Shown: piece after piece, positions 1 through 64,000 of the stretch | How positions within the stretch are numbered: position 1 is the first letter of the stretch | Layout: each line of letters starts with the position of its first letter | From: a virus | Lineage: Duplodnaviria > Heunggongvirae > Uroviricota > Caudoviricetes | Direction: 5' to 3' (one strand) | Length of the DNA stretch: 64,000 nt | Virus record (IMG/VR): IMGVR_UViG_2718217789_000006 | Position numbers and translations under genes: made by a program | The notes under the pieces: generated by a model | Database searches by the model: none | What the model saw: the letters and a program-made list of their open reading frames with translations, nothing else | What the model was told of the DNA's origin: nothing

Positions 1-13684: not shown

Positions 13685-13693
13685 GGGATGTTT

Positions 13694-14026
13694 ATGACGA
13701 GCAAAGAAACCTTTACCCATTACCAGCCGCTGGGCAACAGTGACCCGGCTCATACCGCAACCGCGCCCGGCGGATTGAGTGCGAAAGCGCCTGCAATGAC
13801 CCCGCTGATGCTGGACACCTCCAGCCGTAAGCTGGTTGCGTGGGATGGTACCACCGACGGTGCTGCCGTTGGCATTCTTGCGGTTGCTGCTGACCAGACC
13901 AGCACCACGCTGACGTTCTACAAGTCCGGCACGTTCCGTTATGAGGATGTGCTCTGGCCGGAGGCTGCCAGCGACGAGACGAAAAAACGGACCGCGTTTG
14001 CCGGAACGGCAATCAGCATCGTTTAA
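13694..14026 (+). CDS. D: Head decoration protein D
   Basis: [15 protein letters not shown]… matches lambda gpD. Confidence 0.95.
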
Positions 14027-14081
14027 CCTGACCCTTCATCACTAAAGGCCGCCTGTGCGGCTTTTTTTACGGGATTTTTTT

Positions 14082-15107
14082 ATGTCGATGTACACAACCG
14101 CCCAACTGCTGGCGGCAAATGAGCAGAAATTTAAGTTTGATCCGCTGTTTCTGCGTCTCTTTTTCCGTGAGAGCTATCCCTTCACCACGGAGAAAGTCTA
14201 TCTCTCACAAATTCCGGGACTGGTAAACATGGCGCTGTACGTTTCGCCGATTGTTTCCGGTGAGGTTATCCGTTCCCGTGGCGGCTCCACCTCTGAATTT
14301 ACGCCGGGATATGTCAAGCCGAAGCATGAAGTGAATCCGCAGATGACCCTGCGTCGCCTGCCGGATGAAGATCCGCAGAATCTGGCGGACCCGGCTTACC
14401 GCCGCCGTCGCATCATCATGCAGAACATGCGTGACGAAGAGCTGGCCATTGCTCAGGTCGAAGAGATGCAGGCAGTTTCTGCCGTGCTCAAGGGCAAATA
14501 CACCATGACCGGTGAAGCCTTCGATCCGGTTGAGGTGGATATGGGCCGCAGTGCGGCGAACAACATCACGCAGTCCGGCGGCACGGAGTGGAGCAAGCGT
14601 GACAAGTCCACGTATGACCCGACCGACGATATCGAAGCCTACGCGCTGAACGCCAGCGGCGTGGTGAATATCATCGTGTTTGACCCGAAAGGCTGGGCGC
14701 TGTTCCGTTCCTTCAAAGCCGTCAGGGAGAAGCTGGATACCCGTCGCGGCTCTCATTCCGAACTGGAGACAGCGGTAAAAGACCTGGGCAAAGCGGTGTC
14801 TTATAAGGGAATGTATGGCGATGTGGCCATCGTCGTGTATTCCGGACAGTACGTGGAAAACGGCGTCAAAAAGAACTTCCTGCCGGACAACACGATGGTG
14901 CTGGGGAACACTCAGGCACGCGGTCTGCGCACCTATGGCTGCATTCAGGATGCGGACGCACAGCGCGAAGGCATTAACGCCTCTGCCCGTTACCCGAAAA
15001 ACTGGGTGACCACCGGCGATCCGGCGCGTGAGTTCACCATGATTCAGTCAGCACCGCTGATGCTGCTGGCTGACCCTGATGAGTTCGTGTCCGTACAACT
15101 GGCGTAA
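14082..15107 (+). CDS. E: Major capsid protein E
   Basis: MSMYTTAQLLAANEQ… matches lambda gpE. Confidence 0.95.
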   Translation: MSMYTTAQLLAANEQKFKFDPLFLRLFFRESYPFTTEKVYLSQIPGLVNMALYVSPIVSGEVIRSRGGSTSEFTPGYVKPKHEVNPQMTLRRLPDEDPQNLADPAYRRRRIIMQNMRDEELAIAQVEEMQAVSAVLKGKYTMTGEAFDPVEVDMGRSAANNITQSGGTEWSKRDKSTYDPTDDIEAYALNASGVVNIIVFDPKGWALFRSFKAVREKLDTRRGSHSELETAVKDLGKAVSYKGMYGDVAIVVYSGQYVENGVKKNFLPDNTMVLGNTQARGLRTYGCIQDADAQREGINASARYPKNWVTTGDPAREFTMIQSAPLMLLADPDEFVSVQLA

Positions 15108-15148
15108 TCATGGCCCTTCGGGGCCATTGTTTTTCTGTGGAGGAGTCC

Positions 15149-15547
15149 ATGACGAAAGATGAACTGATTGCCCGTCTCCGCTCGCTGGGTGAACAACTGA
15201 ACCGTGATGTCAGCCTGACGGGGACGAAAGAAGAACTGGCGCTCCGTGTGGCAGAGCTGGAAGAGGAGCTTGATGACACGGATGAAACTGCCGGTCAGGA
15301 CACCCCTCTCAGCCGGGAAAATGTGCTGACCGGACATGAAAATGAGGTGGGATCAGCGCAGCCGGATACCGTGATTCTGGATACGTCTGAACTGGTCACG
15401 GTCGTGGCACTGGTGAAGCTGCATACTGATGCACTTCACGTCACGCGGGATGAACCTGTGGCATTTGTGCTGCCGGGAACGGCGTTTCGTGTCTCTGCCG
15501 GTGTGGCAGCCGAAATGACAGAGCGCGGCCTGGCCAGAATGCAATAA
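15149..15547 (+). CDS. FI: DNA packaging protein FI
   Basis: MTKDELIARLRSLGEQ… matches lambda gpFI. Confidence 0.9.
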   Translation: MTKDELIARLRSLGEQLNRDVSLTGTKEELALRVAELEEELDDTDETAGQDTPLSRENVLTGHENEVGSAQPDTVILDTSELVTVVALVKLHTDALHVTRDEPVAFVLPGTAFRVSAGVAAEMTERGLARMQ

Positions 15548-15558
15548 CGGGAGGCGCT

Positions 15559-15912
15559 GTGGCTGATTTCGATAACCTGTTCGATGCTGCCATTGCCCGC
15601 GCCGATGAAACGATACGCGGGTACATGGGAACGTCAGCCACCATGACATCCGGTGAGCGGTCCGGCGCAGTAATACGTGGTGTTTTTGATGACCCTGAAA
15701 ATATCAGCTATGCCGGACAGGGCGTGCGCGTTGAAGGCTCCAGCCCGTCCCTGTTTGTCCGGACTGATGATGTGCGGCAACTGCGGCGTGGTGACACGCT
15801 GACCATTAACGGCGAGATGTTCTGGGTGGACCGTGTTTCTCCGGATGACGGAGGGAGTTGTTATCTCTGGCTCAACCGTGGGCAACCACCGGCAGTTAAC
15901 CGGCGACGATAA
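15559..15912 (+). CDS. FII: Head-tail joining protein FII
   Basis: Matches lambda gpFII. Confidence 0.9.
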   Translation: MADFDNLFDAAIARADETIRGYMGTSATMTSGERSGAVIRGVFDDPENISYAGQGVRVEGSSPSLFVRTDDVRQLRRGDTLTINGEMFWVDRVSPDDGGSCYLWLNRGQPPAVNRRR

Positions 15913-15926
15913 ACGCAGGGTGAATT

Positions 15927-16460
15927 ATGGCGATAAAAGGGCTTGATCAGGCGATTGAAAATCTGAGCCGGGTTCGTAAAAACGCCATTCCGGCGGCTTC
16001 AGCAATGGCCATTAACCGCGTGGCCACAACGGCGATTAATCAGTCTTCATCACAGGTTGCCCGGGAGACAAAGGTACGCCGGAAACTGGTAAAGGAACGG
16101 TCCAGACTGAAACGGGCCACGGTCAGAAATCCGAATGCCAGAATTATCGTTAAACGCGGTGATCTCCCTGTGATTAAGCTGGGGATCAGGATGCTGGGCC
16201 GTCGTCCGGACAGCATACTTAAAGCTGGTCAGCATCGGTATCAGCGGGCATTTATCCAGCGATTAAAAAATGGTCGCTGGCATGTCATGCAGCGTGTGGC
16301 CGGGAAAAACCGTTACCCCATTGATGTGGTGAAAATCCCGATGGCGGCCCCACTGAAACAGGCGTTTGATGAGAATATTGACCGTATCCGGCGTGAACGT
16401 CTGCCCGGAGAACTGGCATACGCGCTGAAACAACAACTTAGGATTGCGATAAAACGATGA
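15927..16460 (+). CDS. Z: Minor tail protein Z (shorter variant)
   Basis: Lambda gpZ-like N- and C-termini; lacks about 30 aa of the basic central region found in the prophage-2 Z. Confidence 0.85.
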   Translation: MAIKGLDQAIENLSRVRKNAIPAASAMAINRVATTAINQSSSQVARETKVRRKLVKERSRLKRATVRNPNARIIVKRGDLPVIKLGIRMLGRRPDSILKAGQHRYQRAFIQRLKNGRWHVMQRVAGKNRYPIDVVKIPMAAPLKQAFDENIDRIRRERLPGELAYALKQQLRIAIKR

Positions 16461-16852
16461 AACATACTGATATCCGTGCGGCAGTGCTGGATGCACTGGA
16501 GCTGCATGAACACGGGGCGACGCTGTTTGATGGTCGCCCCGTTGTTTTTGACGAAGAGGATTTTCCGGCCGTCGCGGTTTATCTGACGGATGCAGAGTAT
16601 ACCGGTGAAGAGCTGGATGCAGATACCTGGCGGGCCACACTGCATATTGAGGTGTTTTTACCGGCACAGGTACCGGATTCGGAGCTTGATCAGTGGATGG
16701 AAAGCCGGATTTATCCGGCGGTGACTGCGATCCCGGCACTGGCAGACCTGATTACGACGATGGTTACGCAGGGCTATGAGTATCGTCGTGATGACGATAT
16801 GGCGTTATGGAGTTCTGCGGATCTGACTTATTCCATTACATACGAGATGTGA
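16457..16852 (+). CDS. U: Tail terminator protein U
   Basis: Matches lambda gpU. Confidence 0.9.
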
Positions 16853-17691
16853 GGACGATATGGCAACACCAAATCCCCTTGAGCCGGTAAAAGGTGCCGG
16901 TACCACTCTGTGGGTTTACAACGGCAAGGGTGATGCTTATGCAAACCCGTTGTCAGACGATGACTGGCAGCGACTGGCTAAGGTGAAGGATCTGACGCCG
17001 GGCGAGATGACGGCAGAACCCTACGATGATAACTACCTGGATGATGAAGACGCGGACTGGACCGCGACCGGGCAGGGGCAGAAGTCTGCAGGAGATACCA
17101 GTTTTACGCTGGCCTGGAAACCGGGAGAAGAAGGTCAGAAAGGGCTTATAGGCTGGTTTGAAAGCGGGGATGTGCGGGCCTATAAAATCCGTTTCCCAAA
17201 TGGCACGGTGGATGTGTTCCGTGGCTGGGTCAGCAGTATCGGTAAGGCCGTGACGGCGAAAGAAGTGATCACCCGCACGGTGAAAGTCACTAACGTGGGC
17301 AAACCTTCCGTGGCGGAAGAACGCAGCGAAATTACGCCGGCCACTGCAATTAAGGTGACACCGACATCCGGTACGGTGGCAAAAGGGAAAACAACCACCC
17401 TGACTGTTTCTTTTGAGCCGGAAAGTGCAACCGACAAGACGTTCAGAGCGGTTTCCGCCGATCCGTCGAAAGCCACCATTAGTGTGAAAGATATGACAAT
17501 TACGGTAAACGGCGTGGCGACAGGTAAGGTGCAGATCCCTGTGGTGAGCGGAAATGGTCAGTTCGCCGCAGTGGCTGAAGTCACCGTTACTGAAGCGGGC
17601 GCTGCAGGGTAAACGGAGGTAATACATGTTTCTGAAAACAGAACAATTTGAATATAACGGTGTGTCCGTCACGCTTTCCGAATTGTCTGCG
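16840..17691. repeat. Near-identical direct repeat (U end, V, G start), copy 1 of 2
   Basis: Matches 63149..64000 with a single mismatch seen by eye (17406 T vs 63715 G). Confidence 0.85.
16860..17612 (+). CDS. V: Major tail protein V
   Basis: Lambda gpV homolog with C-terminal Ig-like domain; identical protein at 63169..63921. Confidence 0.9.
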
Positions 17692-18048
17692 CTGCAGCGG
17701 TTTGATTATATAAAGTTTGTTTCAGACGCAGAACAACAGGAGACAACGAAGCATGATGTCGTGCACATTAACCAGCGATATCTGGAAACGGCATCCCTGC
17801 TTGTGGCGATGTCGCTATGGCATTCCCATTCCCTCAAAGGCACTCTGGCCTCTCCGGAGACAGAGATGCAGCAGATCCGCCGTGAAGTGATGCTGGGATG
17901 GCCTGCTGATGCACTGAATCAGGCAACGAACCGGGTGCTTTATCTTTCAGGTATGCTGGATAACCGGCACGATGCCGATCCTGAACAAACCGGTAAAGCA
18001 GAAGCGACTGAGTCGGTAACATCAAAAAAGCATTCGAAGGCGAGCTGA
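17626..18048 (+). CDS. G: Tail assembly chaperone G
   Basis: MFLKTEQFE…VTLSELSALQR… matches lambda gpG. Confidence 0.9.
   Translation: MFLKTEQFEYNGVSVTLSELSALQRFDYIKFVSDAEQQETTKHDVVHINQRYLETASLLVAMSLWHSHSLKGTLASPETEMQQIRREVMLGWPADALNQATNRVLYLSGMLDNRHDADPEQTGKAEATESVTSKKHSKAS
18024..18030 (+). other. Programmed -1 ribosomal frameshift slippery heptamer A_AAA_AAG (G to G-T fusion)
   Basis: Heptamer sits in the G frame 18 nt before the G stop; a -1 shift enters the T frame (…AFEGELNFVLKLAREMGRPDW…). Confidence 0.75.
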
Positions 18049-18488
18049 ACTTTGTCCTGAAACTGGCGCGAGAGATGGGGAGACCCGACTGGCGCGCCAT
18101 GCTTGCCGGGATGACATCCACCGAATATGCCGACTGGCGACGTTTTTACTGCACGCATTATTTTCAGGATACCCAACTGGACGCTCATTTTTCCGGGCTG
18201 ATGTACGCCGTACTCAGCCTGTTTTTTGGCGATCCGGATATGCATCCGGCGGATTTCAGTCTGCTTGCTCCAGCGTGTGAGGAAGAGCAGACGGAGATGC
18301 CGGACGAGGAAGAAATGCTGATGCAGAAAGCGACAGGAGTTGCCGGAGGCGTCCGGTTCGGAGGGGACGGAGGGCGCGATATTTCACCTTCTGCGGATGT
18401 GGTGGATGTCAGCGAGGATGATGTTGCATTAATGATGGCTTCAGCGGGGATTTCCGGAGGTGTGAGATATGTCCCAGCCAGCGGGTGA
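18030..18488 (+). CDS. T: Tail assembly protein T, expressed as gpGT fusion via -1 frameshift
   Basis: …GRPDWRAMLAGMTSTEYADW… matches lambda gpT; no independent start needed. Confidence 0.85.
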   Translation, partial: AFEGELNFVLKLAREMGRPDWRAMLAGMTSTEYADWRRFYCTHYFQDTQLDAHFSGLMYAVLSLFFGDPDMHPADFSLLAPACEEEQTEMPDEEEMLMQKATGVAGGVRFGGDGGRDISPSADVVDVSEDDVALMMASAGISGGVRYVPASG

Positions 18489-21081
18489 TCTGGTTATTGA
18501 TTTGAGTCTGGATGCGGCCCGGTTTGATGAACAGATGGCCCGGGTACGCCGTCATTTTTCCAGTCTGGAGGCGGATGCCAGAAAAACCGCCAGTACTGTT
18601 GAACAGGGGCTGAGCCGACAGGCGCTGGCGGCACAAAAAGCCGGGATATCAGTCGGACAGTATAAGGCTGCCATGCGCACACTGCCCGCACAGTTCACGG
18701 ATATTGTCACTCAGCTTGCCGGTGGTCAGAATCCCTTCCTTATCATGCTGCAGCAGGGGGGGCAGATCAGCGATTCATTCGGTGGACCGCTCAGCCTGCT
18801 TACCCTGCTGAAGGAGGAACTTCTCGGGATCAGGGATGCCTCTGAATCATCAGAGGAGTCGCTGTCAGATACGGCAAATGCACTGGCTGAAAATGCCCGG
18901 AATGCCGGTGAGCTGGGACGATTTATGTCGGTGGCCCGTGTGGCGGCAGGTGGCGGGGTTGCCGTACTGGCCGCGCTTGCTGCCGCCGCCTGGCAGGCAG
19001 AGCAGGCTGACCGGGCCTTATTGCGTTCACTGATCCTGACCGGAGGGGCGGCTGCCACCACAACGGCAGAATTGTGGAAAATGGCCGGGGTGATCAGCGA
19101 TGAAGCCGGTGGTGGTATCAGACAGGCGGCAGAAAATCTGGCCCGTCTGGCAGAAAGCGGGAAATATACCGCCGGGCAGCTACGGATCATGGGGGAAACC
19201 TCTCAGAGATGGCTGCAGACGGTGGGGGACGATGCCGGGAAGGTGGAAAAAGCCTTTGAAGGGATTGCAGCAGATCTGGTGAAGGCGCTGGCCTCCCTGA
19301 ATCAGCAGTATAACTTCCTGAGCGTTTCCCAGTTACGCCATATTGATGAGCTTGAGCGCACGAAAGGTAAACAGGTTGCGGTGACGGAGGCGATGTCCCT
19401 GTTTGCGGATGTCATGAATGCACGTCTGGAGCAACTTGATAAAGCGGCCACGCCGGTGGAAAAAATCTGGGACGATGTTAAAACCTGGACTTCTGACGCA
19501 TGGGCATGGATAGGTGATCATACACTGGGGGCACTCAGTCTGATCACTGACGTGGTGGCCGGAACCGTTGAACAAGTGAAGCTGCTGCTTGTGCAGGGGG
19601 ATCTGGCGCTGGCTGAATTTATTCAGTCAGCCTGGGAAACGACAAAGAATGTGCCCGGCGTTGGTGCGTTGTTTGGTGAACTGGCAGAAGAGAACCGCGT
19701 ATTTATTGAGAAAACAAAACGCGATGAACTGGCGCTGAGAAAATCCATTGCGGAACGGGATGCGCGTATACGCCAGGGGGAAATGGGGTACATCAACCGC
19801 TCGCGTGCAACAGGCGTCAGCAAAGGTCCGGGGCAGCAGGAAGCCGTCAGCCGTCTGGCTGAAGAGCTGACAGGTAAAAAGCATACATCACCGAAAACGC
19901 GCTCTGCCGGGGAGAGGGAAGAGGAGCAGGCAAGAGAGGCTCTGCTTGCCCTTGAAGCTGAGCTCAGGACGCTGGAAAAACACAGCGGTGCGAATGAGAA
20001 AATCAGCCGGCAGCGCCGTGATTTATGGAAGGCGGAAAGTCAGTATGCGGTCCTGAAAGAGGCTGCCACGAAACGACAGTTATCTGAGCAGGAAAAATCC
20101 CTGCTGGCGCATAAAGACGAGACGCTGGAGTACAAACGCCAGCTGGCTGAGCTGGGCGACAAGGTTGAATACCAGAAACGCCTGAATGAGCTGGCACAGC
20201 AGGCGGTGCGGTTTGAAGAGCAGCAGAGCGCGAAGCAGGCCGCCATCAGCGCAAAAGCCCGCGGTCTCACTGACCGTCAGGCGCAGCGGGAGTCTGAAGC
20301 GCAGCGTCTTCGGGACGTGTACGGTGATAATCCGGCTGCGCTGGCGAAGGCCACATCGGCACTGAAGAACACCAGGTCTGCGGAGGAGCAGCTTCGTGGA
20401 AGCTGGATGGCCGGGCTGAAGTCCGGCTGGGGCGAGTGGGCGGAAAGTGCGACGGACAGTTTTTCGCAGGTTAAAAGTGCTGCCACGCAGACCTTTGACG
20501 GTATTGCACAGAATATGGCGGCGATGCTGACCGGTGCAGAGGCAGACTGGCGGGGATTCACCCGTTCGGTGCTGTCCATGATGACAGAAATCCTGCTTAA
20601 ACAGGCCATGGTGGGCATTGTCGGGCGTATCGGCAGCGCCATTGGCGGTGCTTTCGGTGGTGGTGCATCTGCTTCCTCGGGGACGGCCATTCAGGCTGCG
20701 GCGGCGAACTTCCATTTCGCGACCGGAGGATTTACGGGGACGGGCGGCAAATATGAGCCTGCGGGGATAGTTCACCGCGGGGAGTTTGTTTTCACGAAAG
20801 AGGCAACCAGCCGGATAGGTGTGGGGAATCTTTACCGTCTGATGCGCGGCTATGCGGAAGGTGGTTATGTGGGTGGTGCCGGAAGTCCGGCGCAGATGCG
20901 GCGGGCGGAAGGTATTAATTTTAATCAGAACAATCACGTGGTGATTCAGAACGACGGCACCAACGGACAGGCGGGGCCGCAGCTGATGAAGGCGGTGTAT
21001 GACATGGCCCGCAAGGGGGCGCAGGATGAGCTCCGGCTGCAGTTGCGTGATGGCGGTATGTTATCGGGGAGCGGGCGATGA
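18469..21081 (+). CDS. H: Tail tape measure protein H
   Basis: 870 aa, lambda gpH N- and C-termini conserved. Confidence 0.95.
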   Translation: MSQPAGDLVIDLSLDAARFDEQMARVRRHFSSLEADARKTASTVEQGLSRQALAAQKAGISVGQYKAAMRTLPAQFTDIVTQLAGGQNPFLIMLQQGGQISDSFGGPLSLLTLLKEELLGIRDASESSEESLSDTANALAENARNAGELGRFMSVARVAAGGGVAVLAALAAAAWQAEQADRALLRSLILTGGAAATTTAELWKMAGVISDEAGGGIRQAAENLARLAESGKYTAGQLRIMGETSQRWLQTVGDDAGKVEKAFEGIAADLVKALASLNQQYNFLSVSQLRHIDELERTKGKQVAVTEAMSLFADVMNARLEQLDKAATPVEKIWDDVKTWTSDAWAWIGDHTLGALSLITDVVAGTVEQVKLLLVQGDLALAEFIQSAWETTKNVPGVGALFGELAEENRVFIEKTKRDELALRKSIAERDARIRQGEMGYINRSRATGVSKGPGQQEAVSRLAEELTGKKHTSPKTRSAGEREEEQAREALLALEAELRTLEKHSGANEKISRQRRDLWKAESQYAVLKEAATKRQLSEQEKSLLAHKDETLEYKRQLAELGDKVEYQKRLNELAQQAVRFEEQQSAKQAAISAKARGLTDRQAQRESEAQRLRDVYGDNPAALAKATSALKNTRSAEEQLRGSWMAGLKSGWGEWAESATDSFSQVKSAATQTFDGIAQNMAAMLTGAEADWRGFTRSVLSMMTEILLKQAMVGIVGRIGSAIGGAFGGGASASSGTAIQAAAANFHFATGGFTGTGGKYEPAGIVHRGEFVFTKEATSRIGVGNLYRLMRGYAEGGYVGGAGSPAQMRRAEGINFNQNNHVVIQNDGTNGQAGPQLMKAVYDMARKGAQDELRLQLRDGGMLSGSGR

Positions 21082-21407
21082 AAACCTTTCGCTGGAAAGT
21101 GAAGCCGGATATGGAGGTGAACTCGCAGCCATCGGTGCGTGAAGTGCGTTTTGGTGACGGGTACTCACAGCGTATGGCGGCAGGGCTGAATGCTGACCTG
21201 AAAACATACCGTGTGACGCTTTCCGTGACCCGGGAGGAGGCCCGGCATCTGGAAGCGTTCCTGGCAGAGCACGGAGGCTGGAAGGCATTTTTGTGGAAGC
21301 CACCCTATGCATACCGGCAGATAAAGGTGACCTGTGCCGGGTGGTCTGCGCGGGTCGGGATGTTGCGCGTTGAGTTCAGCGCGGAGTTTAAGCAGGTGGT
21401 GAACTGA
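21078..21407 (+). CDS. M: Minor tail protein M
   Basis: MKTFRWKVKP… matches lambda gpM. Confidence 0.95.
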   Translation: MKTFRWKVKPDMEVNSQPSVREVRFGDGYSQRMAAGLNADLKTYRVTLSVTREEARHLEAFLAEHGGWKAFLWKPPYAYRQIKVTCAGWSARVGMLRVEFSAEFKQVVN

Positions 21408-22105
21408 TGCAGGATATTCACGGGGAAAGCCTGATCGAGTCGGTTAAATCAGAGCAGTCACCGCGGGTGGTGCTCTGGGAAATCGACCTGACGGTGCAGG
21501 GTGGTGAGCGGTATTTTTTCTGCAATGAGCTGAATGAAAAAGGGGAGGCGGTTACCTGGCAGGGGCGGGAATATCAGGCATACCCGATTGACGGCAGCGG
21601 TTTTGAGATGAACGGGAAGGGCAGCAGTGCCCGCCCGTCGCTGACGGTGTCGAATCTGTTCGGTCTGGTCACCGGAATGGCGGAGGACCTGCAGAGCCTG
21701 GTGGGGGCCACGGTGGTCCGCCGCCGGGTGTATGCCCGTTTTCTGGATGCGGTGAATTTTGTGGCGGGCAATCCGGAAGCGGACCCGGAGCAGGAGCTGA
21801 GCGACCGCTGGGTGGTGGAGCAGATGTCAGAGCTGACGGCCATGACAGCCTCGTTTGTGCTGGCAACACCGACGGAGACGGACGGAGCGCTGTTTCCCGG
21901 TCGCATTATGCTGGCGAATACCTGTATGTGGGATTACCGGGGAGATGAATGCGGGTATAACGGTCCTGCGGTGGCGGATGAGTTCGACAACCCCACCACG
22001 GATATCCGTAAGGACAGATGCAGCAAGTGCATGCGCGGGTGTGAGATGCGCGGCATGGTGGCTAATTTTGGCGGTTTCCTTTCCATCAATAAACTTTCGC
22101 AGTAA
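21407..22105 (+). CDS. L: Minor tail protein L
   Basis: 232 aa, lambda gpL-like. Confidence 0.9.
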   Translation: MQDIHGESLIESVKSEQSPRVVLWEIDLTVQGGERYFFCNELNEKGEAVTWQGREYQAYPIDGSGFEMNGKGSSARPSLTVSNLFGLVTGMAEDLQSLVGATVVRRRVYARFLDAVNFVAGNPEADPEQELSDRWVVEQMSELTAMTASFVLATPTETDGALFPGRIMLANTCMWDYRGDECGYNGPAVADEFDNPTTDIRKDRCSKCMRGCEMRGMVANFGGFLSINKLSQ

Positions 22106-22115
22106 ATCCTGTTTT

Positions 22116-22859
22116 ATGACACAGACTGAATCAGCGATTCTGGTGCATGCCCGGCGGTGTGCGCCTGCGGAGTCGTGCGGCTTCGTGATAGGCACCCCGG
22201 AGGGCGAACGGTACCAGCCCTGCGTGAATATCTCCGCAGAGCCGGAGGCGTATTTTCGTATTGCGCCGGAAGACTGGCTGCAGGCAGAGATGCAGGGGGA
22301 GATTGTGGCGCTGGTTCACAGCCACCCTGGTGGTCTGCCCTGGCTGAGCGAGGCCGACCGGCGGCTGCAGATAAAGAGTGCCCTGCCCTGGTGGCTGGTC
22401 TGCCGGGGGGAAATTCATAAATTCCGCTGTGTGCCGCACCTGACCGGGCGTCGTTTTGAGCACGGGGTGACGGACTGTTACACCCTGTTCCGGGATGCAT
22501 ACCATCTGGCGGGGATAACGCTGCCGGATTTTGAGCGTGAGGATGACTGGTGGCGCAACGGTCAGAACCTTTACCTGGACAATATGGCGGCGACTGGTTT
22601 TTACCGGGTGCCCCTGTCCTCTGCACAGGCGGGCGATATCCTGCTGTGCTGCTTTGGCGCATCGGTGGCCAATCATGCCGCCATATACTGCGGCAACGGT
22701 GAACTGCTTCACCATCTGCCTGAACAACTGAGTAAACGGGAGAGGTATTCTGAAAAATGGCAACGACGAACGCATTCTGTCTGGCGTCACCGCCACTGGC
22801 ACGCATCTGCCTTCACGGGGATTTGCAACGATTTGGCCGCCGCCTCAGCCTGTACGTGA
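22116..22859 (+). CDS. K: Tail assembly protein K
   Basis: MTQTESAIL…HSHPGG… matches lambda gpK; ATG at 22116 chosen over upstream in-frame ORF extension. Confidence 0.9.
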   Translation: MTQTESAILVHARRCAPAESCGFVIGTPEGERYQPCVNISAEPEAYFRIAPEDWLQAEMQGEIVALVHSHPGGLPWLSEADRRLQIKSALPWWLVCRGEIHKFRCVPHLTGRRFEHGVTDCYTLFRDAYHLAGITLPDFEREDDWWRNGQNLYLDNMAATGFYRVPLSSAQAGDILLCCFGASVANHAAIYCGNGELLHHLPEQLSKRERYSEKWQRRTHSVWRHRHWHASAFTGICNDLAAASACT

Positions 22860-23434
22860 ACACGGCAGCGGAAGCCATCCGTGCCCTGTCGCTGCAGATG
22901 CCGGGATTCCGCCGTCAGATGAACGAAGGCTGGTACCAGATACGTATTCGCGGTGAGGACACGGCACCGGAGGCGGTGTACGCCCGTCTTCACGAACCTC
23001 TGGGTGAGGGGGCGGTCATCCATATTGTGCCGCGACTGGCCGGAGCCGGAAAGGGCGGACTGCAGATTGTGCTGGGGGCAGCAGCCATCGTGGGCTCTTT
23101 CTTCACCGCCGGCGCAACGATGGCGTTGTGGGGCGCAGCCCTGAGTGCCGGAGGGCTGACTGCCACCACGATGCTGTTCTCACTGGGTGCCAGCATGATA
23201 CTGGGCGGTGTGGCCCAGATGCTGGCACCGAAGGCAAAAACACCGGAGTACAGGGCGACGGATAACGGTAAACAGAACACGTATTTTTCGTCACTGGATA
23301 ACATGATTGCCCAGGGGAACCCGATGCCGGTGCCTTATGGTGAAATGCTGGTTGGTTCACGACGGATATCCCAGGACATCAGCACCCGTGATGAGGGCGG
23401 AGACGGGAAAGTGGTGGTTATCGGGCGGGGATGA
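22757..23434 (+). CDS. I: Tail assembly protein I
   Basis: Lambda gpI-like; overlaps K 3' end. Confidence 0.9.
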   Translation: MATTNAFCLASPPLARICLHGDLQRFGRRLSLYVNTAAEAIRALSLQMPGFRRQMNEGWYQIRIRGEDTAPEAVYARLHEPLGEGAVIHIVPRLAGAGKGGLQIVLGAAAIVGSFFTAGATMALWGAALSAGGLTATTMLFSLGASMILGGVAQMLAPKAKTPEYRATDNGKQNTYFSSLDNMIAQGNPMPVPYGEMLVGSRRISQDISTRDEGGDGKVVVIGRG

Positions 23435-23674
23435 AAATAAAAAAATCCCGCAGAGTTAGCGGAGCTGCGGGAGAGAACGATGAAGATTAACGTTATGGAG
23501 TTATTTTTCAGGCATCAAAAAAGTAATGCAGCGTCATTATTGCGGCTACAGGCAATTGCCGGAAATGTGAAGAGTTTCAGAAATTTTATTCCGTCATGAC
23601 ACAGGCACCCTCCGGGGTGCCTGTTGTTTTCTGGCATAAACAGATTCAGACATCAGACAGGAGAGGGGGACAGA

Positions 23675-33714: not shown

Positions 33715-36111
33715 TTAAGAATCAGCCTGACTCGGGATCAGTTTTTGCCAGATAACTGAAACGTATTTTGCCTGGTAACGGGCGTCATCAAGTGCATTAT
33801 GGCGCTCACCTTCGAATGGAATAGCCGTTCTGGCATCGAAGTCTATGGCTTTCCCCAGCTCAACGATTGTGCGCACATCGCGATCGTTGTAGTAACGCCA
33901 CGGGCAGGGGATCCCCTGCCGTTCGTATGAACGGCGCAAAATCGTGTTGTCGAAGTTGGCTCCATTTCCCCAGACCTGAACAAAGAATTCACCGGAGTTT
34001 TCGTCGATAAATTCCCGCAATTGTAACAGTGCATCATCTAACGGGATTTCATCGGTCATAATGGCAGATTGCGCTTCGCGTGATTGCTTAAGCCACCATT
34101 TAATGGTGTCCCGATCAATGACTCCGCCAGCAGTTTCCAGATCGATAGTCTTACTAAATTCCGGTCCCATATCTCCGGTTTGCGGATCGAAAAATATTGC
34201 ACCTATTGAGATGATCGGGGCATCAGGATTTTTTCCCATGGTTTCAAGGTCGATCATTAGATGGTCACACGTCCTGCTGGTGGATGTGATAACGTGATGA
34301 CCGTTCACCTTAATTGAGTGATCTGCCGTCTCGCCAGTTTCATTATCGCTATCGTGATGCTGATTGCCGCCAGTGTTCTCCTTGTGTGGATGTTCAGCGC
34401 CTTCCATTTCCTCCGGATCATCTTCCTGAACTTCAACCAGGTTCTTGTCATCGAATGTTTCCTGGTATGTTGCGTCGCCCATCACCGCGCCACAATCAGG
34501 GCAGTTGCCGCCGCCGGTCTGACCGCAGGTGGTGCAGATCTTTTCCGGTTCCTGTTGCACTACTGGTTCAGGTTGTTTCGTTTCTGGCTGATTCTGGTAC
34601 ACAGAATCGCGGGTCTGGATCCCCTTAATCCATTTCGGATCATTCGGGTCGCTAATCCCTTCAACAAATTCTCCGCGAGAGGCAGCCAGTAATTTGTCTG
34701 CATCGACAGGATTTTGGGGCGGAATGTTTTTCCGGGCTTCATGGAGTTCTGCCCGCAGTTTCTGATATTTCGCATCAACAGAATTTACCTGTGACTGAGC
34801 ATCCAGCGGCTGCGTGTCCTGATGATGTTCAGTTGCATCCGGTTCCACTGTTTCAGCCGTTGCCTGTTCATCTGCCATTGCGCAAGATGGTTGCGGTTTT
34901 TCTTCATCATTTTCTTCTTCTGTTTCCTGCTTAGCAGCCAGTTCGCGGTTAACTTCTTCCAGGATATCTTTTTCCGGTGTATGTCGTGCAGCAGTGAGAG
35001 TTTCCTTGCTGGGGTTCTCGTGATCAGTCTCCGTTAAGTAGGCGTTGATATACCCCTGAAGGCGTCCCGGGTAGTGATAAAACTCAGGGTGAGCGCTCCG
35101 GATAAGTGCAAAAATAGCGGCGCGGGAATAGTCCAGAATACCCGGGGTTGCGCGAAGTGCTGCGGACCATTCTTTGAACGGACTTTCTCTTTTCAGGACG
35201 ATTTCTTTTGCGCGACGATAAACGCTGCCCGGAATTTCATAAATATTAAAATCCATCGGAAGTGTGGCTGCTGCAATCTCCACATCCAGCGTATCGAAGG
35301 TGTGTACTAAATTCGGATTGCGATCGGTTTTGTTCCCGCCACCGGCATTTGCACCGGAAGCCGTACGGGTGATACGCGAAACACGATTTCCTTTCATCCA
35401 CTCTTTTGTCAGCAGACCCCGATCAGTGTAGTCAGCGTCCAGGTATGCCTCGAAAAAAGCAGTTATCAGTCCCAGGTCTGAATTACCGGGATTAGGGAAA
35501 ACTTTGTCAGTGTCGCGTGCCAGTTTATGAAGGTCGCGAATCTCCAGCGGGTCGAGCAGCTTTGTGTTGTGGGAAATGGCCAGGGCAGTAACAGCCGGCA
35601 GTTCTTCCGCCCGTGCTATATGTAATGCCTGAAGTTCTTCCCGTGCAACGTGCGTTACTGGTTTTTCGCTGCCGTGTTGCGCAAGCCAGCGAATGGGCAG
35701 CTCCTGACCAGAAACCGGCAGGAGCATATTCTCCTCAATCTCCGTCATGTCTTCGCCGTTGACGTTGGTATTGTCAGTACTGGCTGGTTTCTCCTGCACG
35801 GAGGGAGAGGGCGCGATAAATACCATTGTAATGCCATCTTCCCCGCCTTTTTCGTATCGGTTGCAGAATTCGGTATCAAACACGCCTTCAGGTGGAAGGT
35901 CATTCACAACGGGTAAATGGACGCGAACGGGTTTTTTAAAGTCGTCTTCATCATAATCGTTGTCATCCATTGCGGTAATGCAGCGGGAGATGGCAACAGA
36001 TAATTTTTTTGCTGTAGTCCAGTAAAAACCACCTTTAATTCCCAGACGTTTTCTGACTTTGTCATTTTTTGCTTCGCAATATAGCGCAAATTCTTCTTTA
36101 TCAGTGCTCAT
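33715..36111 (-). CDS. Large early protein with C-terminal DEDDh-type 3'-5' exonuclease domain
   Basis: 798 aa; C-terminal …MIDLETMG…VWGNGANFD…HNALDDARY… (DnaQ-like motifs); acidic central region; CxxC…CxxC zinc-ribbon-like motif [16 protein letters not shown]. Confidence 0.65.
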
Positions 36112-36227
36112 TGATAAACCTCATTACAGATTTAAGGGTGAACAAATCCCTGCCATTGCTGGCATTTTTAATCCGTTGGTATGGTGTTAATATGGCTGGA
36201 GGGTTATCCAGCCGGTGTTTCGTTATT

Positions 36228-36394
36228 CAGGTACAGCGATACTTTTTTTTTACCGGGAGGCATTCACCAGAAATTTTTTGCTCGTCTCTTGCCTGGAGGC
36301 AGGATTCTTTACTGGCATAAATTCCGGTAATCACATTCTGTGATTCACCCGTTATAAGAAAAACCGTCATCATCAGTGCAAATGCTGAAGTCAT
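36228..36394 (-). CDS. Small membrane protein, YdfD-like position (about 55 aa)
   Basis: ATG overlaps the dicB-like stop (ATGA); hydrophobic N-terminus MTSAFALMMTVFLITG…; below ORF-track cut-off. Confidence 0.3.
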
Positions 36395-36579
36395 TGACGT
36401 TCTCCGAAAATACCAAGTTCAAGAAGAGCAATTCGGGAAAGTATGGAATTATCATTGAGCAGATAAGGCTCATATTTCCTCATATTAATGGCATCTTCAG
36501 TAAACTCCCGGTTACTGAGCAGAACACCAATATCAAAACAACCTTCAGACGTATTAACGTTTGGTAATAACGTTTCCAT
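36391..36579 (-). CDS. dicB: Cell-division inhibitor DicB homolog
   Basis: 62 aa, METLLPNVNTSEGCFDIGV…FTEDAIN… closely resembles K-12 DicB. Confidence 0.8.
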   Translation of the reverse strand: METLLPNVNTSEGCFDIGVLLSNREFTEDAINMRKYEPYLLNDNSILSRIALLELGIFGERQ

Positions 36580-36756
36580 TATCGCGTCCTCAACAATGAA
36601 TTTTGTGATGCAGTGCCTGGTGCCTCCAGGTGACGTTAACCAGTTAACAATTAACGCCGGATTAGTTGATGCTCGTTACGCCCGTAAAATACCGCCTTAC
36701 TGCTTTAACTGTTCCGCGTGCGCATAGCCGCATTCACCGCATCACAAAATTCACTT

Positions 36757-36796
36757 TAAAAAGGGCGGATATCCGTTTCCGCCGAATCACCAGAAA
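36757..36796 (-). ncRNA. dicF: DicF-like small RNA candidate upstream of dicB
   Basis: Minus-strand sequence TTTCTGGTGATTC-GGCGGAAACGGATATCCGCC-CTTTTT: DicF-like 5' end plus terminator hairpin and U-run, about 180 nt upstream of dicB. Confidence 0.4.
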
Positions 36797-37098
36797 AGTG
36801 ATAACAGAGGGCGTTGCAGCGGGGTTGTCACTTAAGCGTATGGTCAACCTGACAACCCGGTGTCCTCAGCGGGGAAGGAATAACCCCGCCATACTTACCG
36901 CCGCGCCATTTCGCGGATTGCCACAACCGGAAGCGCACGGTCGAATTAAATTTAACGACTACCTACAGAGAGACGAACTTCGCCGTGCGCTTTCGCGTTA
37001 TGCCCTGACTTTTCAGGGATATATCCTTTTCAGTAAACTGTCAGTGCCGGATTCTTATCCGTGTCCGGCGCACGCACTCTACCTCACCTGTGAATAAA

Positions 37099-37473
37099 TT
37101 AATGATTAATTGATATTTTGTTGTTTGATTCAACTTTCCCATCGGATGTGTGATGCTTTAAATCACAGGAATTAATACTGCTTGCTGTAAAATGATTTTC
37201 AAGGGGAGCTATTCGAATCCCTTTCTTTTTCATTAACAAGCCAAATCCTTTATTAATGATGTTCATTAATTCCAGGAAGTATTTTTCATGTAAATTCTGG
37301 TTATCAGAGAGCTGCTTCTCTTCGCACAGACCGATAAAGGCACGACGCACGTTACCGGATATAGTATCGATGGTTTCTTTTTCTACGGTACTCAGGTCAA
37401 GAGTCGCCAGTTGGGAACGAACTATATTCGCTGCCATTTCCTGGAATTGCATTGGTAAATCTTTAAATTCCAT
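37099..37473 (-). CDS. Hypothetical early-left operon protein (124 aa)
   Basis: ORF co-oriented with neighbours in the early-left operon. Confidence 0.45.
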   Translation of the reverse strand: MEFKDLPMQFQEMAANIVRSQLATLDLSTVEKETIDTISGNVRRAFIGLCEEKQLSDNQNLHEKYFLELMNIINKGFGLLMKKKGIRIAPLENHFTASSINSCDLKHHTSDGKVESNNKISINH

Positions 37474-37495
37474 TATTAGCCTCGTTGGTTAGCTA

Positions 37496-37714
37496 TTAAC
37501 GCGGGTATGTAATCATTCTGGCAATGCTTAATGCCGCTGCTTTTTCCAGATTAGTGATATCCTGCTCCAGAGCGGACAGATTTTCAGCCTGCTTAGCCCT
37601 GGCTTCATTGGCCCATTTCAGATCCTGCGCTGCATTAATTTTCTGGTGCATCCACTCATAAAGTTCATCATCGGTATAGTCTGGCGCGATGATGACGGGT
37701 TCTCGTTTCTGCAT
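37496..37714 (-). CDS. Hypothetical early-left operon protein (72 aa)
   Basis: ORF co-oriented with neighbours in the early-left operon. Confidence 0.4.
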   Translation of the reverse strand: MQKREPVIIAPDYTDDELYEWMHQKINAAQDLKWANEARAKQAENLSALEQDITNLEKAAALSIARMITYPR

Positions 37715-37743
37715 ACTGATTCCTCGCGGTGCTGTTTCGCTTA

Positions 37744-37872
37744 TCAGCCGTTAGATTTTGCCGAACTGGAAAGCGCCTGTTTAAATTCGTTGAAGCTGAG
37801 AGCTTCTTCGCCTTCGGCAAGACCTTCGAAGTATTCTTCGTAAGCCTTTTCCATGATTGTGTCGAAATCCAT
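37744..37872 (-). CDS. YdfA-like small protein (42 aa)
   Basis: Minus-strand translation MDFDTIMEKAYEEYFEGLAEGEEALSFNEFKQALSSSAKSNG; start 1 nt downstream of the preceding gene's stop; below ORF-track cut-off. Confidence 0.4.
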   Translation of the reverse strand: MDFDTIMEKAYEEYFEGLAEGEEALSFNEFKQALSSSAKSNG

Positions 37873-37873
37873 A

Positions 37874-38110
37874 TCACTCACCTGAGTTTCTTTCCAGCCA
37901 GCGACGGGCACCATTTTCGGTTTTAAACGTTTTGCTTTTGGTATACGTCATCGCGGTGAACGTACCGTCCTGGTTGGGGAACACGCCACATACCAGAGAT
38001 TCGCTGTTGCCAAGATCGATAGTATCCATGCTGACCTCATTTCCCCTTAACGCCGGGGTAGCGGAACAAAAACCTGCTGCATAGTTATTAAAGTTGAACC
38101 CTGCCGTCAT
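37874..38110 (-). CDS. Hypothetical early-left operon protein (78 aa), first gene after the left operator region
   Basis: ORF immediately downstream of the OL-like operators. Confidence 0.45.
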   Translation of the reverse strand: MTAGFNFNNYAAGFCSATPALRGNEVSMDTIDLGNSESLVCGVFPNQDGTFTAMTYTKSKTFKTENGARRWLERNSGE

Positions 38111-38215
38111 GTTCTTACGCCTCGGGCTGGCTACTTAACCCCTGACCACTGCCTGGTAACTCGAAGTATTGCCCTGCATTCTGTGGGGCGGGGTGGGTTG
38201 GTATGAAAAGAAGGA

Positions 38216-38252
38216 TACCCATAGGTATTTAAAAAGTAAATACCCATGGGTA
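38216..38252. promoter_or_regulatory. OL-like operator pair (TACCCATAGGTA and TACCCATGGGTA) overlapping a leftward promoter
   Basis: Two 12-bp TACC-N4-GGTA sites 13 bp apart at 38216..38227 and 38241..38252; minus-strand TTTACC-17 nt-TAAATA promoter-like elements overlap them. Confidence 0.5.
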
Positions 38253-38294
38253 AATTTTTGCGGTGTCTTAACTGGTGACTAGTTGTTTGGTGAG

Positions 38295-38714
38295 CTATGA
38301 TGCGTTTTGTGCTTTCTTTTTACGGATTTCTTCGTAGATCATATTGTAATACTGTTTTTTCTCTTCAAGAGTTTTTAATAATTTATCCGCTTCACTTTCT
38401 GGCAGTTCGTCTAAGAGATCTAAAAAAATACGTTGTCGTGGCGTTAGAACCCTTGTTTCATAACTGGAGGCTGTGTTCGTTGATGATGAAACGATACCAT
38501 CCATCCATCCCCGGGGTAACCCAAAGGACTCTTCGATAATCTCCACCATATCATCAGCGATCCGTTTTTTTCCCTTTTTCCCCTCTGGGTACAACATTCT
38601 TGATACATAAGAAGGCTCGCGCCCGATCTTTCTGGCCACGTTAACCGCTTTACCATCGCATTTCTCATCACGAATTTTGATGAGTTGCTGTCGTCTAAAT
38701 TCATATTTGTCCAT
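38295..38714 (-). CDS. Immunity repressor, DicA/RacR-like, lacking a C-terminal peptidase domain
   Basis: 139 aa; HTH …NVARKIGREPSYVSRML…; C-terminal …LTPRQRIFLDLLDELPESEADKLL… resembles the DicA C-terminus; divergent to the cro-like gene. Confidence 0.6.
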   Translation of the reverse strand: MDKYEFRRQQLIKIRDEKCDGKAVNVARKIGREPSYVSRMLYPEGKKGKKRIADDMVEIIEESFGLPRGWMDGIVSSSTNTASSYETRVLTPRQRIFLDLLDELPESEADKLLKTLEEKKQYYNMIYEEIRKKKAQNAS

Positions 38715-38734
38715 AGGTAAATAATAGATGCGAT

Positions 38735-38785
38735 TACCGCAAGGTAAACAACCTGTGGGTATTGGCTTTTGTTTACCTGTGGGTA
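38735..38785. promoter_or_regulatory. OR-like operator cluster between repressor and cro-like genes
   Basis: Three TACC-N4-GGTA-type sites (TACCGCAAGGTA 38735..38746, AACCTGTGGGTA 38750..38761, TACCTGTGGGTA 38774..38785) in the 100-bp divergent intergenic region. Confidence 0.5.
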
Positions 38786-38814
38786 TTCTTTGCTGTGTTT
38801 ACTAAGGAGTAGCT

Positions 38815-39096
38815 ATGGAAGAATTAAGAATATTTCTCAATTCTCTTTCGTCAGATGAACAGCGTATGTTTGCATGCGAGTGTGGTACCAGCATCGGTTA
38901 TCTAAGAAAGGCATTGAGTAAAGGTCAAGTGTTAGGGGCATCGTTATGTGTCCTTATTGAGCGAGCCAGTAATGGTGAAGTTACACGTCAGCAACTAAGG
39001 CCTTTTGATTGGATGAATATTTGGCCCGAGCTGGAAGATACCAAAACGTTAACACAACCACTTTCTAGGAGCTTGATTCATGAAAATCAAGCATGA
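38815..39096 (+). CDS. Cro-like regulator (YdaS/DicC family)
   Basis: 93 aa; …ASNGEVTRQQLRPFDW… resembles YdaS-type proteins; AAGGAG RBS. Confidence 0.55.
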   Translation: MEELRIFLNSLSSDEQRMFACECGTSIGYLRKALSKGQVLGASLCVLIERASNGEVTRQQLRPFDWMNIWPELEDTKTLTQPLSRSLIHENQA

Positions 39097-39505
39097 ACAC
39101 ATCCGCATGGCGATGAATGCCTGGGCGCGTCCTGATGGCGAAAAAGTTCCAGCAGCTGGAATAACCCAGGCTTATTTTGAGTTGGGTATGACGTTCCCAG
39201 AACTGTATGACGACAGCCATCCGGAAGCCCTGGCTCGCAATACCCAGAAAATTTTCCGCTGGGTAGAGAAAGACACCCCTGATGCTGTTGAAAAAATGCA
39301 GGCTCTGTTACCGGCGATCGAAAAGGCGATGCCGCCTTTGCTGGTGGCCCGTATGCGCAGCCACAGTTCTGAATATTACCGTGAGATCGTCGAACGGAGG
39401 GATCGGCTGGTGAAGGATGTCGATGATTTTGTTGCGTCAGCGGTTGTTTTGTATGACCAGATGAATCGCGGCGGCCCGGCAGGGAATGCTGTGGTGATGC
39501 ACTAA
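39080..39505 (+). CDS. YdaT-like (CII-analog) protein
   Basis: 141-aa ORF overlapping the cro-like 3' end, in the position of Rac ydaT. Confidence 0.45.
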   Translation: MKIKHEHIRMAMNAWARPDGEKVPAAGITQAYFELGMTFPELYDDSHPEALARNTQKIFRWVEKDTPDAVEKMQALLPAIEKAMPPLLVARMRSHSSEYYREIVERRDRLVKDVDDFVASAVVLYDQMNRGGPAGNAVVMH

Positions 39506-39527
39506 AAGCACGGTGTTCGGGGGTTTT

Positions 39528-40490
39528 ATGAGCAGCAAGCTTCATGGTCTTGTCTGGGAAGGGTGCGCCTTCACCGGCATGATCTTATCCAGGGTGGCGG
39601 TTATGGCCCGTCTTGCAGACTACAGCAATGACGAGGGCGTGTCATGGCCTGCCATTGAAACTATCCGGCGTCAGATCGGTGCAAGAAGTGAATCCACAGT
39701 GAAATCGGCTATTGCAGAACTGGCGAAAGAGGGCTGGCTGACGAAGGAAGAGCGTAAGGTCGGTGGGCGTAATGTAAGCAATATCTATCGGCTTAATGTG
39801 GAAAAACTCGAAGCAGCTGCGGCGGCGGCGCGTGAGTCATATAAACCGAAAAGAAAAATTAGCCCGGCAAAAAATGACCCGTTAACAGTTGACCCGTCAA
39901 ATATTGACCCCTCAACGGTTGACCCGTCAAATTTTGATGGATCAACTGTTGATAACAAACTGCCGATTAGGGGGGCGATGATTGACCCCGATCCGTCAGT
40001 ATTAAAACCTGATCCGTCAGATAAAAGATCTTCTTGTCCGGACGCTTCGCAACCGGACCCGCAGACGGCTGAACAGGATTTTTTAACCCGACACCCTGAC
40101 GCGGTTGTGTTCAGTGCGAAAAAACGCCAGTGGGGAAGTCAGGAAGATTTGGTGTGCGCACAGTGGATCTGGGGACGAATCGTGAGTCTTTACGAGCAGG
40201 CGGCCAGCTATGATGGCGAGATCACTAGACCGAAAGAACCCAACTGGACAGCATGGGCCAATGACGTTCGCACAATGCGGATGCTGGATGGCAGAACTCA
40301 CAGACAAATTTGTGAAATGTTTGGGCGTCTCCAGCGGGATTCGTTCTGGGTAAAAAACATCATGAGTCCGGCAAAACTCCGGGAAAAATGGGATGAACTG
40401 GTTATCCGCCTGGGGCGTTCGCCTGCGCAGCGTTGCGTGAATCACATTTCTGAACCGGACACTGAAATACCGCCGGGATTCAGGGGGTGA
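39528..40490 (+). CDS. Replication initiator (lambda O-like function)
   Basis: N-terminal winged-helix-like region; direct DNA repeats (iterons) inside the gene; followed by a DnaC-like loader. Confidence 0.65.
   Translation: MSSKLHGLVWEGCAFTGMILSRVAVMARLADYSNDEGVSWPAIETIRRQIGARSESTVKSAIAELAKEGWLTKEERKVGGRNVSNIYRLNVEKLEAAAAAARESYKPKRKISPAKNDPLTVDPSNIDPSTVDPSNFDGSTVDNKLPIRGAMIDPDPSVLKPDPSDKRSSCPDASQPDPQTAEQDFLTRHPDAVVFSAKKRQWGSQEDLVCAQWIWGRIVSLYEQAASYDGEITRPKEPNWTAWANDVRTMRMLDGRTHRQICEMFGRLQRDSFWVKNIMSPAKLREKWDELVIRLGRSPAQRCVNHISEPDTEIPPGFRG
39875..39945. repeat. Origin-like iteron array inside the initiator gene
   Basis: Four to five 12-mers of the form TTGACCCGTCAA / TTGACCCCTCAA at about 15-bp spacing, encoding DP(L/S)TVDPSN peptide repeats. 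Confidence 0.6.
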
Positions 40491-40496
40491 CGTGTC

Positions 40497-41243
40497 ATGA
40501 AAAACATTGCGGCAGTTGGGGTTCTTGAACGTATTCGCAGACTTGCACCACAGGGGCCGGTTCCACCGTACCGGACGGTGGAGGAGTGGCGGGAATGGCA
40601 ACTTGCTGAAGGACGAAAACGCAGCGAGGAGATTAACCGCCAGAATCGCCAGTTGCGGGTGGAAAAAATCCTGAATCGTTCGGGCATCCAGCCTCTGCAC
40701 AGCAAATGCTCGTTTGCAAATTATCAGGTGCAGAACGACGGGCAAAAATACGCGCTGAGCCAGGCCAAATCCATAGCTGACGAACTGATGACCGGGTGCA
40801 CGAATTTTGTGTTCAGCGGTAAAACCGGCACCGGGAAAAATCACCTTGCAGCGGCGATGGGCAACCGGCTGATGGTGAAGGGGCGCAGCGTGATTATCGT
40901 CACCGTGTCTGACGTCATGAGCGTGTTGCATGACAGCTACGACAACGGCAAATCCGGGGAAAAATTTTTACAGGAGCTTTGCGGGGTTGATTTGCTGGTC
41001 CTGGATGAAATAGGCGTTCAGCGGGAGACGAAAAACGAGCAGGTGGTATTGCACCAGATAATTGATCGCCGGACAGCATCACTGTGCAGTGTCGGGATGT
41101 TAACAAACCTGAATCATGCCGCAATGAGTACGCTTCTTGGTGAGAGGATTATGGACCGCATGACCATGAACGGTGGTCGATGGGTGACGTTTAACTGGGA
41201 TAGCTGGCGTCCAAATGTCAGCAATATGAGGGTTGTGAAGTAA
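40497..41243 (+). CDS. DnaC-like helicase loader (AAA+ ATPase)
   Basis: Walker A GKTGTGKNHLA, Walker B LLVLDEIG. Confidence 0.8.
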   Translation: MKNIAAVGVLERIRRLAPQGPVPPYRTVEEWREWQLAEGRKRSEEINRQNRQLRVEKILNRSGIQPLHSKCSFANYQVQNDGQKYALSQAKSIADELMTGCTNFVFSGKTGTGKNHLAAAMGNRLMVKGRSVIIVTVSDVMSVLHDSYDNGKSGEKFLQELCGVDLLVLDEIGVQRETKNEQVVLHQIIDRRTASLCSVGMLTNLNHAAMSTLLGERIMDRMTMNGGRWVTFNWDSWRPNVSNMRVVK

Positions 41244-41264
41244 TTTTGTCCGGAGGAAATTTTA

Positions 41265-42035
41265 ATGGAAACCGTATCTGACGCACTGAAAGCACTGAAA
41301 AAAGCCTCTTCACATGTGGTGGCAGCTCGCCTTGGAATCAGTCGTGAAGAGGCTGTCAACGAGCTGTGGGAACTCAAAAGAAAAGGCGTCGTTGATAAAA
41401 CTGGTCACACCTGGTTTCTGGCTGGCGAAGGTGAATCCCGGGTAACCGAAGAGCGGCCAGTAAAATCTGAAGCACAGGATATGCTGACCGGGGAGGTCGA
41501 ACAAAAAGTTACCGCAGACATGATGATTGAGTTTATCGGTCAGGATGGGGCTAAAACGTGTGAGGAACTGGCGGGTAAGTTCGGTGTCAGTACTCGCAAG
41601 GTTGCTTCCACGCTGGCGGTGGTAACCGCAACGGGGCGGCTGGCACGCGTTAATCAGAACGGTAAATTTCGTTACTGCATGCCGGGCGATAATTTACCAG
41701 CAGAGCCGAAAGCCGCGCTGGTAACGGAAAGTGATGGTAAGGCCTTTCCTCAGCCAGCAGGTGCTGCGTTACCAGTCCGGGAAGCCGCAACACAGGAAGA
41801 AATTAAAACAGAAACTGTGGCGGACATTGTGCAGCCGTTGCCATCGTTTACCGAAACGCAAGCAGATGAGCTGATTTTTCCGTCCCTTCGCAGGGCAAAC
41901 CTGGCGCTGCGCAGGGCGAAAAGTGATGTTCAGAAGTGGGAGCGAGTCTGCGCCGCGCTGCGGGAGCTGAACAAGCACCGGGATATTGTTCGACAGATTA
42001 CTGATTCTTCCCGCCGTGTTGTATCGGAAAAGTGA
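41265..42035 (+). CDS. Hypothetical nin-region protein (256 aa)
   Basis: ORF with AGGA RBS; two N-terminal HTH-like segments by eye. Confidence 0.5.
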   Translation: METVSDALKALKKASSHVVAARLGISREEAVNELWELKRKGVVDKTGHTWFLAGEGESRVTEERPVKSEAQDMLTGEVEQKVTADMMIEFIGQDGAKTCEELAGKFGVSTRKVASTLAVVTATGRLARVNQNGKFRYCMPGDNLPAEPKAALVTESDGKAFPQPAGAALPVREAATQEEIKTETVADIVQPLPSFTETQADELIFPSLRRANLALRRAKSDVQKWERVCAALRELNKHRDIVRQITDSSRRVVSEK

Positions 42036-42476
42036 TTGCCGGAGGCGCTTATGGCAAAAGCATTTACACAAGAAGAGCGGGAAAAAATTAAAGGGCAGGT
42101 TGTTGAACTTGTACGTCTGAGCGGTCGCGAGACGTTGCGGCAACTGGAAGCCAAGACAGGTGCGACAAGATATCTGATGAGTGTTCTCGCCAGAGAGCTG
42201 GTTGCCAGTGGCGATGTATACAACTCTGGTTACGGGTTATTCCCGTCTGAACAGGCGCGTAAGGACTGGCAAAATGCTCGCAAAAAACTCTCAAGGGCAA
42301 AGGTGAAGAAACCTGCAGTGGTTGATCCGGACCTTATCTGGTCGTTACCAGACGGCGAAATACGCCGCTACGACAGGCGCCTGAATATAATCTGTCGCGA
42401 GTGCCGGAAGAGCGAAGCTATGCAGCGTGTACTGGCATTTTATCAAGGAAATGTTAGGTATTTTAGACGTTACTAG
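42036..42476 (+). CDS. Hypothetical nin-region protein (146 aa)
   Basis: ORF directly abutting the previous gene. Confidence 0.45.
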   Translation: MPEALMAKAFTQEEREKIKGQVVELVRLSGRETLRQLEAKTGATRYLMSVLARELVASGDVYNSGYGLFPSEQARKDWQNARKKLSRAKVKKPAVVDPDLIWSLPDGEIRRYDRRLNIICRECRKSEAMQRVLAFYQGNVRYFRRY

Positions 42477-42629
42477 ATTAAAGAGCATTAGTTCAGATGT
42501 GAATTGACATTTTCATGGCGCAGGGTAGAGCCAGCGCGGTTGTCCGCTTTGCGTCAAAACCAGATATTACCAGATTTAGACATATATTCCCGATAGCCCT
42601 GCTCTGATGCTACACTCTGTGCTATTTTC

Positions 42630-43316
42630 ATGACCCCAATAAAAATATTTATGACTATTGCTGATTTCAAACGGCCTAAATTGGAGCTCCCAAACGGGGC
42701 AAACAAACTACTACTGCACTCTTGCTGTGCTCCATGTTCCGGTGAAGTGATGGAGGCGCTTCAGGCCTCGGGAATCGACTACACCATCTTTTTCTACAAC
42801 CCGAACATTCATCCTCAGAAAGAGTATTTAATTCGTAAGGATGAAAATATTCGCTTTGCTGAACAACACGGCGTGCCGTTTATCGATGCTGATTACGACA
42901 CCGACAACTGGTTTGAACGTGCCAAAGGAATGGAATGGGAGCCTGAGAGGGGGATCCGTTGTACCATGTGTTTTGACATGCGTTTTGAGCGGACAGCGTT
43001 GTACGCTGCTGAAAATGGTTTCAGTGTGATCAGCAGTTCACTGGGCATTTCACGCTGGAAAAATATGCAGCAGGTTAACGAGTGTGGGCGGCGAGCTGTT
43101 GCGCATTATCCGGGTATGGTGTACTGGGATTATAACTGGCGCAAGCAGGGCGGCTCGTCCCGTATGATTGAAATCAGCAAGCGCGAAAAATTCTATCAGC
43201 AGGAATATTGTGGCTGTGTGTATTCTCTGCGCGATACCAATCTACACCGCAAATCTCAGGGACGCCCTCTTATCAAAATTGGCCAACTCCACTACGGAAA
43301 AGAAGAGAAGGAGTGA
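42630..43316 (+). CDS. QueH-like (DUF208) epoxyqueuosine-reductase family protein
   Basis: …[14 protein letters not shown]… and downstream Cys motifs ([16 protein letters not shown]) match the remembered DUF208/QueH signature. Confidence 0.6.
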
Positions 43317-43494
43317 TTTTATGGATCACCTTTCTGATTGATTTCATATTGGCGAGGTGACGTGAGTTAAGTAGAATTGCTGCGGGTGCCTGAGGCTGTC
43401 TGCCTCAGGCATGAACACCAAAAGGCAGATAGAGAAAGCCCCAGTTAACATTACGCGTCCTGTAAGACGCTCAACATTAATCTGAGGCATATGG

Positions 43495-44619
43495 ATGCGG
43501 ATGAAAGAATTAAATAAATTCAGAGTGATAGACCTCTTTTGTGGGGCAGGTGGATTATCTTATGGTTTTCTTCATGGAGAGATGTCTGACTACTTTGAAA
43601 GTATCCTTGCTATTGATAATAATGCTGCAGCTATAAATACCTACAATGCCAATTTTGGTTTGCATGGAGTTCAGGCAAATATTGAGGAGTGGGCATCCAG
43701 CAATACTGTTCCTGAGGCTGATGTGGTCATAGGTGGCCCCCCGTGTCAGGGATTCAGTTTATTGAATAAGAATCGTTATGGTGATCACCGAAGAGCATTG
43801 TGGGAGCCTTATATGGATGTCATTGAGCGTTCAAGGGCTTGTATGTTCGTCATGGAAAATGTCCCCGGATTGCTGATAAGCGATGAGTTTGCGGACATTA
43901 CGTTTAGAGCGAAATCCATGGGCTTTATTCTGCTTAATCCAATGGTGTTGAATACTGCTGACTATGGAGTACCTCAGACAAGAAAACGAACGATAGCAAT
44001 CGGTATCAAACGAGAACTCTTCGATGTGCATAGTATTCCGGCGTTCCCGCCAGCACCAACGCATCGTTCCCCTGATAAGGATGTCGCTTTGCCTGAATGG
44101 GTCTGTACGCGTGATGCAATTGGTGACTTACCTGCTCCTGTTGGAACTGATATTCGTAATGAACTTCCTCCGCTGAACTTACATTTTGGGCGTAATCCCA
44201 CACCTGTTTCTCTGGAGCGATATAAAGCGGTTCCACCAGGAGGTAACCGTTTCGATTTACAGAAAAAAAGACCTGATATAACCCCGGCGTGCTGGCTAAA
44301 AAAGAAATCTGGAGGGACCGATTTGTTTGGACGTCTGTGGTGGGACAGACCTTCAGTAACGATTCGTACTGAGTTTTTCAAACCGGAGAAAGGGCGATAT
44401 TTACATCCGGAAGAGGATCGGCCAATAACTCATCGTGAGGCAGCGAGATTAATGTCTTTTCCTGATAATTTCATTTTTACCGGTTCAAAAACTGAGATTG
44501 CAAAGCAGATCGGGAATGCTGTTCCACCGCTATTTGCGGCAAAAATCGCACAATATGTGTATGGAGTTTTGCAGGGACGGTATAAGAATAACATCAGTAA
44601 GAATAGTCAAGCAGCCTGA
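43495..44619 (+). CDS. DNA cytosine-5 methyltransferase
   Basis: Motif I DLFCGAGG, motif IV GGPPCQGFS, motif VI ENVPG; GAGG RBS 7 nt upstream. Confidence 0.85.
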   Translation: MRMKELNKFRVIDLFCGAGGLSYGFLHGEMSDYFESILAIDNNAAAINTYNANFGLHGVQANIEEWASSNTVPEADVVIGGPPCQGFSLLNKNRYGDHRRALWEPYMDVIERSRACMFVMENVPGLLISDEFADITFRAKSMGFILLNPMVLNTADYGVPQTRKRTIAIGIKRELFDVHSIPAFPPAPTHRSPDKDVALPEWVCTRDAIGDLPAPVGTDIRNELPPLNLHFGRNPTPVSLERYKAVPPGGNRFDLQKKRPDITPACWLKKKSGGTDLFGRLWWDRPSVTIRTEFFKPEKGRYLHPEEDRPITHREAARLMSFPDNFIFTGSKTEIAKQIGNAVPPLFAAKIAQYVYGVLQGRYKNNISKNSQAA

Positions 44620-44632
44620 AGGAAATCCAGAA

Positions 44633-45511
44633 ATGAATGGAGATTTGGTTGACAGCATAGTTGGTTTTGCTGAAGCCAGAAAGGAGTTTCATGCCCAATT
44701 GTTACTGAATACGCTCACAATTAATACTGCCGGAGTTGTTAGTAACGCAGATAGCAGTAACAAAAACAGTAAAGCTATAGCAAGAGAAATTGCTCGCTTC
44801 TTGCAGGCTGAAACGATTGGTGAACGTGTTGCAGGGCAAACATCTGGTAATCAGTTTGAGAGTATCTGCGCAGAGTTTATAGAAAAAACCTTTTTTAAAC
44901 TCAGCCACTTACGCCCTGGAAAATGGAATGTACATCAGGTTTCTGGTAGAAACAGATTAGAGATAGCTAAATATGAACAATATGCCCATCTTATAGCATT
45001 GGATAGTGCTGCAAAAAGTAATCCTCAGCTAGCTGCTGCACTGGGGAGTGATTATACGATTTCACCAGATATTATTGTTGAAAGAGAACCTGAATGTGAT
45101 CAAGTTATCAACAGTCCTGAATTACTGGTGGATGATTCTGTTACCCGCATGTCAGCTCTCAGGAGTTCGAATGGTGGGAAACCAATATTACACGCAAGTA
45201 TTTCCTGCAAATGGACAATAAGAAGCGACCGGGCCCAGAATGCTCGTTCTGAGGCATTAAATCTTATTCGCAACCGTAAGGGAAATCTCCCTCATGTAAT
45301 GGTTGTTACTGCTGAGCCTACTCCAAGTCGTCTGGCGTCTATTGCTCTTGGTACTGGTGATATAGATTGCGTGTATCATTTTGCGCTTTATGAACTTATA
45401 TCAGCAGTTGAAATACTGGGGCTCAGCGATGCAGCTGACATGCTTTCCGTGATGGTTAATGGTAAAAGATTAAAGGATATTTCTGATCTTCCCTTGGATC
45501 TTGCAGTCTGA
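44633..45511 (+). CDS. Putative type II restriction endonuclease paired with the methyltransferase
   Basis: 292-aa ORF starting 13 nt after the methyltransferase stop with AAGGA RBS; PD…K-like segment (…SPDIIVERE…ISCKWT…); assignment by context. Confidence 0.45.
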   Translation: MNGDLVDSIVGFAEARKEFHAQLLLNTLTINTAGVVSNADSSNKNSKAIAREIARFLQAETIGERVAGQTSGNQFESICAEFIEKTFFKLSHLRPGKWNVHQVSGRNRLEIAKYEQYAHLIALDSAAKSNPQLAAALGSDYTISPDIIVEREPECDQVINSPELLVDDSVTRMSALRSSNGGKPILHASISCKWTIRSDRAQNARSEALNLIRNRKGNLPHVMVVTAEPTPSRLASIALGTGDIDCVYHFALYELISAVEILGLSDAADMLSVMVNGKRLKDISDLPLDLAV

Positions 45512-45681
45512 CATCTCTACGTAAATAGAGTCTGTCATATTTTAACTGTGATGGCACGTCATTGACTTCAGTACATTTTTACTAACCCGCTTCGCGGGTT
45601 TTGTTTTTTCCTGGCATTCTGGTTTACAATCCACACGCCAGCCTGAACAACTGGCACCTGCTGCGCCAGCAGAGACAACCG

Positions 45682-45954
45682 ATGGCGCACAATACCAAAC
45701 ACCACAATTCTGATGCCGACCCTGCCAGCAGACACGGACGGCGCTCTCACGCATTCAAATATGACTGGTACCAGCATGACCAATGCACTGAAGAACAGGC
45801 CGAGTGGCTGATTCAGAATTACCGCAGACGTGGATACCAGTTTCAGAAAGGCCTCAGTCCTGACTTCCGACGCTGGATAATCTCCGTCAGGCTCCCTTAC
45901 TCCGAACGGCCACCGCGTCCGTCCCGCACATTCCAGCAACGGATCTGGAGGTAA
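45682..45954 (+). CDS. Hypothetical basic protein (90 aa) coupled to the DUF968 gene
   Basis: TAA stop overlaps the downstream start (TAATGTG). Confidence 0.3.
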   Translation: MAHNTKHHNSDADPASRHGRRSHAFKYDWYQHDQCTEEQAEWLIQNYRRRGYQFQKGLSPDFRRWIISVRLPYSERPPRPSRTFQQRIWR

Positions 45955-45955
45955 T

Positions 45956-47005
45956 GTGCGGGTATTACTTCGACCTGTTCTGGTACCGGAACTCGGTCTG
46001 GTTATCGTTAAGCCAGGCCGTGAATCAATGTCAGCATTCCATAACGGCAGAATACTGGTGGAGCCGGAACCAAAAAGCATGCGAGCTCTGCCGTCCGGGG
46101 TTGTACCTGCCGTTCACCAGCCGCTGGCGGAAGATAAATCACTACTGCCATTTTTCAGCGATGAGCGGGTGATCCGTGCTGCGGGTGGCGCTGGTGCACT
46201 GTCTGACTGGTTATTACGTCACGTGAAATCCTGCCAGTGGCTACACGGTGATTATCATCACAGCGAAACCGTCATTCACCGTTACGGTACCGGCGCGATG
46301 GTGTTGTGCTGGCACTGCGACAACCAGCTGCGGGAGCAGACATCTGATTCACTGGATCAACTTGCTCAACAGAATCTGGCCGCCTGGATGATTGACATCA
46401 TCCGTCACGCAATGAATGGCGCACAGGAGCGTGAATTATCTCTGGCTGAATTATCCTGGTGGGCAGTCTGCAATCAGGTGGTGGATGCACTACCTGAGGC
46501 AGTATCGCGTCGCTCTCTGGGATTACCGGCGGAAAAAATCCGCTCCGTATACCGTGAAAGCGACATCATACCGGGAGAACAGACCGCCACCAGCATACTG
46601 AAGCAGCGCACAAAAAATATTGCGCTACCGTCTCACACCCACCAGCAACAGAACCCACCACAGGAAAAGACGGTGGTCAGCATTGCCGTTGATCCGGAGT
46701 CTCCGGAATCCTTCATGAAACGACCTAAACGTCGCCGCTGGGTAAATGAGAAATACACACGCTGGGTAAAGACACAGCCGTGTGCGTGTTGTGGTAAGCC
46801 AGCCGACGATCCCCATCACCTGATTGGTCATGGTCAGGGCGGAATGGGGACAAAATCTCACGATATTTTCACGCTACCGCTGTGTCGGGAGCATCACAAC
46901 GAGCTTCATGCGGATCCGCTGGCGTTCGAAGAAAAGCATGGTTCTCAGGTTGATTTAATTTTTCGTTTTCTTGATCACGCCTTTGCAACTGGCGTGCTCG
47001 GGTAA
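45956..47005 (+). CDS. YdfU-like (DUF968) protein with C-terminal HNH/zinc-binding motif
   Basis: …QPCACCGKPADDPHHLIGHGQGG…LPLCREHHNELH…; directly upstream of rusA. Confidence 0.6.
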   Translation: MRVLLRPVLVPELGLVIVKPGRESMSAFHNGRILVEPEPKSMRALPSGVVPAVHQPLAEDKSLLPFFSDERVIRAAGGAGALSDWLLRHVKSCQWLHGDYHHSETVIHRYGTGAMVLCWHCDNQLREQTSDSLDQLAQQNLAAWMIDIIRHAMNGAQERELSLAELSWWAVCNQVVDALPEAVSRRSLGLPAEKIRSVYRESDIIPGEQTATSILKQRTKNIALPSHTHQQQNPPQEKTVVSIAVDPESPESFMKRPKRRRWVNEKYTRWVKTQPCACCGKPADDPHHLIGHGQGGMGTKSHDIFTLPLCREHHNELHADPLAFEEKHGSQVDLIFRFLDHAFATGVLG

Positions 47006-47017
47006 AAGAGGTGACTG

Positions 47018-47392
47018 ATGCTCATAGATTTGGTTTTACCTTACCCGCCGACGGTGAACACTTACTGGCGACGCCGTGGCAGCACATATTTTGTATCAAA
47101 AGCCGGGAAGCGTTATCGCCGGGCAGTGGCGCTTATTGTTCGCCAGCAGCGACTGAAATTAAGCCTGTCCGGACGGCTGGCAATAAAAATTATTGCAGAG
47201 CCACCGGATAAGCGCCGCCGCGACCTGGACAATATCCTGAAAGCACCGCTGGATGCGCTGACGCACGCGGGGTTGTTAATGGACGATGAGCAGTTTGATG
47301 AAATCAATATTGTACGTGGAAAGCCAGTATCTGGTGGACGTCTGGGGGTGAAGATTTACCCCATAATGCTTGAAGGGCAGGTCAAAAAATGA
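47018..47392 (+). CDS. rusA: Holliday-junction resolvase RusA
   Basis: …RRRDLDN…GGRL… motifs as in E. coli RusA; about 120 aa. Confidence 0.8.
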   Translation: MLIDLVLPYPPTVNTYWRRRGSTYFVSKAGKRYRRAVALIVRQQRLKLSLSGRLAIKIIAEPPDKRRRDLDNILKAPLDALTHAGLLMDDEQFDEINIVRGKPVSGGRLGVKIYPIMLEGQVKK

Positions 47393-48210
47393 AACTGGAA
47401 GATTTACCGAAATACTACTCCCCAAAATCCCCTGGCCTGACCGATGCATCGGCCTCAACGTCAAAAGATGCGCTGAGTATCACTGATGTGATGGCCGCGC
47501 AGGGCATGACACAGAATCGGGCTGAGATGGGGTTTTCTGCGTTCCTTGGGAAAATGGGCATTAGTATGAATGACAGAGAGCGGGCAACAGAATTGCTGAC
47601 AGAATATGCACTCAGTCGGTGTGATCGCGTGGCGGCGTTAAGAAAACTCCCGGCAGAAATAAAACCGGCAGTGATGCGTATTATGGCTTCGTATGCGTTT
47701 GAAGATTATGCCCGTAGCGCGGCGAGCAAAAAACAGTGCCCCTGCTGTCACGGAAAAAAATTTATTGAAAGCGAGGTTTTTACAAACAAGATCCAGTATC
47801 CGGATGGTAAGCCGCCAGTGTGGGCAAAGTGCACAAAAGGCGTGTATCCGTCTTACTGGGAGGAATGGAAAAAAGTCAGGGAGGTGGTAAAAGTTGCCTG
47901 TCCGGAGTGTGGAGGGAAGGGAGAGGTATCCACTGCCTGTAAAGATTGTCGTGGGCGCGGTGTTGCCATTCATCGTGAAGAGTCGGAAAAACAGGGTGTG
48001 CCGGTTTTCAGAAACTGTCAGCGTTGTGGTGGGCGTGGCTATGAAAGATTACCTTCAACGGAGGCATTTAATGCCATATGTAATGTAACCGATGCCATAT
48101 CTCTTGATACATGGAAAAAAACAGTTAAACGTTTTTACGATACGCTGGTGGTGCAGTTTGATATTGAAGAAGCATGGGCAGAACAACAACTGAAAAAGGT
48201 GACCAGATAG
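47389..48210 (+). CDS. Q: Late-gene antiterminator Q (QuuQ-like, Cys-rich)
   Basis: 273 aa with four CxxCxGxG repeats; between rusA and the late region. Confidence 0.6.
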   Translation: MKLEDLPKYYSPKSPGLTDASASTSKDALSITDVMAAQGMTQNRAEMGFSAFLGKMGISMNDRERATELLTEYALSRCDRVAALRKLPAEIKPAVMRIMASYAFEDYARSAASKKQCPCCHGKKFIESEVFTNKIQYPDGKPPVWAKCTKGVYPSYWEEWKKVREVVKVACPECGGKGEVSTACKDCRGRGVAIHREESEKQGVPVFRNCQRCGGRGYERLPSTEAFNAICNVTDAISLDTWKKTVKRFYDTLVVQFDIEEAWAEQQLKKVTR

Positions 48211-48215
48211 CTTTG

Positions 48216-48243
48216 TTGATTTTTCCCGAATCTGTGGTAAATT
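48216..48243 (+). promoter_or_regulatory. Candidate late promoter (pR'-like)
   Basis: TTGATT-16 nt-TAAATT just downstream of Q. Confidence 0.3.
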
Positions 48244-48292
48244 TGCCCTAACGATGGGCGTTTTATGCCTGACGTTAGAAGATTTTTTACAC

Positions 48293-48314
48293 CCCGCCGC
48301 CTGGCGGGTTTTTT
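48293..48314 (+). terminator. Candidate tR'-like intrinsic terminator
   Basis: CCCGCC-GCCT-GGCGGG hairpin plus T6, about 55 nt downstream of the candidate promoter. Confidence 0.4.
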
Positions 48315-48436
48315 ATGACTGAAATCGCGTCAGTACAGTAAACGCGCTGGTGGCGGTGAATACCGGTCTTTCAGCTTGCTGGCTTTTTTGACAAGAGTTA
48401 TTGGTGTGTCACGTTAACCGGAAAAGGGAAAAAAGC

Positions 48437-48634
48437 ATGCTAAAACAGCAGGATATGACAGAAACCGCCAGAGCAGTGTTTAATGAATTAAGCGTCACCG
48501 AACCGGCGACAGTCGGGGAGATTGCGCAGAATACTTACCTTTCACGCGAACGCTGCCAGTTAATACTGACCCAGCTTGTTATGGCGGGTCTGGCAGACTA
48601 TCAGTTCGGTTGTTACAGACGCCTTCAGTCCTGA
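48437..48634 (+). CDS. Small hypothetical protein (65 aa)
   Basis: ATG at 48437 (MLKQQDMTET…) inside the 48401..48634 ORF; no clear SD upstream, so the start is uncertain. Confidence 0.4.
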   Translation: MLKQQDMTETARAVFNELSVTEPATVGEIAQNTYLSRERCQLILTQLVMAGLADYQFGCYRRLQS

Positions 48635-48784
48635 AGGCTTTTTTATTTGTGGTAAATGGGCGGCTGGTGGGTGTTAGGGGCACTCACCAGCCATCTGCTC
48701 ATGCGTCCGGATCACAAGCAAACCTCAGGCCCACTGCTTTGCGCAAAAGCAGAATGAGCCTATCAGAGACAGGCTTAATGATCC

Positions 48785-49843
48785 ATGCTTAATACTGTAA
48801 AAATATCCAGCTGTGAGTTAGTCAACGCCGACTGCCTGGAATTTATCCGGTCGTTACCCGAAAATTCTGTTGACCTGATAGTCACGGACCCGCCGTACTT
48901 TAAAGTGAAGCCCGAGGGCTGGGATAACCAGTGGACGGGTGATGAGGATTACCTGAAATGGCTGGACCAGTGTCTGGCGCAGTTCTGGCGGGTGCTGAAA
49001 CCTGCCGGAAGTCTTTACCTGTTCTGTGGCCATCGCCTGGCATCTGATATCGAAATCATGATGCGTGAACGCTTCAGTGTGCTGAACCATATTATCTGGG
49101 CGAAGCCGTCCGGACGCTGGAACGGGTGCAACAAGGAAAGCCTGAGGGCGTATTTCCCCGCCACAGAGCGCATTCTGTTCGCGGAACATTATCAGGGGCC
49201 GTATCGTCCGAAAGATGCCGGGTATGAGGCGAAGGGCAGGGCACTGAAACAGCATGTGATGGCTCCGCTGATTTCTTACTTTCGTGATGCGCGTGCTGCC
49301 CTGGGGATAACGGCAAAACAGATAGTGGATGCCACAGGAAAGAAAAACATGGTGTCGCACTGGTTCAGTGCCAGTCAGTGGCAGCTACCGAACGAAAGCG
49401 ATTATCTGAAATTACAGGCGCTGTTTGCCCGGGTGGCAGAAGAGAAGCATCAGCGGGGTGAACTGGAGAAGCCCCACCACCAGCTGCTGGAGACGTATAC
49501 TTCACTGAACCGGCAGTATGCGGAACTACAGAGTGAATATAAGCATCTGCGGCGGTATTTTGGCGTGACGGCGCAGGTGCCGTACACGGATGTGTGGACG
49601 CATAAACCGGTGCAGTACTATCCCGGGAAACATCCGTGCGAAAAACCGGCAGAAATGCTGCAGCAGATAATCAGTGCGAGCAGTCGTCCGGGTGACCTGG
49701 TTGCAGATTTCTTCATGGGGTCGGGTTCGACAGTCAAAGCCGCGATGGCGCTGGGGCGTCGTGCAACTGGCGTTGAGCTGGAGACTGAACGTTTTGAGCA
49801 GACGGTCAGGGAAGTACAGGATTTAGTCAGTCAGAACGGATGA
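48785..49843 (+). CDS. Orphan amino-group DNA methyltransferase (N6-adenine or N4-cytosine, DPPY type)
   Basis: N-terminal DPPY motif (…LIVTDPPYF…), C-terminal AdoMet motif (…DFFMGSGST…); no adjacent nuclease. Confidence 0.75.
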   Translation: MLNTVKISSCELVNADCLEFIRSLPENSVDLIVTDPPYFKVKPEGWDNQWTGDEDYLKWLDQCLAQFWRVLKPAGSLYLFCGHRLASDIEIMMRERFSVLNHIIWAKPSGRWNGCNKESLRAYFPATERILFAEHYQGPYRPKDAGYEAKGRALKQHVMAPLISYFRDARAALGITAKQIVDATGKKNMVSHWFSASQWQLPNESDYLKLQALFARVAEEKHQRGELEKPHHQLLETYTSLNRQYAELQSEYKHLRRYFGVTAQVPYTDVWTHKPVQYYPGKHPCEKPAEMLQQIISASSRPGDLVADFFMGSGSTVKAAMALGRRATGVELETERFEQTVREVQDLVSQNG

Positions 49844-49951
49844 TATTGCAGAATTAACCGGGTATCAGGTACGCCCCGAAAATTTTAAATGTCTCACAAT
49901 TCAGACGGTTGACAGTTGTCTGGTTTGCGGGGAGTTTGTTAAAAGAAACTG

Positions 49952-50067
49952 GCATGGTGAATCCCCCTGAGCGGAGGGGCATATCAGCGCAGGTGTTTCT
50001 ACTCTATCCTTTCTGTGCGGGTTCAGGTGCTGATACTGAACTCACCGGGAGGCACCCGGCACCATGC
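49952..50067 (+). ncRNA. Conserved structured non-coding element (candidate sRNA), copy 2
   Basis: Same reverse-complementary outer arms and flank hairpins as copy 1, with a different central segment. Confidence 0.35.
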
Positions 50068-50091
50068 ATATGGTTAACAGACACGTAGCGA

Positions 50092-50117
50092 AGCCCCTCT
50101 CCGGAGGGGCTTTTTTT
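50092..50117 (+). terminator. Intrinsic terminator upstream of nanS-p
   Basis: AGCCCCTC-TCCG-GAGGGGCT hairpin followed by T7. Confidence 0.65.
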
Positions 50118-50346
50118 ATGGGCAAAAAAAGCCCGCGCTGGGAGACGCGGGCGGCAAGGAATAAACAACAAAACGTGAAGTAATATTTCAGCTGGCGAAT
50201 AATACCCCATGGTAATCACTCTGCGCAACTGCGCGGCCTTTTTCGAATTGCGGGCTGTAAGTCTCCCTTCTGCCATTGTCCTGTAACTTCCGAACTTCAG
50301 CCCGCTCTTTATCTGATTCAGTACACTATCCCGGCCGGGAGGATTC

Positions 50347-52293
50347 ATGACATTTAAACATTACGATGTGGTCAGGGCGGCATCGCCGTCAGACCTTGCT
50401 GATGCACTTGCGCAAAAAATTCGTGAAGGATGGCAACCATACGGTGGGCCGTTTTCTTCGTATACGGATGATGGCGCAGCACTTATTCAGGCGATTGTCG
50501 CAGAAGGTGATGTGAGCACACCTGTTGTGGTGAAGCCGACAGGTGGAGAAGGTGCAGTAATCAGTGCCACCAGCGACCCGGAGTATTACTTTGTTGTGGT
50601 TCTGGCAGGGCAGTCAAACGGCATGTCGTATGGTGAAGGTCTTCCGCTGCCGGAGACATATGACCGTCCGGAGCCGCGTATTAAGCAACTGGCGCGTCGC
50701 AGTACGGTGACACCGGGTGGTGTCGCCTGTAAATATAACGACATCATTCCGGCGGACCATTGTCTGCATGATGTGCAGGACATGAGCCGCCTTAACCATC
50801 CGAAAGCGGACCTGTCAAAGGGGCAGTACGGAACCGTGGGGCAGGGGCTGCATATCGCCAAAAAATTGCTGCCGTTTATACCGGCGAATGCGGGCATTCT
50901 GCTGGTTCCGTGCTGTCGTGGTGGTTCAGCGTTCACCACCGGAGCTGATGGCACATACAGTGACGCGAGTGGTGCCTCGGAGAATTCAACCCGCTGGGGT
51001 GTGGACAAGCCGCTGTATAAGGACCTTATCGGTCGAACAAAAGCAGCACTGAAGAAGAATCCGAAAAATGTGCTGTTTGCCGTGGTGTGGATGCAGGGGG
51101 AATTTGATTTTGGCGGTACGCCGGCAAATCACGCAGCACAGTTTGGTGCGCTGGTTGATAAATTCCGTGCAGACCTGGCGGATATGGCAGGTCAGTGCGT
51201 CGGTGGCTCTGCTGGCGGTGTTCCCTGGATATGTGGAGATACGACGTATTTCTGGAAGCAGAAGAACGAATCCACGTACCAGACGGTGTACGGCAGCTAC
51301 AAAAACAAAACGGAAAAGAATATCCATTTCGTACCGTTCATGACGGATGAGAACGGGGTGAATGTGCCGACGAACAAACCGGAAGAAGACCCGGACATTC
51401 CGGGTATCGGATATTACGGTTCGAAATGGCGTGACAGCTCAGCCACCTGGACGTCACAGGACAGGGCGAGCCATTTCAGTTCATGGGCTCGCCGCGGGAT
51501 TATTTCCGACCGTCTGGCAACGGCGATTTTGCGCCATGCGGGAAGAGTGGCGCTAAACGCGGGGGCATCATCGACAGTATCAGAGGTGCGCCCGTCATCG
51601 CCTTCCGGTGCAGAAGCCACAGGCGTCACAACACTGCTCTCTTACCTTGCCAGCGAGTCAGAGGGAAGCCTGAAAGTACAGGGATGGTCAGCCAGTGGCG
51701 GCAAGGCAGAAGTGGTCAGCGATGCGGAGGGAACCGGAGGTAAGGCAGTGAAGCTGACCAAGGAAGCCGGTAAAAGCAGCTGGGTGCTGGAGTACGCCGC
51801 GGGCAACGGTGCGGCTCTGTTACAGAAAGGGGGGCAGATTCGCTGCCGCTTTAAGGTTTCGGGAGCGCTGGCTGCGAACCAGTATGTTATGGCGTTTTAC
51901 TGGCCGGTATCTTCACTGCCACAGGGCGTTGCCCTGACCGGAGACGGGGGGAATAACCTGCTGGCAGCGTTCTACATCCAGACAGATGCAAAAGACCTGA
52001 ATGTGATGTACCACAATGCGAAAGTGGCGACAAACAACCTGAAACTGGGAAGCTTTGGCGCATTTGATAACGAATGGCATACGCTGGCTTTCCGCTTTGC
52101 CGGGAATAACAGCCTTCAGGTGACGCCGGTTATTGATGGTCAGGATGGCACACCGTTCACGCTGACGCAGTCACCGGTCAGTGCCTTTGCGGCGGATAAA
52201 CTGCATGTGACAGACATTACCAGAGGTGCGACTTACCCGGTACTGATAGACAGCATTGCGGTGGAAGTGAACAGCACAGACACTGCGGCATGA
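50347..52293 (+). CDS. NanS-p-like sialate O-acetylesterase (intact copy)
   Basis: 648 aa; first late gene; SGNH-esterase-like core (…VVVLAGQSNGMSYGEG…); paralog of 1773..3623. Confidence 0.7.
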   Translation: MTFKHYDVVRAASPSDLADALAQKIREGWQPYGGPFSSYTDDGAALIQAIVAEGDVSTPVVVKPTGGEGAVISATSDPEYYFVVVLAGQSNGMSYGEGLPLPETYDRPEPRIKQLARRSTVTPGGVACKYNDIIPADHCLHDVQDMSRLNHPKADLSKGQYGTVGQGLHIAKKLLPFIPANAGILLVPCCRGGSAFTTGADGTYSDASGASENSTRWGVDKPLYKDLIGRTKAALKKNPKNVLFAVVWMQGEFDFGGTPANHAAQFGALVDKFRADLADMAGQCVGGSAGGVPWICGDTTYFWKQKNESTYQTVYGSYKNKTEKNIHFVPFMTDENGVNVPTNKPEEDPDIPGIGYYGSKWRDSSATWTSQDRASHFSSWARRGIISDRLATAILRHAGRVALNAGASSTVSEVRPSSPSGAEATGVTTLLSYLASESEGSLKVQGWSASGGKAEVVSDAEGTGGKAVKLTKEAGKSSWVLEYAAGNGAALLQKGGQIRCRFKVSGALAANQYVMAFYWPVSSLPQGVALTGDGGNNLLAAFYIQTDAKDLNVMYHNAKVATNNLKLGSFGAFDNEWHTLAFRFAGNNSLQVTPVIDGQDGTPFTLTQSPVSAFAADKLHVTDITRGATYPVLIDSIAVEVNSTDTAA

Positions 52294-52430
52294 TAAAAAA
52301 AACCGCCAGCGACAGGAATGGACGCTGGCGGTGGTAATACCTATGGAGAAAAAATAAAGGAACGATACTTTCGTGCTCTGGTTTTTTAAATGAAAACAGT
52401 TCTTATTGTCAACAATAACGGAAAGAAATT

Positions 52431-52610
52431 ATGACATTTCTGAACCAGTTAATGCTGTACTTCTGTACGGTGGTCTGTGTGCTGTATCTCCTTTCGGGTG
52501 GGTACAGGGCCATGCGTGACTTCTGGCGCAGACAGATTGACAAAAGGGCCGCTGAGAAAATCAGCGCCAGTCAGTCAGCCGGAAGCAAACCCGAAGAGCC
52601 GCTCATTTAG
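52431..52610 (+). CDS. Small membrane protein (59 aa)
   Basis: MTFLNQLMLYFCTVVCVLYLLSGG… hydrophobic N-terminus; below ORF-track cut-off. Confidence 0.3.
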   Translation: MTFLNQLMLYFCTVVCVLYLLSGGYRAMRDFWRRQIDKRAAEKISASQSAGSKPEEPLI

Positions 52611-52650
52611 CGGCAACTTTCTTAATCACACCTTTCGACGAGAAAATCCC

Positions 52651-52896
52651 ATGTCAGAAATTACATCCCTGGTCACTGCTGAAGCAGTGAAGGAAGTCCT
52701 GCGCTCTGAAGAAGTCCGGAGCGCACTGAAACAGAAACTTCGCCATAACCTGGAAGCGCGTCTTGATGCAGAAGTGGATGCCATTCTGGATGAACTGCTG
52801 GGCGCACCGGCAGCTCCGGAGCCGGAAGGCATCGCGGGTGAGGGGAGTGCTTCAGATAGCGGTGACCCCACACCGGACAGCGACATGATGATGTAA
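52651..52896 (+). CDS. Small acidic protein (81 aa)
   Basis: ATG at 52651 inside the 52477..52896 ORF; acidic C-terminus. Confidence 0.35.
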
Positions 52897-52973
52897 GCAT
52901 GCGTCAGGGACCATCGGTGTGTGCCGGTGGTCTTTTTTATTGTTGTGAGCTTCCGGATTGCGGGAGGCGGGGT

Positions 52974-53189
52974 ATGAACCAGATGGAAAAAATCACAACA
53001 GGTGTGTCATACACCACGTCAGCGGTGGGAACGGGCTACTGGTTCCTGCAGTTGCTGGACAGGGTTTCCCCGTCTCAGTGGGCGGCAATAGGCGTGCTGG
53101 GGAGTCTGCTGTTTGGTCTGCTGACGTACCTGACGAACCTGTATTTCAAAATCAGAGAGGACAGGCGTAAGGCGGCACGGGGAGAGTAA
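52974..53189 (+). CDS. S: Pinholin S21-like with dual start (MNQM…)
   Basis: GGGAGGCGGGG RBS; two in-frame ATGs three codons apart; about 90% nt identity to the prophage-1 holin. Confidence 0.85.
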
Positions 53190-53193
53190 GCTG

Positions 53194-53727
53194 ATGAGCA
53201 GGAAACTCCGCTATGGTTTATCGGCTGCCGTTCTGGCGCTGATTGCCGCAGGTGCTTCTGCGCCTGAAATCCTCGACCAGTTTCTGGATGAAAAGGAAGG
53301 TAACCACACCACGGCATACCGTGATGGTGCGGGTATCTGGACCATCTGCCGAGGCACCATCATGGTGGATGGTAAGCCTGTGATTCCTGGCATGAAGCTG
53401 TCGAAGGAAAAATGCGACCGGGTTAACGCTATCGAACGGGATAAGGCGCTGGCATGGGTGGAGAAAAACATCAAAGTGCCGCTGACCGAACCCCAGAAAG
53501 CGGGGATCGCGTCATTCTGTCCGTACAACATTGGTCCCGGTAAGTGTTTCCCGTCGACGTTTTACAGACGAATTAATGCAGGTGATCGAAAAGGTGCCTG
53601 CGAAGCGATTCGCTGGTGGATTAAGGACGGCGGCAGAGACTGCCGTATTCGCTCAAACAACTGCTACGGTCAGGTATCCCGTCGCGACCAGGAGAGTGCG
53701 CTGGCGTGCTGGGGAATTGACAGATAA
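53194..53727 (+). CDS. R: SAR endolysin
   Basis: Near-identical to the prophage-1 endolysin. Confidence 0.85.
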   Translation: MSRKLRYGLSAAVLALIAAGASAPEILDQFLDEKEGNHTTAYRDGAGIWTICRGTIMVDGKPVIPGMKLSKEKCDRVNAIERDKALAWVEKNIKVPLTEPQKAGIASFCPYNIGPGKCFPSTFYRRINAGDRKGACEAIRWWIKDGGRDCRIRSNNCYGQVSRRDQESALACWGIDR

Positions 53728-54025
53728 GCAGAATATTTTGCTGAAAAATGCGGTTTGCTCACACGGACGGATAACACGAAATCCTGCGAACTGACAAAAA
53801 CTAAGTGAATAAAAGTAAAAACCCCGTTTGTTGGCTGCAAGCGGGGTTTTGTGTTTCCTGACTCTGGAAAAGTCAAAGGAGAAAGTGTGTTTGATTTTAG
53901 CAAACTGATTCGGGAGATTCGAGTGATGGCTGAAAAATTATCCACCTGGAAGTTCATTCTTATCTGGCTGGTGTTTGTGATTATGGCCTCCGGTTATTTC
54001 ATCGGTCAGATACGCTGGTGGTGAA

Positions 54026-54493
54026 ATGAACCGCGTACTGTGCGTGGTCATCATTGCCCTGCTGGTGGCCTGTGGTGCGCTTAGTCTGGGGCTGAATCAT
54101 TACCGTGATAACGCCATAACCTACAAAGAGCAGCGCGATAAAAAAGTCAGTGAGCTGGAGCAGGCAAATGCAACCATTACTGATATGCAGCAGCGCCAGC
54201 GTGATGTTGCTGCACTCGATGCAAAATACTCGAGGGAATTAGCCGATGCGAGAGCTGAAAATGAAACTCTGCGTGCTGATGTTGCCGCTGGTCGTAAGCG
54301 CCTGCGGATCAACGCCACCTGCCCCGGTACCGTGCGTGAAGCCACCGGCACCTCCGGCGTGGATAATGCAACCGGCCCCCGACTGGCAGACACCGCTGAA
54401 CGGGATTATTTCATCCTCAGAGAACGGTTGATGATGATGCAGAAGCAGCTGGAAGGGGCGCAGGAATATATCCGCACTCAGTGTATTAACTAG
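54026..54493 (+). CDS. Rz: Rz i-spanin
   Basis: Paralog of the prophage-1 Rz. Confidence 0.8.
   Translation: MNRVLCVVIIALLVACGALSLGLNHYRDNAITYKEQRDKKVSELEQANATITDMQQRQRDVAALDAKYSRELADARAENETLRADVAAGRKRLRINATCPGTVREATGTSGVDNATGPRLADTAERDYFILRERLMMMQKQLEGAQEYIRTQCIN
54261..54431 (+). CDS. Rz1: Rz1 o-spanin lipoprotein
   Basis: Embedded +1 frame, lipobox LVVSAC. Confidence 0.75.
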   Translation: MKLCVLMLPLVVSACGSTPPAPVPCVKPPAPPAWIMQPAPDWQTPLNGIISSSENG

Positions 54494-54516
54494 TATTTTT
54501 GTTATCCGGAGAATGC

Positions 54517-54741
54517 ATGAAGAAATTACTGGTAACCGTAAAGCCTTTTCAGGGAACAATTCCGTTCCGTATTTTGCAGCGTGGTCGTGTTCTTGTTGAA
54601 GGTTCGTTCAGTGGTAAATGTACGCAATTACACTCCCGGACCTTTCAGGTGAATGCCACGAATGAAGAACTAACCGTGGAGTGTACGATGAATGCCGCTA
54701 AATGCCGCATGGCATCCGCTGCATTACAGCCAGTGTGTTGA
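54517..54741 (+). CDS. Hypothetical small protein downstream of Rz
   Basis: ATG with GGAGA RBS; Cys-containing 74-aa product without signal peptide. Confidence 0.4.
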   Translation: MKKLLVTVKPFQGTIPFRILQRGRVLVEGSFSGKCTQLHSRTFQVNATNEELTVECTMNAAKCRMASAALQPVC

Positions 54742-54949
54742 GCGACCTTATTATCCATGCGCGGTATTGTCGCCGTATTCCTGCATTAACAGAGACCGCA
54801 GCCCGACAGGGAGACTCCTCTGCGCGAGTGTGCGGGGATAATCAAAAACGATACACACCGGGGTTTACCGCGTTAACGGAGCGCGGCGTTGTCCCCTCAT
54901 AGTCGCCAGTCCGGTGCGATGGTGGAAGAAACTGGATTTTGTTGCAAAT

Positions 54950-55015
54950 GATAACCATTATCATTTTGCGGGTCCTCCTGGTGGGGTGGGCCTGAACACG
55001 GGGCGGGCGGCGCGG
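54950..55015 (+). other. Candidate cos/packaging region of prophage 2
   Basis: GATAACCATTATCATTTTGCGGGTCCT matches the prophage-1 cosQ-like motif; followed by GC-rich GGGGCGGGCGGCGCGG, 145 nt upstream of the terminase small subunit. Confidence 0.35.
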
Positions 55016-55159
55016 AAAAAGGCGCATTTTTTGATTTTTATGGCACCATCACCACCAGTGTAAGTTATTGATATATAGAAAAATAAAAATTTTTAGTGTC
55101 GAATCTGGTTGTTTTTTGTTCATCACTGGTGTGTGTTTACATAATTTTCAGGGGGAGTT

Positions 55160-55636
55160 ATGGATCGTGAATTAAAAAATCTGCATCTGAATATTTCCCA
55201 ACTGGCCGCATTATCCGGTGCTCATCGACAGACTGTTGCGGCTCGGGTAAAAAACATAAGCCCAGCCGGTGGTCATGAGAGCAATCTCAAACTGTACCGA
55301 CTGACAGATATCCTTGCCGAGCTGATGAAAGCTCCTCTGCCTGTAGATAACGAGGAAATGGATCCTCATGCGCGTAAAGCATGGTACCAGTCAGAACGTG
55401 ACCGACTGAAATTTGAGCAGGAAACTGGTCAGCTTGTGCCAGTCAGTGATGTCAGGCGGTCCTTTTCTGTCGTGGTGAAAGCGATAGTTCAGGTACTGGA
55501 AACCTGGCCTGACCGGCTGGAGAGGGACAGGGGGTGGACCGCATCACAACTGAATGAAGTACAGATTGTGGTTGATGAGATCCGCGACACACTGGAAAAG
55601 GCAGTCATTGACTGTTGTGATGAGGCCGATATGTGA
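55160..55636 (+). CDS. Terminase small subunit (non-lambda type)
   Basis: 158-aa ORF with N-terminal HTH-like segment, immediately upstream of and overlapping the large subunit. Confidence 0.6.
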   Translation: MDRELKNLHLNISQLAALSGAHRQTVAARVKNISPAGGHESNLKLYRLTDILAELMKAPLPVDNEEMDPHARKAWYQSERDRLKFEQETGQLVPVSDVRRSFSVVVKAIVQVLETWPDRLERDRGWTASQLNEVQIVVDEIRDTLEKAVIDCCDEADM

Positions 55637-57756
55637 ATCAGGTGAACGAGAGCCATAGCCGCGCATCCGATATCTGGCGCGAAGTGGCCTCGCTGTTTCG
55701 CCCACCTGGCCGGTTACCAGTAGCGGAAGCCATCAGGCGTTATATGCGGGTTCCACGGGGAGCCAATACTTCCGGTCCGTGGGAGTCATCGCTGACGCCC
55801 TATATGATTGACCCCATTAATACATTATCAGCCCGTGAATATGACGCGGTGGTGTTTGTGGGACCTGCGCGAACCGGGAAAACCGAAGGGCTGATTGATG
55901 GCTGGATTGTGTACGGCATCATCTGTGATCCGGCGGATATGCTGGTGGTGCAGATGACTGAGACGAAGGCGCGTGAGCATTCCAGAACGCGTCTTTCCAG
56001 GACGTTTCGCCACAGTCCGGAGGTCAGCAAGCGCCTCAGTCCTTCCCGTAATGACAACAACGTCCACGATAAAATGTTTCTTGACGGCTCCTTCCTGAAG
56101 ATTGGCTGGCCGTCGATCACCGTCTTTTCCTCTTCGGATTACCGTCGTGTGGCGCTGACGGATTATGACCGTTTCCCTGAAAACGTGGACGGGGAAGGGG
56201 ATGCCTTCACGCTGGCCTCAAAGCGTACCACCACCTTTATGTCCTCGGGGATGACCCTGGTCGAGAGTTCACCGGGGCGGGATATCACCGATACCAAATG
56301 GCGTTGTGGTGGCGCACATGAGGCACCGCCAACAACGGGGATCCTGTCACTGTATAACCGGGGAGACCGCCGCCGGTGGTACTGGCCGTGTCCGCACTGC
56401 GGGGAATATTTTCAGCCGGTGATGGATAACATGACCGGATACCGGAATAACCCGGATTTTGTGGCTGCCGGTCAGGCTGCCCGTCTGATGTGTCCGCATT
56501 GTCGCGGGCTGATTGCCCCTGAGCAGAAACGCGAACTGAATAACCAGGGGATCTGGCTTCGTGAAGGTGAACGGGCGGCGGCGGACGGCAGTATCACCGG
56601 AACGCCACGAAACTCCCGGATTGCGTCATTTTGGATGGAGGGGCCAGCTGCGGCGTTTCAGACCTGGGAACAACTGATTTTTAAACTGCTGGCGGCAGAA
56701 GAAGAGTATGAGCGAACCGGCAGTGAAGAGACTCTGAAAGCGGTGGTGAACACCGATATCGGACGACCCTATCTGCCCCGTTCAGCCACGGAACAGCGTA
56801 AAAGTGAACTGCTTGAACAGCGTGCCGAGCCGTTTCCCCGGCGATCTGTGCCGGATGGTGTGCGTTTTATTGAGGCAACGGTTGACGTACAGGGCGGTAA
56901 AAATCGCCGTTTTGTTGTGCAGATCACCGGATACGGAGAGCAGGGGGAACGCTGGATTGTTGATCGCTACAACATCCGGCATTCACTGCGCTGCAGTCCC
57001 AACGGTGAAAGTCTGCCGGTTGATCCGGCGGCATATCCGGAGGACTGGGATTTGTTGCTGACGGATGTGTTCCATAAAACATGGCCGCTGGCTTCTGATC
57101 CGGATGTGCGCATGCGTCTGATGGCCATGGCGGTGGATACGGGAGGGGAAGCCGGGGTGACAGATAACGCCTATCGTTTCTGGCGTCGTTGCCGGAGTGA
57201 CGGACTGGGCAACAGGGTGTTTCTGTTCAAGGGGGATGGACTTCGCCGTGACAGGCTGATTAACCGAACCTTCCCGGATAATACCGGCAGAAGTGCCCGC
57301 CGTGCCAGAGCCAGTGGCGATGTCGCGCTGTGGCTGGTTCAGACGGATGCGTTTAAGGATCGTGTAAATAATGCCCTGTGGCGTGACACACCAGGGCCGA
57401 ACTATATCCACTTTCCCGACTGGCTGGGGCGGTGGTTTTACGATGAGCTGACCTATGAAGAGCGCGGCAGTGACGGAAAATGGCGAAAACCGGGCAGGGG
57501 CGCTAACGAAGCGTTTGACCTGCTGGTTTATGCGGATGCGCTTGCCGTTCTGCATGGTTACGAAAAGATCCGCTGGCCCTCCGCACCGGACTGGGCACAG
57601 CGGGAAACGTGGCTCGTCTTCCCGCAGGAGCGTTCTGGTGAAACGGTATCCCCGGAACTGACGGCCGGGGCAGAAAAACGCCGTCGCCGGAAGAAAAAAC
57701 TGTGGACGGAGCGTGCGGAAGATAATCCATGGATAACATCAGGAGGCTGGTTGTGA
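55633..57756 (+). CDS. Terminase large subunit (GTG start)
   Basis: 707 aa; Walker A VGPARTGKT. Confidence 0.8.
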   Translation: MNQVNESHSRASDIWREVASLFRPPGRLPVAEAIRRYMRVPRGANTSGPWESSLTPYMIDPINTLSAREYDAVVFVGPARTGKTEGLIDGWIVYGIICDPADMLVVQMTETKAREHSRTRLSRTFRHSPEVSKRLSPSRNDNNVHDKMFLDGSFLKIGWPSITVFSSSDYRRVALTDYDRFPENVDGEGDAFTLASKRTTTFMSSGMTLVESSPGRDITDTKWRCGGAHEAPPTTGILSLYNRGDRRRWYWPCPHCGEYFQPVMDNMTGYRNNPDFVAAGQAARLMCPHCRGLIAPEQKRELNNQGIWLREGERAAADGSITGTPRNSRIASFWMEGPAAAFQTWEQLIFKLLAAEEEYERTGSEETLKAVVNTDIGRPYLPRSATEQRKSELLEQRAEPFPRRSVPDGVRFIEATVDVQGGKNRRFVVQITGYGEQGERWIVDRYNIRHSLRCSPNGESLPVDPAAYPEDWDLLLTDVFHKTWPLASDPDVRMRLMAMAVDTGGEAGVTDNAYRFWRRCRSDGLGNRVFLFKGDGLRRDRLINRTFPDNTGRSARRARASGDVALWLVQTDAFKDRVNNALWRDTPGPNYIHFPDWLGRWFYDELTYEERGSDGKWRKPGRGANEAFDLLVYADALAVLHGYEKIRWPSAPDWAQRETWLVFPQERSGETVSPELTAGAEKRRRRKKKLWTERAEDNPWITSGGWL

Positions 57757-57965
57757 GCACAGAAGAAGCCAGAGAAATGATACAGCGGTACCGTGAAGCG
57801 GAAATGGCCGTACTGGAGGGAAAGTCTGTCACCTTCAACGGGCAGCAACTGACGCTGGAAAGCCTTTCTCAGATCCGCGCCGGACGTCAGGAGTGGGAAC
57901 GCAGGCTTGCCGCGATGGTGAGCCGCAGGCGGGGAAAACCGGGATTTAAACTGGCGAGGTTTTAA
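57753..57965 (+). CDS. gpW-like head-tail joining protein (GTG start)
   Basis: 70 aa from GTG with AGGAGG RBS; similar size and position to lambda W. Confidence 0.5.
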   Translation: MSTEEAREMIQRYREAEMAVLEGKSVTFNGQQLTLESLSQIRAGRQEWERRLAAMVSRRRGKPGFKLARF

Positions 57966-59467
57966 TGGCAATTATTGATGATGTGATCGGCGTGTTTTCC
58001 CCCGGGTGGAAAGCAGCCAGACTGCGTTCAAGGGCGTTAATCATGGCCTATGAGGCGGTGAAACCGACCCGGACACATAAAGCCCGGCGGGAAAATCGCT
58101 CTGCTGATCAGCTCAGTAAATACGGTGCGGTTTCCCTGCGGGAGCAGGCCCGTTTTCTGGATATCAATCATGACCTGGTGATTGGTGTGTTTGACAAGCT
58201 GGAAGAGCGGGTGATTGGTGCCAGGGGAATTATTGTGGAGCCTCAGCCATTACGAAAAAACGGGGAAATGGCGGCTGAGCTGGCTGCGGATATCCGCCGT
58301 TTGTGGGCTGAATGGTCCGTGAGTCCGGATGTGACAGGGCAGTATACCCGTCCTGTGCTTGAACGTTTACTGCTGCGGACCTGGCTGCGGGATGGTGAAG
58401 TGTTTGCGCAGATGGTCAGTGGTGCGGGAAACGGTCTGGAACGGACGGCGGGAGTGCCATTCTGGCTTGAGGCGATGGAGCCGGATTTTGTTCCCATGCG
58501 CACTGATGAATCCGCCGGACTGAATCAGGGGGTTTTTCTTGATGAGTGGGGAAGACCGAAAAAATATCTGGTTTATAAAAATTATCCGGTCAGCGGCCGG
58601 CAGAGTGATACGAAAGAAATCGCTGCCGGAAAAATGATCCACCTGAAGTTCACTCGTCGTCTGCATCAGACGCGAGGCTCATCCATGTTATCGGGGGTGC
58701 TGATGCGGATCAGTGCCCTTAAGGAGTATGAGGATGCGGAACTGACAGCGGCGCGTATTGCTGCGGCGCTGGGACTGTATATCCGTAAAGGTGACGGACA
58801 GGACTATGAAGATCCGGGGAGCAAAGAGACCGAGCGGGAAGTCCATATCACCCCGGGTATTATTTATGACGATTTGCGCAAGGGCGAGGATATCGGCATG
58901 GTCAAATCTGACCGTCCCAATCCCAACCTTGAAACTTTCCGCAACGGCCAGTTGCGTGCAGTGGCAGCAGGCAGTCGTCTGAGTTTTTCCAGTGCGGCGC
59001 GTAACTATAACGGCACCTACAGCGCCCAGCGGCAGGAGCTGGTCGAGTCCACGGATGGTTACCTGATCCTGCAGGACTGTTTTATTGGCGCGGTAACCCG
59101 CCCGGTGTACCGGACATGGCTGAATATGGTGGTTGCGGCAGGTCTGCTGAAAATTCCGGCGGATGTGGAGATGAAAACGCTATATAACGCGACGTATTCC
59201 GGTCCGGTGATGCCGTGGATCGACCCGGTTAAGGAAGCTGAAGCCTGGAGAATTCAGATCCGGGGTGGTGCAGCGACAGAATCTGACTGGGTGCGTGCTG
59301 GTGGGCGCAATCCGGATGAGGTCAAACGTCGCCGCAAGGCTGAAATTGATGAAAACAGCAGACTGGGGCTGGTCTTTGATACTGACCCCGTCAACGACAA
59401 AGGAGGCAACAGTGCCGGAACTGAACGACAGTATCAGCGCGACACCGAAAGCCAGCATGAAGAATAA
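57965..59467 (+). CDS. Portal protein
   Basis: 500-aa ORF between terminase and protease/capsid. Confidence 0.75.
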   Translation: MAIIDDVIGVFSPGWKAARLRSRALIMAYEAVKPTRTHKARRENRSADQLSKYGAVSLREQARFLDINHDLVIGVFDKLEERVIGARGIIVEPQPLRKNGEMAAELAADIRRLWAEWSVSPDVTGQYTRPVLERLLLRTWLRDGEVFAQMVSGAGNGLERTAGVPFWLEAMEPDFVPMRTDESAGLNQGVFLDEWGRPKKYLVYKNYPVSGRQSDTKEIAAGKMIHLKFTRRLHQTRGSSMLSGVLMRISALKEYEDAELTAARIAAALGLYIRKGDGQDYEDPGSKETEREVHITPGIIYDDLRKGEDIGMVKSDRPNPNLETFRNGQLRAVAAGSRLSFSSAARNYNGTYSAQRQELVESTDGYLILQDCFIGAVTRPVYRTWLNMVVAAGLLKIPADVEMKTLYNATYSGPVMPWIDPVKEAEAWRIQIRGGAATESDWVRAGGRNPDEVKRRRKAEIDENSRLGLVFDTDPVNDKGGNSAGTERQYQRDTESQHEE

Positions 59468-61436
59468 ATCCTGGTTCAGGATGCTGGCGGGTAGTCAGGG
59501 TGAGGCAGATATTTATATTTATGACGAGATTGGTTTCTGGGGAGTTACCGCGAAGCAGTTTGTCAGCGAACTGAATGCACTGGGTGATATCACCCACATT
59601 AATCTCCATATCAATTCACCGGGTGGCGATGTCTTTGAAGGCATCGCCATTTTTAATGCCCTGAAAAATCAGGGGGCGACCATTACCGTGTATGTGGATG
59701 GCGTTGCCGCCTCGATGGCATCTGTGATTGCGATGGCCGGTGATACGGTCATTATGCCGGAAAATGCCTTCATGATGATCCATAAGCCATGGGGATTCAG
59801 TGGCGGGGATGCTGAGGATATGCGCAGTTATGCCGATTTGCTGGATAAAGTCGAATCGGTACTGTTGCCAGCCTATGCGCAGAAAACCGGAAAAACCACC
59901 GATGAAATTGCCGCCATGCTGGCGGATGAAACCTGGATGTCCGGTGCCGAATGTCTGGCACACGGATTTGCTGACCAGGTGACACCCGCTGTTGAGGCAA
60001 TGGCATGTATTCAGTCAAAACGTACAGAGGAATTTAAAAAGATGCCGGAATCCATCCGAAACATGATTACTCCGCCACGCAACAGTGCCCCGCGTGATAC
60101 CACAGTGACAATCCCTGCACCGGAGGTAACAGAACCATCACCGGTACCGGCAGTGTCTGATGAGGCGACCATTCGCGCCCGCGTTATGGCAGAACAGAAA
60201 GCCCGCATGTCAGGCATTAACGATCTGTTTGCCATGTTCGGTGGTCGCTATCAGACGCTTCAGGCACAGTGCGTGGCTGATCCTGACTGTTCGCTGGAAA
60301 TGGCCCGTGAACGACTGCTGAATGAAATGGGCAAGGAGTCCTCGCCGACCAACAAAAATACACCGGCCCATATTTATGCCGGAAACGGCAATTTTGTGGG
60401 GGACGGGATCCGCCAGGCGATGCTGGCCCGTGCCGGATTTGAAAATGTCGAGAAGGATAACGCCTATAACGGGATGACCCTGCGTGAATGGGCTCGCATG
60501 TCACTGACGGAGCGCGGTATTGGGGTGGCCAGTTATAACCCCATGCAGATGGTCGGGCTGGCGCTGACGCACAGCACCTCTGATTTTGGCAATATTCTGC
60601 TGGATGTGTCGAACAAGGGGCTGATCCAGGGCTGGGAGGAATCAGAAGAAACCTTCCAGAAGTGGACCCGTAAGGGACGCCTGTCAGACTTCAAAACAGC
60701 GTATCGCGTGGGGATGGGCGGTTTTGGTTCTCTGCGCCAGGTTCGTGAGGGGGCGGAGTATAAATACATCACCACCTCAGATCGCAAGGAGACCATTGCA
60801 CTGGCCACTTACGGGGAGATTTTCTCCATCACCCGCCAGGCCATTATCAATGATGATCTGAATATGCTGGTGGACGTGCCGATGAAGATGGGGCGTGCGG
60901 CGAAGGCAACGATTGGTGACCTGGTCTACAAGGTGCTGACGGATAACCCGAAACTGTCCGACGGTAAGGCGCTGTTCCATGCCGATCACAAAAATATTGC
61001 CACCGGGGGGATCTCCGTTTCCGGACTGGATGCGGCCCGTCAGATGATGCGCCTGCAGAAAGAAGGCGATCGTGCCCTGAATATCCGTCCGGCCTTTATG
61101 CTGGTACCGGTGGCACTGGAGACGGTGGCGAACCAGACCATCAAATCGGCCAGTGTGAAAGGGGCGGATGCAAACGCCGGTGTCATTAACCCTATCCAGA
61201 ACTTTGCTGAGGTGATTGCAGAAGCGCGTCTTGATGCGGCAGACCCGAAAACCTGGTATCTGGCGGCGGCACAGGGCACTGACACCATTGAAGTGGCCTG
61301 GCTGGATGGTGTGGACACGCCATACATTGATCAGCAGGAAGGTTTCACCACTGACGGCATTGCCACAAAAATCCGTATTGATGCCGGAGTGGCACCACTT
61401 GACTGGCGCGGGCTGGTGCGTTCGTCGGTGGCCTGA
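59412..61436 (+). CDS. Fused ClpP-like prohead protease and major capsid protein
   Basis: N-terminal ClpP-like serine-protease region (…INSPGGDV…VDGVAASMASVIAMAG…), C-terminal capsid-like region; AGGAGG RBS before GTG 59412 (alternative ATG 59457). Confidence 0.65.
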   Translation: MPELNDSISATPKASMKNKSWFRMLAGSQGEADIYIYDEIGFWGVTAKQFVSELNALGDITHINLHINSPGGDVFEGIAIFNALKNQGATITVYVDGVAASMASVIAMAGDTVIMPENAFMMIHKPWGFSGGDAEDMRSYADLLDKVESVLLPAYAQKTGKTTDEIAAMLADETWMSGAECLAHGFADQVTPAVEAMACIQSKRTEEFKKMPESIRNMITPPRNSAPRDTTVTIPAPEVTEPSPVPAVSDEATIRARVMAEQKARMSGINDLFAMFGGRYQTLQAQCVADPDCSLEMARERLLNEMGKESSPTNKNTPAHIYAGNGNFVGDGIRQAMLARAGFENVEKDNAYNGMTLREWARMSLTERGIGVASYNPMQMVGLALTHSTSDFGNILLDVSNKGLIQGWEESEETFQKWTRKGRLSDFKTAYRVGMGGFGSLRQVREGAEYKYITTSDRKETIALATYGEIFSITRQAIINDDLNMLVDVPMKMGRAAKATIGDLVYKVLTDNPKLSDGKALFHADHKNIATGGISVSGLDAARQMMRLQKEGDRALNIRPAFMLVPVALETVANQTIKSASVKGADANAGVINPIQNFAEVIAEARLDAADPKTWYLAAAQGTDTIEVAWLDGVDTPYIDQQEGFTTDGIATKIRIDAGVAPLDWRGLVRSSVA

Positions 61437-61523
61437 TAACCGCGTTATCACAATCACTGCCCGAAAGGGCTTTTTTTATGCCTGAAAAACAGCCCCACAG
61501 GGGCTGTCCGGAGAAACAGCATT

Positions 61524-61850
61524 ATGGCGAAAAATTTTGTACAGGACGGTACCACCATTGAACTGGTGAATGCCGGAGATCAGACCATCCTGAGCGGTGC
61601 TGCGGTGGTGGTCGGCAGTATGGTGGCCGTGGCCATTACCGATATTCCTGCCGGTGAGGCCGGTGACGGTTTTGCCGAAGGCGTGTTCCTGCTGCCCAAA
61701 CAGTCTGCTGACGACATTCAGTCCGGCGCGGTGGTTTATCTGAAGGACGGGGTTGTGCAGCTGGCTGCAGACGGTGCGGTGGCAGCGGGGGTAGCCTGGG
61801 AAAATGCCCCTGCAAACAGCGCCACTGTGGCGGTAAAAATCAATGTCTGA
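61524..61850 (+). CDS. Putative head decoration or completion protein (Gly/Ala-rich, 108 aa)
   Basis: ORF directly downstream of the capsid gene. Confidence 0.45.
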   Translation: MAKNFVQDGTTIELVNAGDQTILSGAAVVVGSMVAVAITDIPAGEAGDGFAEGVFLLPKQSADDIQSGAVVYLKDGVVQLAADGAVAAGVAWENAPANSATVAVKINV

Positions 61851-62124
61851 TCTGTTTACGCGAATGTGTTGCCGGATGGACGTGGCGACCGTTCGGGTGA
61901 TGGGCAAACAGGCGGAGATTAACGGCGTCGTGTACGACGTGATGCCGGAGGAAGAGTCCGCGGAGATGGGGGCGCTTTCGGGCAGCCAGTTGTCACTGGT
62001 GGTGTTTTCAGCCCGGTACCGTCCGGCCCGTCATGATGTTGTTGTGTTTGCGGGGCGCACACTGACGGTGACCCGTTATGACACGTACAACGGTAAACCC
62101 CGGATTTTTGTCGAACAGGAATGA
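61843..62124 (+). CDS. Putative head-tail joining protein
   Basis: 93-aa ORF overlapping neighbours, immediately upstream of Z. Confidence 0.45.
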   Translation: MSDLFTRMCCRMDVATVRVMGKQAEINGVVYDVMPEEESAEMGALSGSQLSLVVFSARYRPARHDVVVFAGRTLTVTRYDTYNGKPRIFVEQE

Positions 62125-62750
62125 GTATGGCAATAAAAGGTCTGGCGCAGGCCATGAAAAATCTGGATGCAATTGATCGCCGTGCCGTTCCCCGGGCCTC
62201 TGCCACGACACTGAACCGCGTGGCGGGGGCCATTATTGCGAAAACGGCCTCTTCAGTTGCCAGGGAGCTGGCCGTTCCCCGTCGTCTTATCCGTGCCCGC
62301 ATCCGGTTAAGTCCGGCACGACCGGATAAGGTTTACGCAAAGGTTTACATCAATACCGGCAACCTGCCCGCCATCAAACTGGGGGAGGCCCGCGTTCGAC
62401 TTTCCCGCAGAAAACGGAGAAAGAAAGGACAGCGTGCGGCCCTGAAAGGGGGCGGCAGTGTGCTGATTGTGGGGAAAAGACGGATCCCGGACGCCTTTAT
62501 CACCCGGCTGGCTAACGGACGCTGGCATGTGATGCAGCGTATGCCGTGGGCATCATCATCCACCGGCGCGGACAGCAAAGGGAGGCCGAAACGCCACCGT
62601 CTGCCGATCGAAGTGGTGAAGATTACGACTGCCGGACCGCTGGCAGAAACCTTTGAACGTGAACGGGACCGGATGTACCGGGAAAAATTACCGGCGCAGA
62701 TGATGAAAGCCATGACGCATCAGTTACGCCTGGTGCTGAAAAGAAAATGA
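62121..62750 (+). CDS. Z: Minor tail protein Z
   Basis: Lambda gpZ-like, including the basic …SRRKRRKKGQRAALKGGGSVL… segment. Confidence 0.85.
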   Translation: MSMAIKGLAQAMKNLDAIDRRAVPRASATTLNRVAGAIIAKTASSVARELAVPRRLIRARIRLSPARPDKVYAKVYINTGNLPAIKLGEARVRLSRRKRRKKGQRAALKGGGSVLIVGKRRIPDAFITRLANGRWHVMQRMPWASSSTGADSKGRPKRHRLPIEVVKITTAGPLAETFERERDRMYREKLPAQMMKAMTHQLRLVLKRK

Positions 62751-62762
62751 CTGGGAGGGTGT

Positions 62763-63161
62763 ATGAAACACCGTGAAATACGGGCGGCAGTTCTGTCTGC
62801 CCTGAAAGAAAATATTTCTGAGAGGGTGAGCTGGTTTGACGGTCGCCCGGTTTTTATTGATGAACAGGAACTGCCTGCTGTTGCTGTTTACCTGACAGAT
62901 GCGTCTGCTGCTGACGAGTTCGTTGATGAGGGAACCTGGGAGGCGACACTGCATATTGAGGTTTTTCTCAGGGCAAAAGAACCGGACTCGGCACTGGATA
63001 TGTGGATGGAAGAAAAAATTCTTCCTGCGCTGGAGGCAGTTCCCGGGCTCAGTGCATTACTGCTGAAGATGAATCTTCAGGGGTATGACTACCGCCGGGA
63101 TGATGAGTTTATGATGTGGGGATCGGCAGATCTCCTGTGGAAAATTACCTACGAGATGTGA
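62763..63161 (+). CDS. U: Tail terminator protein U
   Basis: Lambda gpU-like (…AVAVYLTDA…HIEVFL…). Confidence 0.85.
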
Positions 63162-63168
63162 GGACGAT

Positions 63169-64000: not shown

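Follow-up and report, generated by a model that had tools for sequence, protein, structure and literature searches.

The 798-aa protein described here is probably a domain-swapped member of the RecE family, in which a tethered 3'-5' exonuclease would act on DNA ends, rather than a recombinase of the RecET type. It is an uncharacterised variant within a known family and no new kind of system. Judged by its sequence, its front half is the same as that of Rac RecE, and a DEDDh domain of the DexA/Rv2179c family takes the place of the PD-(D/E)XK nuclease exactly at the linker. The protein consists of an N module of ~400 aa, then a tether, long, acidic and disordered, with two short helices and a small Cys4 ribbon in it, and finally a DEDDh head. 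The features of the gene are given below, numbered along the window, i.e., the whole 64,000-nucleotide stretch of DNA that was analysed.

33715..36111, minus strand: whole gene (798 aa, 89 kDa; WP_072643151.1 at NCBI)
36119..36122, minus strand: ribosome binding site GAGG, 7 nt 5' of the ATG, read directly from the sequence
34912..36111, minus strand: N module, aa 1-400, confidently folded, in two parts
35545..35943, minus strand: match to Pfam PF06630 ("Enterobacterial exodeoxyribonuclease VIII"), aa 57-189, E=7.1e-34
34312..35940, minus strand: homology to residues 50-591 of Rac RecE, aa 58-600, 64% identity
34783..34911, minus strand: acidic disordered linker 1, aa 401-443 (pLDDT <50, net charge -10, dN/dS 0.57)
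34672..34782, minus strand: two short basic helices, aa 444-480, common to RecE and to 823-aa DEDDh variants
34492..34536, minus strand: CxxC-x7-CxxC putative zinc ribbon, aa 526-540 (pLDDT ~70)
34276..34476, minus strand: acidic disordered linker 2, aa 546-612 (net charge -15, dN/dS ~1)
33718..34275, minus strand: aa 613-798, exonuclease domain of the DEDDh 3'-5' type, with Pfam PF16473 matching aa 617-788
34243-34251, minus strand: codons of D621/E623 (Exo I)
33949-33951, minus strand: codon of D721 (Exo II)
33784-33801, minus strand: codons of H771-x4-D776 (Exo III, "h" type)

The ORF is not a chance one, since an identical protein is on record at NCBI, the gene is present in 1267 of 5426 complete E. 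coli genomes (counting matches that span at least 80% of it), and dN/dS is 0.07-0.21 in the folded parts, indicating purifying selection on both. The 798-aa frame called in the first-pass annotation, which begins with an ATG, is therefore real; ORFs on the opposite strand that overlap 33715-36111 were treated as spurious, as nothing supports them. The protein is strongly acidic (computed pI 4.7 and net charge -59 over the 798 aa). Its size, however, which had been described as unusually large, is ordinary for RecE-family proteins, which span 700-1150 aa. The gene is widespread, and it already has the annotation "exonuclease", the name given by PGAP. A direct homologue search returned relatives that were all at least 94% identical; a search of 50% clusters supplied the wider diversity, and in the resulting 81-sequence alignment the members were classified by local phmmer. 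With identities of 45-80%, the full architecture recurs across at least 22 enterobacterial species.

Many E. coli prophages are defective, and truncated copies of this gene occur, e.g., in an O157:H7 strain whose copy ends after ~415 aa. It could therefore be argued that the gene is a decaying, non-functional recE remnant left by an illegitimate fusion. We consider this very improbable and have rejected it, because selection and conservation speak against it: the 1267 genomes, and one isolated phage genome too, have the ORF intact, the same architecture recurs across the enterobacterial species, the folded parts are constrained as given above, and the catalytic residues are all conserved.

The N-terminal two-thirds of the protein had been left without an assigned function, but this region is homologous to the N-terminal region of RecE (exonuclease VIII), as seen with PF06630, with the NCBIfam RecE equivalog model NF007259, and by direct comparison. 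In BLASTP against K-12 RecE the identity is 64% over 552 aa, with no similarity past aa 600. The homology is a mosaic, reaching 80-97% at aa 121-270 and aa 421-600 and falling to 27-43% at aa 271-420. NF007259 matches aa 1-600 only (profile positions 1-602 of 877), and the whole-protein score of 991 bits lies under the curated cut-off of 1269. Beyond this point there is no C-terminal PD-(D/E)XK domain (PF12684/DUF3799), whereas K-12 RecE has PF12684 there (~600-866). The protein was thus rejected as a true RecE orthologue, with both the nuclease domain of RecE and recT missing. What it shares with Rac RecE is PF06630, both acidic linkers, the CxxC-7-CxxC motif and the homology of aa 58-600. 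The difference is that RecE ends in a PD-(D/E)XK (DUF3799) exonuclease that works on dsDNA in the 5'-3' direction, with recT translationally coupled to it, whereas here the domain is of the 3'-5' DEDDh type and recT is lacking.

Structure prediction, which had been proposed as a check, worked for one part of the protein: the N module folds confidently in AlphaFold2 (pLDDT 90.7 over the N-terminal 400 aa), whereas the C-terminal domain is poorly modelled in the full-length run, the alignment being shallow there. The predicted fold of the N module comprises a first subdomain of alpha/beta type (aa 1-103) and then a core made of helices (aa 113-400); within the module, aa ~225-345 is the stretch best conserved between genera. 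Foldseek searches of the N module against BFVD and of the full-length model against the PDB both came back empty, giving no structural neighbour for it. Generic DNA binding by the N module was rejected, because the module is itself acidic (pI 5.1). As it is too acidic for a generic DNA binder, we infer that the N module is a protein-interaction or targeting module, which would deliver the tethered nuclease to where it acts. RecET requires added Gam or recBC mutants, and on this background a Gam-like, RecBCD-inhibiting role for the module was set aside as well.

Between the two folded ends lies the tether. The long acidic, low-complexity segment reported earlier proved to be two segments (aa ~401-443 and aa 546-612), both disordered in the AlphaFold2 model and, unlike the folded parts, under relaxed selection. 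The end of the RecE homology falls inside the second. The CxxC...CxxC motif noted earlier was also found, spelled C526-x2-C529-x7-C537-x2-C540. This motif is kept in Rac RecE but is present in just 5 of 36 family representatives; thus, the Cys4 ribbon is an optional linker insert, located ~79 aa ahead of the nuclease domain.

At the C-terminal domain, PF16473 (Rv2179c-like) matches with E=1.9e-67 and 226.8 bits against a gathering score of 27, covering 176 of 177 profile positions, so that a domain-level profile check places PF06630 in the N-terminal part and PF16473 at the C-terminus. The closest solved structure, and the sole one recovered by sequence search of the PDB, is T4 DexA (PDB 8KEL; E=1.7e-6 with the single sequence and 1.3e-16 with a profile). 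The first-pass annotation had called a DEDDh exonuclease and had tied that call to the presence of the catalytic residues on proper alignment. All five are present: D621, E623, D721, H771 and D776 align with DexA D7, E9, D119, H186 and D191, and across the family they are invariant or nearly so. The domain is thus predicted to have an intact two-metal DEDDh active site, its geometry being taken from the alignment. Members of the DnaQ/DEDDh domain family have 3'-5' polarity. From what is known of the family, the head would be a Mg2+-dependent exonuclease that, like T4 DexA, takes nucleotides off free 3' ends, with DNA as the most probable substrate.

The head also resembles M. tuberculosis Rv2179c in that both belong to PF16473. 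Rv2179c, however, is a standalone cellular exoribonuclease that lacks both a phage setting and an N module of the RecE type, and the sequence searches of the PDB did not find it. Because the best Pfam model is named for this 3'-5' exoribonuclease, because DEDDh enzymes often take both RNA and DNA, and because TONDO and ISG20 work on RNA 3' ends, the C-terminal domain might instead be a 3' exoribonuclease that acts on phage or host transcripts of the dicB-type operon or on small RNAs. We regard this as quite improbable: the nearest solved relative, DexA, is a DNA exonuclease, the domain occupies the slot of a dsDNA exonuclease in RecE, and no Rfam RNA gene reaches threshold in the operon (nothing scored at the gathering level, and there is no DicF).

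The gene had been described as "early-left", and its surroundings agree with this. Downstream of the repressor, the gene order is repressor, DUF1391, YdfB, YdfC, a 124-aa hypothetical protein, DicB, DUF1482 (ydfD-like), the gene itself, xis and int, with the nearest neighbours located as follows.

36391-36579, minus strand: dicB, upstream operon neighbour
36227-36394, minus strand: DUF1482/ydfD-like gene, upstream operon neighbour
33391..33642, minus strand: excisionase gene (xis), directly downstream
32076..33371, minus strand: tyrosine integrase gene (int)
34276..34283, plus strand: intragenic Chi octamer (GCTGGTGG); the prophage part of the window has 12 Chi sites on this strand, this one included

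Expression would accordingly be timed with the early-left operon, upon induction or infection. There is no recT, bet or erf between the gene and xis. In the early-left operon as a whole there is no match to Gam, Abc2, Bet, RecT or Erf, the neighbouring early-left ORFs being at most 124 aa long, and no annealase gene is present in the window or in the 10 relatives examined. A racC-like blocker gene does not adjoin the gene either. The same prophage also encodes a type II R-M system.

In RecE-type relatives, recT adjoins the stop codon of the nuclease gene. A census was made of 44 loci from different enterobacterial species, found with the alignment of aa 225-345. Here RecT lies directly downstream of 22 of 22 genes with the RecE nuclease and of 0 of 22 DEDDh genes; neither RecT nor Bet is found downstream at any of the 22 DEDDh-type loci, in which the nuclease gene runs into xis-int. 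The lack of an annealase, together with the opposite (predicted) polarity of the nuclease, argues against a RecET-type recombinase, i.e., the gene does not appear to be part of a SynExo pair of exonuclease and annealase. For the N module, its retention when the nuclease has been swapped and the annealase lost implies that it serves a function that requires neither RecT nor 5'-3' resection, and the 22/22 versus 0/22 split provides a natural experiment for finding that function. This matters because recombineering relies heavily on RecE/RecT, while the N-terminal ~600 residues of RecE have been given no function in all the time since its nuclease domain was delimited (PMC11611040). The N module is under strong purifying selection even with a nuclease of opposite polarity and with the annealase lost.

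Within the 32.4 kb of prophage that lie in the window, where the prophage is incomplete, there are 12 Chi sites in the active and 4 in the inactive orientation, clustering at 48-54 kb. In the census the density of Chi in the active orientation is 0.45 per kb for DEDDh-type and 0.25 per kb for RecE-type loci (p=4e-4), a comparison among related prophages in which kinship is uncorrected; RecE-type loci have some oriented Chi too. Zheng, Casjens, Davidson, Amundsen & Smith (2025; PMC12315714) define, as an LLS functional type of lambdoid phages, a class termed "no Rec module / high Chi", with no annealase or anti-RecBCD gene in the early-left operon, at least 8 active and at most 6 inactive Chi sites. 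The enrichment of oriented Chi and the lack of an annealase fit this class: there is no annealase or anti-RecBCD match, and the Chi counts are 12 versus 4, albeit for a partial prophage. The same paper reports DnaQ-type nuclease genes near int, together with "RecE-2" proteins, in annealase-free, Chi-rich phages, and the gene very probably belongs to the same class as these nucleases. In the sections consulted, such genes are set aside, and no RecE-N fusion, strict recT exclusion, N-module fold or selection is described. The present analysis gives a name and an architecture to these sporadic DnaQ-type nucleases near int of Chi-rich, Rec-module-less lambdoid phages, which include many prophages in pathogenic E. 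coli.

For the biological role, the candidates that follow from this analysis would be phage DNA-end processing and inter-phage defence. The likeliest role, put forward tentatively, would be to trim linear phage DNA at its ends or 3' tails, in those lambdoid phages that have no Rec module of their own and use host RecBCD and Chi. A contribution of such end-trimming to recombination is speculative, because 3'-5' exonucleases of the DnaQ type usually antagonise recombination rather than promote it (Zheng et al., PMC12315714). The earlier suggestion of a "recombination or anti-defence protein" is too loose to be scored; DNA-end processing, defence and anti-defence may each apply.

A role in defence would have the DEDDh domain degrade the nucleic acid of superinfecting phage, with the N module as a specificity or auxiliary domain; the target could be modified DNA, as has been proposed for the HREX proteins DexA and EcD, or, on the model of the ISG20-like TONDOs, the 3' ends of RNA. 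This is rather unlikely in our judgement, although the reports on EcD and on ISG20-like DEDDh enzymes lend it real weight. The head is in the same family as T4 DexA, and the E. coli homologue EcD is reported to degrade 5hmC DNA and to protect against T4 even at leaky expression (PMC12153337). Furthermore, protection against MS2 and Qbeta is reported for DEDDh exonucleases with auxiliary domains on prophages and other mobile elements (PMC13344964). E. coli prophages, defective ones included, have kept the gene very widely, and with the type II R-M system a second defence system is present in the same prophage. However, the gene lies in a repressed early-left operon, directly upstream of xis-int, and has no promoter-like site of its own; from this position, expression in a lysogen is not expected. 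PADLOC gives no match for the gene, and its N module is common to a bona fide recombination nuclease.

The likeness to the defence nucleases is also limited in detail. DexA (8KEL/8KEN) and EcD share the PF16473 family with the head, but they are standalone proteins, DexA having 227 aa, whereas the present head forms the C-terminal end of an 89-kDa early-operon protein of a temperate phage. The identity between the head and DexA is ~27%, and the extra loops of DexA are missing. At the residues proposed for 5hmC recognition, W152 of DexA is replaced by Y741, which keeps the aromatic, and D169 by A755, in a loop where the alignment is of low confidence; the tetramer-forming Asp of DexA (D90; Ala in EcD, a change proposed to go with dimer-only behaviour) is retained as D693. 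EcD itself, which starts with MIDTET, was sought in the window by its published cloning-primer sequences and was not found. As for the TONDO exonucleases, they too combine a DEDDh domain with an auxiliary domain of unknown function on prophages and other mobile elements. They nevertheless form another subfamily of DEDDh enzymes, one retrieved by searching with ISG20 and specific for RNA phages, and their auxiliary domains are reported to lack detectable homology, so that there is no known link to RecE; their BLAST-derived candidates were restricted to <500 aa (PMC13344964).

A third kind of nuclease role would fall in lytic growth, as counter-defence or host takeover: the protein would destroy retron msDNA or other host immune nucleic acids, or scavenge host DNA. 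Expression from the early operon suits a lytic-cycle function, msDNA is broken down by Rac RecE, for which an anti-restriction function has also been discussed (bioRxiv 10.1101/2020.06.22.160242), and T4 DexA scavenges host DNA. Yet RecE degrades msDNA with its 5'-3' nuclease domain, which is missing here, and no racC-like blocker gene adjoins the gene. Degradation of the host chromosome is not known from temperate lambdoid phages, which counts against host takeover. On balance, this role is improbable. Should the DEDDh version turn out to serve defence or counter-defence, such a nuclease would be present in about a quarter of E. coli genomes.

A bolder reading, which we hold to be possible but doubtful, is that the N module has an unrecognised fold and is an autonomous targeting platform, the DEDDh version being a targeted nuclease weapon against or for competing phages. 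Lambdoid phages would plug interchangeable heads onto a RecE-N/YdfE-type module through the disordered acidic tether, and the N module would aim the nuclease at a conserved host or phage complex, in defence or counter-defence. If true, this would explain the purpose of the enigmatic 600-residue N-terminus of RecE. Three heads are seen: the 5'-3' PD-(D/E)XK nuclease, which always occurs with RecT; the 3'-5' DEDDh domain, which never does; and a ~240-aa domain of unknown fold, which occurs with Gp157.

The exonuclease gene, 33715-36111 (-), consists of 798 codons with an ATG start and a GAGG sequence 7 nt upstream. Across this gene, the window shows 100% identity to a lambdoid prophage in E. coli strain 9000, and PGAP labels the product "exonuclease" (WP_072643151.1). 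Already deposited in databases and widely annotated, the sequence is extremely common: of 5426 complete E. coli genomes, 1267 carry 80% or more of the gene and 4736 carry at least a portion of it. The first-pass annotation described a C-terminal DEDDh domain preceded by an acidic, low-complexity segment and a CxxC…CxxC motif, and each of these is borne out. Pfam PF16473 (Rv2179c-like 3'-5' exoribonuclease domain) covers aa 617-788 (E=1.9e-67), and the catalytic residues, whose possible loss had been considered, are kept on alignment. D621 and E623 make up Exo I, D721 Exo II, and H771-x4-D776 Exo III, the counterparts of D7/E9/D119/H186/D191 in the T4 exonuclease DexA; they are invariant or nearly so across the family. 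The DexA structure (PDB 8KEL), the sole solved structure returned by the sequence search, is matched with E=1.7e-6 by the single sequence and 1.3e-16 by the family profile. Score and catalytic residues place the 798-aa protein firmly in the DexA/Rv2179c DEDDh family. The acidic segment resolves into two strongly acidic stretches (aa ~401-443 and 546-612), and the cysteines form a Cys4 motif, C526-x2-C529-x7-C537-x2-C540. No more than 5 of 36 family representatives have this ribbon, in each case ~79 residues ahead of the nuclease domain; it is therefore an optional linker insert rather than a defining feature.

The N-terminal two-thirds, previously considered unassignable, proves to be the N-terminal region of RecE (exonuclease VIII) by Pfam, an equivalog model, and BLASTP. 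Pfam PF06630 covers aa 57-189; aa 1-600 align with the NCBI RecE equivalog model only over profile positions 1-602 of 877, scoring 991 bits, below the cut-off of 1269; and aa 58-600 are 64% identical to positions 50-591 of K-12 Rac RecE, a span that takes in both acidic linkers and the CxxC-7-CxxC motif. Past aa 600, BLASTP finds no similarity to K-12 Rac RecE. The PD-(D/E)XK nuclease of RecE (Pfam DUF3799, 615-850) starts where the DEDDh domain starts in the 798-aa protein, which places the swap junction within the second disordered linker. The front end of the protein is homologous to RecE and would work like it, but the whole differs from RecE on three counts: nuclease domain, equivalog score, and recT partner. 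The gene is also a mosaic, with 80-97% identity to RecE at aa 121-270 and 421-600 and just 27-43% at aa 271-420; 823-aa proteins of other E. coli prophages have a different N-terminus and share only aa ~480-798. The N region family is narrow (267 matches among 1.84 billion 50%-identity cluster representatives), and its members end in a DEDDh domain, a RecE-type nuclease, or neither.

The AlphaFold2 model of the N module (aa 1-400), built from a 56-sequence alignment, has a mean pLDDT of 90.7 and divides into an alpha/beta subdomain (aa 1-103) followed by a helical core (aa 113-400). When the full length is modelled, aa 405-442 and 546-633 come out as disordered; confidence is moderate for the helices at 444-461 and 471-478 and for the Cys4 region, and the DEDDh domain is poorly modelled because few alignment rows contain it. 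Against one 92%-identical homologue, dN/dS is 0.07-0.19 in the N module, 0.21 for aa 446-545, and 0.14 in the DEDDh domain, compared with 0.6-1.0 in the two linkers. The protein therefore comprises two constrained folded units with a relaxed tether between them. This selection, together with conservation, contradicts a non-functional remnant, one of the less likely explanations. The whole protein has a pI of 4.7 and a net charge of -59; the acidity of the N module (pI 5.1) suggests that it binds proteins and is not a generic DNA binder.

The type of C-terminal domain behind the N module (the head) correlates with recT. One genome per species was scanned (Enterobacter, Citrobacter, Kluyvera, Klebsiella, Atlantibacter, Phytobacter, Serratia, Sodalis, and others), yielding 56 loci, and head types were counted where 7 kb or more of prophage DNA lay upstream of the gene. 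A RecT or Bet gene is next in none of the 22 DEDDh-head loci, where int lies 36-570 nt downstream in all but one, whereas in all 22 loci with a RecE-type head RecT starts -40 to +13 nt from the stop codon (Fisher p ~1e-12, uncorrected for phylogeny). Consequently, the exchanged unit is the nuclease head with or without recT, while the N module stays. A third head, a ~240-aa C-terminal domain on the same N-module family, is present in two related loci (L016 4001-6361 and L073 9956-11347); it corresponds to phrog_7838 and phrog_2489, labelled "exonuclease", has no Pfam match, and each time has a Sipho_Gp157 gene after it. This head probably corresponds to the "RecE-2" described by Zheng, Casjens, Davidson, Amundsen and Smith 2025 (PMC12315714). 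Other E. coli phages carry standalone 190-aa versions of the DEDDh domain, 59% identical, in an early region of the yfdP/yfdQ type (locus L010 3998-4570); thus, the DEDDh head is also in circulation as a separate gene.

In the window, the exonuclease gene is the last large gene of the early-left operon (repressor, DUF1391, ydfB, ydfC, a 124-aa ORF, dicB, DUF1482/ydfD, exonuclease gene, xis, int). Neither this operon nor the early-right and nin-like region to Q encodes an annealase or a RecBCD inhibitor. The same arrangement is present in other E. coli prophages, one isolated phage genome, and relatives at 32-44% identity; in relatives with the RecE nuclease, recT abuts the stop codon. RecET acts by 5'-3' resection, and RecT anneals on the 3' tail that is left. 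The 798-aa protein, whose architecture, intact DEDDh site, tether, selection pattern, and lack of an annealase are established, would not be able to work in this way. By analogy with the DnaQ/DEDDh superfamily and DexA, it would hydrolyse nucleic acid, probably DNA, from free 3' ends by a two-metal mechanism, and its architecture suggests that the N module would position the nuclease without depending on RecT or on nuclease polarity.

Chi octamers occur 15 times on the window's plus strand and 4 times on its minus strand (base-composition expectation, ~1.6 and ~0.7). The prophage part carrying the exonuclease gene (31.6-64 kb) has 12 plus versus 4 minus, clustered at 48-54 kb; six plus-strand sites (48144, 48346, 48663, 53612, 54014, and 54061) lie towards the Q/lysis/cos-proximal end. 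Within ~11 kb of upstream prophage DNA in the census, active-orientation Chi is denser at DEDDh-type than at RecE-type loci (0.45/kb versus 0.25/kb; Mann-Whitney p=4e-4). In the available excerpts of Zheng et al. (PMC12315714), lambdoid phages without a Rec module are Chi-enriched and use host RecBCD, and the terminal clustering described there is the pattern of 48144-54061 (+). The prophage and the DEDDh-type loci match this class as the excerpts present it. The same excerpts mention, then set aside, DnaQ-like 3'-5' nuclease genes near int, of which the exonuclease gene is very probably one, as well as "RecE-2" proteins without a recognisable nuclease; they contain no report of the RecE-N fusion or of recT exclusivity. 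The characterisation of the RecE-N/DEDDh fusion, the strict recT complementarity, and the shared N module fold and constraint are absent from the searchable literature.

The favoured role lies in phages that depend on RecBCD and Chi, where the protein would process the 3' ends or tails of linear phage DNA. It is put forward tentatively, because 3'-5' exonucleases usually oppose recombination (PMC12315714). The main rival, a defence or competition nuclease, appears rather unlikely. Two recent reports speak for it: EcD, a standalone E. coli DexA homologue, reportedly degrades 5hmC DNA and excludes T4 (PMC12153337), and ISG20-like DEDDh proteins with unknown auxiliary domains, from prophages and plasmids, are reported to block RNA phages (PMC13344964). 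Against it, the exonuclease gene belongs to a repressed operon and lacks a promoter-like site of its own, PADLOC gives no match, and the residues proposed to give 5hmC-recognising exonucleases (HREX) such as EcD their specificity are matched only partly here (DexA W152 is Y741 and D169 is A755; D90 is kept as D693). RNA as the substrate is less likely, as is a counter-defence or scavenging role.

Other features of the window deserve mention. The DUF1482/ydfD-like gene upstream of the exonuclease gene, 36227-36394 (-), is frameshifted according to RefSeq; its 55-aa ORF still matches DUF1482 (positions 1-48 of 57). The sRNA family STnc100 gives a sub-threshold match just upstream of dicB, at 36547-36765 (-) (31 bits versus a gathering score of 47; E=7e-5), and DicF is not detected in the operon despite its dicB type. 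A terminator-like hairpin with a long, 16-bp stem, 38216-38252 (-), separates the repressor gene from the first early-left ORF. The nin-like region carries a type II restriction-modification pair, 43495-45511, identified by Pfam and PADLOC:

43495-44619, plus strand, C5-cytosine DNA methyltransferase
44498-45511, plus strand, NgoMIV-family restriction endonuclease, overlapping the methyltransferase gene

Adjoining this pair in the early-right region is a homologue of epoxyqueuosine reductase QueH, 42630-43316 (+), an unusual cargo gene related to tRNA or DNA modification. Just outside int, three tandem DUF1076/NleG-like (U-box effector) genes occupy 29353-31494 (+) in a low-GC patch (0.38), followed by a DinI-like gene, 31656-32003 (-). 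Plus-strand tail genes (J, lom, tail fibre; ~25700-32076) reach the int end of the exonuclease-bearing prophage, and thus the window seems to span two tandem lambdoid prophages or a rearranged junction.

What the first reader, a model, noticed from the sequence alone, without database searches (positions are those of the whole stretch)
36228..36796. dicF-dicB-like cell-division inhibition module in the early-left operon of prophage 2
A DicB homolog, an overlapping small membrane ORF and an upstream sequence resembling the DicF sRNA follow the K-12 Qin gene order. The DicF-like sequence differs from what I remember of K-12 DicF in its central part, so its target range may differ.
Basis: partly seen in the sequence, partly recalled or inferred. 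Interest (0 to 1): 0.45.

Follow-up and report, generated by a model that had tools for sequence, protein, structure and literature searches.

The report
Prophage dicB module, shortened DicF
This stretch of an E. coli O157:H7 prophage is a real copy of the known dicF-dicB cell-division-inhibition module, but its small RNA is a shortened, uncatalogued version that has lost the part known to silence the division gene ftsZ.

Summary
On the minus strand of a lambdoid prophage of E. coli O157:H7 lie, in K-12 Qin order, ydfA/B/C homologues, a conserved leader, a DicF-like RNA gene (36796-36758), a structured spacer, dicB (36579-36391) and an overlapping ydfD homologue (36394-36227).

dicB is a full-length Pfam DicB, 63% identical to K-12, with the experimentally essential N-terminus kept. 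The ydfD homologue is frameshifted in an A9 tract.

The DicF-like RNA is 39 nt instead of 58. Its first 10 nt, the base of the terminator stem and the U tail match K-12, and the flanks are about 97% identical. The hairpin top, which pairs with the ftsZ ribosome-binding site, is replaced by 10 unrelated bases. Rfam's DicF model does not detect it, and predicted ftsZ pairing is lost.

This allele is in 442 of 5426 complete E. coli genomes, mostly O157:H7, and in none of 50,697 phage records. I found no description of it.

Most likely DicB alone inhibits division here. The short RNA probably serves as terminator and processing unit, and at most as a weak 5'-seed regulator. The module is known biology with a new allelic variant, so interest is modest.

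The parts
36758..36796 (-). Short DicF allele (39 nt with U tail): a 13-nt single-stranded 5' end UUUCUGGUGAUUC, a 6-bp GC hairpin with an 8-nt loop, then CUUUUU
   Evidence: Alignment to K-12 dicF; fold -10.7 kcal/mol; no Rfam DicF hit even at E<=10, while K-12 scores 76.7 bits
36764..36783 (-). Intrinsic terminator stem-loop GGCGGA-AACGGATA-TCCGCC, followed by CTTTTT
   Evidence: Terminator scan; fold
36797..36938 (-). Conserved leader. It corresponds to the 5' part of the RNase III-generated 190-nt DicF precursor of K-12
   Evidence: 96-99% column conservation over 122 distinct prophage sequences, higher than in the dicB CDS; RNase III / RNase E processing described in PMC10448788; fold
36595..36757 (-). 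Structured spacer between DicF and dicB: a 21-bp closing helix (36755-36735 with 36615-36595) enclosing three hairpins. It is an STnc100-like paralogue and the probable RNase III site
   Evidence: Fold z=-5.8; RNAalifold, 41 pairs, few broken; Rfam STnc100 31.2 bits, below its threshold; model R1 finds the window's STnc100 loci at 44 and 41 bits
36391..36579 (-). dicB homologue (62 aa), Shine-Dalgarno GAGGA at 36591-36587
   Evidence: Pfam DicB 6.4e-37; 63% identity to K-12 with the N-terminal 35 aa nearly identical; PGAP dicB
36204..36394 (-). ydfD homologue (DUF1482). Its start overlaps the dicB stop (ATGA). It is frameshifted; the ORF as read is 36394-36227 (55 aa)
   Evidence: Pfam DUF1482 2.3e-14; PGAP 'frameshifted'; comparison with intact 62-aa copies
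36243..36251 (-). A9 homopolymer that causes the ydfD frameshift (A7 in intact copies)
37099..38029 (-). Upstream genes of the same operon: ydfA homologue (38029-37874), ydfB (37872-37744), ydfC (37714-37496), and an extra orf124 (37473-37099) that K-12 Qin lacks
   Evidence: PGAP annotation of the identical record; K-12 comparison; PHROG 6937, function unknown
38295..38714 (-). Prophage repressor gene in the dicA position, same orientation as the operon
   Evidence: PHROG 5736 transcriptional regulator 6.4e-70; only the C-terminal 46 aa resemble DicA (33%)

Best explanation
This is a dicBF-type early-left module of a lambdoid prophage. When the prophage repressor is relieved, one transcript runs ydfABC-orf124-leader-DicF-spacer-dicB-ydfD. 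DicB is the active division inhibitor; by homology it acts through MinC and also blocks ManYZ-dependent phage entry. The DicF position holds a short allele. It keeps everything needed to make and end the RNA: the conserved RNase III/RNase E leader, the 5' 10 nt, the GGCGG/CCGCC terminator base, the U tail and the downstream 21-bp RNase III-type helix. It has lost the hairpin top that carries the anti-ftsZ sequence. It therefore most likely works in cis, as the attenuator and processing unit in front of toxic dicB, and in trans at most as a weakened 5'-seed regulator, not as an ftsZ repressor. The ydfD lysis gene is probably inactivated by a +2 slip in a poly-A tract. Shown: identities, synteny, structures, allele distribution and loss of predicted pairing. 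Inferred: transcription, processing, DicB activity and absence of ftsZ control.
For: Synteny and about 97% flank identity with K-12 Qin. DicB matches Pfam at 6.4e-37. Its N-terminal 14 residues match K-12 except K2E; K2 tolerates substitution and the critical L5 is kept (PMC4967827). The terminator is predicted. [quoted passage not shown] That region is absent here. Cofold binding energies, K-12 versus short allele: ftsZ -10.8 vs -4.0, xylR -15.8 vs -8.6, pykA -11.3 vs -7.5 kcal/mol. The allele is a stable lineage: 442 of 5426 genomes, four sequence variants that differ only in the loop or by one G-U-compatible stem change, and an invariant 5' 13 nt. Removing even 1-5 C-terminal residues of YdfD weakens lysis (PMC8835842), and the window copy replaces the last 12.
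Against: I had no expression, Hfq-binding or phenotype data for this allele. The pairing calculations are simple cofold energies on four K-12 targets only. pchA and other EHEC targets were not tested, and no genome-wide prediction was possible. A 7-bp seed with Hfq can be enough for regulation, so trans activity is not excluded. An 8-bp wobble-rich pairing of the 5' end with the ftsZ Shine-Dalgarno region exists. Invariance of the 5' 13 nt does not show selection, because the whole leader is equally conserved. I could not read Melson & Kendall 2019 or Faubladier & Bouche 1994, which may already show this allele.
Confidence: 0.65

Rival explanations
1. The short allele is a genuine trans-acting, Hfq-dependent sRNA with its own target set, driven by the 13-nt 5' end UUUCUGGUGAUUC. 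It would be an extra DicF-family regulator in O157:H7, beyond the four counted copies.
For: It has the minimal sRNA architecture: a free 5' end, a GC hairpin and a U tail. The 5' 13 nt are invariant in 26 loci, including E. albertii. It occurs in 8% of complete E. coli genomes. Related phages carry different 5' regions and hairpin tops at the same position, as expected for a modular sRNA locus. Residual 7-bp pairing with xylR and pykA remains.
Against: No transcript or target data. Conservation of the seed is no higher than that of the surrounding leader. Pairing to all validated K-12 targets is weakened. The tail has only five U.
Confidence: 0.3
2. The short RNA still represses ftsZ, through a different pairing, so the module keeps both arms of division inhibition.
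For: An 8-bp pairing (three G-U) of nt 1-8 with ftsZ -14..-7, covering the Shine-Dalgarno sequence, is possible.
Against: Canonical DicF has the same 5' pairing, yet the 3'-region mutant DicF9 does not repress ftsZ (PMC5069750). Overall binding energy is -4.0 vs -10.8 kcal/mol.
Confidence: 0.07
3. The whole module is a decaying relic with no current function. The short hairpin and the ydfD frameshift would both be degradation.
For: ydfD is frameshifted. The allele is absent from 50,697 sequenced phage genomes. O157:H7 has several other dicBF copies that could cover the function.
Against: dicB, the leader, the spacer and the terminator are intact and highly conserved. The hairpin is a clean replacement that preserves stem base and tail, not a random deletion. 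The prophage retains int, xis, replication, Q, lysis and terminase genes.
Confidence: 0.15

Closest known systems
dicBF operon of the Qin cryptic prophage, E. coli K-12 (ydfABC-dicF-dicB-ydfD)
   Same: Gene order and orientation relative to the repressor. Leader and spacer are about 97% identical. dicB and ydfD overlap by ATGA. The terminator sits at the DicF position.
   Different: DicF is 39 instead of 58 nt, with a replaced hairpin top. DicB is only 63% identical (C-terminal half diverged). YdfD is 44% identical and frameshifted. There is an extra orf124. The repressor differs, resembling DicA only in its C-terminal 46 aa.
DicF sRNA (Rfam RF00039)
   Same: Syntenic position, first 10 nt, GGCGG/CCGCC stem base, U tail, and flanking processing signals.
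   Different: It fails the covariance model, with no hit at E<=10. It lacks the anti-ftsZ segment, and nt 11-13 differ so xylR pairing drops from 11 to 7 bp.
Other DicF alleles in O157:H7 and relatives
   Same: Same flanks and scaffold.
   Different: The canonical allele is in 3975 of 5426 genomes. A 56-nt allele with a Rac-like hairpin is in 366. The short allele is in 442. Typical O157:H7 genomes show 3 canonical and 1 of the 56-nt allele, matching the published four copies of 52-56 nt in EDL933 (PMC5331693). The short allele comes on top of these.
kil/kilR leaders of Rac and Stx phages
   Same: Same cassette in front of a division inhibitor: a variable 5' region, a GGCGG..CCGCC hairpin, a U tail, and an STnc100-like element ending just before the Shine-Dalgarno sequence.
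   Different: The downstream gene is kil rather than dicB. The 5' regions and hairpin tops are unrelated.
STnc100 (Rfam RF02076) / PasD prophage sRNAs
   Same: The DicF-dicB spacer shares the closing helix, the GGUGAAU motif and the CACCNGGAGGCACCNGGCAC hairpin. The match is reciprocal between covariance models.
   Different: It scores below the Rfam threshold (31.2 vs 47 bits). It lies inside an operon directly upstream of dicB rather than in the late region.

Membership tests
DicF sRNA (Rfam RF00039) | Scores at or above the family's covariance-model gathering threshold (48 bits) | tested here: not met
   No DicF hit in 36100-37200 even at E<=10. The K-12 control scores 76.7 bits.
DicF sRNA (Rfam RF00039) | Lies between the ydfC leader and dicB in a dicBF operon | tested here: met
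   Alignment to K-12 Qin and annotation of the identical record.
DicF sRNA (Rfam RF00039) | 3' region complementary to the ftsZ ribosome-binding site | tested here: not met
   The segment is replaced. Cofold -4.0 vs -10.8 kcal/mol, with no pairing at the RBS.
DicF sRNA (Rfam RF00039) | 5' single-stranded seed used for xylR | tested here: inconclusive
   Nt 1-10 are identical and nt 11-13 differ. xylR pairing is 7 bp vs 11 bp, -8.6 vs -15.8 kcal/mol.
DicF sRNA (Rfam RF00039) | Rho-independent terminator forming the 3' end | tested here: met
   6-bp GC stem plus CUUUUU.
DicF sRNA (Rfam RF00039) | Released by RNase E / RNase III and bound by Hfq | not testable with these tools
   Only the conservation of the leader and of the 21-bp helix could be shown.
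DicB (Pfam PF05358) | Full-length match above the Pfam cut-off | tested here: met
   125.5 bits against a cut-off of 27, covering 1-62/62.
DicB (Pfam PF05358) | Intact N-terminal segment needed for activity (first 14 residues, L5) | tested here: met
   METLLPNVNTSEGC vs MKTLLPNVNTSEGC. K2 substitutions are tolerated and L5 is critical (PMC4967827).
DicB (Pfam PF05358) | MinC-dependent block of division | not testable with these tools
   Needs expression in wild-type and minC backgrounds.
YdfD / DUF1482 (Pfam PF07358) | Match above the Pfam cut-off | tested here: met
   53.5 bits against a cut-off of 25, but covering only profile positions 1-48 of 57.
YdfD / DUF1482 (Pfam PF07358) | Intact C-terminus, required for lysis in K-12 | tested here: not met
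   A9 instead of A7 changes the frame. The last 12 residues are replaced by KYRCT. The C-terminal requirement is from PMC8835842.
STnc100 (Rfam RF02076), for the DicF-dicB spacer | Scores at or above the gathering threshold (47 bits) | tested here: not met
   31.2 bits, E=1e-4. A reciprocal model gives 44.0 and 40.8 bits on true STnc100 loci, so it is a relative, not a member.

The most novel reading that the evidence does not exclude
The DicF position of lambdoid prophages is a modular sRNA locus. A conserved production scaffold (the RNase III/E leader, the GGCGG/CCGCC terminator base and an STnc100-like downstream element in front of a division-inhibitor gene) carries interchangeable seed and hairpin modules. 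The 39-nt allele would then be a distinct Hfq-dependent regulator with its own targets in O157:H7. It would have been overlooked because BLAST and Rfam searches with K-12 DicF miss it, so such strains would have five or six DicF-family RNAs rather than four.
Probability: 0.25. Interest if true: 0.5.

Novelty: new variant of a known kind. Interest (0 to 1): 0.3.

Why it matters
DicF is cited as a four-copy virulence and cell-division regulator in O157:H7. If some dicBF loci carry alleles that cannot touch ftsZ, then copy number does not equal dose. Deletion studies that target only the copies resembling K-12 leave related RNAs in place. The allele series (canonical, 56-nt, 39-nt) is also a natural experiment: it separates the 5'-seed functions of DicF from its ftsZ function, and it shows how a prophage sRNA locus diversifies while its processing scaffold stays fixed. 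For annotation, the short allele and the structured spacer are currently unlabelled in RefSeq records.

Tried and rejected
- The Rfam scan for DicF at the locus found nothing, even at E<=10. I therefore relied on syntenic alignment.
- Plain duplexfold scoring with shuffles was too permissive, because it allows long looped duplexes. A suboptimal-duplex plus accessibility filter lost the canonical interactions. Both were replaced by cofold partition-function binding energies. Mononucleotide shuffles are a poor control there, since they destroy the sRNA's own hairpin, so I used only the comparison between alleles.
- I could not retrieve Melson & Kendall 2019, Murashko & Lin-Chao 2017 or Faubladier & Bouche 1994, nor the EDL933 record NC_002655.2. 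I therefore could not map the published four copies directly.
- A linked DicF-allele/DicB-allele pairing is rejected: the window's DicB clade also occurs with canonical DicF.
- A simple deletion origin of the short allele is rejected: its loop sequence AAACGGATAT is not present in the canonical allele.
- Complements of the 5' seed elsewhere in the window are at chance level.

Full report
**What the window is**

The 1-kb region around the finding is 100% identical to chromosomes of E. coli O157:H7 (strain 9000 and the UK 'Z' series). It has related copies in 4731 of 5426 complete E. coli genomes, with six places per genome in these strains. The annotation of the identical record shows two tandem lambdoid prophages. 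The finding lies in the early-left arm of the second one. On the minus strand the order is:

- repressor (38714-38295)
- ydfA, ydfB and ydfC homologues
- an extra 124-codon ORF
- 519 nt of non-coding sequence
- dicB
- a DUF1482 gene
- a RecE-like exonuclease, xis and int

**Check of the observation**

- **dicB (36579-36391).** It matches Pfam DicB end to end at E=6.4e-37 and is 63% identical to K-12 DicB. The first 35 residues are nearly identical and the C-terminal half has diverged.
- **Overlapping ORF (36394-36227).** It shares ATGA with the dicB stop, matches DUF1482, and is 44% identical to the K-12 lysis protein YdfD.
- **Non-coding region.** A pairwise alignment with K-12 Qin is almost identical on both sides of the annotated dicF gene. 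At the dicF position the window reads TTTCTGGTGATTCGGCGGAAACGGATATCCGCCCTTTTT. K-12 reads TTTCTGGTGACGTTTGGCGGTATCAGTTTTACTCCGTGACTGCTCTGCCGCCCTTTTT.

The resemblance is homology in a syntenic position, not chance.

**Anatomy of the short DicF allele**

The RNA would be 39 nt including the U tail. It has 13 unpaired 5' nucleotides, a 6-bp GC stem with an 8-nt loop (-10.7 kcal/mol), and CUUUUU. The terminator scan picks up the same hairpin. Compared with K-12 it keeps nt 1-10, the GGCGG/CCGCC base of the stem and the tail. Nt 11-13 differ, and the 27-nt hairpin top is replaced by 10 unrelated bases.

Rfam's DicF model scores K-12 at 76.7 bits. It gives no hit in the window, even at E<=10 in a 1.1-kb search.

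**The production signals are conserved**

- **Leader.** In K-12, DicF is cut from the operon transcript. RNase III makes a 190-nt precursor, RNase E makes the 53-nt form, and the 3' end comes from termination or from RNase III cleavage 19 nt further on (PMC10448788; PMC9438474). The 137 nt upstream of the window's DicF (36938-36797) are 96-99% conserved across 122 distinct prophage sequences. That is more than the dicB coding sequence.
- **Closing helix.** Immediately after the U tail, 36755-36735 pairs with 36615-36595 in a 21-bp helix ending 8 nt before the dicB Shine-Dalgarno sequence (z=-5.8). In 16 diverse sequences this helix and three inner hairpins are kept. Changes are mostly one-sided and wobble-compatible, two pairs are compensated on both sides, and few are broken. 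A cut 19 nt beyond the 53-nt end falls inside this helix, which fits the published 72-nt species. This last point is my inference.

**What has been lost**

The 3' region of DicF pairs with the ftsZ ribosome-binding site. The DicF9 mutant in that region no longer represses ftsZ although its 5' end is intact. The 5' end serves xylR (PMC5069750). The window's allele lacks that 3' region.

Cofold binding energies:

| Target | K-12 DicF | Short allele |
|---|---|---|
| ftsZ | -10.8 kcal/mol, 37 bp across the RBS | -4.0 kcal/mol, irrelevant site |
| xylR | -15.8 kcal/mol, 11 bp, nt 5-15 at codons 4-7 | -8.6 kcal/mol, 7 bp |
| pykA | -11.3 kcal/mol | -7.5 kcal/mol |

An 8-bp, wobble-rich pairing of nt 1-8 with the ftsZ Shine-Dalgarno region is possible. 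Canonical DicF has it too, and it does not rescue DicF9. These are simple energy models on four K-12 targets. pchA and the rest of the O157 transcriptome were not tested.

**Distribution and allele classes**

Allele-specific queries against 5426 complete E. coli genomes gave three classes:

| Allele | Genomes | Source |
|---|---|---|
| Canonical | 3975 | |
| 56-nt allele with a different hairpin top (GGCGGCATCTGTTTGCCCATGAACTGATGTCCGCC) | 366 | |
| Short allele | 442, mostly O157:H7 | |

- The exact window sequence is in 43 genomes. A one-base loop variant is in 393, where it sits in a prophage next to tRNA-Ser/mtfA/yeeJ.
- The short allele is absent from 50,697 phage records. It is present in 23 IMG/VR prophage contigs and in E. 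albertii.
- Its four sequence variants differ only in the loop or by a C-to-U change that keeps a G-U pair. The 5' 13 nt never vary. The surrounding leader is equally invariant, so this does not prove selection on the seed.
- One O157:H7 genome has three canonical places and one 56-nt place. This matches the four copies of 52-56 nt listed for EDL933 (PMC5331693).
- The window's lineage has two short-allele places and six dicBF-like places in all. So the short allele most likely comes in addition to the published four. I could not read the paper that defined them.

**DicB and YdfD**

- **DicB.** The window's DicB belongs to a second common DicB clade. That clade also occurs behind canonical DicF, so RNA and protein alleles reassort. 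For K-12 DicB the first about 14 residues are essential, L5 is critical, K2 can be substituted, and the last 8 residues are dispensable (PMC4967827). The window protein differs there only by K2E. A MinC-dependent division block, and the ManYZ-linked phage exclusion described for DicB (title and abstract of PMC6832061), are therefore plausible but untested.
- **YdfD.** Intact relatives have an A7 tract and end ...VKKVSLYLNNETPAG (62 aa). The window has A9 (36251-36243) and ends ...VKKKYRCT, and PGAP flags it as frameshifted. Other loci carry other slips at the same tract. In K-12 YdfD, removing even 1-5 C-terminal residues weakens lysis (PMC8835842). This copy is therefore probably inactive.

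**A wider pattern**

The same cassette precedes kilR in K-12 Rac, and kil in Shigella Stx phage 75/02 and phage pPE4. It consists of a variable 5' region, a GGCGG...CCGCC hairpin with a hypervariable top, a U tail and the structured element. Each phage has a different 5' region and hairpin top.

The structured element is a relative of the prophage sRNA family STnc100. Rfam scores it 31.2 bits, below the threshold of 47. A model built only from dicB/kil leaders finds the window's two genuine STnc100 loci at 44.0 and 40.8 bits (E-values are rough). The variable part of this locus is thus the seed and hairpin, while the scaffold is fixed. This leaves open that the short allele is a regulator in its own right.

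**Verdict**

The module is the known dicBF unit, already reported in multiple O157:H7 prophages (PMC5069750). The new element is a 39-nt DicF allele. Rfam does not detect it, it lacks the ftsZ-pairing part, it is common in O157:H7, and I found no description of it in the searchable literature. The most likely mechanism is DicB as the sole division inhibitor, with the short RNA acting as terminator and processing unit and at most as a weak 5'-seed regulator. I put confidence in this at about 0.65. It is a new variant of a known kind, of modest interest.

Noticed in passing
window 36595-36757 (-); also 49923-50123 (+) and 1464-1636 (+): The DicF-dicB spacer is a conserved structured RNA related to the prophage sRNA family STnc100. 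Rfam scores it 31.2 bits (below threshold). A model built only from dicB/kil leaders finds the two true STnc100 loci of the window at 44 and 41 bits.
   Followed up: partly
L162:2455-2700 (K-12 Rac), L164:1440-1700 (Shigella phage 75/02 Stx), L166:1440-1695 (phage pPE4): The same terminator-hairpin plus structured-leader cassette sits directly upstream of kil/kilR, another division inhibitor. Each phage has a different 5' region and hairpin top.
   Followed up: partly
window 36797-36938 (-): The 137-nt leader upstream of DicF is 96-99% conserved over 122 distinct prophage sequences, more than the dicB coding sequence. It corresponds to the 5' part of the 190-nt DicF precursor. It contains a 36-codon GTG ORF (36938-36828) of unknown significance.
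   Followed up: partly
L015, L116, L154; 366 E. coli genomes: A third DicF allele (56 nt) has the canonical 5' 20 nt but a Rac-like hairpin top. Rfam also misses it at the gathering threshold, and it also lacks predicted ftsZ pairing (-4.3 kcal/mol). It is probably one of the 'four copies' in O157:H7.
   Followed up: partly
window 36243-36251 (-): The poly-A tract in the ydfD homologue is a frameshift hot spot. Intact copies have A7. The window and several other prophages carry different slips.
   Followed up: yes
L165:1440-1720 (Aeromonas phage AP1, MT713136.1, about 249.9-250.2 kb): A T4-like Aeromonas phage record carries a fragment nearly identical to K-12 Qin dicF, the spacer and the start of dicB, near its end. 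This looks like an assembly chimera or contamination.
   Followed up: no
window 37099-37473 (-): A 124-codon ORF (PHROG 6937, function unknown) is inserted between ydfC and the DicF leader. K-12 Qin lacks it.
   Followed up: no
window 38216-38252: A 16-bp inverted repeat lies between the repressor gene and the ydfA homologue. It could be an operator or a terminator.
   Followed up: no
window 36264-36273 (-) and 37640-37652 (-): The DicF 5' decamer TTTCTGGTGA recurs inside the ydfD homologue. A 9-nt complement of it lies inside the ydfC homologue on the same transcript. Both are near chance expectation.
   Followed up: no
window about 43501-45511 (+) and 43384-43564 (+): Prophage 2 carries a cytosine methyltransferase / NgoMIV-type restriction pair and a hok/sok-type locus (Rfam sok, 61 bits).
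   Followed up: no

Follow-up and report, generated by a model that had tools for sequence, protein, structure and literature searches.

Introduction

Lambdoid repressors that lack a peptidase domain are already known in O157 from work of 2009–2011. In the Sakai strain, the repressors of Sp4, Sp6, Sp9 and Sp10 are of this kind; Sp6, Sp9 and Sp10 are spontaneously inducible but not inducible by mitomycin C (MMC), and many O157 prophages are defective (Asadulghani et al., 2009; PMC2669165). The short repressors of the Gifsy prophages are removed by small LexA-controlled antirepressors that are encoded after dinI (Lemire et al., 2011; PMC3121763), while Rem of Qin relieves repression by DicA, the promoter dicBp also switching on spontaneously (Ragunathan et al., 2023; PMC10448788). 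Bistable switches have been described for DicA/DicC (PMC10448788) and for PaaR2/YdaS (PMC8630535). The mRNAs of λ cI and of CP-933P paaR2 are leaderless (PMC8630535), and the footprinted YdaT site of CP-933P has the form TTGATT-N6-AATCAA (PMC9986795).

The locus described here resembles λ in having three operators on the right, of which the middle or the third is weak, in its divergent PR and PRM promoters, in the predicted leaderless repressor mRNA and in the paired left operators on PL. It differs from λ in that the sites are 12 bp rather than 17 bp long, with a spacing of 15 bp between OR2 and OR3; in that the left operator consists of two sites rather than three; and in that there is no S24 domain. 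With CP-933P it shares a YdaS-type Cro and a near-identical YdaT with its operator; a leaderless repressor gene is predicted in common as well, and the logic of the proposed switch is again bistable. In contrast, the PaaR2 repressor of CP-933P, its 18-bp repeat operators with the half-site GTTTAGTAA and the paaA2-parE2 toxin–antitoxin pair downstream are all absent from our locus. Like DicA of Qin and GfoR and GtgR of Gifsy, the repressor is of ∼135–140 aa, lacks a cleavage site and ends in a related LPESE C-terminal helix, and the leftward ydfABC-dicB operon is the same as that of Qin.

Results

Position of the locus in a tandem prophage

The stretch of DNA analysed here (64 kb in all, hereafter the window) is from E. 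coli O157:H7; a 1-kb test stretch was 100% identical to strains 9000, Z570 and others. Two lambdoid prophages stand in tandem in it: the right-hand portion of an Sp11-like one (prophage 1) and, after this, another (prophage 2) that starts at ∼32042, carries int at 32076–33371 on the minus strand and has its far end outside the window, abutting ydfJ. Identification of prophage 2 as Sakai Sp12/CP-933P was rejected, because Sp12 has PaaR2 and the place of prophage 2 is next to Sp11, towards ydfJ. The locus of the 139-aa repressor is the immunity region of this second prophage, as an earlier note on this DNA had proposed: its sites lie at OR and OL positions, and the comparative support for this, set out below, is very strong.

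RefSeq labels the 139-aa open reading frame (ORF) a ‘hypothetical protein’; other labels in the immunity region are ‘transcriptional regulator’ (93 aa), ‘toxin YdaT family protein’, an HTH replication initiator and a DnaC-like ATPase. To the left of the repressor lie DUF1391, ydfB, ydfC, dicB, exonuclease, xis and int genes. The neighbours of the Sp10 repressor likewise include DUF1391, a YdaT-type CII and a DnaC-type loader. An intact repressor gene was found in 822 of 5426 complete E. coli genomes, among them O157:H7, O145, O111 and EPEC E2348/69, and 812 of the 822 genomes with the region retain an undamaged ORF and the full set of five sites, at ≥95% identity. Prophage 2 may otherwise be defective.

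A short repressor with the DNA-binding domain of one family and the tail of another

The repressor gene (38295–38714, minus strand) encodes 139 aa and matches phrog_5736, a transcriptional regulator, with an E-value of 6e-70. Since ORF calling begins each ORF at the first start codon past a stop, the reading frame is not extendable upstream. In the AlphaFold (AF2) model, which has a mean pLDDT of 82 and of about 86–92 in the N-terminal domain, residues 1–75 form a DNA-binding domain of XRE fold (helices 3–18, 23–30, 34–40 and 54–63), residues 77–86 a disordered linker and residues 88–139 a helical hairpin of the DicA/Sp10 type (helices 92–103 and 106–138). Foldseek matched the N-terminal domain to XRE-type DNA-binding domains, with E-values of only about 1e-3 and weaker; the top match was Rep of the SPC32H Rep–Ant complex, followed by C.Esp1396I-like controller proteins, HigA and the 434 repressor. 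A PDB sequence search with the repressor returned noise only, and a Pfam search gave zero matches even at an E-value of 10. In this the protein differs from DicA, GtgR and the Sp10 repressor, all of which match Pfam HTH_3 (PF01381); no HTH_3 domain homologous to that of DicA and GtgR is present, and with these two the DNA-binding domain has the fold alone in common.

Database searches returned a near-identical group of 139-aa E. coli proteins and full-length relatives of 135–140 aa from Salmonella (85% identity) and from Serratia and Yersinia (54–57%). Most of the best matches, 79 of 120, are S24-tailed (PF00717) proteins of 221–242 aa, in which the first 75–90 residues are 64–82% identical to the repressor. 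The DNA-binding domain thus belongs to a family that is mostly fused to an S24 peptidase, and this identity, the AF2 fold and the XRE matches all point to an N-terminal helix–turn–helix. In the alignment, the common part ends at ...LPRGWMDGI (residue about 75), beyond which the S24 and the short architectures have no similarity.

The C-terminal ∼50 residues have other relatives. They are 33% identical to DicA residues 84–129 (E 2e-7), the NCBIfam DicA model matches residues 86–136 (E 1.9e-5), and there is weak similarity to Gifsy-2 GtgR (E 0.007). The closest of these tails is that of the Sakai Sp10 repressor ECs_1941, itself of 139 aa, to which the C-terminal 50 residues are identical at 36 positions (72%). 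With a length in the ∼135–140 aa range, an HTH joined to a helical C-terminal domain and an LPE(S/A)E motif, the protein has the layout of the DicA/Gifsy/Sp10 short repressors. Sp10 differs in having an ordinary HTH_3 DNA-binding domain and in lacking TACC-N4-GGTA from its immunity region, from which we predict that it is heteroimmune with prophage 2. Judged from the alignments, the repressor is a mosaic of the DNA-binding domain of one family and the tail of another; it is not a CI that has been truncated, nor is it simply a homologue of DicA. The earlier note had called it DicA/RacR-like; likeness to DicA holds for the last ∼50 residues only, and likeness to RacR was rejected, the best BLASTP E-value being 2.3.

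The claim that the repressor has no autocleavage domain of the LexA/CI type stands, with Pfam, tblastn and the missing cleavage site in agreement. There is no PF00717 match, the mark of an S24 domain with its Ser/Lys dyad, and residues 92–138 are modelled as two helices; neither the Ala-Gly nor the Cys-Gly dipeptide occurs in the 139-aa translation; and tblastn with the S24 C-terminal domains of two relatives found nothing in the whole window. An alternative start giving a longer, peptidase-bearing protein had been named as what would overturn the claim; there is no longer ORF, and both such a protein and a decayed S24 domain are ruled out by the ORF definition and the tblastn result. RecA-stimulated self-cleavage is therefore excluded as an induction route.

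Probable operator sites flank the repressor gene at conserved positions

Four exact TACC-N4-GGTA sites, at 38216, 38241, 38735 and 38774, flank the repressor gene. The earlier note had counted five such sites in positions like those of OL and OR; the positions are borne out by related loci, which carry the same sites at fixed offsets, while the count has to be amended, because the fifth site of the cluster (38750–38761, AACCTGTGGGTA) has one mismatch. There are five exact matches in the whole 64 kb, compared with 0.32 expected, and none of 100 shuffles gave five; the fifth exact match, at 50203, is a lone, unrelated site and probably due to chance.

On the right, OR1 (TACCTGTGGGTA, 38774–38785) lies in the PR spacer and overlaps the PR −10, OR2, the site with the mismatch, abuts the PR −35, and OR3 (TACCGCAAGGTA, 38735–38746) overlaps the PRM −35; their offsets from the repressor ATG are −71, −47 and −32. 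On the left, OL2 (TACCCATGGGTA, 38241–38252) is directly upstream of the PL −35 and OL1 (TACCCATAGGTA, 38216–38227) is in the PL spacer, its last TA beginning the PL −10.

For comparison we used 41 loci that encode relatives of the DNA-binding domain in Gamma- and Betaproteobacteria (including Enterobacterales, Aeromonas, Xanthomonas, Stenotrophomonas, Neisseria, Burkholderiales and Ferrovum), together with coliphage mEp043. Nearly all of them have TACC-N4-GGTA at −72/−73, −47/−48 and −32/−33 from the repressor ATG. Altogether 118 exact sites occur in 253 kb, compared with about four expected (1 in 65 536 positions), and 61 of the 118 fall in a 70-bp slot upstream of the repressor ATG. A further pair of sites, 24–26 bp apart (25 bp in the window), lies downstream; 30 loci have this OL-pair geometry, with distances of as much as 2.9 kb between the repressor ATG and the pair.

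The three right-hand slots differ in character. The OR1 slot (−72) is exact in 35 of 38 loci and has YRYR as its central 4 bp in 32 of 38; the OR2 slot (−47) is exact in only one of 34, mostly with GGTT in place of GGTA, and has YRYR in 29 of 34; the OR3 slot (−32) is exact in 26 of 37 and has YRYR in only six of 37. In its central 4 bp the OR3 slot thus differs from OR1 and OR2. From position and conservation we predict that the TACC-N4-GGTA sites are the operators OR1–3 and OL1–2. Cooperativity is probably required at the imperfect OR2. The combination of a strong outer site with a flawed middle one and a third of distinct type would fit the logic of λ.

Among the closest known systems is mEp043. 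Its annotated cI has a DNA-binding domain 76% identical to that of the repressor and its Cro is of the same type; TACC-N4-GGTA occurs at −72, −47 and −32, and the OL pair falls on the annotated PL. The difference lies in the tail: mEp043 CI is a protein of 228 aa with an S24 tail, and is therefore expected to be SOS-cleavable, while the window repressor has a DicA/Sp10-type tail. In DNA-binding domain, operator consensus and offsets, and homologous cro, the locus falls into an mEp043-type immunity group. Two mEp043 records in which the c-1 clear-plaque mutation was sought proved identical over the 5.2 kb compared around cI. A literature search on the TACC-N4-GGTA motif and on mEp043 operators returned nothing relevant, and a search for binding studies of the 139-aa repressor or its DNA-binding family found none.

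Putative promoters and a predicted leaderless repressor mRNA

The promoter scan placed PRM at 38721–38748 on the minus strand, with TTTACC (38748–38743), a 16-nt spacer and TATTAT (38726–38721). The −10 ends 6 nt ahead of the ATG, the predicted start coincides with the A of the repressor ATG (38714), and there is no Shine–Dalgarno sequence. A leaderless repressor mRNA is therefore predicted. The arrangement TAgAAT-N6-ATG, again without a Shine–Dalgarno sequence, recurs across the repressor family. The centre of OR2 lies at about −41.5 relative to the predicted PRM start.

The putative PR was read from the sequence as TTGGCT (38762–38767), a 16-nt spacer and TATTCT (38784–38789), on the plus strand at 38762–38789; it would drive ydaS-ydaT and the replication genes. 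A near-invariant CAATACC beside OR2 in related loci contains the TTG of the PR −35. The putative PL, taken from the sequence and the family consensus, has TTTACT (38240–38235), a 17-nt spacer and TATCCT (38217–38212) on the minus strand (38212–38240) and would drive DUF1391-ydfB-ydfC-dicB-exo-xis-int. Both promoters match the σ70 consensus only moderately (8 of 12 positions). Across the family, PL is laid out as OL2, immediately followed by TTGACx, 7–8 nt and OL1, with the terminal TA of OL1 starting the −10 and a spacer of 17 nt; the ‘putative PL’ that the depositors of mEp043 had marked independently coincides with the OL pair.

Read as RNA, the OL pair also forms a hairpin (38206–38252, minus strand; terminator scan), with a 16-bp stem and a 5-nt loop followed by the U-run UCCUUCUUUU, 43 nt past the repressor stop codon; its fold has −22.2 kcal/mol and a z-score of −7.0. 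An Rfam scan of the region placed neither DicF nor any other RNA family on the sites, and a weak Rfam miRNA match on the hairpin was dismissed as an artefact of the palindrome. It is possible that the hairpin has a secondary role as an intrinsic terminator that stops the PRM transcript before the PL operon, and part of the conservation of the OL pair at the window locus could serve termination. The T-run after the pair is not conserved at other loci, where the pair can lie up to 2.9 kb downstream; termination can thus be no more than a local addition.

The Cro analogue and YdaT

Opposite the repressor, at 38815–39096 on the plus strand, lies a YdaS-like Cro analogue of 93 aa (Pfam YdaS_toxin, E 9e-6). 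A homologous cro (37–73% identity) stands opposite the repressor in 32 related loci, whichever tail the repressor has. The S24 peptidase serine motif, G.SM, is present in at least 28 of the loci compared; tails of the DicA type were found in E. coli, Yersinia and Arsenophonus loci, the Yersinia tail being 47% identical to that of DicA (E 5e-11), and the short repressor architecture occurs also in Serratia. Some betaproteobacterial relatives have other short tails. On this comparison, the conserved unit is the DNA-binding domain with OR and cro, the tail being exchangeable.

YdaT, the CII analogue, is encoded at 39080–39505 on the plus strand and matches PDB 8bt1 with an E-value of 1e-88 and about 96% identity. 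Its predicted operator, TTGATTCATGAAAATCAA (39073–39090), is an exact match to the CP-933P site and lies at the same ydaS/ydaT junction as in CP-933P.

Candidate triggers of induction

Because the repressor seemed unable to cleave itself, the earlier note had pointed to a DinI-like gene and to an Ant-like gene of prophage 1 as possible triggers; both are weak candidates, and neither is supported by the results. The DinI-like gene (31656–31898, minus strand) is an ordinary gene of the Sp11 right end: identity to this part of Sakai Sp11 is 99.8% over the gene and its upstream DNA, and an identical copy of the gene ends prophage 2, so that copies close both tandem prophages. No LexA box of the form CTG-N10-CAG and no downstream ORF were found at this gene, whereas Gifsy-2 dinI has TACTGTGTTTATATACAGT upstream. 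A dinI–antirepressor operon of the Gifsy type was rejected on these grounds. The Ant-like gene (5482–6051) has a P22_AR_N domain, but its product, WP_001056806.1, is truncated, with 189 aa spanning positions 7–210 of the 317-position P22-Ant profile. The gene is flanked by those for lysozyme and spanin in the late lysis cassette of prophage 1, and its product would therefore appear late; Sp10 has the same Ant-like gene in the same place, yet is not MMC-inducible.

When GftA, Rem of K-12 and the Rem-like protein of O157 were used as tblastn queries, no match appeared in the window; a PHROG scan of the small early genes of prophage 2 for antirepressors gave none, and none is annotated in that prophage. 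The LexA-box search that the earlier note had suggested around candidate antirepressors found no convincing box before any small gene, the sole AT-rich near-match (TACTGTAAAAATATCCAG, at 48795) lying inside the 5′ end of a methyltransferase gene rather than ahead of a small ORF. The slot between hok/sok and the DUF968 gene, which carries rem in Qin and in another O157 prophage, is taken up in prophage 2 by genes for a cytosine methyltransferase and an NgoMIV-type endonuclease. O157:H7 genomes do encode a Rem homologue, the Rem-like protein WP_000984523.1 (71% protein identity), in another prophage, adjoining a DicA orthologue; the tails of this orthologue and of the 139-aa repressor are 36% identical. 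Trans-acting antirepression is therefore possible.

Discussion

We think it likely that the region is the immunity switch of a lambdoid prophage that lies beside an Sp11-like prophage at ydfJ, with stochastic, SOS-independent induction. The repressor would bind 12-bp palindromes of the form TACC-YRYR-GGTA, presumably as a dimer held together by the C-terminal helical hairpin. On OR1 and the imperfect OR2, which cover PR, it would keep the ydaS-like cro, ydaT and the replication genes off; from OR2 it could also activate PRM, and its binding to OR3, over the PRM −35, would give negative autoregulation. The −35 of PL lies between OL2 and OL1, and its −10 overlaps the pair; occupation of the two sites would keep the ydfABC-dicB-exo-xis-int operon off. 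The YdaS-like Cro presumably acts at the same sites.

Induction most likely occurs by SOS-independent stochastic takeover by Cro, as reported for Sakai Sp10; we rank this above input from a trans-acting small antirepressor of the Rem/GfoA type, which may be an additional influence. The route is extrapolated from Sp10, which has a common tail but a different DNA-binding domain; should antirepressors act by docking onto that domain, little could be learned from Sp10 about the 139-aa repressor. The main competing model is that of Gifsy and Qin, in which a small antirepressor encoded elsewhere, either LexA-controlled and GfoA/GftA-like or Rem-like, would lift the repressor off its operators and so couple prophage 2 to DNA damage or to the induction of another prophage. 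The size and the LPESE C-terminal motif match those of DicA and, weakly, GtgR, both of which are inactivated by antirepressors (PMC3121763, PMC10448788), but Sp10, with a far more similar tail, is not MMC-inducible in Sakai. The O157:H7 Rem homologue beside a DicA orthologue in another prophage also speaks for this model; the slot of rem in Qin is nevertheless occupied here by the restriction–modification pair, GftA and Rem have no homologue in the window, and prophage 2 has neither an annotated antirepressor nor a convincing LexA box before a small gene. That the top Foldseek match is the Rep partner of an Ant protein favours this model, which overall we regard as less likely than not.

Two further readings would deny that there is a working switch with left and right operators. 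One is that the two downstream sites act chiefly as an intrinsic terminator for the repressor transcript rather than as a left operator, as the stable hairpin with its U-run might suggest. Conservation of the pair in 30 loci, always with TTGACx between the sites and usually without a T-run, argues otherwise, and each downstream site is the same palindrome as those of OR; a dual role is possible and an exclusive terminator role is not, which makes this reading very improbable. We give still less credence to the other, that the 139-aa protein is the decayed, truncated remnant of an S24-type CI in a dead prophage whose switch is broken. Most relatives of the DNA-binding domain are indeed proteins of 220–240 aa with an S24 domain, and many O157 prophages are defective (PMC2669165). 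The C-terminal 50 residues, however, are confidently modelled as a separate domain, a homologue of the tails of DicA and Sp10; proteins of this architecture are also present in Yersinia, Serratia and Arsenophonus, tblastn detected no S24 remnant downstream, and the ORF with its five sites is preserved almost throughout the E. coli genomes that have the region. The reading of the locus as a functional immunity switch thus remains the one that we prefer.

A λ-type switch that combines a repressor of the Gifsy/DicA/Sp10 type with a YdaS-type Cro and a YdaT-type CII is not new in kind. Within the literature searched, three things were undescribed: the motif of the operators with its map at base resolution, the family of the DNA-binding domain, and the occurrence of one cassette with either a cleaving or a non-cleaving tail. 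The DNA-binding domain, the operators and cro would be an old cassette whose parts travel together, mostly fused to the self-cleaving S24 domain and here to the DicA/Sp10-type tail instead. We put forward tentatively, with its chances slightly short of even, that this is an ancient immunity cassette of Gamma- and Betaproteobacteria that recombines at the linker with different tails (S24, the DicA/Sp10 hairpin and others), swapping the mode of induction while keeping the specificity of immunity.

The repressor that RefSeq calls hypothetical thereby gains a name and a testable operator, TACC-YRYR-GGTA, with OR1–3 and OL1–2 mapped to the base, and a DNA-binding family outside the coverage of Pfam is defined. 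If the proposal is correct, a non-cleavable repressor present in 15% of complete E. coli genomes would be homoimmune with SOS-inducible phages such as mEp043, and the superinfection immunity of its host would last through the SOS response. The comparison suggests a natural domain swap between SOS-cleavable and non-cleavable repressors within one immunity specificity, and such a swap would bear on how effector-carrying prophages of pathogenic E. coli become uncoupled from induction by DNA damage.

The Ant-like and DinI-like genes

The Ant-like gene of prophage 1 (5482–6051) lies in the lysis cassette and encodes P22_AR_N and ORF11CD3 domains, covering only about two thirds of the full-length Ant profiles. 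A second O157 prophage (L049) encodes an identical protein at the equivalent location, and in Sakai Sp10 and Sp11 a gene of equal length in the same place is annotated as 'phage antirepressor'. In Qin, the K-12 prophage that carries DicA, and in another O157 prophage, the antirepressor gene rem is found between hok/sok and DUF968, whereas in prophage 2 this place is occupied by a cytosine methyltransferase and an NgoMIV-type restriction endonuclease (43501–45511), the pair adjoining the sok antitoxin RNA (43384–43564; Rfam, 61 bits).

Both tandem prophages end at the right with the same DinI-like gene, the region of the first copy spanning 31656–32041 of the window and the second copy lying at NZ_CP062771.1 2723661–2723903 (18662–18904 of L053, the stretch of that record holding the far end of prophage 2). 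The two proteins are identical, with an atypical N-terminus. The gene copies adjoin the ydfJ attachment site, and the boundary between Sp11 and prophage 2 falls at approximately 32041/32042 of the window. No LexA box was detected at the DinI-like gene in either prophage. A LexA-box-like sequence, TACTGTAAAAATATCCAGCT, is present at 48792–48811, within the first codons of a DNA methyltransferase gene downstream of Q; no small ORF follows it.

Also downstream of the Q antiterminator gene, prophage 2 carries a homologue of the STnc100 sRNA (49923–50123, + strand), which has a counterpart in the corresponding place in prophage 1 (1464–1636, + strand); the Rfam scores of the pair are 105 and 148 bits. 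A weak third copy, below threshold, is located near dicB in the PL operon (36547–36765, − strand).

Operator sites and their variation

A single exact match to TACC-N4-GGTA, TACCCCATGGTA (50203–50214), lies 80 bp past the prophage 2 STnc100 copy; because it has neither a partner site nor a counterpart in prophage 1, it is probably due to chance. A near-match with two mismatches, TGTCCATAGGTA (38709–38720), covers both the predicted start of PRM transcription and the start codon of the repressor gene. Since it is not conserved among related loci, it is either a weak additional site or a chance occurrence.

Among relatives of the DNA-binding domain, those that diverge most (35–38% identical), from Advenella (L039 and L043), lack TACC-N4-GGTA and have in its place TACCGC-N8-GCGGTA-like inverted repeats ∼40–60 bp upstream of the repressor start, suggesting that the same half-site is used with a longer spacer. 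In Klebsiella relatives with the S24-type peptidase tail (L006, L009–L011), the OR1 and OR3 slots are kept and TTTGCTATATTTT stands in place of OR2; a scan of these loci also failed to find an ORF for a YdaS-like Cro where one would be expected, across from the repressor gene.

At the ydaS/ydaT junction of prophage 2, a candidate YdaT operator, TTGATTCATGAAAATCAA (39073–39090), is an exact copy of the footprinted YdaT operator of CP-933P. This identity implies a putative PRE-like leftward promoter, which would be activated by YdaT, the CII analogue, for establishment of the repressor.

Follow-up and report, generated by a model that had tools for sequence, protein, structure and literature searches.

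A probable lambda-type replication origin inside the initiator gene of an Escherichia coli O157:H7 lambdoid prophage

Why should a phage replication initiator gene carry, in frame within its coding sequence, a regular array of short DNA palindromes? The question is raised by a lambdoid prophage of E. coli O157:H7 with an intact initiator gene, contained in a 64,000-nucleotide stretch of DNA that we analysed as a whole (hereafter, the window). With high probability, the array provides the initiator-binding sites (iterons) of a lambda-type replication origin lying within the prophage's own initiator gene, a reading that draws on the sequence itself and on comparison with about 70 homologous genes (73 for unit phasing, 69 segments in the DNA alignment). 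Full-text searches on the motif, on iterons of lambdoid and DnaC-type prophages, on the Eru classification of replication regions and on serotype-converting phages turned up no description of this array, and the open literature that we searched yielded no experimental demonstration of binding or origin firing for this initiator family.

The core array (39874..39945; like the other cis features below, given without a strand) consists of five palindromic 12-bp units, phased at exactly 15 bp. Unit 1 (39874-39885) reads ATGACCCGTTAA, units 2 (39889-39900) and 4 (39919-39930) read TTGACCCGTCAA, unit 3 (39904-39915) reads TTGACCCCTCAA, and unit 5 (39934-39945) reads TTGATGGATCAA, or TTGATCCATCAA on the other strand, being opposite in orientation to the first four, which are alike. 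Each unit is an inverted repeat of the TTGACCCGTCAA type, TTGAC-CC-GTCAA, with internal dyad symmetry, and both direct reading and repeat tools give start-to-start distances of exactly 15 bp for all five; the coordinates, unit length, spacing and copy number reported in a preliminary description of this DNA were correct. Two degenerate units continue the register, one upstream (TTAGCCCGGCAA, 39859-39870, a three-mismatch match), preceded by an A-rich tract at about 39843-39873 with an AT skew of 0.53, and one downstream (TTGATAACAAAC, 39949..39960), in which the left half-site alone is retained. Together, the five good and two degenerate units span 39859-39960, or codons 111-144 of the 320-codon gene. 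Such an array is far beyond chance: a 75-nt span holds five consensus matches, against a maximum of two across 300 first-order-Markov random sequences of 64 kb, and the sole other 12-mer within two mismatches of the consensus on either strand of the window lies at 10063. The minus-strand open reading frame at 39785-39958 (57 aa) is a mirror image of the palindromic repeats; we did not count it as a gene. We also rejected an RNA element, as the Rfam match at 39884-39950 stems from the overall dyad symmetry of the array; the scan of 38000-42600 at E <=1 returned chance-level microRNA and lncRNA matches only.

The gene that contains the array (39528..40490, plus strand) encodes 320 aa from the RefSeq ATG, with an in-frame upstream GTG at 39513, and the units lie in frame within this reading frame (39513/39528-40490), where they had already been placed. 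Its product, which RefSeq names only 'helix-turn-helix domain-containing protein', combines a winged helix-turn-helix at its N-terminus with a lambda-O-like C-domain ending in IPPGFRG, the two being joined by a linker predicted to be disordered. It matches phrog_391 ('replication initiation O-like', E 2e-115), Pfam HTH_36 (27.8 bits) and, weakly, DnaD_N, with no Pfam match to Phage_rep_O at E <=0.01. The C-domain is 35% identical to lambda O over 148 residues (E 5e-26) and 36% identical to phi80 gp15 over 124 residues, while the N-domain gave no BLASTP alignment to either protein. AlphaFold2 (numbered from the GTG) models a winged helix at residues 8-109 with pLDDT of about 80-89, a low-confidence stretch at 113-183 and a helical domain at about 205-300; Foldseek matched the N-domain to ArsR/MarR/PadR-type winged-helix proteins, a generic fold. 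The array-bearing stretch is thus predicted to encode a disordered interdomain linker.

The genomic context is that of an early replication operon, with the order repressor, cro, cII, initiator and DnaC-type loader. Upstream, an immunity and early-right control region (38295..39505) comprises a repressor-like gene on the minus strand (38295-38714), Cro/YdaS-like (38815-39096) and cII/YdaT-like (39080-39505) genes on the plus strand, and operator-like repeats (ATACCCAYAGGT, 38751-38787). Downstream, on the plus strand, lies a gene for a DnaC/IstB-type AAA+ helicase loader (40497..41243; Pfam IstB_IS21, 7.5e-19; phrog_50 'DnaC-like helicase loader', 9e-82), presumed to be the initiator's partner. 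Rightward early transcripts would cross the origin.

An obvious alternative is that the repeats belong to the protein rather than the DNA, that is, that they are a slippage-prone coding repeat for a pentapeptide xDPSx linker, subject at most to protein-level selection and devoid of any cis function. There is one unit per five codons, in frame, giving the peptides NDPLT, VDPSN, IDPST, VDPSN and FDGST; the segment is predicted to be disordered; and homologue lengths step by five residues (320, 315, 310 and 305 aa), as slippage predicts. The family alignment nevertheless makes this explanation highly improbable, given that the protein is least conserved exactly where the codons of shared residues are most conserved. 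Between 39831 and 40037, amino-acid identity falls to its lowest values (0.46 and 0.32), whereas the fraction of shared residues with identical codons reaches 0.78/0.82, compared with 0.38-0.44 in the flanks. Relative codon entropy behaves in the same way, at about 0.0-0.3 over codons ~102-170 against 0.5-1.0 in both flanking domains. Every unit is a palindrome at the DNA level, and serine within residues 124-164 is always encoded by TCA (6/6, compared with 2/22 elsewhere in the gene). Codons flanking the units change the amino acid and keep the nucleotides, such that GTT, ATT and TTT hold TT and AAT, ACG and ACT hold A.

Further evidence comes from the centre of the unit. The family consensus, TTGA-SSSS-TCAA, is found in both orientations, and in the subfamily of the prophage studied here 19 centres are CCCC and 18 are GGGG, so that the peptide changes from DP(S/P) to EG(S/L) while the 12-mer persists on the opposite strand, a pattern that only DNA-level selection explains. 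In a sister subfamily, TGA and TCA are fixed and the centre is variable, which amounts to position-specific conservation and again is not what a coding repeat would leave. Phasing points the same way: in the 73 homologous genes, the distance is exactly 15 bp for 289 of some 360 consecutive unit pairs, with 3-11 units per gene, and TGA-N4-TCA occurs at 12.7 per kb in the linker versus 0.85 per kb across the loci. Judged by these alignments, the units and about 100 bp downstream of them are under DNA-level selection in some 70 species, a constraint separate from that on the peptide. If this is true, the segment would be a clean natural case of a protein sequence set by a DNA element that acts in cis, the DP/EG flips being the illustration, and a convenient natural system in which to study how such an element shapes an overlapping coding sequence.

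Low divergence could also arise in another way, by recent horizontal spread of a linker cassette at a recombination hot spot or mosaic joint rather than by selection on a DNA site. Lambdoid replication genes do have a mosaic structure; in its C-terminal half, this gene shares 86% DNA identity with phages that have different N-terminal halves, and one homologue (P0070) changes its C-domain directly after the linker. Cassette spread, however, predicts uniform similarity, whereas here amino-acid identity is at its lowest and only particular nucleotides are fixed. Moreover, species differ in the number, order and orientation of their units, and the pattern is seen from Escherichia to Providencia, Morganella, Erwinia and Yersinia, which leaves this explanation with very little chance of being correct. 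A search of viral contigs returned only O157-type copies, 98-99% identical, and added no diversity to the comparison.

If selection acts on the DNA, which protein reads it? The alignments indicate that the repeat sequence co-varies with the initiator N-domain. Subfamily A, to which this prophage belongs, has the unit flank RTTGA..TCAA (peptide V/I-DPS-N/T), whereas subfamily B has TCTGA..TCAAAA (peptide SDxSK), and S107, ZF40 and Min27, with N-domains 39-41% identical, carry unrelated 21-24-bp units at the same place. This bears on the idea that the ligand of the units is a different protein, for example a prophage Cro/cII-like regulator or a dimeric host regulator, and that they have no part in replication. 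TTGA-N4-TCAA does superficially resemble the palindromic operators of helix-turn-helix proteins, and the FNR consensus is TTGAT-N4-ATCAA; we rejected an FNR/CRP-type operator, as the half-site spacing does not fit either kind of site. The motif follows the type of initiator N-domain across phages with unrelated immunity regions, and the operator-like repeats of this prophage (ATACCCAYAGGT) differ from the units in sequence. We therefore regard binding by another protein as extremely improbable, and the initiator itself as the likely ligand.

An initiator-bound array would still need a place where the DNA opens, and the conserved element does extend beyond the units. The preliminary description had proposed the array as the replication origin of the prophage; the proposal is supported by the O-like gene, the loader, the lambda-like position and the DNA-level selection, while the element itself proved larger, running from about 39831 to 40037 (initiator codons ~102-170, with synonymous sites frozen). 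These ~200 bp include the units, a second cluster of sites, two GATCCGTCAG direct repeats and a tract of low stability. The second cluster (39967..39993) consists of TTAGGGGGGCGA at 39967-39978 and TTGACCCCGATC at 39982-39993; relatives carry good units there (GTTAAGGGGTCAATGGTTGACCCC) in the alignment of 69 homologous segments, and the E. coli clade of this prophage has it in degenerate form (TTAGGGGGGCGA versus TTAAGGGGTCAA in relatives). The two GATCCGTCAG repeats (39990-39999 and 40011-40020, 21 bp apart) look like iteron half-units, and across the family the first copy shows conservation above 90%. The candidate unwinding tract (39995..40035, GTCAGTATTAAAACCTGATCCGTCAGATAAAAGATCTTCTT, ~33% G+C) lies about 50 bp from the main array and includes GATC at 40011 and 40027, with a third at 39990 just before it. 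No 40-mer in the replication genes is less stable (nearest-neighbour value -48.3; mean -56.6, sd 4.3); the tract lies 1.9 sd above the mean and is only moderately AT-rich. It aligns with the tracts that follow the last annotated iteron in lambda and phi80, with a common block AAAAGATC-TTC. A DnaA-box-like TTATCAACA on the minus strand (39947-39955), one mismatch from the consensus, is not conserved in relatives and was set aside.

This extension also helps to weigh the possibility that the units do bind the initiator but serve mainly for control (titration for copy number or incompatibility, handcuffing, or an obstacle that hinders the initiator and loader genes from being transcribed or translated), the DNA being opened elsewhere. 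Plasmid iterons have such dual roles in initiation and control. A controlling array would also accord with the spread of 3-11 units among relatives, with the modest AT-richness of the adjoining tract, and with the finding in Stx phages that only the four iterons nearest the AT-rich tract were bound well (PMC7466680). On the other side, 38000-43000 contains no further repeat cluster or conserved non-coding element except the operator-like pairs of the immunity region, the motif has no further copies elsewhere in the prophage, and the zone of frozen synonymous sites continues from the units into the low-stability tract that corresponds to the post-iteron tracts of lambda and phi80. A mainly controlling role is, in our judgement, improbable.

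An origin that includes both the units and the tract would be organised much like that of lambda (PMC6022878, PMC7466680). Dyad repeats lie inside the initiator coding sequence in ori-lambda, in phi80 gene 15, in phage 82, and in gene 18 of P22 and phage L (PMC8022706), as they do here. As in lambda-type origins generally, they fall between the DNA-binding N-domain and the C-domain. The first annotated iteron begins 348 nt into the gene in lambda and 364 nt in phi80 gp15, compared with 346 nt here; a likeness to ori-lambda inside gene O had already been pointed out in the preliminary description. In lambda-type origins a less stable tract lies promoter-distal to the repeats, the position that the candidate tract occupies here, and in lambda as here the loader gene follows immediately in the early-right operon. 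The differences are equally clear. The N-domain is of Pfam HTH_36 rather than the Phage_rep_O type of lambda O, and the loader is of DnaC/IstB rather than lambda-P type. Units of 12 bp recur every 15 bp, as opposed to 18-19 bp every 20-24 bp in lambda (start-to-start spacings of 20, 24 and 23 bp) and 15-16 bp every 20-21 bp in phi80, so that a two-turn (20-24 bp) period is absent. They occur in either orientation and in 3-11 copies among relatives, compared with four in lambda and six in Stx phages, and the unwinding candidate is far less AT-rich than the 39-bp tract of lambda (PMC6022878). Although a Pantoea homologue is named 'Replication protein 15', we rejected identity with the phi80 system, since gp15 has only the C-domain in common; its N-domain and its four annotated sites differ from those described here. 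The element is thus very probably an ordinary, well-supported origin on the lambda plan that departs from it in its 15-bp period, its units of either orientation and its variable copy number, which would extend the textbook lambda plan rather than overturn it.

By analogy with ori-lambda, derepression would permit rightward transcription and synthesis of the initiator, whose N-terminal winged-helix domain would bind the palindromic TTGA-N4-TCAA units, probably as dimers. Five to seven closely packed sites could then assemble a multimeric nucleoprotein complex, the strain of which might open the neighbouring low-stability GATC tract at ~39995-40035. The lambda-O-like C-domain and the IPPGFRG tail would in turn recruit the loader (40497-41243), bearing host DnaB, onto the opened DNA. 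Binding, stoichiometry, the site of unwinding, loader recruitment and activity in this prophage are all inferred from such parallels.

The geometry of the array invites a further and much more tentative idea. Lambda, phi80, S107, ZF40 and Min27 have periods of 20-24 bp, so with a period of 15 bp the lambda O-some geometry is not simply transferable. Within each 12-bp palindrome the half-site centres are about 7 bp apart, and the 15-bp period may accordingly create an unbroken lattice of alternating TTGA and TCAA half-sites every 7-8 bp. It is conceivable, though we think it unlikely, that the initiator polymerises on this lattice into an uninterrupted filament or a helical array that occupies alternating DNA faces, as opposed to forming discrete O-some dimers two turns apart, and that in-frame gain and loss of units (3-11) allows origin strength, or incompatibility among co-resident prophages, to be adjusted rapidly in evolution. 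A filament, if true, would be a mechanistically distinct way of straining and opening an origin.

Comparable modules are also carried by isolated phages. The Shigella phages SfII and SfIV, the Stx2e phage phiP27 (L17/L18) and similar temperate phages share the initiator family and architecture, with N-domains of SfII/SfIV/phiP27-type initiators 51-66% identical to the one here. They represent the sister N-domain subfamily, with TCTGA..TCAAAA in place of RTTGA..TCAA; in phiP27 L17, TCTGAACCGTCAGAA-type units with a 15-bp period are followed by TTTGACCCTTCAGAATCTGG sites and GATCC repeats. Since SfII, SfIV and phiP27 are isolated phages, the module type is presumably functional. Their repeats are unannotated in the sequence records, and our literature search found no paper describing them. 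Iteron origins of plasmids (pSC101, R6K, RK2, P1, F) similarly have multiple, closely spaced sites, variable in copy number, to which a winged-helix initiator binds, and an unwinding element adjoins them. Plasmid iterons are direct repeats of 17-22 bp in one orientation, with a period of ~22 bp; they do not lie within the rep gene, and DnaA boxes are usually found with them, whereas the units here are palindromic, 12 bp long, of either orientation, spaced at 15 bp and translated.

What is located here is the probable origin of a replication module common among Enterobacterales prophages and also present in phages such as SfII, SfIV and phiP27, an origin that public records leave unmarked. Within E. 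coli O157:H7, it is a module of those prophages whose loader is of DnaC type. A defined origin would allow mini-replicon and incompatibility tests among the many co-resident O157 prophages, and could help to predict better which 'defective' prophages are still able to replicate in situ, amplifying virulence genes nearby. As to the identity of the carrier, for which the Sakai candidates are Sp4, Sp10 and Sp12, tandem placement with an NleG-carrying prophage may point to Sp11-Sp12; neither excision nor replication of Sakai Sp12 was detected (PMC2669165), an observation that bears on the present prophage only if it is Sp12.

A last comparison concerns the Rac prophage of E. coli K-12, for which an active origin, oriJ, has been reported (PMC3945230). 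Its ydaS-ydaT-ydaU-ydaV operon matches the layout here (YdaS-like, YdaT-like, initiator, loader), and the loader is 80% identical to K-12 YdaV over all 248 residues. A copy of oriJ was rejected, given that K-12 YdaU is a different type of initiator, with a DUF1376 N-domain instead of HTH_36. The last 19 residues of the initiator, ending in IPPGFRG, are common to YdaU, the body of which is otherwise unalignable. YdaU has internal repeats of its own, AACAGATGTTCAA at 33-bp spacing some 350-470 nt into the gene, and they are unrelated to the units described here.

A phased array of palindromic, DNA-constrained sites, adjoined by a conserved low-stability tract, occurs in the second prophage's early-right operon. 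The array lies where a lambda-O-related initiator gene (39528-40490, plus strand) encodes the linker of its product, and a DnaC/IstB-type loader gene (40497-41243, plus strand) follows immediately downstream. The preliminary description had proposed, from sequence alone, that 12-bp repeats at about 15-bp spacing inside the initiator ORF form the replication origin of this prophage on the ori-lambda plan. The repeats are confirmed: five 12-bp cores start at 39874, 39889, 39904, 39919 and 39934, in frame and with a period of exactly 15 bp (found by two repeat finders), and every core is itself an inverted repeat (TTGAC-CC-GTCAA). Core five, TTGATGGATCAA, fits the consensus when read on the opposite strand, TTGATCCATCAA. 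Written as 15-nt rows in the gene frame, the region reads ATTAGCCCGGCAAAA (39858, peptide ISPAK), AATGACCCGTTAACA (39873, NDPLT), GTTGACCCGTCAAAT (39888, VDPSN), ATTGACCCCTCAACG (39903, IDPST), GTTGACCCGTCAAAT again (39918, VDPSN), TTTGATGGATCAACT (39933, FDGST) and GTTGATAACAAACTG (39948, VDNKL). When 12-mers with at most two mismatches to the consensus were counted as hits, the 75-nt span held five, whereas none of 300 Markov-1 random sequences of 64 kb each ever held more than two in such a span; just one further hit occurs outside the array in the whole 64-kb window.

Codon usage within the window gene follows the DNA pattern. A unit opens with codon GTT, ATT or TTT, so that amino acids differ and TT is kept, and its fifth codon is AAT, ACG or ACT, with A kept; serine is encoded by TCA at 6/6 positions in residues 124-164 versus 2/22 elsewhere in the gene. 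A genome scan recovered 80 homologous loci, each from a different species; the genera include Escherichia, Shigella, Citrobacter, Enterobacter, Erwinia, Pantoea, Edwardsiella, Morganella, Providencia, Proteus, Yersinia and Rahnella. Across the 73 usable genes, linkers contain 3-11 TGA-N4-TCA units (mostly 5-6), successive units are separated by an exact 15-bp step in 289 of about 360 cases, and the motif reaches 12.7 per kb in the linker compared with 0.85 per kb over whole loci. Near E. coli homologues measure 320, 315, 310 and 305 aa, steps of five residues that come from the loss of whole units. In the window initiator's own N-domain subfamily (subfamily A; MSSKLHGLVWEGCA.., 10 genes) the unit consensus is (A/G)TTGA-SSSS-TCAA, with CCCC at the centre 19 times and GGGG 18 times; in Edwardsiella GTTGACCCCCCAAAT adjoins GTTGAGGGGTTAACG, and Morganella carries TTTGAGGGGTCAAAT. 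The 12-mer is thus used on both strands, and the encoded D-P-S/P becomes E-G-S/L. Such an orientation flip, with its change of peptide, can result from selection for a double-stranded binding site and cannot result from selection on the peptide; a purely peptide-level repeat is contradicted by these flips, by the codon choice and by the frozen synonymous sites.

The extent of the constrained DNA emerges from a 70-gene codon alignment, in which the relative codon entropy of conserved residues is 0.5-1.0 in the N-domain (residues 2-98) and past residue 173, and falls to about 0.0-0.3 at residues ~102-170. We also compared the window gene with relatives from subfamily A and from the sister N-domain subfamily B. 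Amino-acid identity to A and B is 0.74 and 0.63 in the N-domain (2-98), 0.46 and 0.32 in the origin zone (102-170), and 0.52 and 0.24 in the C-domain (176-300), with identical codons among shared residues at 0.40 and 0.38, 0.78 and 0.82, and 0.44 and 0.39, respectively. Shared codons vary least where the protein varies most, which delimits a roughly 200-bp DNA element (39831-40037); the array is present in the originally reported span (39875-39945), but the element is larger than that. The low amino-acid identity, like the position-specific conservation, contradicts recent horizontal spread of a linker cassette. An Rfam scan of 38000-42600 gave no family that fits.

Alignment of 69 homologous segments resolves the anatomy downstream. 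The phased array is followed by a variable spacer of 20-25 bp and then by one or two further units (GTTAAGGGGTCAATGGTTGACCCC or TTTTGACCCGTCAGAATCTGG in relatives); in the window a degenerate TTAGGGGGGCGA (39967-39978) and TTGACCCCGATC (39982-39993) stand here. Next comes a conserved block, GGGGATCCGTCAGTAAATTCAAAACAAGATCC(G/A)TCAGATAAAA..CTTCTTGTC (39986-40038), with two GATCCGTCAG repeats starting at 39990 and 40011, 21 bp apart. The segment 39995-40035 is the least stable 40-mer of the replication genes (nearest-neighbour sum -48.3 versus a mean of -56.6, sd 4.3), and we infer that it is a candidate unwinding tract, although at about 33% G+C its AT content is far below that of the lambda tract. 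Three GATC (Dam) sites (39990, 40011 and 40027) are clustered in 41 bp at this tract, and the first is over 90% conserved in the family; the cluster may point to Dam/SeqA control of the kind seen at oriC. Sites with a control role only are disfavoured: the constrained zone continues unbroken into the tract past the last site, whose DNA can be aligned, around AAAAGATC-TTC(G/T)T, with that of lambda and phi80, and 38000-43000 holds no other repeat cluster except the operator-like pairs of the immunity region.

The position of the array is also close to that of annotated iterons. It starts 346 nt into the initiator gene, compared with 348 nt in lambda, whose four annotated iterons (39034-39118 in lambda coordinates, 348-432 nt into gene O) have start-to-start spacings of 20, 24 and 23 bp, and 364 nt in phi80, with four annotated gp15 sites at 364-440 nt into gene 15, spaced 20-21 bp. 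Six iterons are documented in Stx phages (PMC7466680), and distinct iterons inside O-like genes, such as those of P22 and phage L, are a routine finding in genome annotation (PMC8022706). The array is very probably a new, apparently undescribed member of the familiar class of lambdoid origins that sit inside the initiator gene, and its iteron geometry, a 15-bp period with units in either orientation, is unusual. The lambda model is not simply transferable, since units here are 12 bp with half-sites only ~7 bp apart, recur every 15 bp (~1.4 helical turns, against about two in lambda), occur in either orientation and vary in copy number.

In lambda O, a flexible linker joins the DNA-binding domain at the N terminus to the P-binding domain at the C terminus, and the last five residues are reported to be essential (PMC6022878). 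An AlphaFold2 model of the window initiator, built from a 21-sequence alignment and numbered from the upstream GTG, has a confident winged helix-turn-helix domain (8-109), a low-confidence, presumably disordered stretch (113-183, pLDDT ~30-40) and a helical C-domain (~205-300); the repeats fall within the DNA coding for this predicted linker. ArsR/MarR/PadR-type winged-helix DNA binders were the Foldseek matches of the N-domain, which neither aligned to lambda O or phi80 gp15 nor matched Pfam Phage_rep_O. By sequence, the C-domain is genuinely related to lambda O (35% identity over 148 residues, E 5e-26; phi80 gp15, 36% over 124 residues, E 5e-26). The loader is 80% identical to YdaV of the K-12 Rac prophage, and the Rac initiator YdaU (DUF1376) has in common with the window initiator only the last 19 residues, ..IPPGFRG (68% identity). 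This tail, RCVNHISEPDTEIPPGFRG (40431-40487, last 19 codons), may be a loader-docking peptide; other homologues end in ..EGWRDVL or ..EAWENTL. These matches make the initiator a mosaic, in which an HTH_36 specificity module is joined to a lambda-O-type C-domain that ends in a YdaU-type tail. Here the lambda-O-type C-domain is paired with a loader of the DnaC/IstB type instead of the lambda-P type. Over its C-terminal half (39984-40490) the gene is 86% identical in DNA to phages mEp460, HannyBb and PhiR42_1, whose N-terminal halves differ, which places a mosaic joint at or just after the origin.

Codon constraint, site position, the lambda-O-like C-domain and the adjoining loader together support the array as the probable replication origin of the second prophage. 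By analogy with lambda, the winged-helix N-domain would bind the units, a multimeric complex would strain and then open 39995-40035, and the C-domain and tail would recruit the loader-DnaB complex; transcription across the region may activate the origin, and the GATC cluster may couple it to Dam/SeqA. Conceptually the element is what one would expect; it is well supported, and of use in annotation and in O157 prophage biology.

Initiators with other N-domains carry other repeats. Subfamily B (MSTKLTGYVWD.., 63 genes), which includes phages SfII, SfIV, phiNP and, more distantly, phiP27, has the unit A-TCTGAC-NCR-TCA-(A/G)-AA, coding for SDxSK, with a flank that differs from the RTTGA of subfamily A. 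At 39-41% N-domain identity, unrelated 21-24-bp tandem units occupy the same place in the gene: CCCCTGTGCCGCCAGAAAGCACAC in Salmonella phage S107 (4.5 copies), CCCTGTGCCACCAAAAAGCACAGC in Pectobacterium phage ZF40 (4.4 copies) and GGTGGGGCAGGAGCTGCCCAGG in Stx phage Min27 (2.9 copies). In Rac YdaU, whose N-domain belongs to another fold family, separate repeats lie ~350-470 nt from the gene start (4472-4588 of the Rac record L002), of AAGCAGATGTTCAA type at 33-bp spacing with inverted copies TGTTCAAACA/TGTTTGAACA, a candidate sequence-level position for the Rac origin oriJ. Differing N-domains with differing repeats at one location are the classical signature of an initiator/origin specificity module. 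In Stx2e phage phiP27, gene L17 (2846-3025 of record L166), annotated 'unknown', shows the same 15-bp iteron architecture, followed by DnaC-like loader and DnaB-like helicase genes. It does not resemble the 'P27' origin with a lambda-like O and six iterons (PMC7466680); the two names may denote different phages or modules.

The 4.3 kb around the repeats (38200-42500) are 100% identical to E. coli O157:H7 chromosomes. The window up to ~32000 is the tail end of a first lambdoid prophage, and the second begins with its integrase (32076-33371, minus strand) and extends rightwards. Around the initiator, which has a Pfam HTH_36 match and an end-to-end match to phrog_391 ('replication initiation O-like') and which RefSeq labels merely 'helix-turn-helix domain-containing protein', lie repressor-like (38295-38714, minus strand), Cro/YdaS-like (38815-39096), cII/YdaT-like (39080-39505), DUF1627 (41265-42035) and DUF977 (42036-42476) genes, the last four on the plus strand. 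The first prophage ends (~29494-31898) with a DinI-like gene and three DUF1076 (NleG-like effector) genes in tandem, which directly abut the integrase of the second, so the prophages stand in tandem. This layout, with an NleG-carrying prophage directly upstream, is reminiscent of Sp11-Sp12 of O157 Sakai, to which the two prophages may correspond. In Sakai, Sp10 is reported to circularise, replicate and be packaged; Sp11 and Sp12 have disrupted int and repressor genes, and neither excision nor replication was detected for them (PMC2669165). In the window, the initiator, loader and integrase ORFs are intact; one sign that the second prophage is partly decayed is a frameshifted DUF1482 pseudogene beside dicB in the early-left region (37729-37926 region; 4005-4195 of the RefSeq-annotated record L001). 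An operator-like 12-13-mer, ATACCCAYAGGT / ACCTGTGGGTATT, occurs in four copies, one pair spaced 24 bp between the repressor and cro genes (38751-38787) and another, in opposite orientation and spaced 25 bp, just 3' of the repressor gene (38215-38252), probably the OR-like and OL-like operators of the immunity system. The operon also carries a QueH-like epoxyqueuosine reductase gene (42651-43316), and, as cargo, a complete restriction-modification system in which a C5 cytosine methyltransferase (43501-44619) is followed by a type II restriction endonuclease of the NgoMIV family (44633-45511).

Follow-up and report, generated by a model that had tools for sequence, protein, structure and literature searches.

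A queH gene adjoins a restriction-modification pair with a predicted GCCGGC target in a lambda-like prophage of Escherichia coli O157:H7

Do three genes that stand side by side in a prophage, one for an enzyme of queuosine maturation and two for a restriction-modification pair, act in a single function, or have they reached the same place independently? The question is raised by a locus in the window (the whole stretch of 64,000 nucleotides analyzed here, from virus record IMGVR_UViG_2718217789_000006), which matches E. coli O157:H7 strain 9000 at 100% identity; RefSeq names all three genes of that strain alike. The open reading frames, all on the + strand and in the same orientation, are 42630..43316 (228 aa), 43495..44619 (374 aa) and 44633..45511 (292 aa from its ATG). 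They occupy the cargo slot of a lambdoid nin region, between replication-region genes (coding for a helix-turn-helix/O-like protein, an ATP-binding protein, DUF1627 and DUF977) and the DUF968(YdfU)/RusA/Q block, just where the preliminary description of the locus, made from the sequence alone, had placed them. Two unrelated accessory modules adjoin in this prophage: QueH, and a restriction-modification pair whose predicted target is of the GCCGGC type. We assign a probability of about 0.8 to the reading that two accessory modules share the nin slot independently of each other, namely an NgoMIV-type operon of methyltransferase and nuclease genes (M-R) inside a hok/sok locus, and a captured queH; the reading rests on what the genes are, on their conserved active sites, on distributions that are independent of each other, on the junctions and on purifying selection. 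Both modules belong to known families, already named in RefSeq, and the observation is correct and mostly ordinary.

The cargo slot and its queH gene

On the left the slot is bounded by the end of the replication module, a DUF977 gene (42036..42476, + strand; PF06163, E = 4.3e-28) that also lies upstream of QueH in the ST131 prophage. The conserved right flank (45682..47005, +) comprises a small phage ORF (45682..45954, +; phrog_1212) and an HNH-like DUF968/YdfU gene (45956..47005, +), and recurs 3' of hokD in ST131 and 3' of the M-R pair in strain A34 and in Klebsiella. GC content falls to 0.41–0.46 over 43250..45500, against 0.50–0.54 in the flanks. A second methyltransferase gene is present in the same prophage, at 48785..49843. 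Profile searches of the three proteins, the check that had been proposed at the outset, gave matches far beyond chance to PF02677, PF00145 and PF09015. A literature search returned nothing on this locus, neither data on methylation or cleavage nor data on expression or tRNA.

The first gene, queH (42651..43316, +), codes for a cobalamin-independent epoxyqueuosine reductase of 221 aa (WP_000150294.1, named 'epoxyqueuosine reductase QueH' in RefSeq). The initial assignment to DUF208 extends well beyond the CCAPC segment, as the protein matches PF02677 end to end (profile positions 1–174 of 175; 221.5 bits against a cutoff of 23.5; E = 1.1e-65). An alternative ATG upstream, at 42630, would give the 228-aa product; judged from the sequence, however, ATG 42651 is most likely the start, because it is the RefSeq start, because the starts of the cellular orthologues match it and because the seven upstream codons are unconserved in phage HannyBb. 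The protein also aligns to the solved structure of Thermotoga maritima QueH (7LC5; E = 7.8e-22). The motifs CCAPC, RCxxC and CGC are kept, and residues C32, C33, C36, C111, C114, C194 and C196 are invariant across the nine sequences aligned; the position of Asp13 in the T. maritima enzyme is a Cys here, as it is in all the aligned gammaproteobacterial orthologues. The cellular set that was aligned comes from other Gammaproteobacteria, mostly Enterobacterales, and its chromosomal members (from Erwinia, Providencia, Proteus, Photorhabdus, Ewingella, Pseudomonas and Lysobacter) are 78–86% identical to the prophage protein; the nearest cellular relatives lie in ordinary chromosomal contexts. In all probability queH is a captured cellular housekeeping gene. 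The dN/dS ratio of 0.046 against the isolated phage HannyBb indicates strong purifying selection in phages. No candidate passed in a promoter scan upstream of queH.

QueH would act without cobalamin, reducing the epoxyqueuosine at position 34 of tRNA-Asp, -Asn, -His and -Tyr to queuosine. Unlike cellular QueH, the prophage enzyme is encoded by a temperate phage whose host already has QueG: queG is present in all of the 5426 complete E. coli genomes. For corrinoid, E. coli depends on an external supply, and QueH probably backs up the cobalamin-dependent QueG of the host with a route of queuosine maturation that needs no B12. Any physiological benefit is conjecture, because we know of no phenotype that tells oQ from Q. 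In published work the QueG step depends on cobalamin (PMC4646009) and QueH replaces QueG without being its orthologue (PMC5372724). It is improbable, in our estimate, that QueH helps the phage otherwise than by topping up queuosine, for example through escape from anticodon nucleases or action on a substrate other than tRNA. Such a role would account for strong purifying selection in phage lineages all of whose hosts have queG, and it would fit a family still labelled 'unknown function' in PHROGs; against it, the very high conservation with cellular orthologues over the whole protein argues for the same substrate and the same chemistry, and no gene beside queH points to another pathway.

The methyltransferase and the nuclease

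The third gene (44633..45511, +), first described as a putative restriction endonuclease, encodes a 292-aa type II enzyme of the NgoMIV family with a predicted target of G^CCGGC. The protein matches PF09015 (NgoMIV_restric) over profile positions 1–275 of 275 (423 bits against a cutoff of 23.2; E = 6.1e-127) and the PADLOC profile REase_II (E = 8e-126). It aligns over its full length with NgoMIV of Neisseria gonorrhoeae, a type IIF enzyme that cuts G^CCGGC, with 185 of 281 aligned residues identical (66%; PDB 1FIU/4ABT; E = 9.6e-119); NgoMIV being a crystallized PD...K...E enzyme, a nuclease fold is thus not absent. Residues E76, D146, K193 and E207 align to the catalytic E70, D140, K187 and E201 of NgoMIV (PD...K...E), R197-S-D199-R200 corresponds to the RXDR motif that reads CCGG, and Q69 to Q63, which contacts the outer base. 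Moreover, R233 and D40 align with R227 and D34 of NgoMIV, which we take to have a role in the contacts that fix the outer G:C pair. A G^CCGGC enzyme, Eco56I, is found in E. coli. For NgoMIV, the roles of E70, D140, K187 and E201, of the RXDR motif and of Q63 are documented (PMC2532715; PMC3413111), those of the four catalytic residues in the former. Every copy of the nuclease ORF examined is intact and keeps all the catalytic and recognition residues checked, and dN/dS against the strain A34 copy is 0.10. As an NgoMIV orthologue, the nuclease should act as a tetramer, require a pair of GCCGGC sites and cut G^CCGGC.

The gene directly upstream (43501..44619, +) codes for a cytosine-5 DNA methyltransferase of 372 aa, canonical as originally stated: it matches PF00145 (184.6 bits against a cutoff of 22; E = 4.2e-54) and TIGR00675 (dcm; 154.5 bits against 100.65), and motifs I, IV, VI, VIII, IX and X follow in order (DLFCGAGG, GGPPCQGFS, MENVPG, QTRKR, REAARLMSFPD and GNAVPP). 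The start proposed earlier, 43495, gives 374 aa; ATG 43501 is most likely the true one on comparison of copies, since other cassette copies have GTG or GGG in place of ATG 43495. Its dN/dS against the A34 copy is 0.13. Between the stop codon and the ATG of the nuclease are 13 nt, which contain AGGA. The two genes are adjacent, co-oriented, intact and co-inherited, as in type II restriction-modification systems, and their adjacency and family matches bear out the proposal of a phage-borne type II pair with a cognate-looking nuclease. Orthologues of both genes, at about 80% identity, are adjacent also in Klebsiella michiganensis and Cronobacter dublinensis, as well as in several viral contigs; relative to the Klebsiella copy, dN is about 0.15 and dS is saturated.

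The layout, with an m5C methyltransferase directly upstream and in the same orientation, is like that of the NgoMIV system, which differs, however, in that the pair described here is borne by a lambdoid prophage, inside a hok locus, and its recognition sequence is a prediction. The methyltransferase is also of another m5C lineage, and longer (372 aa, against an upstream match of about 310–330 codons in NgoMIV-family pairs). It is only about 25% identical to the upstream partners of NgoMIV-family nucleases at those loci whose nuclease is at most 78% identical to the one in the window (80 genome loci and about 25 viral loci), and its own lineage accompanies the nuclease only where the latter is at least 80% identical; the enzyme is therefore not counted with the canonical M.NgoMIV lineage or among the partners in NgoMIV systems. 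A specificity read from likeness to those partners was considered and dropped, as the identity of about 25% reflects the catalytic motifs only. Closer relatives, at 66–77% identity, occur in Yersinia (Y. kristensenii), Edwardsiella (E. tarda), Idiomarina, Klebsiella pasteurii and Salmonella (serovar Cerro), paired with an overlapping or abutting downstream HNH gene of about 325 aa. These too are two-gene operons, methyltransferase first and nuclease second, often in prophages or islands, and the HNH-paired and the NgoMIV-paired enzymes hardly differ between motifs VIII and IX; the HNH nuclease itself differs in having no similarity to NgoMIV. A search with the HNH partner gave only generic HNH motif matches (McrA, IscB) and no named restriction enzyme.

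That the two enzymes of the pair share a target sequence we infer from the viability of the 60 genomes that carry an intact nuclease. Because the methyltransferase is about 25% identical to the canonical partners, and because its closer relatives are HNH-paired, viability of the pair is the only guide to its specificity. The methyltransferase could instead have a broader or overlapping target, such as a set of CCGG-containing sites inherited from the HNH-partnered lineage, of which GCCGGC would be only a subset. Both the distance from the canonical enzymes and the nearly unchanged VIII–IX region in the 66–77% identical, HNH-paired methyltransferases speak in favor of this alternative, which we consider unlikely but by no means negligible. 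A broader specificity is compatible with the preferred reading of two independent modules, provided that GCCGGC is covered and, if the HNH enzymes target GCCGGC too, the specificity of the methyltransferase is simply GCCGGC.

In a lysogen, the methyltransferase would protect the GCCGGC sites of the host and of the prophage DNA, and the M-R pair should restrict unmethylated incoming DNA. How well a host tolerates the new m5C would depend on whether it has McrBC or McrA. Lambdoid phages often have solitary methyltransferases, and the one at 48785..49843 sets a precedent within the same prophage. Possibly the methyltransferase acts on its own beside an inactive or silent nuclease, either shielding phage DNA from GCCGGC-type restriction in other hosts or in an epigenetic role. 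The cassette has no controller protein to delay expression of the nuclease, and recent decay would be invisible, 59 of the 60 genome copies being nearly identical. Indeed, the pair is at least 99% identical among those 59, so that selection on it within E. coli is barely tested. In spite of this, we consider a silent nuclease rather unlikely, given a reading frame that is intact in all copies examined, with catalytic and recognition residues kept, a dN/dS of 0.10, and a nuclease that stays beside the methyltransferase in orthologous pairs about 20% diverged. Avoidance of GCCGGC was also considered as a sign of activity (14 sites observed, 40 expected under a Markov model) and dropped as unspecific, because in both prophages the depletion of several further GC-rich palindromes is similar or stronger (GGCGCC, 0.14; CGCGCG, 0.09).

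A hok/sok scaffold and the independence of the modules

Between queH and the methyltransferase lies a remnant of a hok/sok locus (43349..43490, +), formed by a promoter-like site and a hok mRNA leader of about 107 nt, from which the mok/hok coding part is gone. The promoter-like site, TTGGCG-17-TAGAAT (43349..43377, +), came from a promoter scan as a 9/12 match to the consensus, in which sites were no more numerous than in shuffled sequence. The QueH–hokD intergenic region of the ST131 prophage is collinear with the window up to about 43490, where homology ends, about 62 nt before the hok start, to resume at the terminator. Moreover, the Rfam family RF01794 ('sok') matches at 43384..43564 with 61 bits (gathering score 59). 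The ORF of about 50 aa for the Hok toxin, which would follow the leader in a hok/sok locus, is absent here. The hok leader is found upstream of the methyltransferase also in E. coli copies that lack QueH. Downstream, the cassette ends in a 3' tail and an intrinsic terminator (45512..45610, +; stem at 45584..45600, then a T-run); by terminator scan and alignment the terminator resembles that of hok in the ST131 prophage, whereas the A34 copy, but not the hok locus, has the same tail. Lambdoid hok/sok loci (the ST131 copy is called hokD by PGAP, those in phage records hokW or MokW-like) are the usual occupants of this slot, with the same place after queH, the same promoter and leader and a similar terminator; here, in contrast, about 2.1 kb of M-R replaces the toxin reading frames. 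The M-R operon would thus have been built into a hok/sok locus by replacement of the mok/hok coding part, with the promoter/leader and a hok-type terminator retained. Because these elements remain, the M-R genes are probably transcribed from the former hok promoter, and also by read-through from pR in lytic growth. The conserved hok flanks probably let the cassette move between prophages via homologous recombination. Like the hok/sok system that it replaced, the M-R pair should penalize loss of the prophage.

The two modules are also distributed independently. Among 5426 complete E. coli genomes, QueH is found in 995 (about 18%), the M-R pair in 60 and all three genes in 57. At 80 QueH prophage loci the next gene is hok in 54 cases, as in the ST131 prophage, where hokD follows QueH, and M-R in 20; conversely, M-R occurs without QueH in strain A34 and in 4 of 26 IMG/VR copies. 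The carriers of the pair belong to a UK cattle/human O157:H7 lineage and to scattered O111, O103 and other strains. QueH had been called unexpected on a phage, which applies to deposited phage genomes, from which it is nearly absent, but not to E. coli prophages, on which it is not rare. The preliminary description had also left open whether QueH is an unrelated moron or part of a nucleic-acid modification function; the separate occurrence of the modules and their frequencies (995 and 60 of 5426) agree with the former and not with the latter. A single modification island, in which QueH would take part in DNA or RNA modification tied to the M-R pair, draws on the adjacency and shared orientation of the three genes only, and on the existence in phages of 7-deazaguanine DNA modifications that block restriction (PMC6884629). 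We find it scarcely credible, in view of the 16-fold difference in distribution, the occurrence of each module alone, the hok remnant with its own promoter-like site between them, and the 78–86% identity of QueH to the aligned housekeeping sequences. Moreover, none of the 56 features annotated in the prophage region is a DpdA/TGT-like transglycosylase or preQ0-synthesis gene, as a Dpd-type 7-deazaguanine DNA-modification system would have; nor, in a survey of 2019, did the deazaguanine systems of phages include QueA, QueG or QueH (PMC6884629).

Implications for prophage and host

Neither module changes what is known of how these enzyme families work. The identification of QueH does give a function to a PHROG family labelled unknown, and in about 18% of complete E. 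coli genomes a phage adds a second epoxyqueuosine reductase, one that needs no B12. We hold tentatively, at slightly less than even odds, that the prophage queH acts in lysogenic conversion, freeing the final step of queuosine synthesis from its need for cobalamin in about one E. coli strain out of six and, with it, that the M-R cassette is a hybrid in a hok/sok scaffold. If so, temperate phages would rewire a modification of the host tRNA wobble position, and queH would be the first recognized phage enzyme specific to the post-insertion Q pathway, none having been found in the 2019 virus survey (PMC6884629). Phage QueH provides a natural setting in which to ask whether oQ is physiologically different from Q.

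The M-R cassette, in turn, would join an NgoMIV-type nuclease to a methyltransferase lineage otherwise partnered by HNH enzymes, with hok/sok supplying promoter, terminator and recombination arms; such a hybrid implies a family of uncharacterized HNH restriction enzymes with the same or an overlapping target. M-R in a hok scaffold would be one addiction or defense module swapped for another. PacBio sequencing detects m5C poorly. A prophage system with the predicted GCCGGC target would affect the acceptance of phages and plasmids by its carriers, their m5C methylome and the stability of the prophage.

Two separable units in one cargo slot

Three co-oriented ORFs on the + strand lie where the preliminary description had placed them, to the right of DUF977 and to the left of DUF968 (YdfU), RusA and Q, and profile searches bore out the identities proposed for them. 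The QueH-like gene (42630..43316; true start likely the ATG at 42651) matches PF02677 (QueH; E 1.1e-65, profile 1-174 of 175); the cytosine-5 methyltransferase (43495..44619; likely starting at the ATG at 43501) has every canonical m5C motif and matches PF00145 (C-5 methylase; E 4.2e-54), with TIGR00675 also above its cutoff; and the putative restriction endonuclease (44633..45511) matches PF09015 (NgoMIV_restric; E 6.1e-127, profile 1-275 of 275). Across 42400..45700, a region covering all three genes, the sequence matches E. coli O157:H7 strain 9000 and many UK 'Z' isolates at 100% identity. These are clear members of known families, already named by RefSeq in strain 9000 ('epoxyqueuosine reductase QueH', 'DNA cytosine methyltransferase' and 'NgoMIV family type II restriction endonuclease'). 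The element bearing them looks like a complete lambdoid prophage, lacks stx and adjoins another prophage; the latter carries tRNA-Met(CAT) and tRNA-Arg(TCT) genes (442..694) and ends, beside the integrase of the prophage under study, in three tandem genes (~29494..31494) of DUF1076, which we take to be the NleG-type effector family.

QueH, the methyltransferase (M) and the nuclease (R) do not form one unit. Among 5426 complete E. coli genomes, 995 have QueH, 60 have the M-R pair and 57 have all three genes. In 80 IMG/VR prophage loci with identical QueH, the gene is followed by the type I toxin-antitoxin locus hok in 54, by M-R in 20 (and a truncated one) and by other content in two; three end too early to judge. 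Conversely, QueH does not accompany M-R in 4 of the 26 viral M-R loci, in Klebsiella and Cronobacter, or in E. coli strain A34, where the cassette adjoins a convergent 'sce7726 family'/'beta family' gene pair. This pair (3866..5501 of the A34 locus) occupies the place of QueH and may be further defence-type cargo of the same slot. QueH had been described as either an unrelated moron or part of a nucleic-acid modification function; the separate distributions favor the moron, and the prophage annotation shows no DpdA/TGT-like gene of the kind that would point to DNA deazaguanine modification. In the 80 loci, DUF968 lies ~2691 nt beyond the QueH stop where M-R is present, and the spacing without M-R falls into classes of ~886, 1557, 1942, 2201 and 3009 nt; thus, the slot holds cargo variants beyond hok and M-R. 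Downstream of Q lie a second, solitary N6/N4 DNA methyltransferase (48785..49843; PF01555, E 7e-44), then a strong match to the sRNA family STnc100 (49923..50123; 148 bits, gathering score 47) and a DUF6645 gene (50347..52293), at the position where Stx phages carry their toxin genes.

A hok scaffold around the restriction-modification pair

We used an ST131 prophage in which QueH is followed by the hok copy hokD as the reference for the junctions. Beginning at the QueH stop, the two remain homologous across the hok promoter and leader to ~43490; homology then ends and restarts at the terminator 45584..45600, the single terminator-like site. The segment 43349..43377 resembles a promoter, and an Rfam sok family match, barely over the gathering score, covers 43384..43564. 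Because of these junctions, and because E. coli M-R copies lacking QueH have this hok leader ahead of the methyltransferase too, the E. coli cassette is made up of five parts: hok leader, M, R, a tail of 72 nt and the hok-type terminator, the toxin frames of the hok locus having been replaced. The leader is not present ahead of the methyltransferase in the Klebsiella copy. The hok promoter would then drive transcription of M-R, and any prophage that has a hok locus could acquire the cassette through recombination between the hok flanks. Selection maintains the pair, as the dN/dS values between the window and strain A34 show (0.10 for R, 0.13 for M); against the Klebsiella pair dN is ~0.15, with dS saturated. 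In the literature searched we found neither this architecture, nor the exchange of methyltransferase partners, nor an account of how common QueH is on E. coli prophages and of the selection acting on it, as described below; all three are modest additions.

An NgoMIV-type nuclease with an unusual partner

When the nuclease is aligned to the NgoMIV crystal structures (1FIU/4ABT; E 9.6e-119), 185 of 281 aligned residues are identical (66%), including the stretch SISCKWTIRSDRAQNARSE. Its E76, D146, K193 and E207 correspond to the catalytic E70, D140, K187 and E201 of NgoMIV (PMC2532715), its R197, D199 and R200 to the RXDR stretch responsible for reading the CCGG core (PMC3413111), and its Q69 to the outer-base-pair contact Q63. 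Since both catalytic and recognition residues are kept, a PD-(D/E)xK-type fold and the predicted GCCGGC specificity are well supported. GCCGGC is strongly under-represented in both prophages (observed/expected 0.35), as are GGCGCC (0.14) and CGCGCG (0.09), and is absent from 35594 to 51120, a range covering the M-R cassette itself.

The methyltransferase, by comparison of neighborhoods, is not the one that normally accompanies NgoMIV. Upstream of NgoMIV-family nucleases in 80 genomes (59-78% identical to that of the window), the methyltransferase is only ~25% identical to ours, and viral contigs give the same pattern. Our methyltransferase lineage is paired with such a nuclease only in an enterobacterial subgroup whose R shares 80% identity or more with that of the window (E. 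coli, Klebsiella michiganensis, Cronobacter dublinensis and a few viral contigs). The next methyltransferase relatives (66-77% identity), unlike that of the window, are followed by an overlapping or abutting HNH gene of ~325 aa; they occur in Yersinia kristensenii, Edwardsiella tarda, Idiomarina, Klebsiella pasteurii and Salmonella Cerro (M-HNH pairs at L005, 5001..7092; L006/L007, 5001..7068; L008, 4272..6344; L235 and L236, both 3001..5071). Because NgoMIV-paired and HNH-paired enzymes hardly differ in the variable region from motif VIII to motif IX, we infer that they probably share one specificity; the HNH proteins may therefore cut the same or an overlapping site, and these uncharacterised partners may represent an unrecognised restriction enzyme family. 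In the Y. kristensenii P2-like prophage, the pair is directly preceded by a HicB gene and by a PvuRts1I-like/SRA-domain gene, the latter of a modification-dependent nuclease type (L005, 3472..4898), so that methyl-directed and methyl-protected systems would adjoin each other.

QueH as prophage cargo

Phage QueH is 78-86% identical to aligned QueH sequences from Erwinia, Providencia, Proteus, Photorhabdus and others, and seven cysteines are invariant. Since these cellular relatives, where their surroundings were inspected (in Erwinia and in Providencia), lie in ordinary chromosomal neighborhoods, phage queH is a captured housekeeping gene. Against the isolated, viable phage HannyBb its dN/dS is 0.046 (dS 0.29), which shows strong purifying selection within phages. 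The HannyBb copy (L004, 5001..5687) is annotated 'hypothetical protein', though Pfam and RefSeq name QueH, and PHROGs v4 lists the family (phrog_3217) as 'unknown function'; among 50,697 deposited phage records, HannyBb is the only one named as an isolated coliphage with a near-identical (95%) copy. A 2019 survey found QueA, QueG and QueH absent from the viruses analysed there (PMC6884629).

QueH is a non-orthologous replacement of QueG (PMC5372724), whose conversion of epoxyqueuosine (oQ) to queuosine (Q) is cobalamin-dependent (PMC4646009). As queG was found in all 5426 E. coli genomes, lysogens hold two non-orthologous enzymes for one step. E. coli is not known to synthesise corrinoids de novo, and we know of no phenotype that separates oQ from Q. 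The most economical reading, and the benefit we infer, is that QueH would provide lysogens with a B12-independent backup for the conversion of oQ to Q.

Follow-up and report, generated by a model that had tools for sequence, protein, structure and literature searches.

Results

Gene order at the late leader of the second prophage

The window analyzed here, a stretch of 64,000 nucleotides from a virus of the class Caudoviricetes (IMG/VR record IMGVR_UViG_2718217789_000006), carries an intact plus-strand open reading frame at 48785-49843 that codes for a DNA methyltransferase of 352 amino acids, with an ATG at 48785 and a stop codon ending at 49843. The 10 kb around this gene were 100% identical to chromosomes of Escherichia coli O157:H7, including strain 9000 and the UK bovine Z-series, and in such identical genomes RefSeq annotates a 'DNA-methyltransferase' (WP_000935553.1) at the same coordinates. 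According to the RefSeq annotation, the window contains two tandem lambdoid prophages, the second of which starts with a minus-strand integrase gene at about 32.1-33.4 kb. The integrase gene is followed by early genes, a C5 methylase and NgoMIV-family nuclease pair, DUF968, RusA, and the antiterminator gene Q, and these in turn by an ORF of 65 amino acids, the methylase, an esterase of the DUF6645/SASA type, holin, lysozyme, Rz, terminase, and the head and tail genes. The late genes flanking the methylase are intact in this annotation.

The Q gene (47389-48210, plus strand) codes for a late antiterminator of 273 amino acids and the QuuQ/PF03589 type (Pfam Antiterm, E = 5.3e-52; phrog_127 'anti-termination protein Q-like', E = 2e-113; 'antitermination protein' in RefSeq). 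Directly after it, a putative late promoter pR' with a pause element was read from the sequence by comparison with lambda (48216-48255, plus strand). The series in the window is TTGATT, 16 nt, TGgTAAATT, TGCCCT, the -10-like AACGAT (48250-48255), and GGG, while lambda pR' (NC_001416) reads TTGACT, 17 nt, GGGTAAATT, TGACTC, AACGAT, and GGG. The -10 hexamer TAAATT, the 6-nt spacing, and the AACGATGGG element are common to both. We take AACGAT to be the sigma70-dependent pause element at which Q loads in lambda, and the segment in the window would accordingly serve as a late promoter with a pause element.

Two terminators lie between this putative promoter and the methylase. The intrinsic terminator tR' (48293-48314, plus strand), found in the terminator scan, consists of CCCGCC-GCCT-GGCGGG followed by T6, and its RNA fold had a z of -2.65. 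The second, a terminator-like hairpin with a T-run found in the same scan (48621-48644, plus strand), overlaps the 3' end of the 65-amino-acid ORF and is identical in the Stx2a phage Stx2_95. Between pR' with these terminators and the methylase, the consensus scan showed no plus-strand promoter. A single minus-strand match at 49868-49840 was discarded, being below chance (1 found vs. 4.2 expected). These promoter and terminator assignments derive from consensus or homology and not from mapped transcripts; placed behind pR' and at least two terminators, the methylase occupies a Q-dependent position, suggesting that expression of this copy may depend on Q. Such a position is also consistent with a methylase that is silent in the lysogen. 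RNA structure at the methylase start codon was no better than that of shuffled sequence (z = -0.17).

The ORF of 65 amino acids upstream of the methylase (48437-48634, plus strand) is conserved and belongs to phrog_331 (E = 1.7e-37), a family of unknown function. It is possibly a winged-helix protein, matching the Pfam winged-helix families TrmB, MarR_2, and HTH_24 at sub-threshold E-values of 1e-3 to 1e-2; searches of PDB (E = 0.41) and PADLOC gave nothing. In each of the five contexts inspected, the ORF precedes the methylase by 150 nt, and it is slightly commoner, occurring at 4065 places (2142 genomes) against 3308 places (1988 genomes) for the methylase.

Downstream of the methylase, the first large late gene (50347-52293, plus strand) codes for a NanS-p-type sialate O-acetylesterase with the Pfam architecture DUF1737-SASA-DUF6645. 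Its homolog in Stx2_95 is annotated as '9-O-acetyl-N-acetylneuraminic acid deacetylase'. The interval between the methylase and the esterase gene also holds a prophage sRNA of the STnc100 family (49923-50123, plus strand), which scored 148 bits with Rfam RF02076 (gathering score 47; E = 6.4e-34), with a terminator at 50090-50113 marking its end. A 2026 preprint has tied the STnc100 and PasD sRNAs to the esterase neighborhoods of Stx phages.

The methylase is an orphan beta-class enzyme

The methylase matched PF01555 (N6_N4_Mtase) over residues 29-340, with an E-value of 6.7e-44 and 150.9 bits against a cut-off of 26.7, and Pfam detected this one domain alone, with no extra domains. The catalytic motif DPPY is located at residues 35-38 and the FxGxG motif (FMGSG) at residues 310-314. 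An N-terminal DPPY with a C-terminal FMGSG is the motif order that defines the beta class, and the protein is thus a beta-class amino-methyltransferase. It also retains every column that is invariant across 28 Enterobacterales homologs. The solved structures closest in sequence are those of M.BceJIV, RsrI, CcrM, and MboIIA. An AlphaFold2 model built from the 28 homologs had a mean pLDDT of 65, which is moderate, and was used for fold class only. The top 44 Foldseek matches to this model were all beta-class or Mod methyltransferases, among them CcrM (6pbd, E = 6e-9), M.BceJIV, MboIIA, and RsrI. Within the moderate confidence of the model, the methylase has a Rossmann-type fold like that of the solved beta-class enzymes. 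Helices were modeled at residues 146-173, 177-184, 189-194, 204-223, and 231-255.

No nuclease gene adjoins the methylase, whose neighbors are the 65-amino-acid ORF, the sRNA, and the esterase gene; the closest nuclease gene, 3.3 kb upstream, has a C5 methylase of its own as partner. Membership in a type II restriction-modification system was rejected, since a cognate endonuclease gene does not adjoin the methylase. A Dam-type (GATC) methylase was also rejected. Among the NCBIfam families, the protein matched only those of the beta class (PRK11524, CcrM), all far under the cut-off, and no Dam-type family; the beta-class motif order also argues against this assignment, Dam being an alpha-class methylase. 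The initial annotation, made from the sequence alone, had described an orphan DPPY-type amino-methyltransferase without an adjacent nuclease between Q and the late genes. Its coordinates were confirmed by the ATG-to-stop ORF, its type by the PF01555 match and the two motifs, and its orphan state by the three neighbors; its placement also holds, with Q ending at 48210 and the holin, lysozyme, and Rz genes starting at about 52.9 kb.

The methylase belongs to the M.EcoGII family

M.EcoGII is a non-specific adenine methyltransferase from a prophage of E. coli O104:H4 C227-11 (GenBank EGT69837.1), and its substrates also include ssDNA, RNA, and DNA:RNA hybrids (PMC5778455). Over the full length, 325 of 349 residues of M.EcoGII (about 93%) were identical in the methylase of the window, an identity that is good to about 1% because the reference was taken from a machine-read supplementary table with evident OCR errors (PMC11551740). 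Relative to this OCR-derived reference, the methylase carries 24 substitutions and a C-terminus that is 3 residues longer. When the reference was repaired by hand, it had no exact match in the protein collection, and the cluster members that were fetched were at most 94.6% identical to it. The two proteins (352 and 349 amino acids) share the DPPY motif, the helical recognition domain, and the FxGxG layout, and both are prophage-borne orphans. In the recognition region, residues 160-237 by the published limits (PMC11551740), 6 of the 78 residues differ. The AlphaFold2 model shows a helical recognition domain and a long helical linker, in agreement with the published AlphaFold2 description (PMC11551740).

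The methylase is also 71% identical to Anc284/SUPREM, an engineered reconstructed ancestor that still methylates without site specificity (PMC11551740). From these two identities, to M.EcoGII and to the non-specific ancestor, the methylase of the window is predicted to be non-specific. It is expected to methylate adenine in any context. Among the known site-specific relatives, the closest, M.PflMI, falls outside the M.EcoGII clade (PMC11551740). Homologs in O111 STEC, 92-94% similar, have a predicted specificity of 'nonspecific', and lysogen methylomes showed no signal from them (PMC6602927). The second prophage copy of C227-11, M.EcoGI, and the O111 STEC enzymes M.Eco95JB1I/II belong to the same family at 92-95% identity; they are predicted to be non-specific and were silent in lysogen methylomes. 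They are different mosaic alleles and, like the window copy, are predicted and not characterized enzymes.

Prevalence, conserved synteny, and missing cargo

Methylase homologs with at least 80% coverage were present in 1914 of 5426 complete E. coli genomes, about one third, at up to seven copies per genome. The exact protein occurred on 881 contigs, its 90% cluster has 5932 members, and relatives at 73-96% identity were found across Enterobacterales. A 'very large family' of M.EcoGII relatives has previously been reported from the prophages of E. coli (PMC5778455); phage 1720a-02, which was named as one of its carriers, was also among our nucleotide matches (97.8%). The methylase is an ordinary, already annotated member of a well-characterized family and is not new.

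The order of Q, the 65-amino-acid ORF, methylase, tRNAs, cargo, SASA esterase, and lysis genes was shared by Stx2_95, phiP27, a 155-kb plasmid record, and an ST648 chromosome, and the window matches this order minus the tRNAs and cargo. The cargo after the tRNAs varies by record and is stx2, stx2e, terB, or iraM. The upstream antiterminators were of four kinds, a 127-amino-acid Q, a 229-amino-acid Q, a DUF1133 protein that is presumed to be Q-like, and the 273-amino-acid Q of the window. The 'DNA methylase' genes of Stx phages (Stx2_95, phiP27 L24, 1720a-02, and Stx2c phages) are 84-98% identical to the window gene at the nucleotide level and occupy the identical position after Q/tR' and the 65-amino-acid ORF. 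Stx2_95, which has a different Q allele, showed no similarity to the window over Q and pR', whereas from the tR' hairpin through the 65-amino-acid ORF and the methylase the two were about 98% identical. Past the methylase stop codon, the homology continues for about 55 nt and then picks up again downstream of stx2B. In the Stx phages, tRNA genes and stx stand between the methylase and the esterase gene; the tRNA-Met/Arg/Arg and stx2AB segment of Stx2_95 is precisely absent from the window (49844-50346).

The co-resident type II pair

A complete type II pair is located in the nin region of the prophage (43501-45511, plus strand). The C5-cytosine methylase (43501-44619, plus strand) was identified by Pfam (DNA_methylase, E = 4e-54) and by the RefSeq start and annotation. 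The endonuclease (44633-45511, plus strand) belongs to the NgoMIV family (Pfam NgoMIV_restric, E = 1e-126) and is 65.6% identical to NgoMIV (PDB 1fiu) over 282 amino acids (E = 9.6e-119), suggesting that it shares the specificity GCCGGC. The NgoMIV site contains no adenine on either strand. Four GCCGGC sites are present in the prophage part (32-64 kb), where base composition predicts about 8. Of the 5426 complete E. coli genomes, only 35 have the full 10-kb region in which the pair lies. Directly upstream of the pair, RefSeq annotates a homolog of the epoxyqueuosine reductase QueH (42651-43316, plus strand), which is unusual for a lambdoid nin region.

Protection of phage DNA against this pair had been among the roles first suggested for the orphan methylase, and our results do not support this suggestion. 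Since GCCGGC lacks adenine and the pair has its own C5 methylase, protection by an adenine methylase would be superfluous and could not work.

Discussion

Probable anti-restriction role of a putatively Q-gated, non-specific methylase

Our results are best explained by a methylase of the M.EcoGII family that is gated by Q and hypermethylates the phage DNA before packaging, which would give protection against restriction; we consider this reading probable. The enzyme would transfer the methyl group from SAM to the N6 position of adenine with little or no sequence specificity. In the lysogen, the methylase would be silent, and harmful methylation across the genome would be avoided. After induction, RNA polymerase modified by Q would pass tR' and the second terminator, so that the methylase would be made late. 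During lytic growth, the adenines of the replicating phage DNA, and incidentally those of the host DNA, would be methylated before packaging. The virions might then reach the next host resistant to type I, II, and III enzymes with a methylation-sensitive adenine in their sites. Both the methylation of the packaged DNA and its benefit against restriction are put forward here as proposals.

Several reports are in accordance with this sequence of events. M.EcoGI and M.EcoGII are unexpressed in the lysogen, and constitutive expression of M.EcoGII is deleterious, the clones being slow-growing and unstable; the authors proposed a switch-on at induction (PMC5778455). In vitro, methylation by M.EcoGII blocks 18 restriction enzymes (12 six-cutters and 6 four-cutters) but leaves the DNA open to cutting by BamHI and PvuI (PMC5778455). 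DpnI also cuts M.EcoGII-modified DNA, and the enzyme was made in an mrr-deleted host (PMC5778455). Hypermethylated DNA is thus a substrate for methyl-dependent nucleases, and the net benefit would depend on the host. Anti-restriction in a general sense is the accepted hypothesis for the M.EcoGII family, and in the literature on M.EcoGII-type enzymes in Stx or lambdoid phages we found no in vivo test of anti-restriction.

The initial annotation had also proposed, among other checks, methylome sequencing of a lysogen, with the absence of methyltransferase activity or of motif-specific methylation as the refuting outcome. Family members stay silent in lysogens and are not expected to have a motif, so a lysogen methylome would be uninformative and would give a false negative (PMC5778455; PMC6602927). 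As a member of the M.EcoGII family, the enzyme is expected to modify adenines whatever their sequence context, with no preferred motif. The corrected reading is that of a methylase expected to be non-specific, gated by Q, silent in the lysogen, and irrelevant to the NgoMIV-like system.

Other phage-encoded modification enzymes offer partial parallels. The Mom protein of phage Mu is an unrelated protein, its chemistry is not simple N6-methylation, and it is regulated differently. In outline, it is alike in being late, lysogen-silent, and toxic, in modifying many adenines, and in giving broad anti-restriction, and a review has grouped M.EcoGII with Mom as lysogen-silent and toxic (PMC12707154). 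T4 Dam, P1 Dmt, and M.EcoVT2Dam of Stx phages are likewise phage-encoded orphan N6-adenine methylases, but they are specific for GATC. Phage Dam-type methylases are alpha-class enzymes, in which the motif order is reversed, and their genes are usually located in the early/nin region, whereas the methylase of the window is in the late leader.

Alternative roles for the methylase

An active non-specific enzyme could also have been selected for a role other than anti-restriction. Its late hypermethylation of phage DNA or of the host chromosome might aid host takeover or shut-off, disturb processes that depend on Dam, SeqA, or MutH, regulate packaging or the late genes, or serve in competition against other prophages of the same cell. 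The harm done by constitutive M.EcoGII expression (PMC5778455) and the up to seven copies per genome held by poly-lysogens would fit such a role, and reviews describe many of the orphan methylases of phages as regulators of the viral cycle (PMC12707154). Moreover, the DNA of an induced prophage presumably already bears the modifications of its current host, so that any benefit against restriction would be deferred. However, a specific target of regulation is not known, an enzyme without specificity makes a poor regulator, and the block of the 18 restriction enzymes was shown directly in vitro (PMC5778455), and we regard a role of this kind as unlikely. A further proposal starts from the constant pairing of the 65-amino-acid ORF with the methylase behind tR' and holds that the two form a functional module; alternatively, the targets in vivo might include RNA or the host chromosome, which would give the methylase a role beyond passive anti-restriction. 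In such a module, the 65-amino-acid protein might control or direct the toxic methylase, or might read m6A-DNA. We hold this proposal to be quite doubtful.

It is very unlikely that this allele is sequence-specific, for either N6-adenine or N4-cytosine. The database label 'site-specific DNA-methyltransferase', the span of PF01555 over N6A and N4C enzymes, and the 24 positions that differ from M.EcoGII would speak for such an enzyme, but the label is a generic automatic name and the catalytic motif is DPPY, while N4C enzymes usually carry motifs of the SPPY/SPPF type. In addition, the recognition region differs from that of M.EcoGII at 6 of 78 positions only, Anc284 is non-specific even at 71% identity, and M.PflMI is placed outside the clade (PMC11551740). 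RNA, such as late transcripts or the downstream tRNAs, is a highly improbable physiological substrate. In vitro, M.EcoGII does act on ssRNA and DNA:RNA hybrids, and about 30% of the A in RNA becomes methylated (PMC5778455; PMC11551740), and in most relatives phage tRNA genes directly follow the methylase. However, enzymes of the M.EcoGII clade are far more active on DNA, the methylase has Q179 like M.EcoGII and the change E179Q lowered the RNA activity of SUPREM, and in the window, which is without these tRNAs, the methylase is still intact. There is hardly any likelihood that the methylase is a silent passenger of a decaying prophage with no current function. O157 genomes carry many defective lambdoid prophages. 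Enzymes of this family have also never been seen active in lysogen methylomes (PMC6602927), but the ORF is full-length with all columns invariant across the 28 homologs kept, the exact protein recurs on 881 contigs, and the flanking late genes are intact in RefSeq. Taken together, late hypermethylation of phage DNA by a Q-gated M.EcoGII-type enzyme is the reading that we prefer.

As a discovery, this methylase has little weight, since the family has been characterized and is annotated in thousands of genomes. An M.EcoGII-type enzyme is also sold as a reagent. Whether virion DNA is hypermethylated late, and whether this helps Stx-type phages to cross restriction barriers, bears on the spread of stx phages. 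This question is general to the M.EcoGII family, and the window adds nothing special to it.

Other features of the tandem prophages

In the upstream prophage, the same slot of the late leader holds other cargo on the plus strand, namely the C-terminal part of an AraC-type ORF (15-413), tRNA-Met (442-517), tRNA-Arg (618-694), and a TerB-like ORF (792-1295). No second methylase was found at the window start upstream of tRNA-Met/Arg (442-694), the slot being taken by the AraC-type part. The NanS-p esterase of this prophage is split into two plus-strand ORFs (1773-2153 and 2157-3623), probably by a frameshift. Identical tail genes occur in both tandem prophages, those for a tail assembly protein (WP_001089939.1) and the tip protein J (WP_072643152.1) each being annotated twice. 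The long direct repeats formed by the tail genes (about 23.1-27.2 kb in the window and beyond its end) could mediate rearrangements. Three DUF1076 ORFs stand in a row (about 29494-31494, plus strand) where the upstream prophage ends, directly ahead of the next integrase gene; DUF1076 is presumably the NleG-type family of type III effectors.

Follow-up and report, generated by a model that had tools for sequence, protein, structure and literature searches.

Two prophages lying on one stretch of viral DNA each carry, upstream of their nanS-p gene, an element whose flanks are alike and whose centre is different. What does such an element specify, and which of its parts would recognise a partner? 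The stretch, 64,000 nucleotides long, is referred to below as the window, the element of the first prophage as copy A and that of the second prophage as copy B. A sequence-only reading had located the element at 1494..1600 and 49952..50067 and had proposed a structured RNA scaffold, with conserved flanks and a swappable targeting or recognition segment at its centre. Much of this proposal stands, as the element belongs to a structured non-coding RNA with its own terminator and an exchangeable centre; the part that does not stand is the assignment of the centre as the targeting segment.

A catalogued family of prophage small RNAs

An Rfam scan of the whole window matched RF02076 (STnc100) at 49923-50123 (148.1 bits, E = 6.9e-33) and at 1464-1636 (104.7 bits, E = 9e-22). 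The gathering score of this model is 47 bits and both copies match its 206 positions over the full length; by these E values the observation is far beyond chance. Copies A and B are complete genes of the already catalogued STnc100/PasD sRNA family, extending over 1493-1687 and 49952-50117, respectively, on the + strand, and lambdoid prophages carry such genes between the late-gene regulator and the lysis genes. The name STnc100 came first from Salmonella sRNA screens. The window copies have the promoter-to-terminator architecture and the lambdoid prophage position in common with RF02076, with no essential difference. The earlier reading is a correct rediscovery of this family, and its reservation that the region might prove to be an already described site partly applies, the region being a described RNA family.

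Among 5,426 complete E. coli genomes, 2,409 (~44%) have matches to copy B, which occurs at up to eight places per genome and is unannotated in RefSeq; 298 phage records, mostly of Stx-converting phages, match it as well. The reading of each copy as an independent sRNA gene, its product an Hfq-binding prophage RNA of the STnc100/PasD/EcOnc27 family, is given a probability of about 0.8. The parts of the two genes are as follows.

49916-49945, + strand: putative promoter of copy B, read from the sequence, with a weak -35 TTGTCT (49916-49921) and an extended -10 TG-T-TAAAAG (49937-49945)
49952-50067, + strand: 5' domain of copy B (Rfam 148.1 bits; own model R1 93.6 bits; RNAfold; covariation; pseudoknot statistics)
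49952-49959 with 50060-50067, + strand: P1 of copy B
49960-49962, + strand: junction J1/2 of copy B, AAU
49963-49979, + strand: P2 of copy B, with pentaloop UGAGC and bulged A49975
49982-49988, + strand: pseudoknot strand of copy B, UAUCAGC
49987-50018, + strand: P3 of copy B
50019-50026 with 50036-50043, + strand: P4 of copy B, whose loop (50027-50035) holds GCUGAUA at 50029-50035
50045-50059, + strand: P5 of copy B
50068-50089, + strand: single-stranded linker of copy B, in the position equivalent to the PasD seed region (sequence; PasD2 alignment)
50090-50117, + strand: terminator of copy B, with stem-loop 50090-50113 and U tract to 50117 (terminator scan)
1456-1485, + strand: promoter of copy A, with -35 TTGATT (1456-1461) and -10 TAAAAA (1480-1485) (sequence; PasD2 alignment)
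1493-1600, + strand: 5' domain of copy A (Rfam 104.7 bits; R1 94.1 bits; RNAfold)
1493-1500 with 1593-1600, + strand: P1 of copy A
1601-1687, + strand: linker (1601-1660) and terminator (1661-1679 plus U tract) of copy A (terminator scan; PasD2 alignment)

A known ribozyme, riboswitch or tRNA-like class was rejected for the element, where Rfam at gathering and at permissive thresholds returned only STnc100 and ARAGORN returned none. The true tRNAs at 442-517 and 618-694 are the only calls in the window by ARAGORN and the Rfam tRNA model.

Anatomy and covariation of the 5' domain

The 5' domain is a five-way junction of helices P1-P5, 108-116 nt in length, followed by a single-stranded linker and then by an intrinsic terminator. 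In a pairwise alignment the flanks of copies A and B are identical and their centres different, and RNAfold on the single sequences gives both the same five-way junction (-49.6 and -45.9 kcal/mol, z = -2.6 and -3.1). The exact limits of the domain are 1493-1600 and 49952-50067, in agreement with those read earlier. The reverse-complementary outer arms of that reading, GCATGGTG on the 5' side and CACCATGC on the 3' side, pair as P1, and its three flank hairpins are P2, P4 and P5.

The folding and covariance check which had been suggested for these stems bears them out, through covariation as well as through the STnc100 match. From an alignment of 88 diverse units RNAalifold derived P1, P2, P4 and P5, and the covariance model R1 built from this alignment gave 153 matches from 100 genome loci, of which the 144 distinct sequences were used for statistics. 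Across these 144 Enterobacterales units, 95.3% of cells are paired versus 79.4% in shuffles, and double-change cells number 497 against 131 +/- 13 after shuffling; none of 500 shuffles reaches the observed value, and slid controls collapse. Both sides change in 15 of the 17 pairs of P1, P2 and P4. The covariation of P1 includes its inner GGUG/CACC; in P2, a UNNGC pentaloop caps a stem of 5 bp that carries one bulged base; and P4 shows free compensatory variation rich in G-U pairs, whose frequency indicates that the + strand is the functional strand. The flanks described as conserved are indeed identical between copies A and B, but P4 itself varies through compensatory changes across the family. 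P5 (CCGGG-AGGCA-CCCGG) is nearly invariant with few compensatory changes, which is partly because it served as search bait. J1/2 is AAU in 120 of the 144 units, and the loops and junctions AAU, UNNGC, GCG and AGGCA are near-invariant. The published RF02076 structure differs in pairing a U with an A atop P2, which covariation does not support, and in lacking the pseudoknot described below.

These results bear upon two readings that would take the element away from RNA. One is a DNA element, that is, a miniature transposon or recombination site with GCATGGTG and CACCATGC as its inverted ends, which would suit the terminal inverted repeats, the occurrence of up to 8 copies per genome and the mosaic flanks. 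However, the compensatory changes in the arms, including the inner GGUG/CACC, imply that an RNA pairing is preserved and not a protein-binding DNA sequence; as G-U pairs are common, the position and orientation in the prophage fixed and transcripts documented, this reading is exceedingly improbable. The other is a gene for a small protein, with the ATG in the 3' strand of P1 as its start codon and the GGGAGG of P5 ahead of it. In E. coli-type copies GGAGG does stand 11 nt before the ATG, and ribosome footprints have been recorded on some STnc100 copies of EDL933, with RCV up to 3.2 (PMC5331693). Yet the ATG is present in only 5 of the 144 distinct units, both it and the GGAGG are buried in stems, and the frames of 8 codons in copy B and 40 in copy A are unrelated, from which it follows, as had been noted from the two sequences, that coding is not conserved. 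A protein product has next to no probability.

The variable centre is a pseudoknot strand and a hairpin

In nearly all units the P4 loop has its complement in the 6-9 nt after P2, despite their differing sequences. The longest helix of this pseudoknot averages 6.4 bp, and exchange of the loops among units lowers the mean to 4.85 +/- 0.09. The pairing strands are UAUCAGC (49982-49988) and GCUGAUA (50029-50035) in copy B; copy A has AUCAGC (1523-1528) and, within the P4 loop, GCUGAU (1562-1567). As the 5' part of the centre is engaged in this pairing, the 'variable core' is a pseudoknot strand plus a variable hairpin, P3. That the two centres differ completely was seen again in the alignment, but part of each is a strand for the P4 loop.

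The diversity of the centre is large, with 93 classes among 197 unique sequences. The mosaicism extends to the neighbouring parts: in 56 E. coli-type units the upstream parts fall into 9 classes, the centres into 10 and the tails into 10, and 20 combinations of these classes occur, copy A being U5/C0/T4 and copy B U0/C8/T3. The centre is genetically swappable as a cassette, and the promoter and tail are likewise. The invariant P2 and P5 blocks presumably act as recombination joints at which promoters, centres and tails are reshuffled, and selection would act only on the pairing of the centre (pseudoknot, P3, P4), so that its sequence would be free to vary.

Could the conserved flanks act as a scaffold, with the centre as its programmable segment for recognition, for example through pairing of the P3 loop with a target or through kissing with another RNA? 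The exchange of the centre as a cassette between identical flanks and the very diverse P3 would speak for it, as would the differing seeds and target sets of PasD and STnc100, for which a common ancestry has been proposed and an association with the sialate esterase gene noted (Zhu, Shabalina and Storz, bioRxiv 2026, 10.64898/2026.05.13.724894). On the other hand, the pseudoknot takes up half of the centre and the remainder forms a stem whose loop varies in size, the seed of PasD lies in its linker, and the tail is swapped as freely as the centre. Moreover, in tandem arrays of the domain the diversity of centres may merely prevent misfolding between neighbouring units. This scaffold is unlikely. 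The centre gives no sign of being a seed and is structural rather than a demonstrated targeting segment.

Promoters, transcript ends and terminators

The promoter block of copy A aligns as that of pasD2 in strain E2348/69. RNA-seq data put the 5' end of PasD2 at an estimated 741157, on the first G of GCATGGTG, which is the first base of P1. Of the 9 E. coli-type upstream classes, 8 keep a block TTTGTTAAAA(A/G), containing the extended -10, at 6-7 nt before P1. At the copy B promoter a simple consensus promoter scan made no call, and a strict scan placed a promoter directly upstream in only 29 of the 144 units; a start at P1 is thus supported for the E. coli-type sRNA genes and is not universal. 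In Salmonella LT2, RpoD ChIP-exo signal has been found at STnc100 promoters (PMC10794520).

An intrinsic terminator had been noted within about 60 nt of each copy, and it begins 22 nt (copy B) and 60 nt (copy A) past P1, with 7-8 U after each stem-loop. In the alignment with PasD2 the terminator of copy A is homologous to that of PasD. The RNAs are predicted to run from 49952 to ~50117 and from 1493 to ~1687, i.e., ~165-195 nt. Across the units the linkers measure 1-118 nt and unrelated terminators have been swapped behind the same domain.

The order of promoter, domain, terminator and genes is the classical layout of an attenuator, and a multi-helix junction with a pseudoknot resembles many aptamers. 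The element might then act in cis as an attenuator or riboswitch, in which the sensing of a ligand or a factor sets read-through into nanS-p and the lysis genes, with the 'sRNA' as a terminated by-product. Against this, the domain has no conserved alternative pairing with the terminator, the range of linker lengths and the unrelated terminators behind the same domain do not suit such a switch, and a low-threshold Rfam scan returned no riboswitch family. A lysogen-active promoter reading into holin and endolysin genes would also be dangerous, and the terminated RNA of the relatives binds Hfq and acts on targets in trans. A cis-acting role is accordingly very unlikely.

The surroundings of the two genes fit the late region. 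The nanS-p of the first prophage (1773-3623, + strand) is split by an in-frame TAG at 2151-2153 into ORFs of 126 aa and 488 aa; that of the second prophage (50347-52293, 648 aa) is intact. Two intrinsic terminators at 48244-48308 (+ strand) directly follow a 273-aa Q-like gene (47389-48210). They are probably the tR' of the second prophage, which would place the DNA methylase gene and copy B inside the late operon. The element as a late PR'-tR' leader is rejected for this window, given these separate terminators directly after Q. Lambda 6S RNA and StxS resemble the window copies in being short terminated RNAs of the lysogen from the Q-to-lysis region, and StxS is also an Hfq-binding regulator; unlike them, the window copies are not the PR'-tR' unit, as Q has its own terminator pair at 48244-48308, and copy A lies ~1 kb downstream of Q and the tRNAs, unlike a PR'-tR' leader.

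A further gene faces copy B:

50124-50212, - strand: sRNA-like gene convergent with copy B, whose terminator (50152-50131) stands back-to-back with that of copy B; weak OmrA-B-like match (26 bits)

EHEC prophages are known to hold, in their late region, 'dyads' of convergent Hfq-binding sRNAs 3' of PR' (PMC4104026, PMC7873438), and the gene at 50124-50212 is the probable partner of copy B in such an arrangement.

The put RNA of phage HK022 is likewise a promoter-proximal, multi-helix phage RNA upstream of a terminator. Unlike put, the STnc100 element is followed by termination efficient enough for abundant sRNAs. A search of the HK022 genome with R1 and filters off gave no match (best 8.2 bits, E = 0.8). 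A put- or nut-like antiterminator was rejected, as P2 is not boxB-like given its covariation and termination past the element is efficient.

Published relatives and a proposed mode of action

Several relatives of the window copies have been studied by experiment. In EDL933, eleven STnc100 copies (STnc100_1-11) are all transcribed, with a Northern blot for STnc100_4 (PMC5331693). EcOnc27, the same RNA as sRNA103, overlaps the STnc100 copy downstream of stx2B and is both Hfq-crosslinked and Northern-detected; overexpression of sRNA103 raises fimZ and espA (PMC4104026, PMC7873438, PMC12711010). EcOnc27 and EcOnc13, both of E. coli O157:H7, were detected by Hfq CRAC (PMC4104026, PMC7873438). The stx2-adjacent copy overlaps sequence variants predictive of haemolytic uraemic syndrome (PMC12711010). 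STnc100 has also been detected in outer-membrane vesicles (PMC12370729), and it is among the most frequently annotated bacterial sRNAs without an assigned function (PMC9029176). In EPEC, Hfq RIL-seq uncovered PasD1 and PasD2, for which homology to EcOnc13 was noted; their chimeras map to the last ~50 nt, and the single-stranded linker of PasD contains, directly ahead of the terminator, the target-complementary motif UGUGAG (PMC8550237, Fig. S5).

EcOnc27, EcOnc13 and STnc100_1-11 belong to the same family as the window copies and occupy the same site, from the late promoter or moron genes to the nanS-p and lysis genes, convergent with an anti-sRNA gene. In contrast to the stx2-linked copy, the window copies lie behind a TerB-like ORF and a DNA methylase gene and not behind stx2B, and their centres and tails differ from it. 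PasD2 is like copy A in its promoter block, P1, pseudoknot logic, terminator and position upstream of a sialate esterase gene. PasD is unlike the window copies in its shortened P2 loop and reduced P5, and in its linker it has the UGUGAG seed, which both window copies lack. As the linkers of the window copies differ in the alignment from the PasD linker and from each other, the targets of the two copies probably differ.

In the proposed mode of action, host RNA polymerase would start at the sigma70 promoter, exactly at the first base of P1, transcribe the pseudoknotted five-way junction of 108-116 nt followed by a short unstructured linker, and stop at the intrinsic terminator, whose U tail would be the usual Hfq anchor. 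The product would be an RNA of ~165-195 nt, made in the lysogen from upstream of nanS-p and the lysis genes. By analogy with PasD, targets would be recognised by the linker adjoining the terminator rather than by the centre, and the seeds of the window copies would thus lie in their linkers.

The 5' domain would most likely be stabilising, a compact module that lengthens the life of the RNA by hiding its 5' end from 5'-end-dependent decay. This role is suggested by one RNA-seq table (PMC8550237, Table S2), in which both PasD RNAs reach very high abundance and show no change in delta-hfq (PasD1 log2FC -0.18, PasD2 +0.55), while PasA, PasB and PasC drop 4- to 100-fold; the text of the same paper describes PasD stability as Hfq-dependent on Northern blots. 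The unchanged PasD levels would fit an intrinsic stability with the 5' end buried in P1. Against a mere 5' clamp, the loops and junctions AAU, UNNGC, GCG and AGGCA are conserved more tightly than a clamp needs, and the domain may also bind a protein.

The 5' domain outside the small RNA genes

The window holds a third domain that the earlier count had passed over:

36605-36745, - strand: third, divergent 5' domain (R1 match at 36606-36744, 63.8 bits, E = 2e-16; annotation of the identical O157 region; sequence)

It lies between a DicF-like sRNA with its terminator (36797-36758) and the start codon (36579) of dicB (36579-36391), a place that makes it the leader of an mRNA rather than an sRNA with its own terminator. 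The same unit stands between dicF and dicB of the Qin prophage of E. coli K-12 MG1655 (1649453-1649582; 64.3 bits with R1). With the Rfam STnc100 model the window copy reaches 31.2 bits (36547-36765), below the 47-bit threshold; such dicB-leader units score 31-34 bits and are hence missed by routine annotation. A literature search for a described dicB leader structure found none.

The domain is met in several other settings. The 21-nt 3' motif CACCGGGAGGCACCCGGCACC occurs, among the matches listed, in prophage-like regions of many Enterobacterales, the genera including Salmonella, Citrobacter, Klebsiella, Enterobacter, Kosakonia, Pantoea, Erwinia, Rahnella and others. The domain is followed by a terminator in 81 of the 144 units (median linker 26 nt), by another unit in 13, by a tRNA in 4 and by none of these in 46, many of the last leading into small, uncharacterised phage ORFs. 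On a Pantoea plasmid, six units lie within 1.1 kb and form two- and three-unit transcripts with one common terminator. Pantoea arrays of four to six units (L155 948-1990, L193 4136-5928 and L178 6399-7835, all - strand) have some units only 9-20 nt apart, one terminator in common and every centre different. The tandem arrays sit after a Q-like gene, as single copies do. A type III toxin-antitoxin array, a candidate prompted by the tandem pseudoknotted units, was rejected, there being no consistent downstream toxin gene.

In a Citrobacter braakii prophage (L192 3717-5512, + strand) units are interleaved with tRNA genes, and one unit stops 9 nt ahead of a tRNA whose anticodon is CAT, an arrangement suggestive of co-transcription with processing of the tRNA type. 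In Kosakonia and Klebsiella relatives (L128 811-939, + strand; similarly L146, L148, L144 and L160), the domain lies ~80-200 nt upstream of a KdgM-family porin gene with no terminator between them, and a gene for a 569-aa protein follows the porin gene. Units of ~87 bits also occur in records labelled Prolixibacteraceae (L133, a 388-bp contig), Mucilaginibacter MAG (L170, a 1,625-bp metagenome-assembled contig) and Vagococcus (L189, on a 133-kb contig), where contamination or mis-binning is more likely than true presence.

The occurrences of the domain without an sRNA tail, in arrays and ahead of tRNAs, dicB and phage ORFs, suggest that it has its own function, for which the sRNA model does not account. 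It is possible, though tentatively so, that the 5' domain is autonomous, with the sRNA tail as one of several cargoes: it could be a protein decoy or sponge or a mark on the transcript, and the fates considered for marked transcripts are processing, protection from Rho or RNases, and recruitment of a factor to RNA polymerase. Such an autonomy would account for a domain that stands before dicB in the window and in K-12, 9 nt before tRNAs, before small phage ORFs and before the KdgM-type porin gene, that is repeated, with 2-3 units in a transcript and as many as six at one locus, and that keeps near-invariant loops and junctions. Yet clustering of 4,231 flanking ORFs for a conserved protein partner returned only generic late-region genes (Q, methylase, RusA, NinG-like, holin, endolysin, spanin and nanS-p), that is, no partner protein or conserved neighbour gene beyond the general Q-to-lysis position. 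The domain has no homology to the HK022 put antiterminator RNA, and the accumulation of terminated sRNAs implies that the adjacent terminator works, which argues against a processive antiterminator. The case for autonomy is drawn from context.

Significance

For copies A and B the reading as Hfq-binding sRNA genes is preferred, and it has consequences for the design of experiments: a structural, knotted domain makes up the conserved part, compensatory pairing holds the variable centre together, and the likely seed is in the linker. A literature search with the sequence strings of the element gave a PCR primer as its sole match, and the additions for which no published description was found are the pseudoknot, the reassortment of modules and the presence of the domain in further settings, namely the dicB leader, arrays and tRNA leaders. 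The side result that the same domain heads the dicB mRNA of K-12 and forms arrays elsewhere is the only one with a prospect of novelty. The ~110-nt 5' domain could, as a tentative reading, be an autonomous RNA module of lambdoid prophages across Enterobacterales with an undescribed function of its own. If this were true, one module would head Hfq-sRNA tails, tRNAs, the dicB mRNA and small phage ORFs and would be multimerised in arrays, and it might bind a host or phage protein or shield prophage transcripts from host RNA surveillance.
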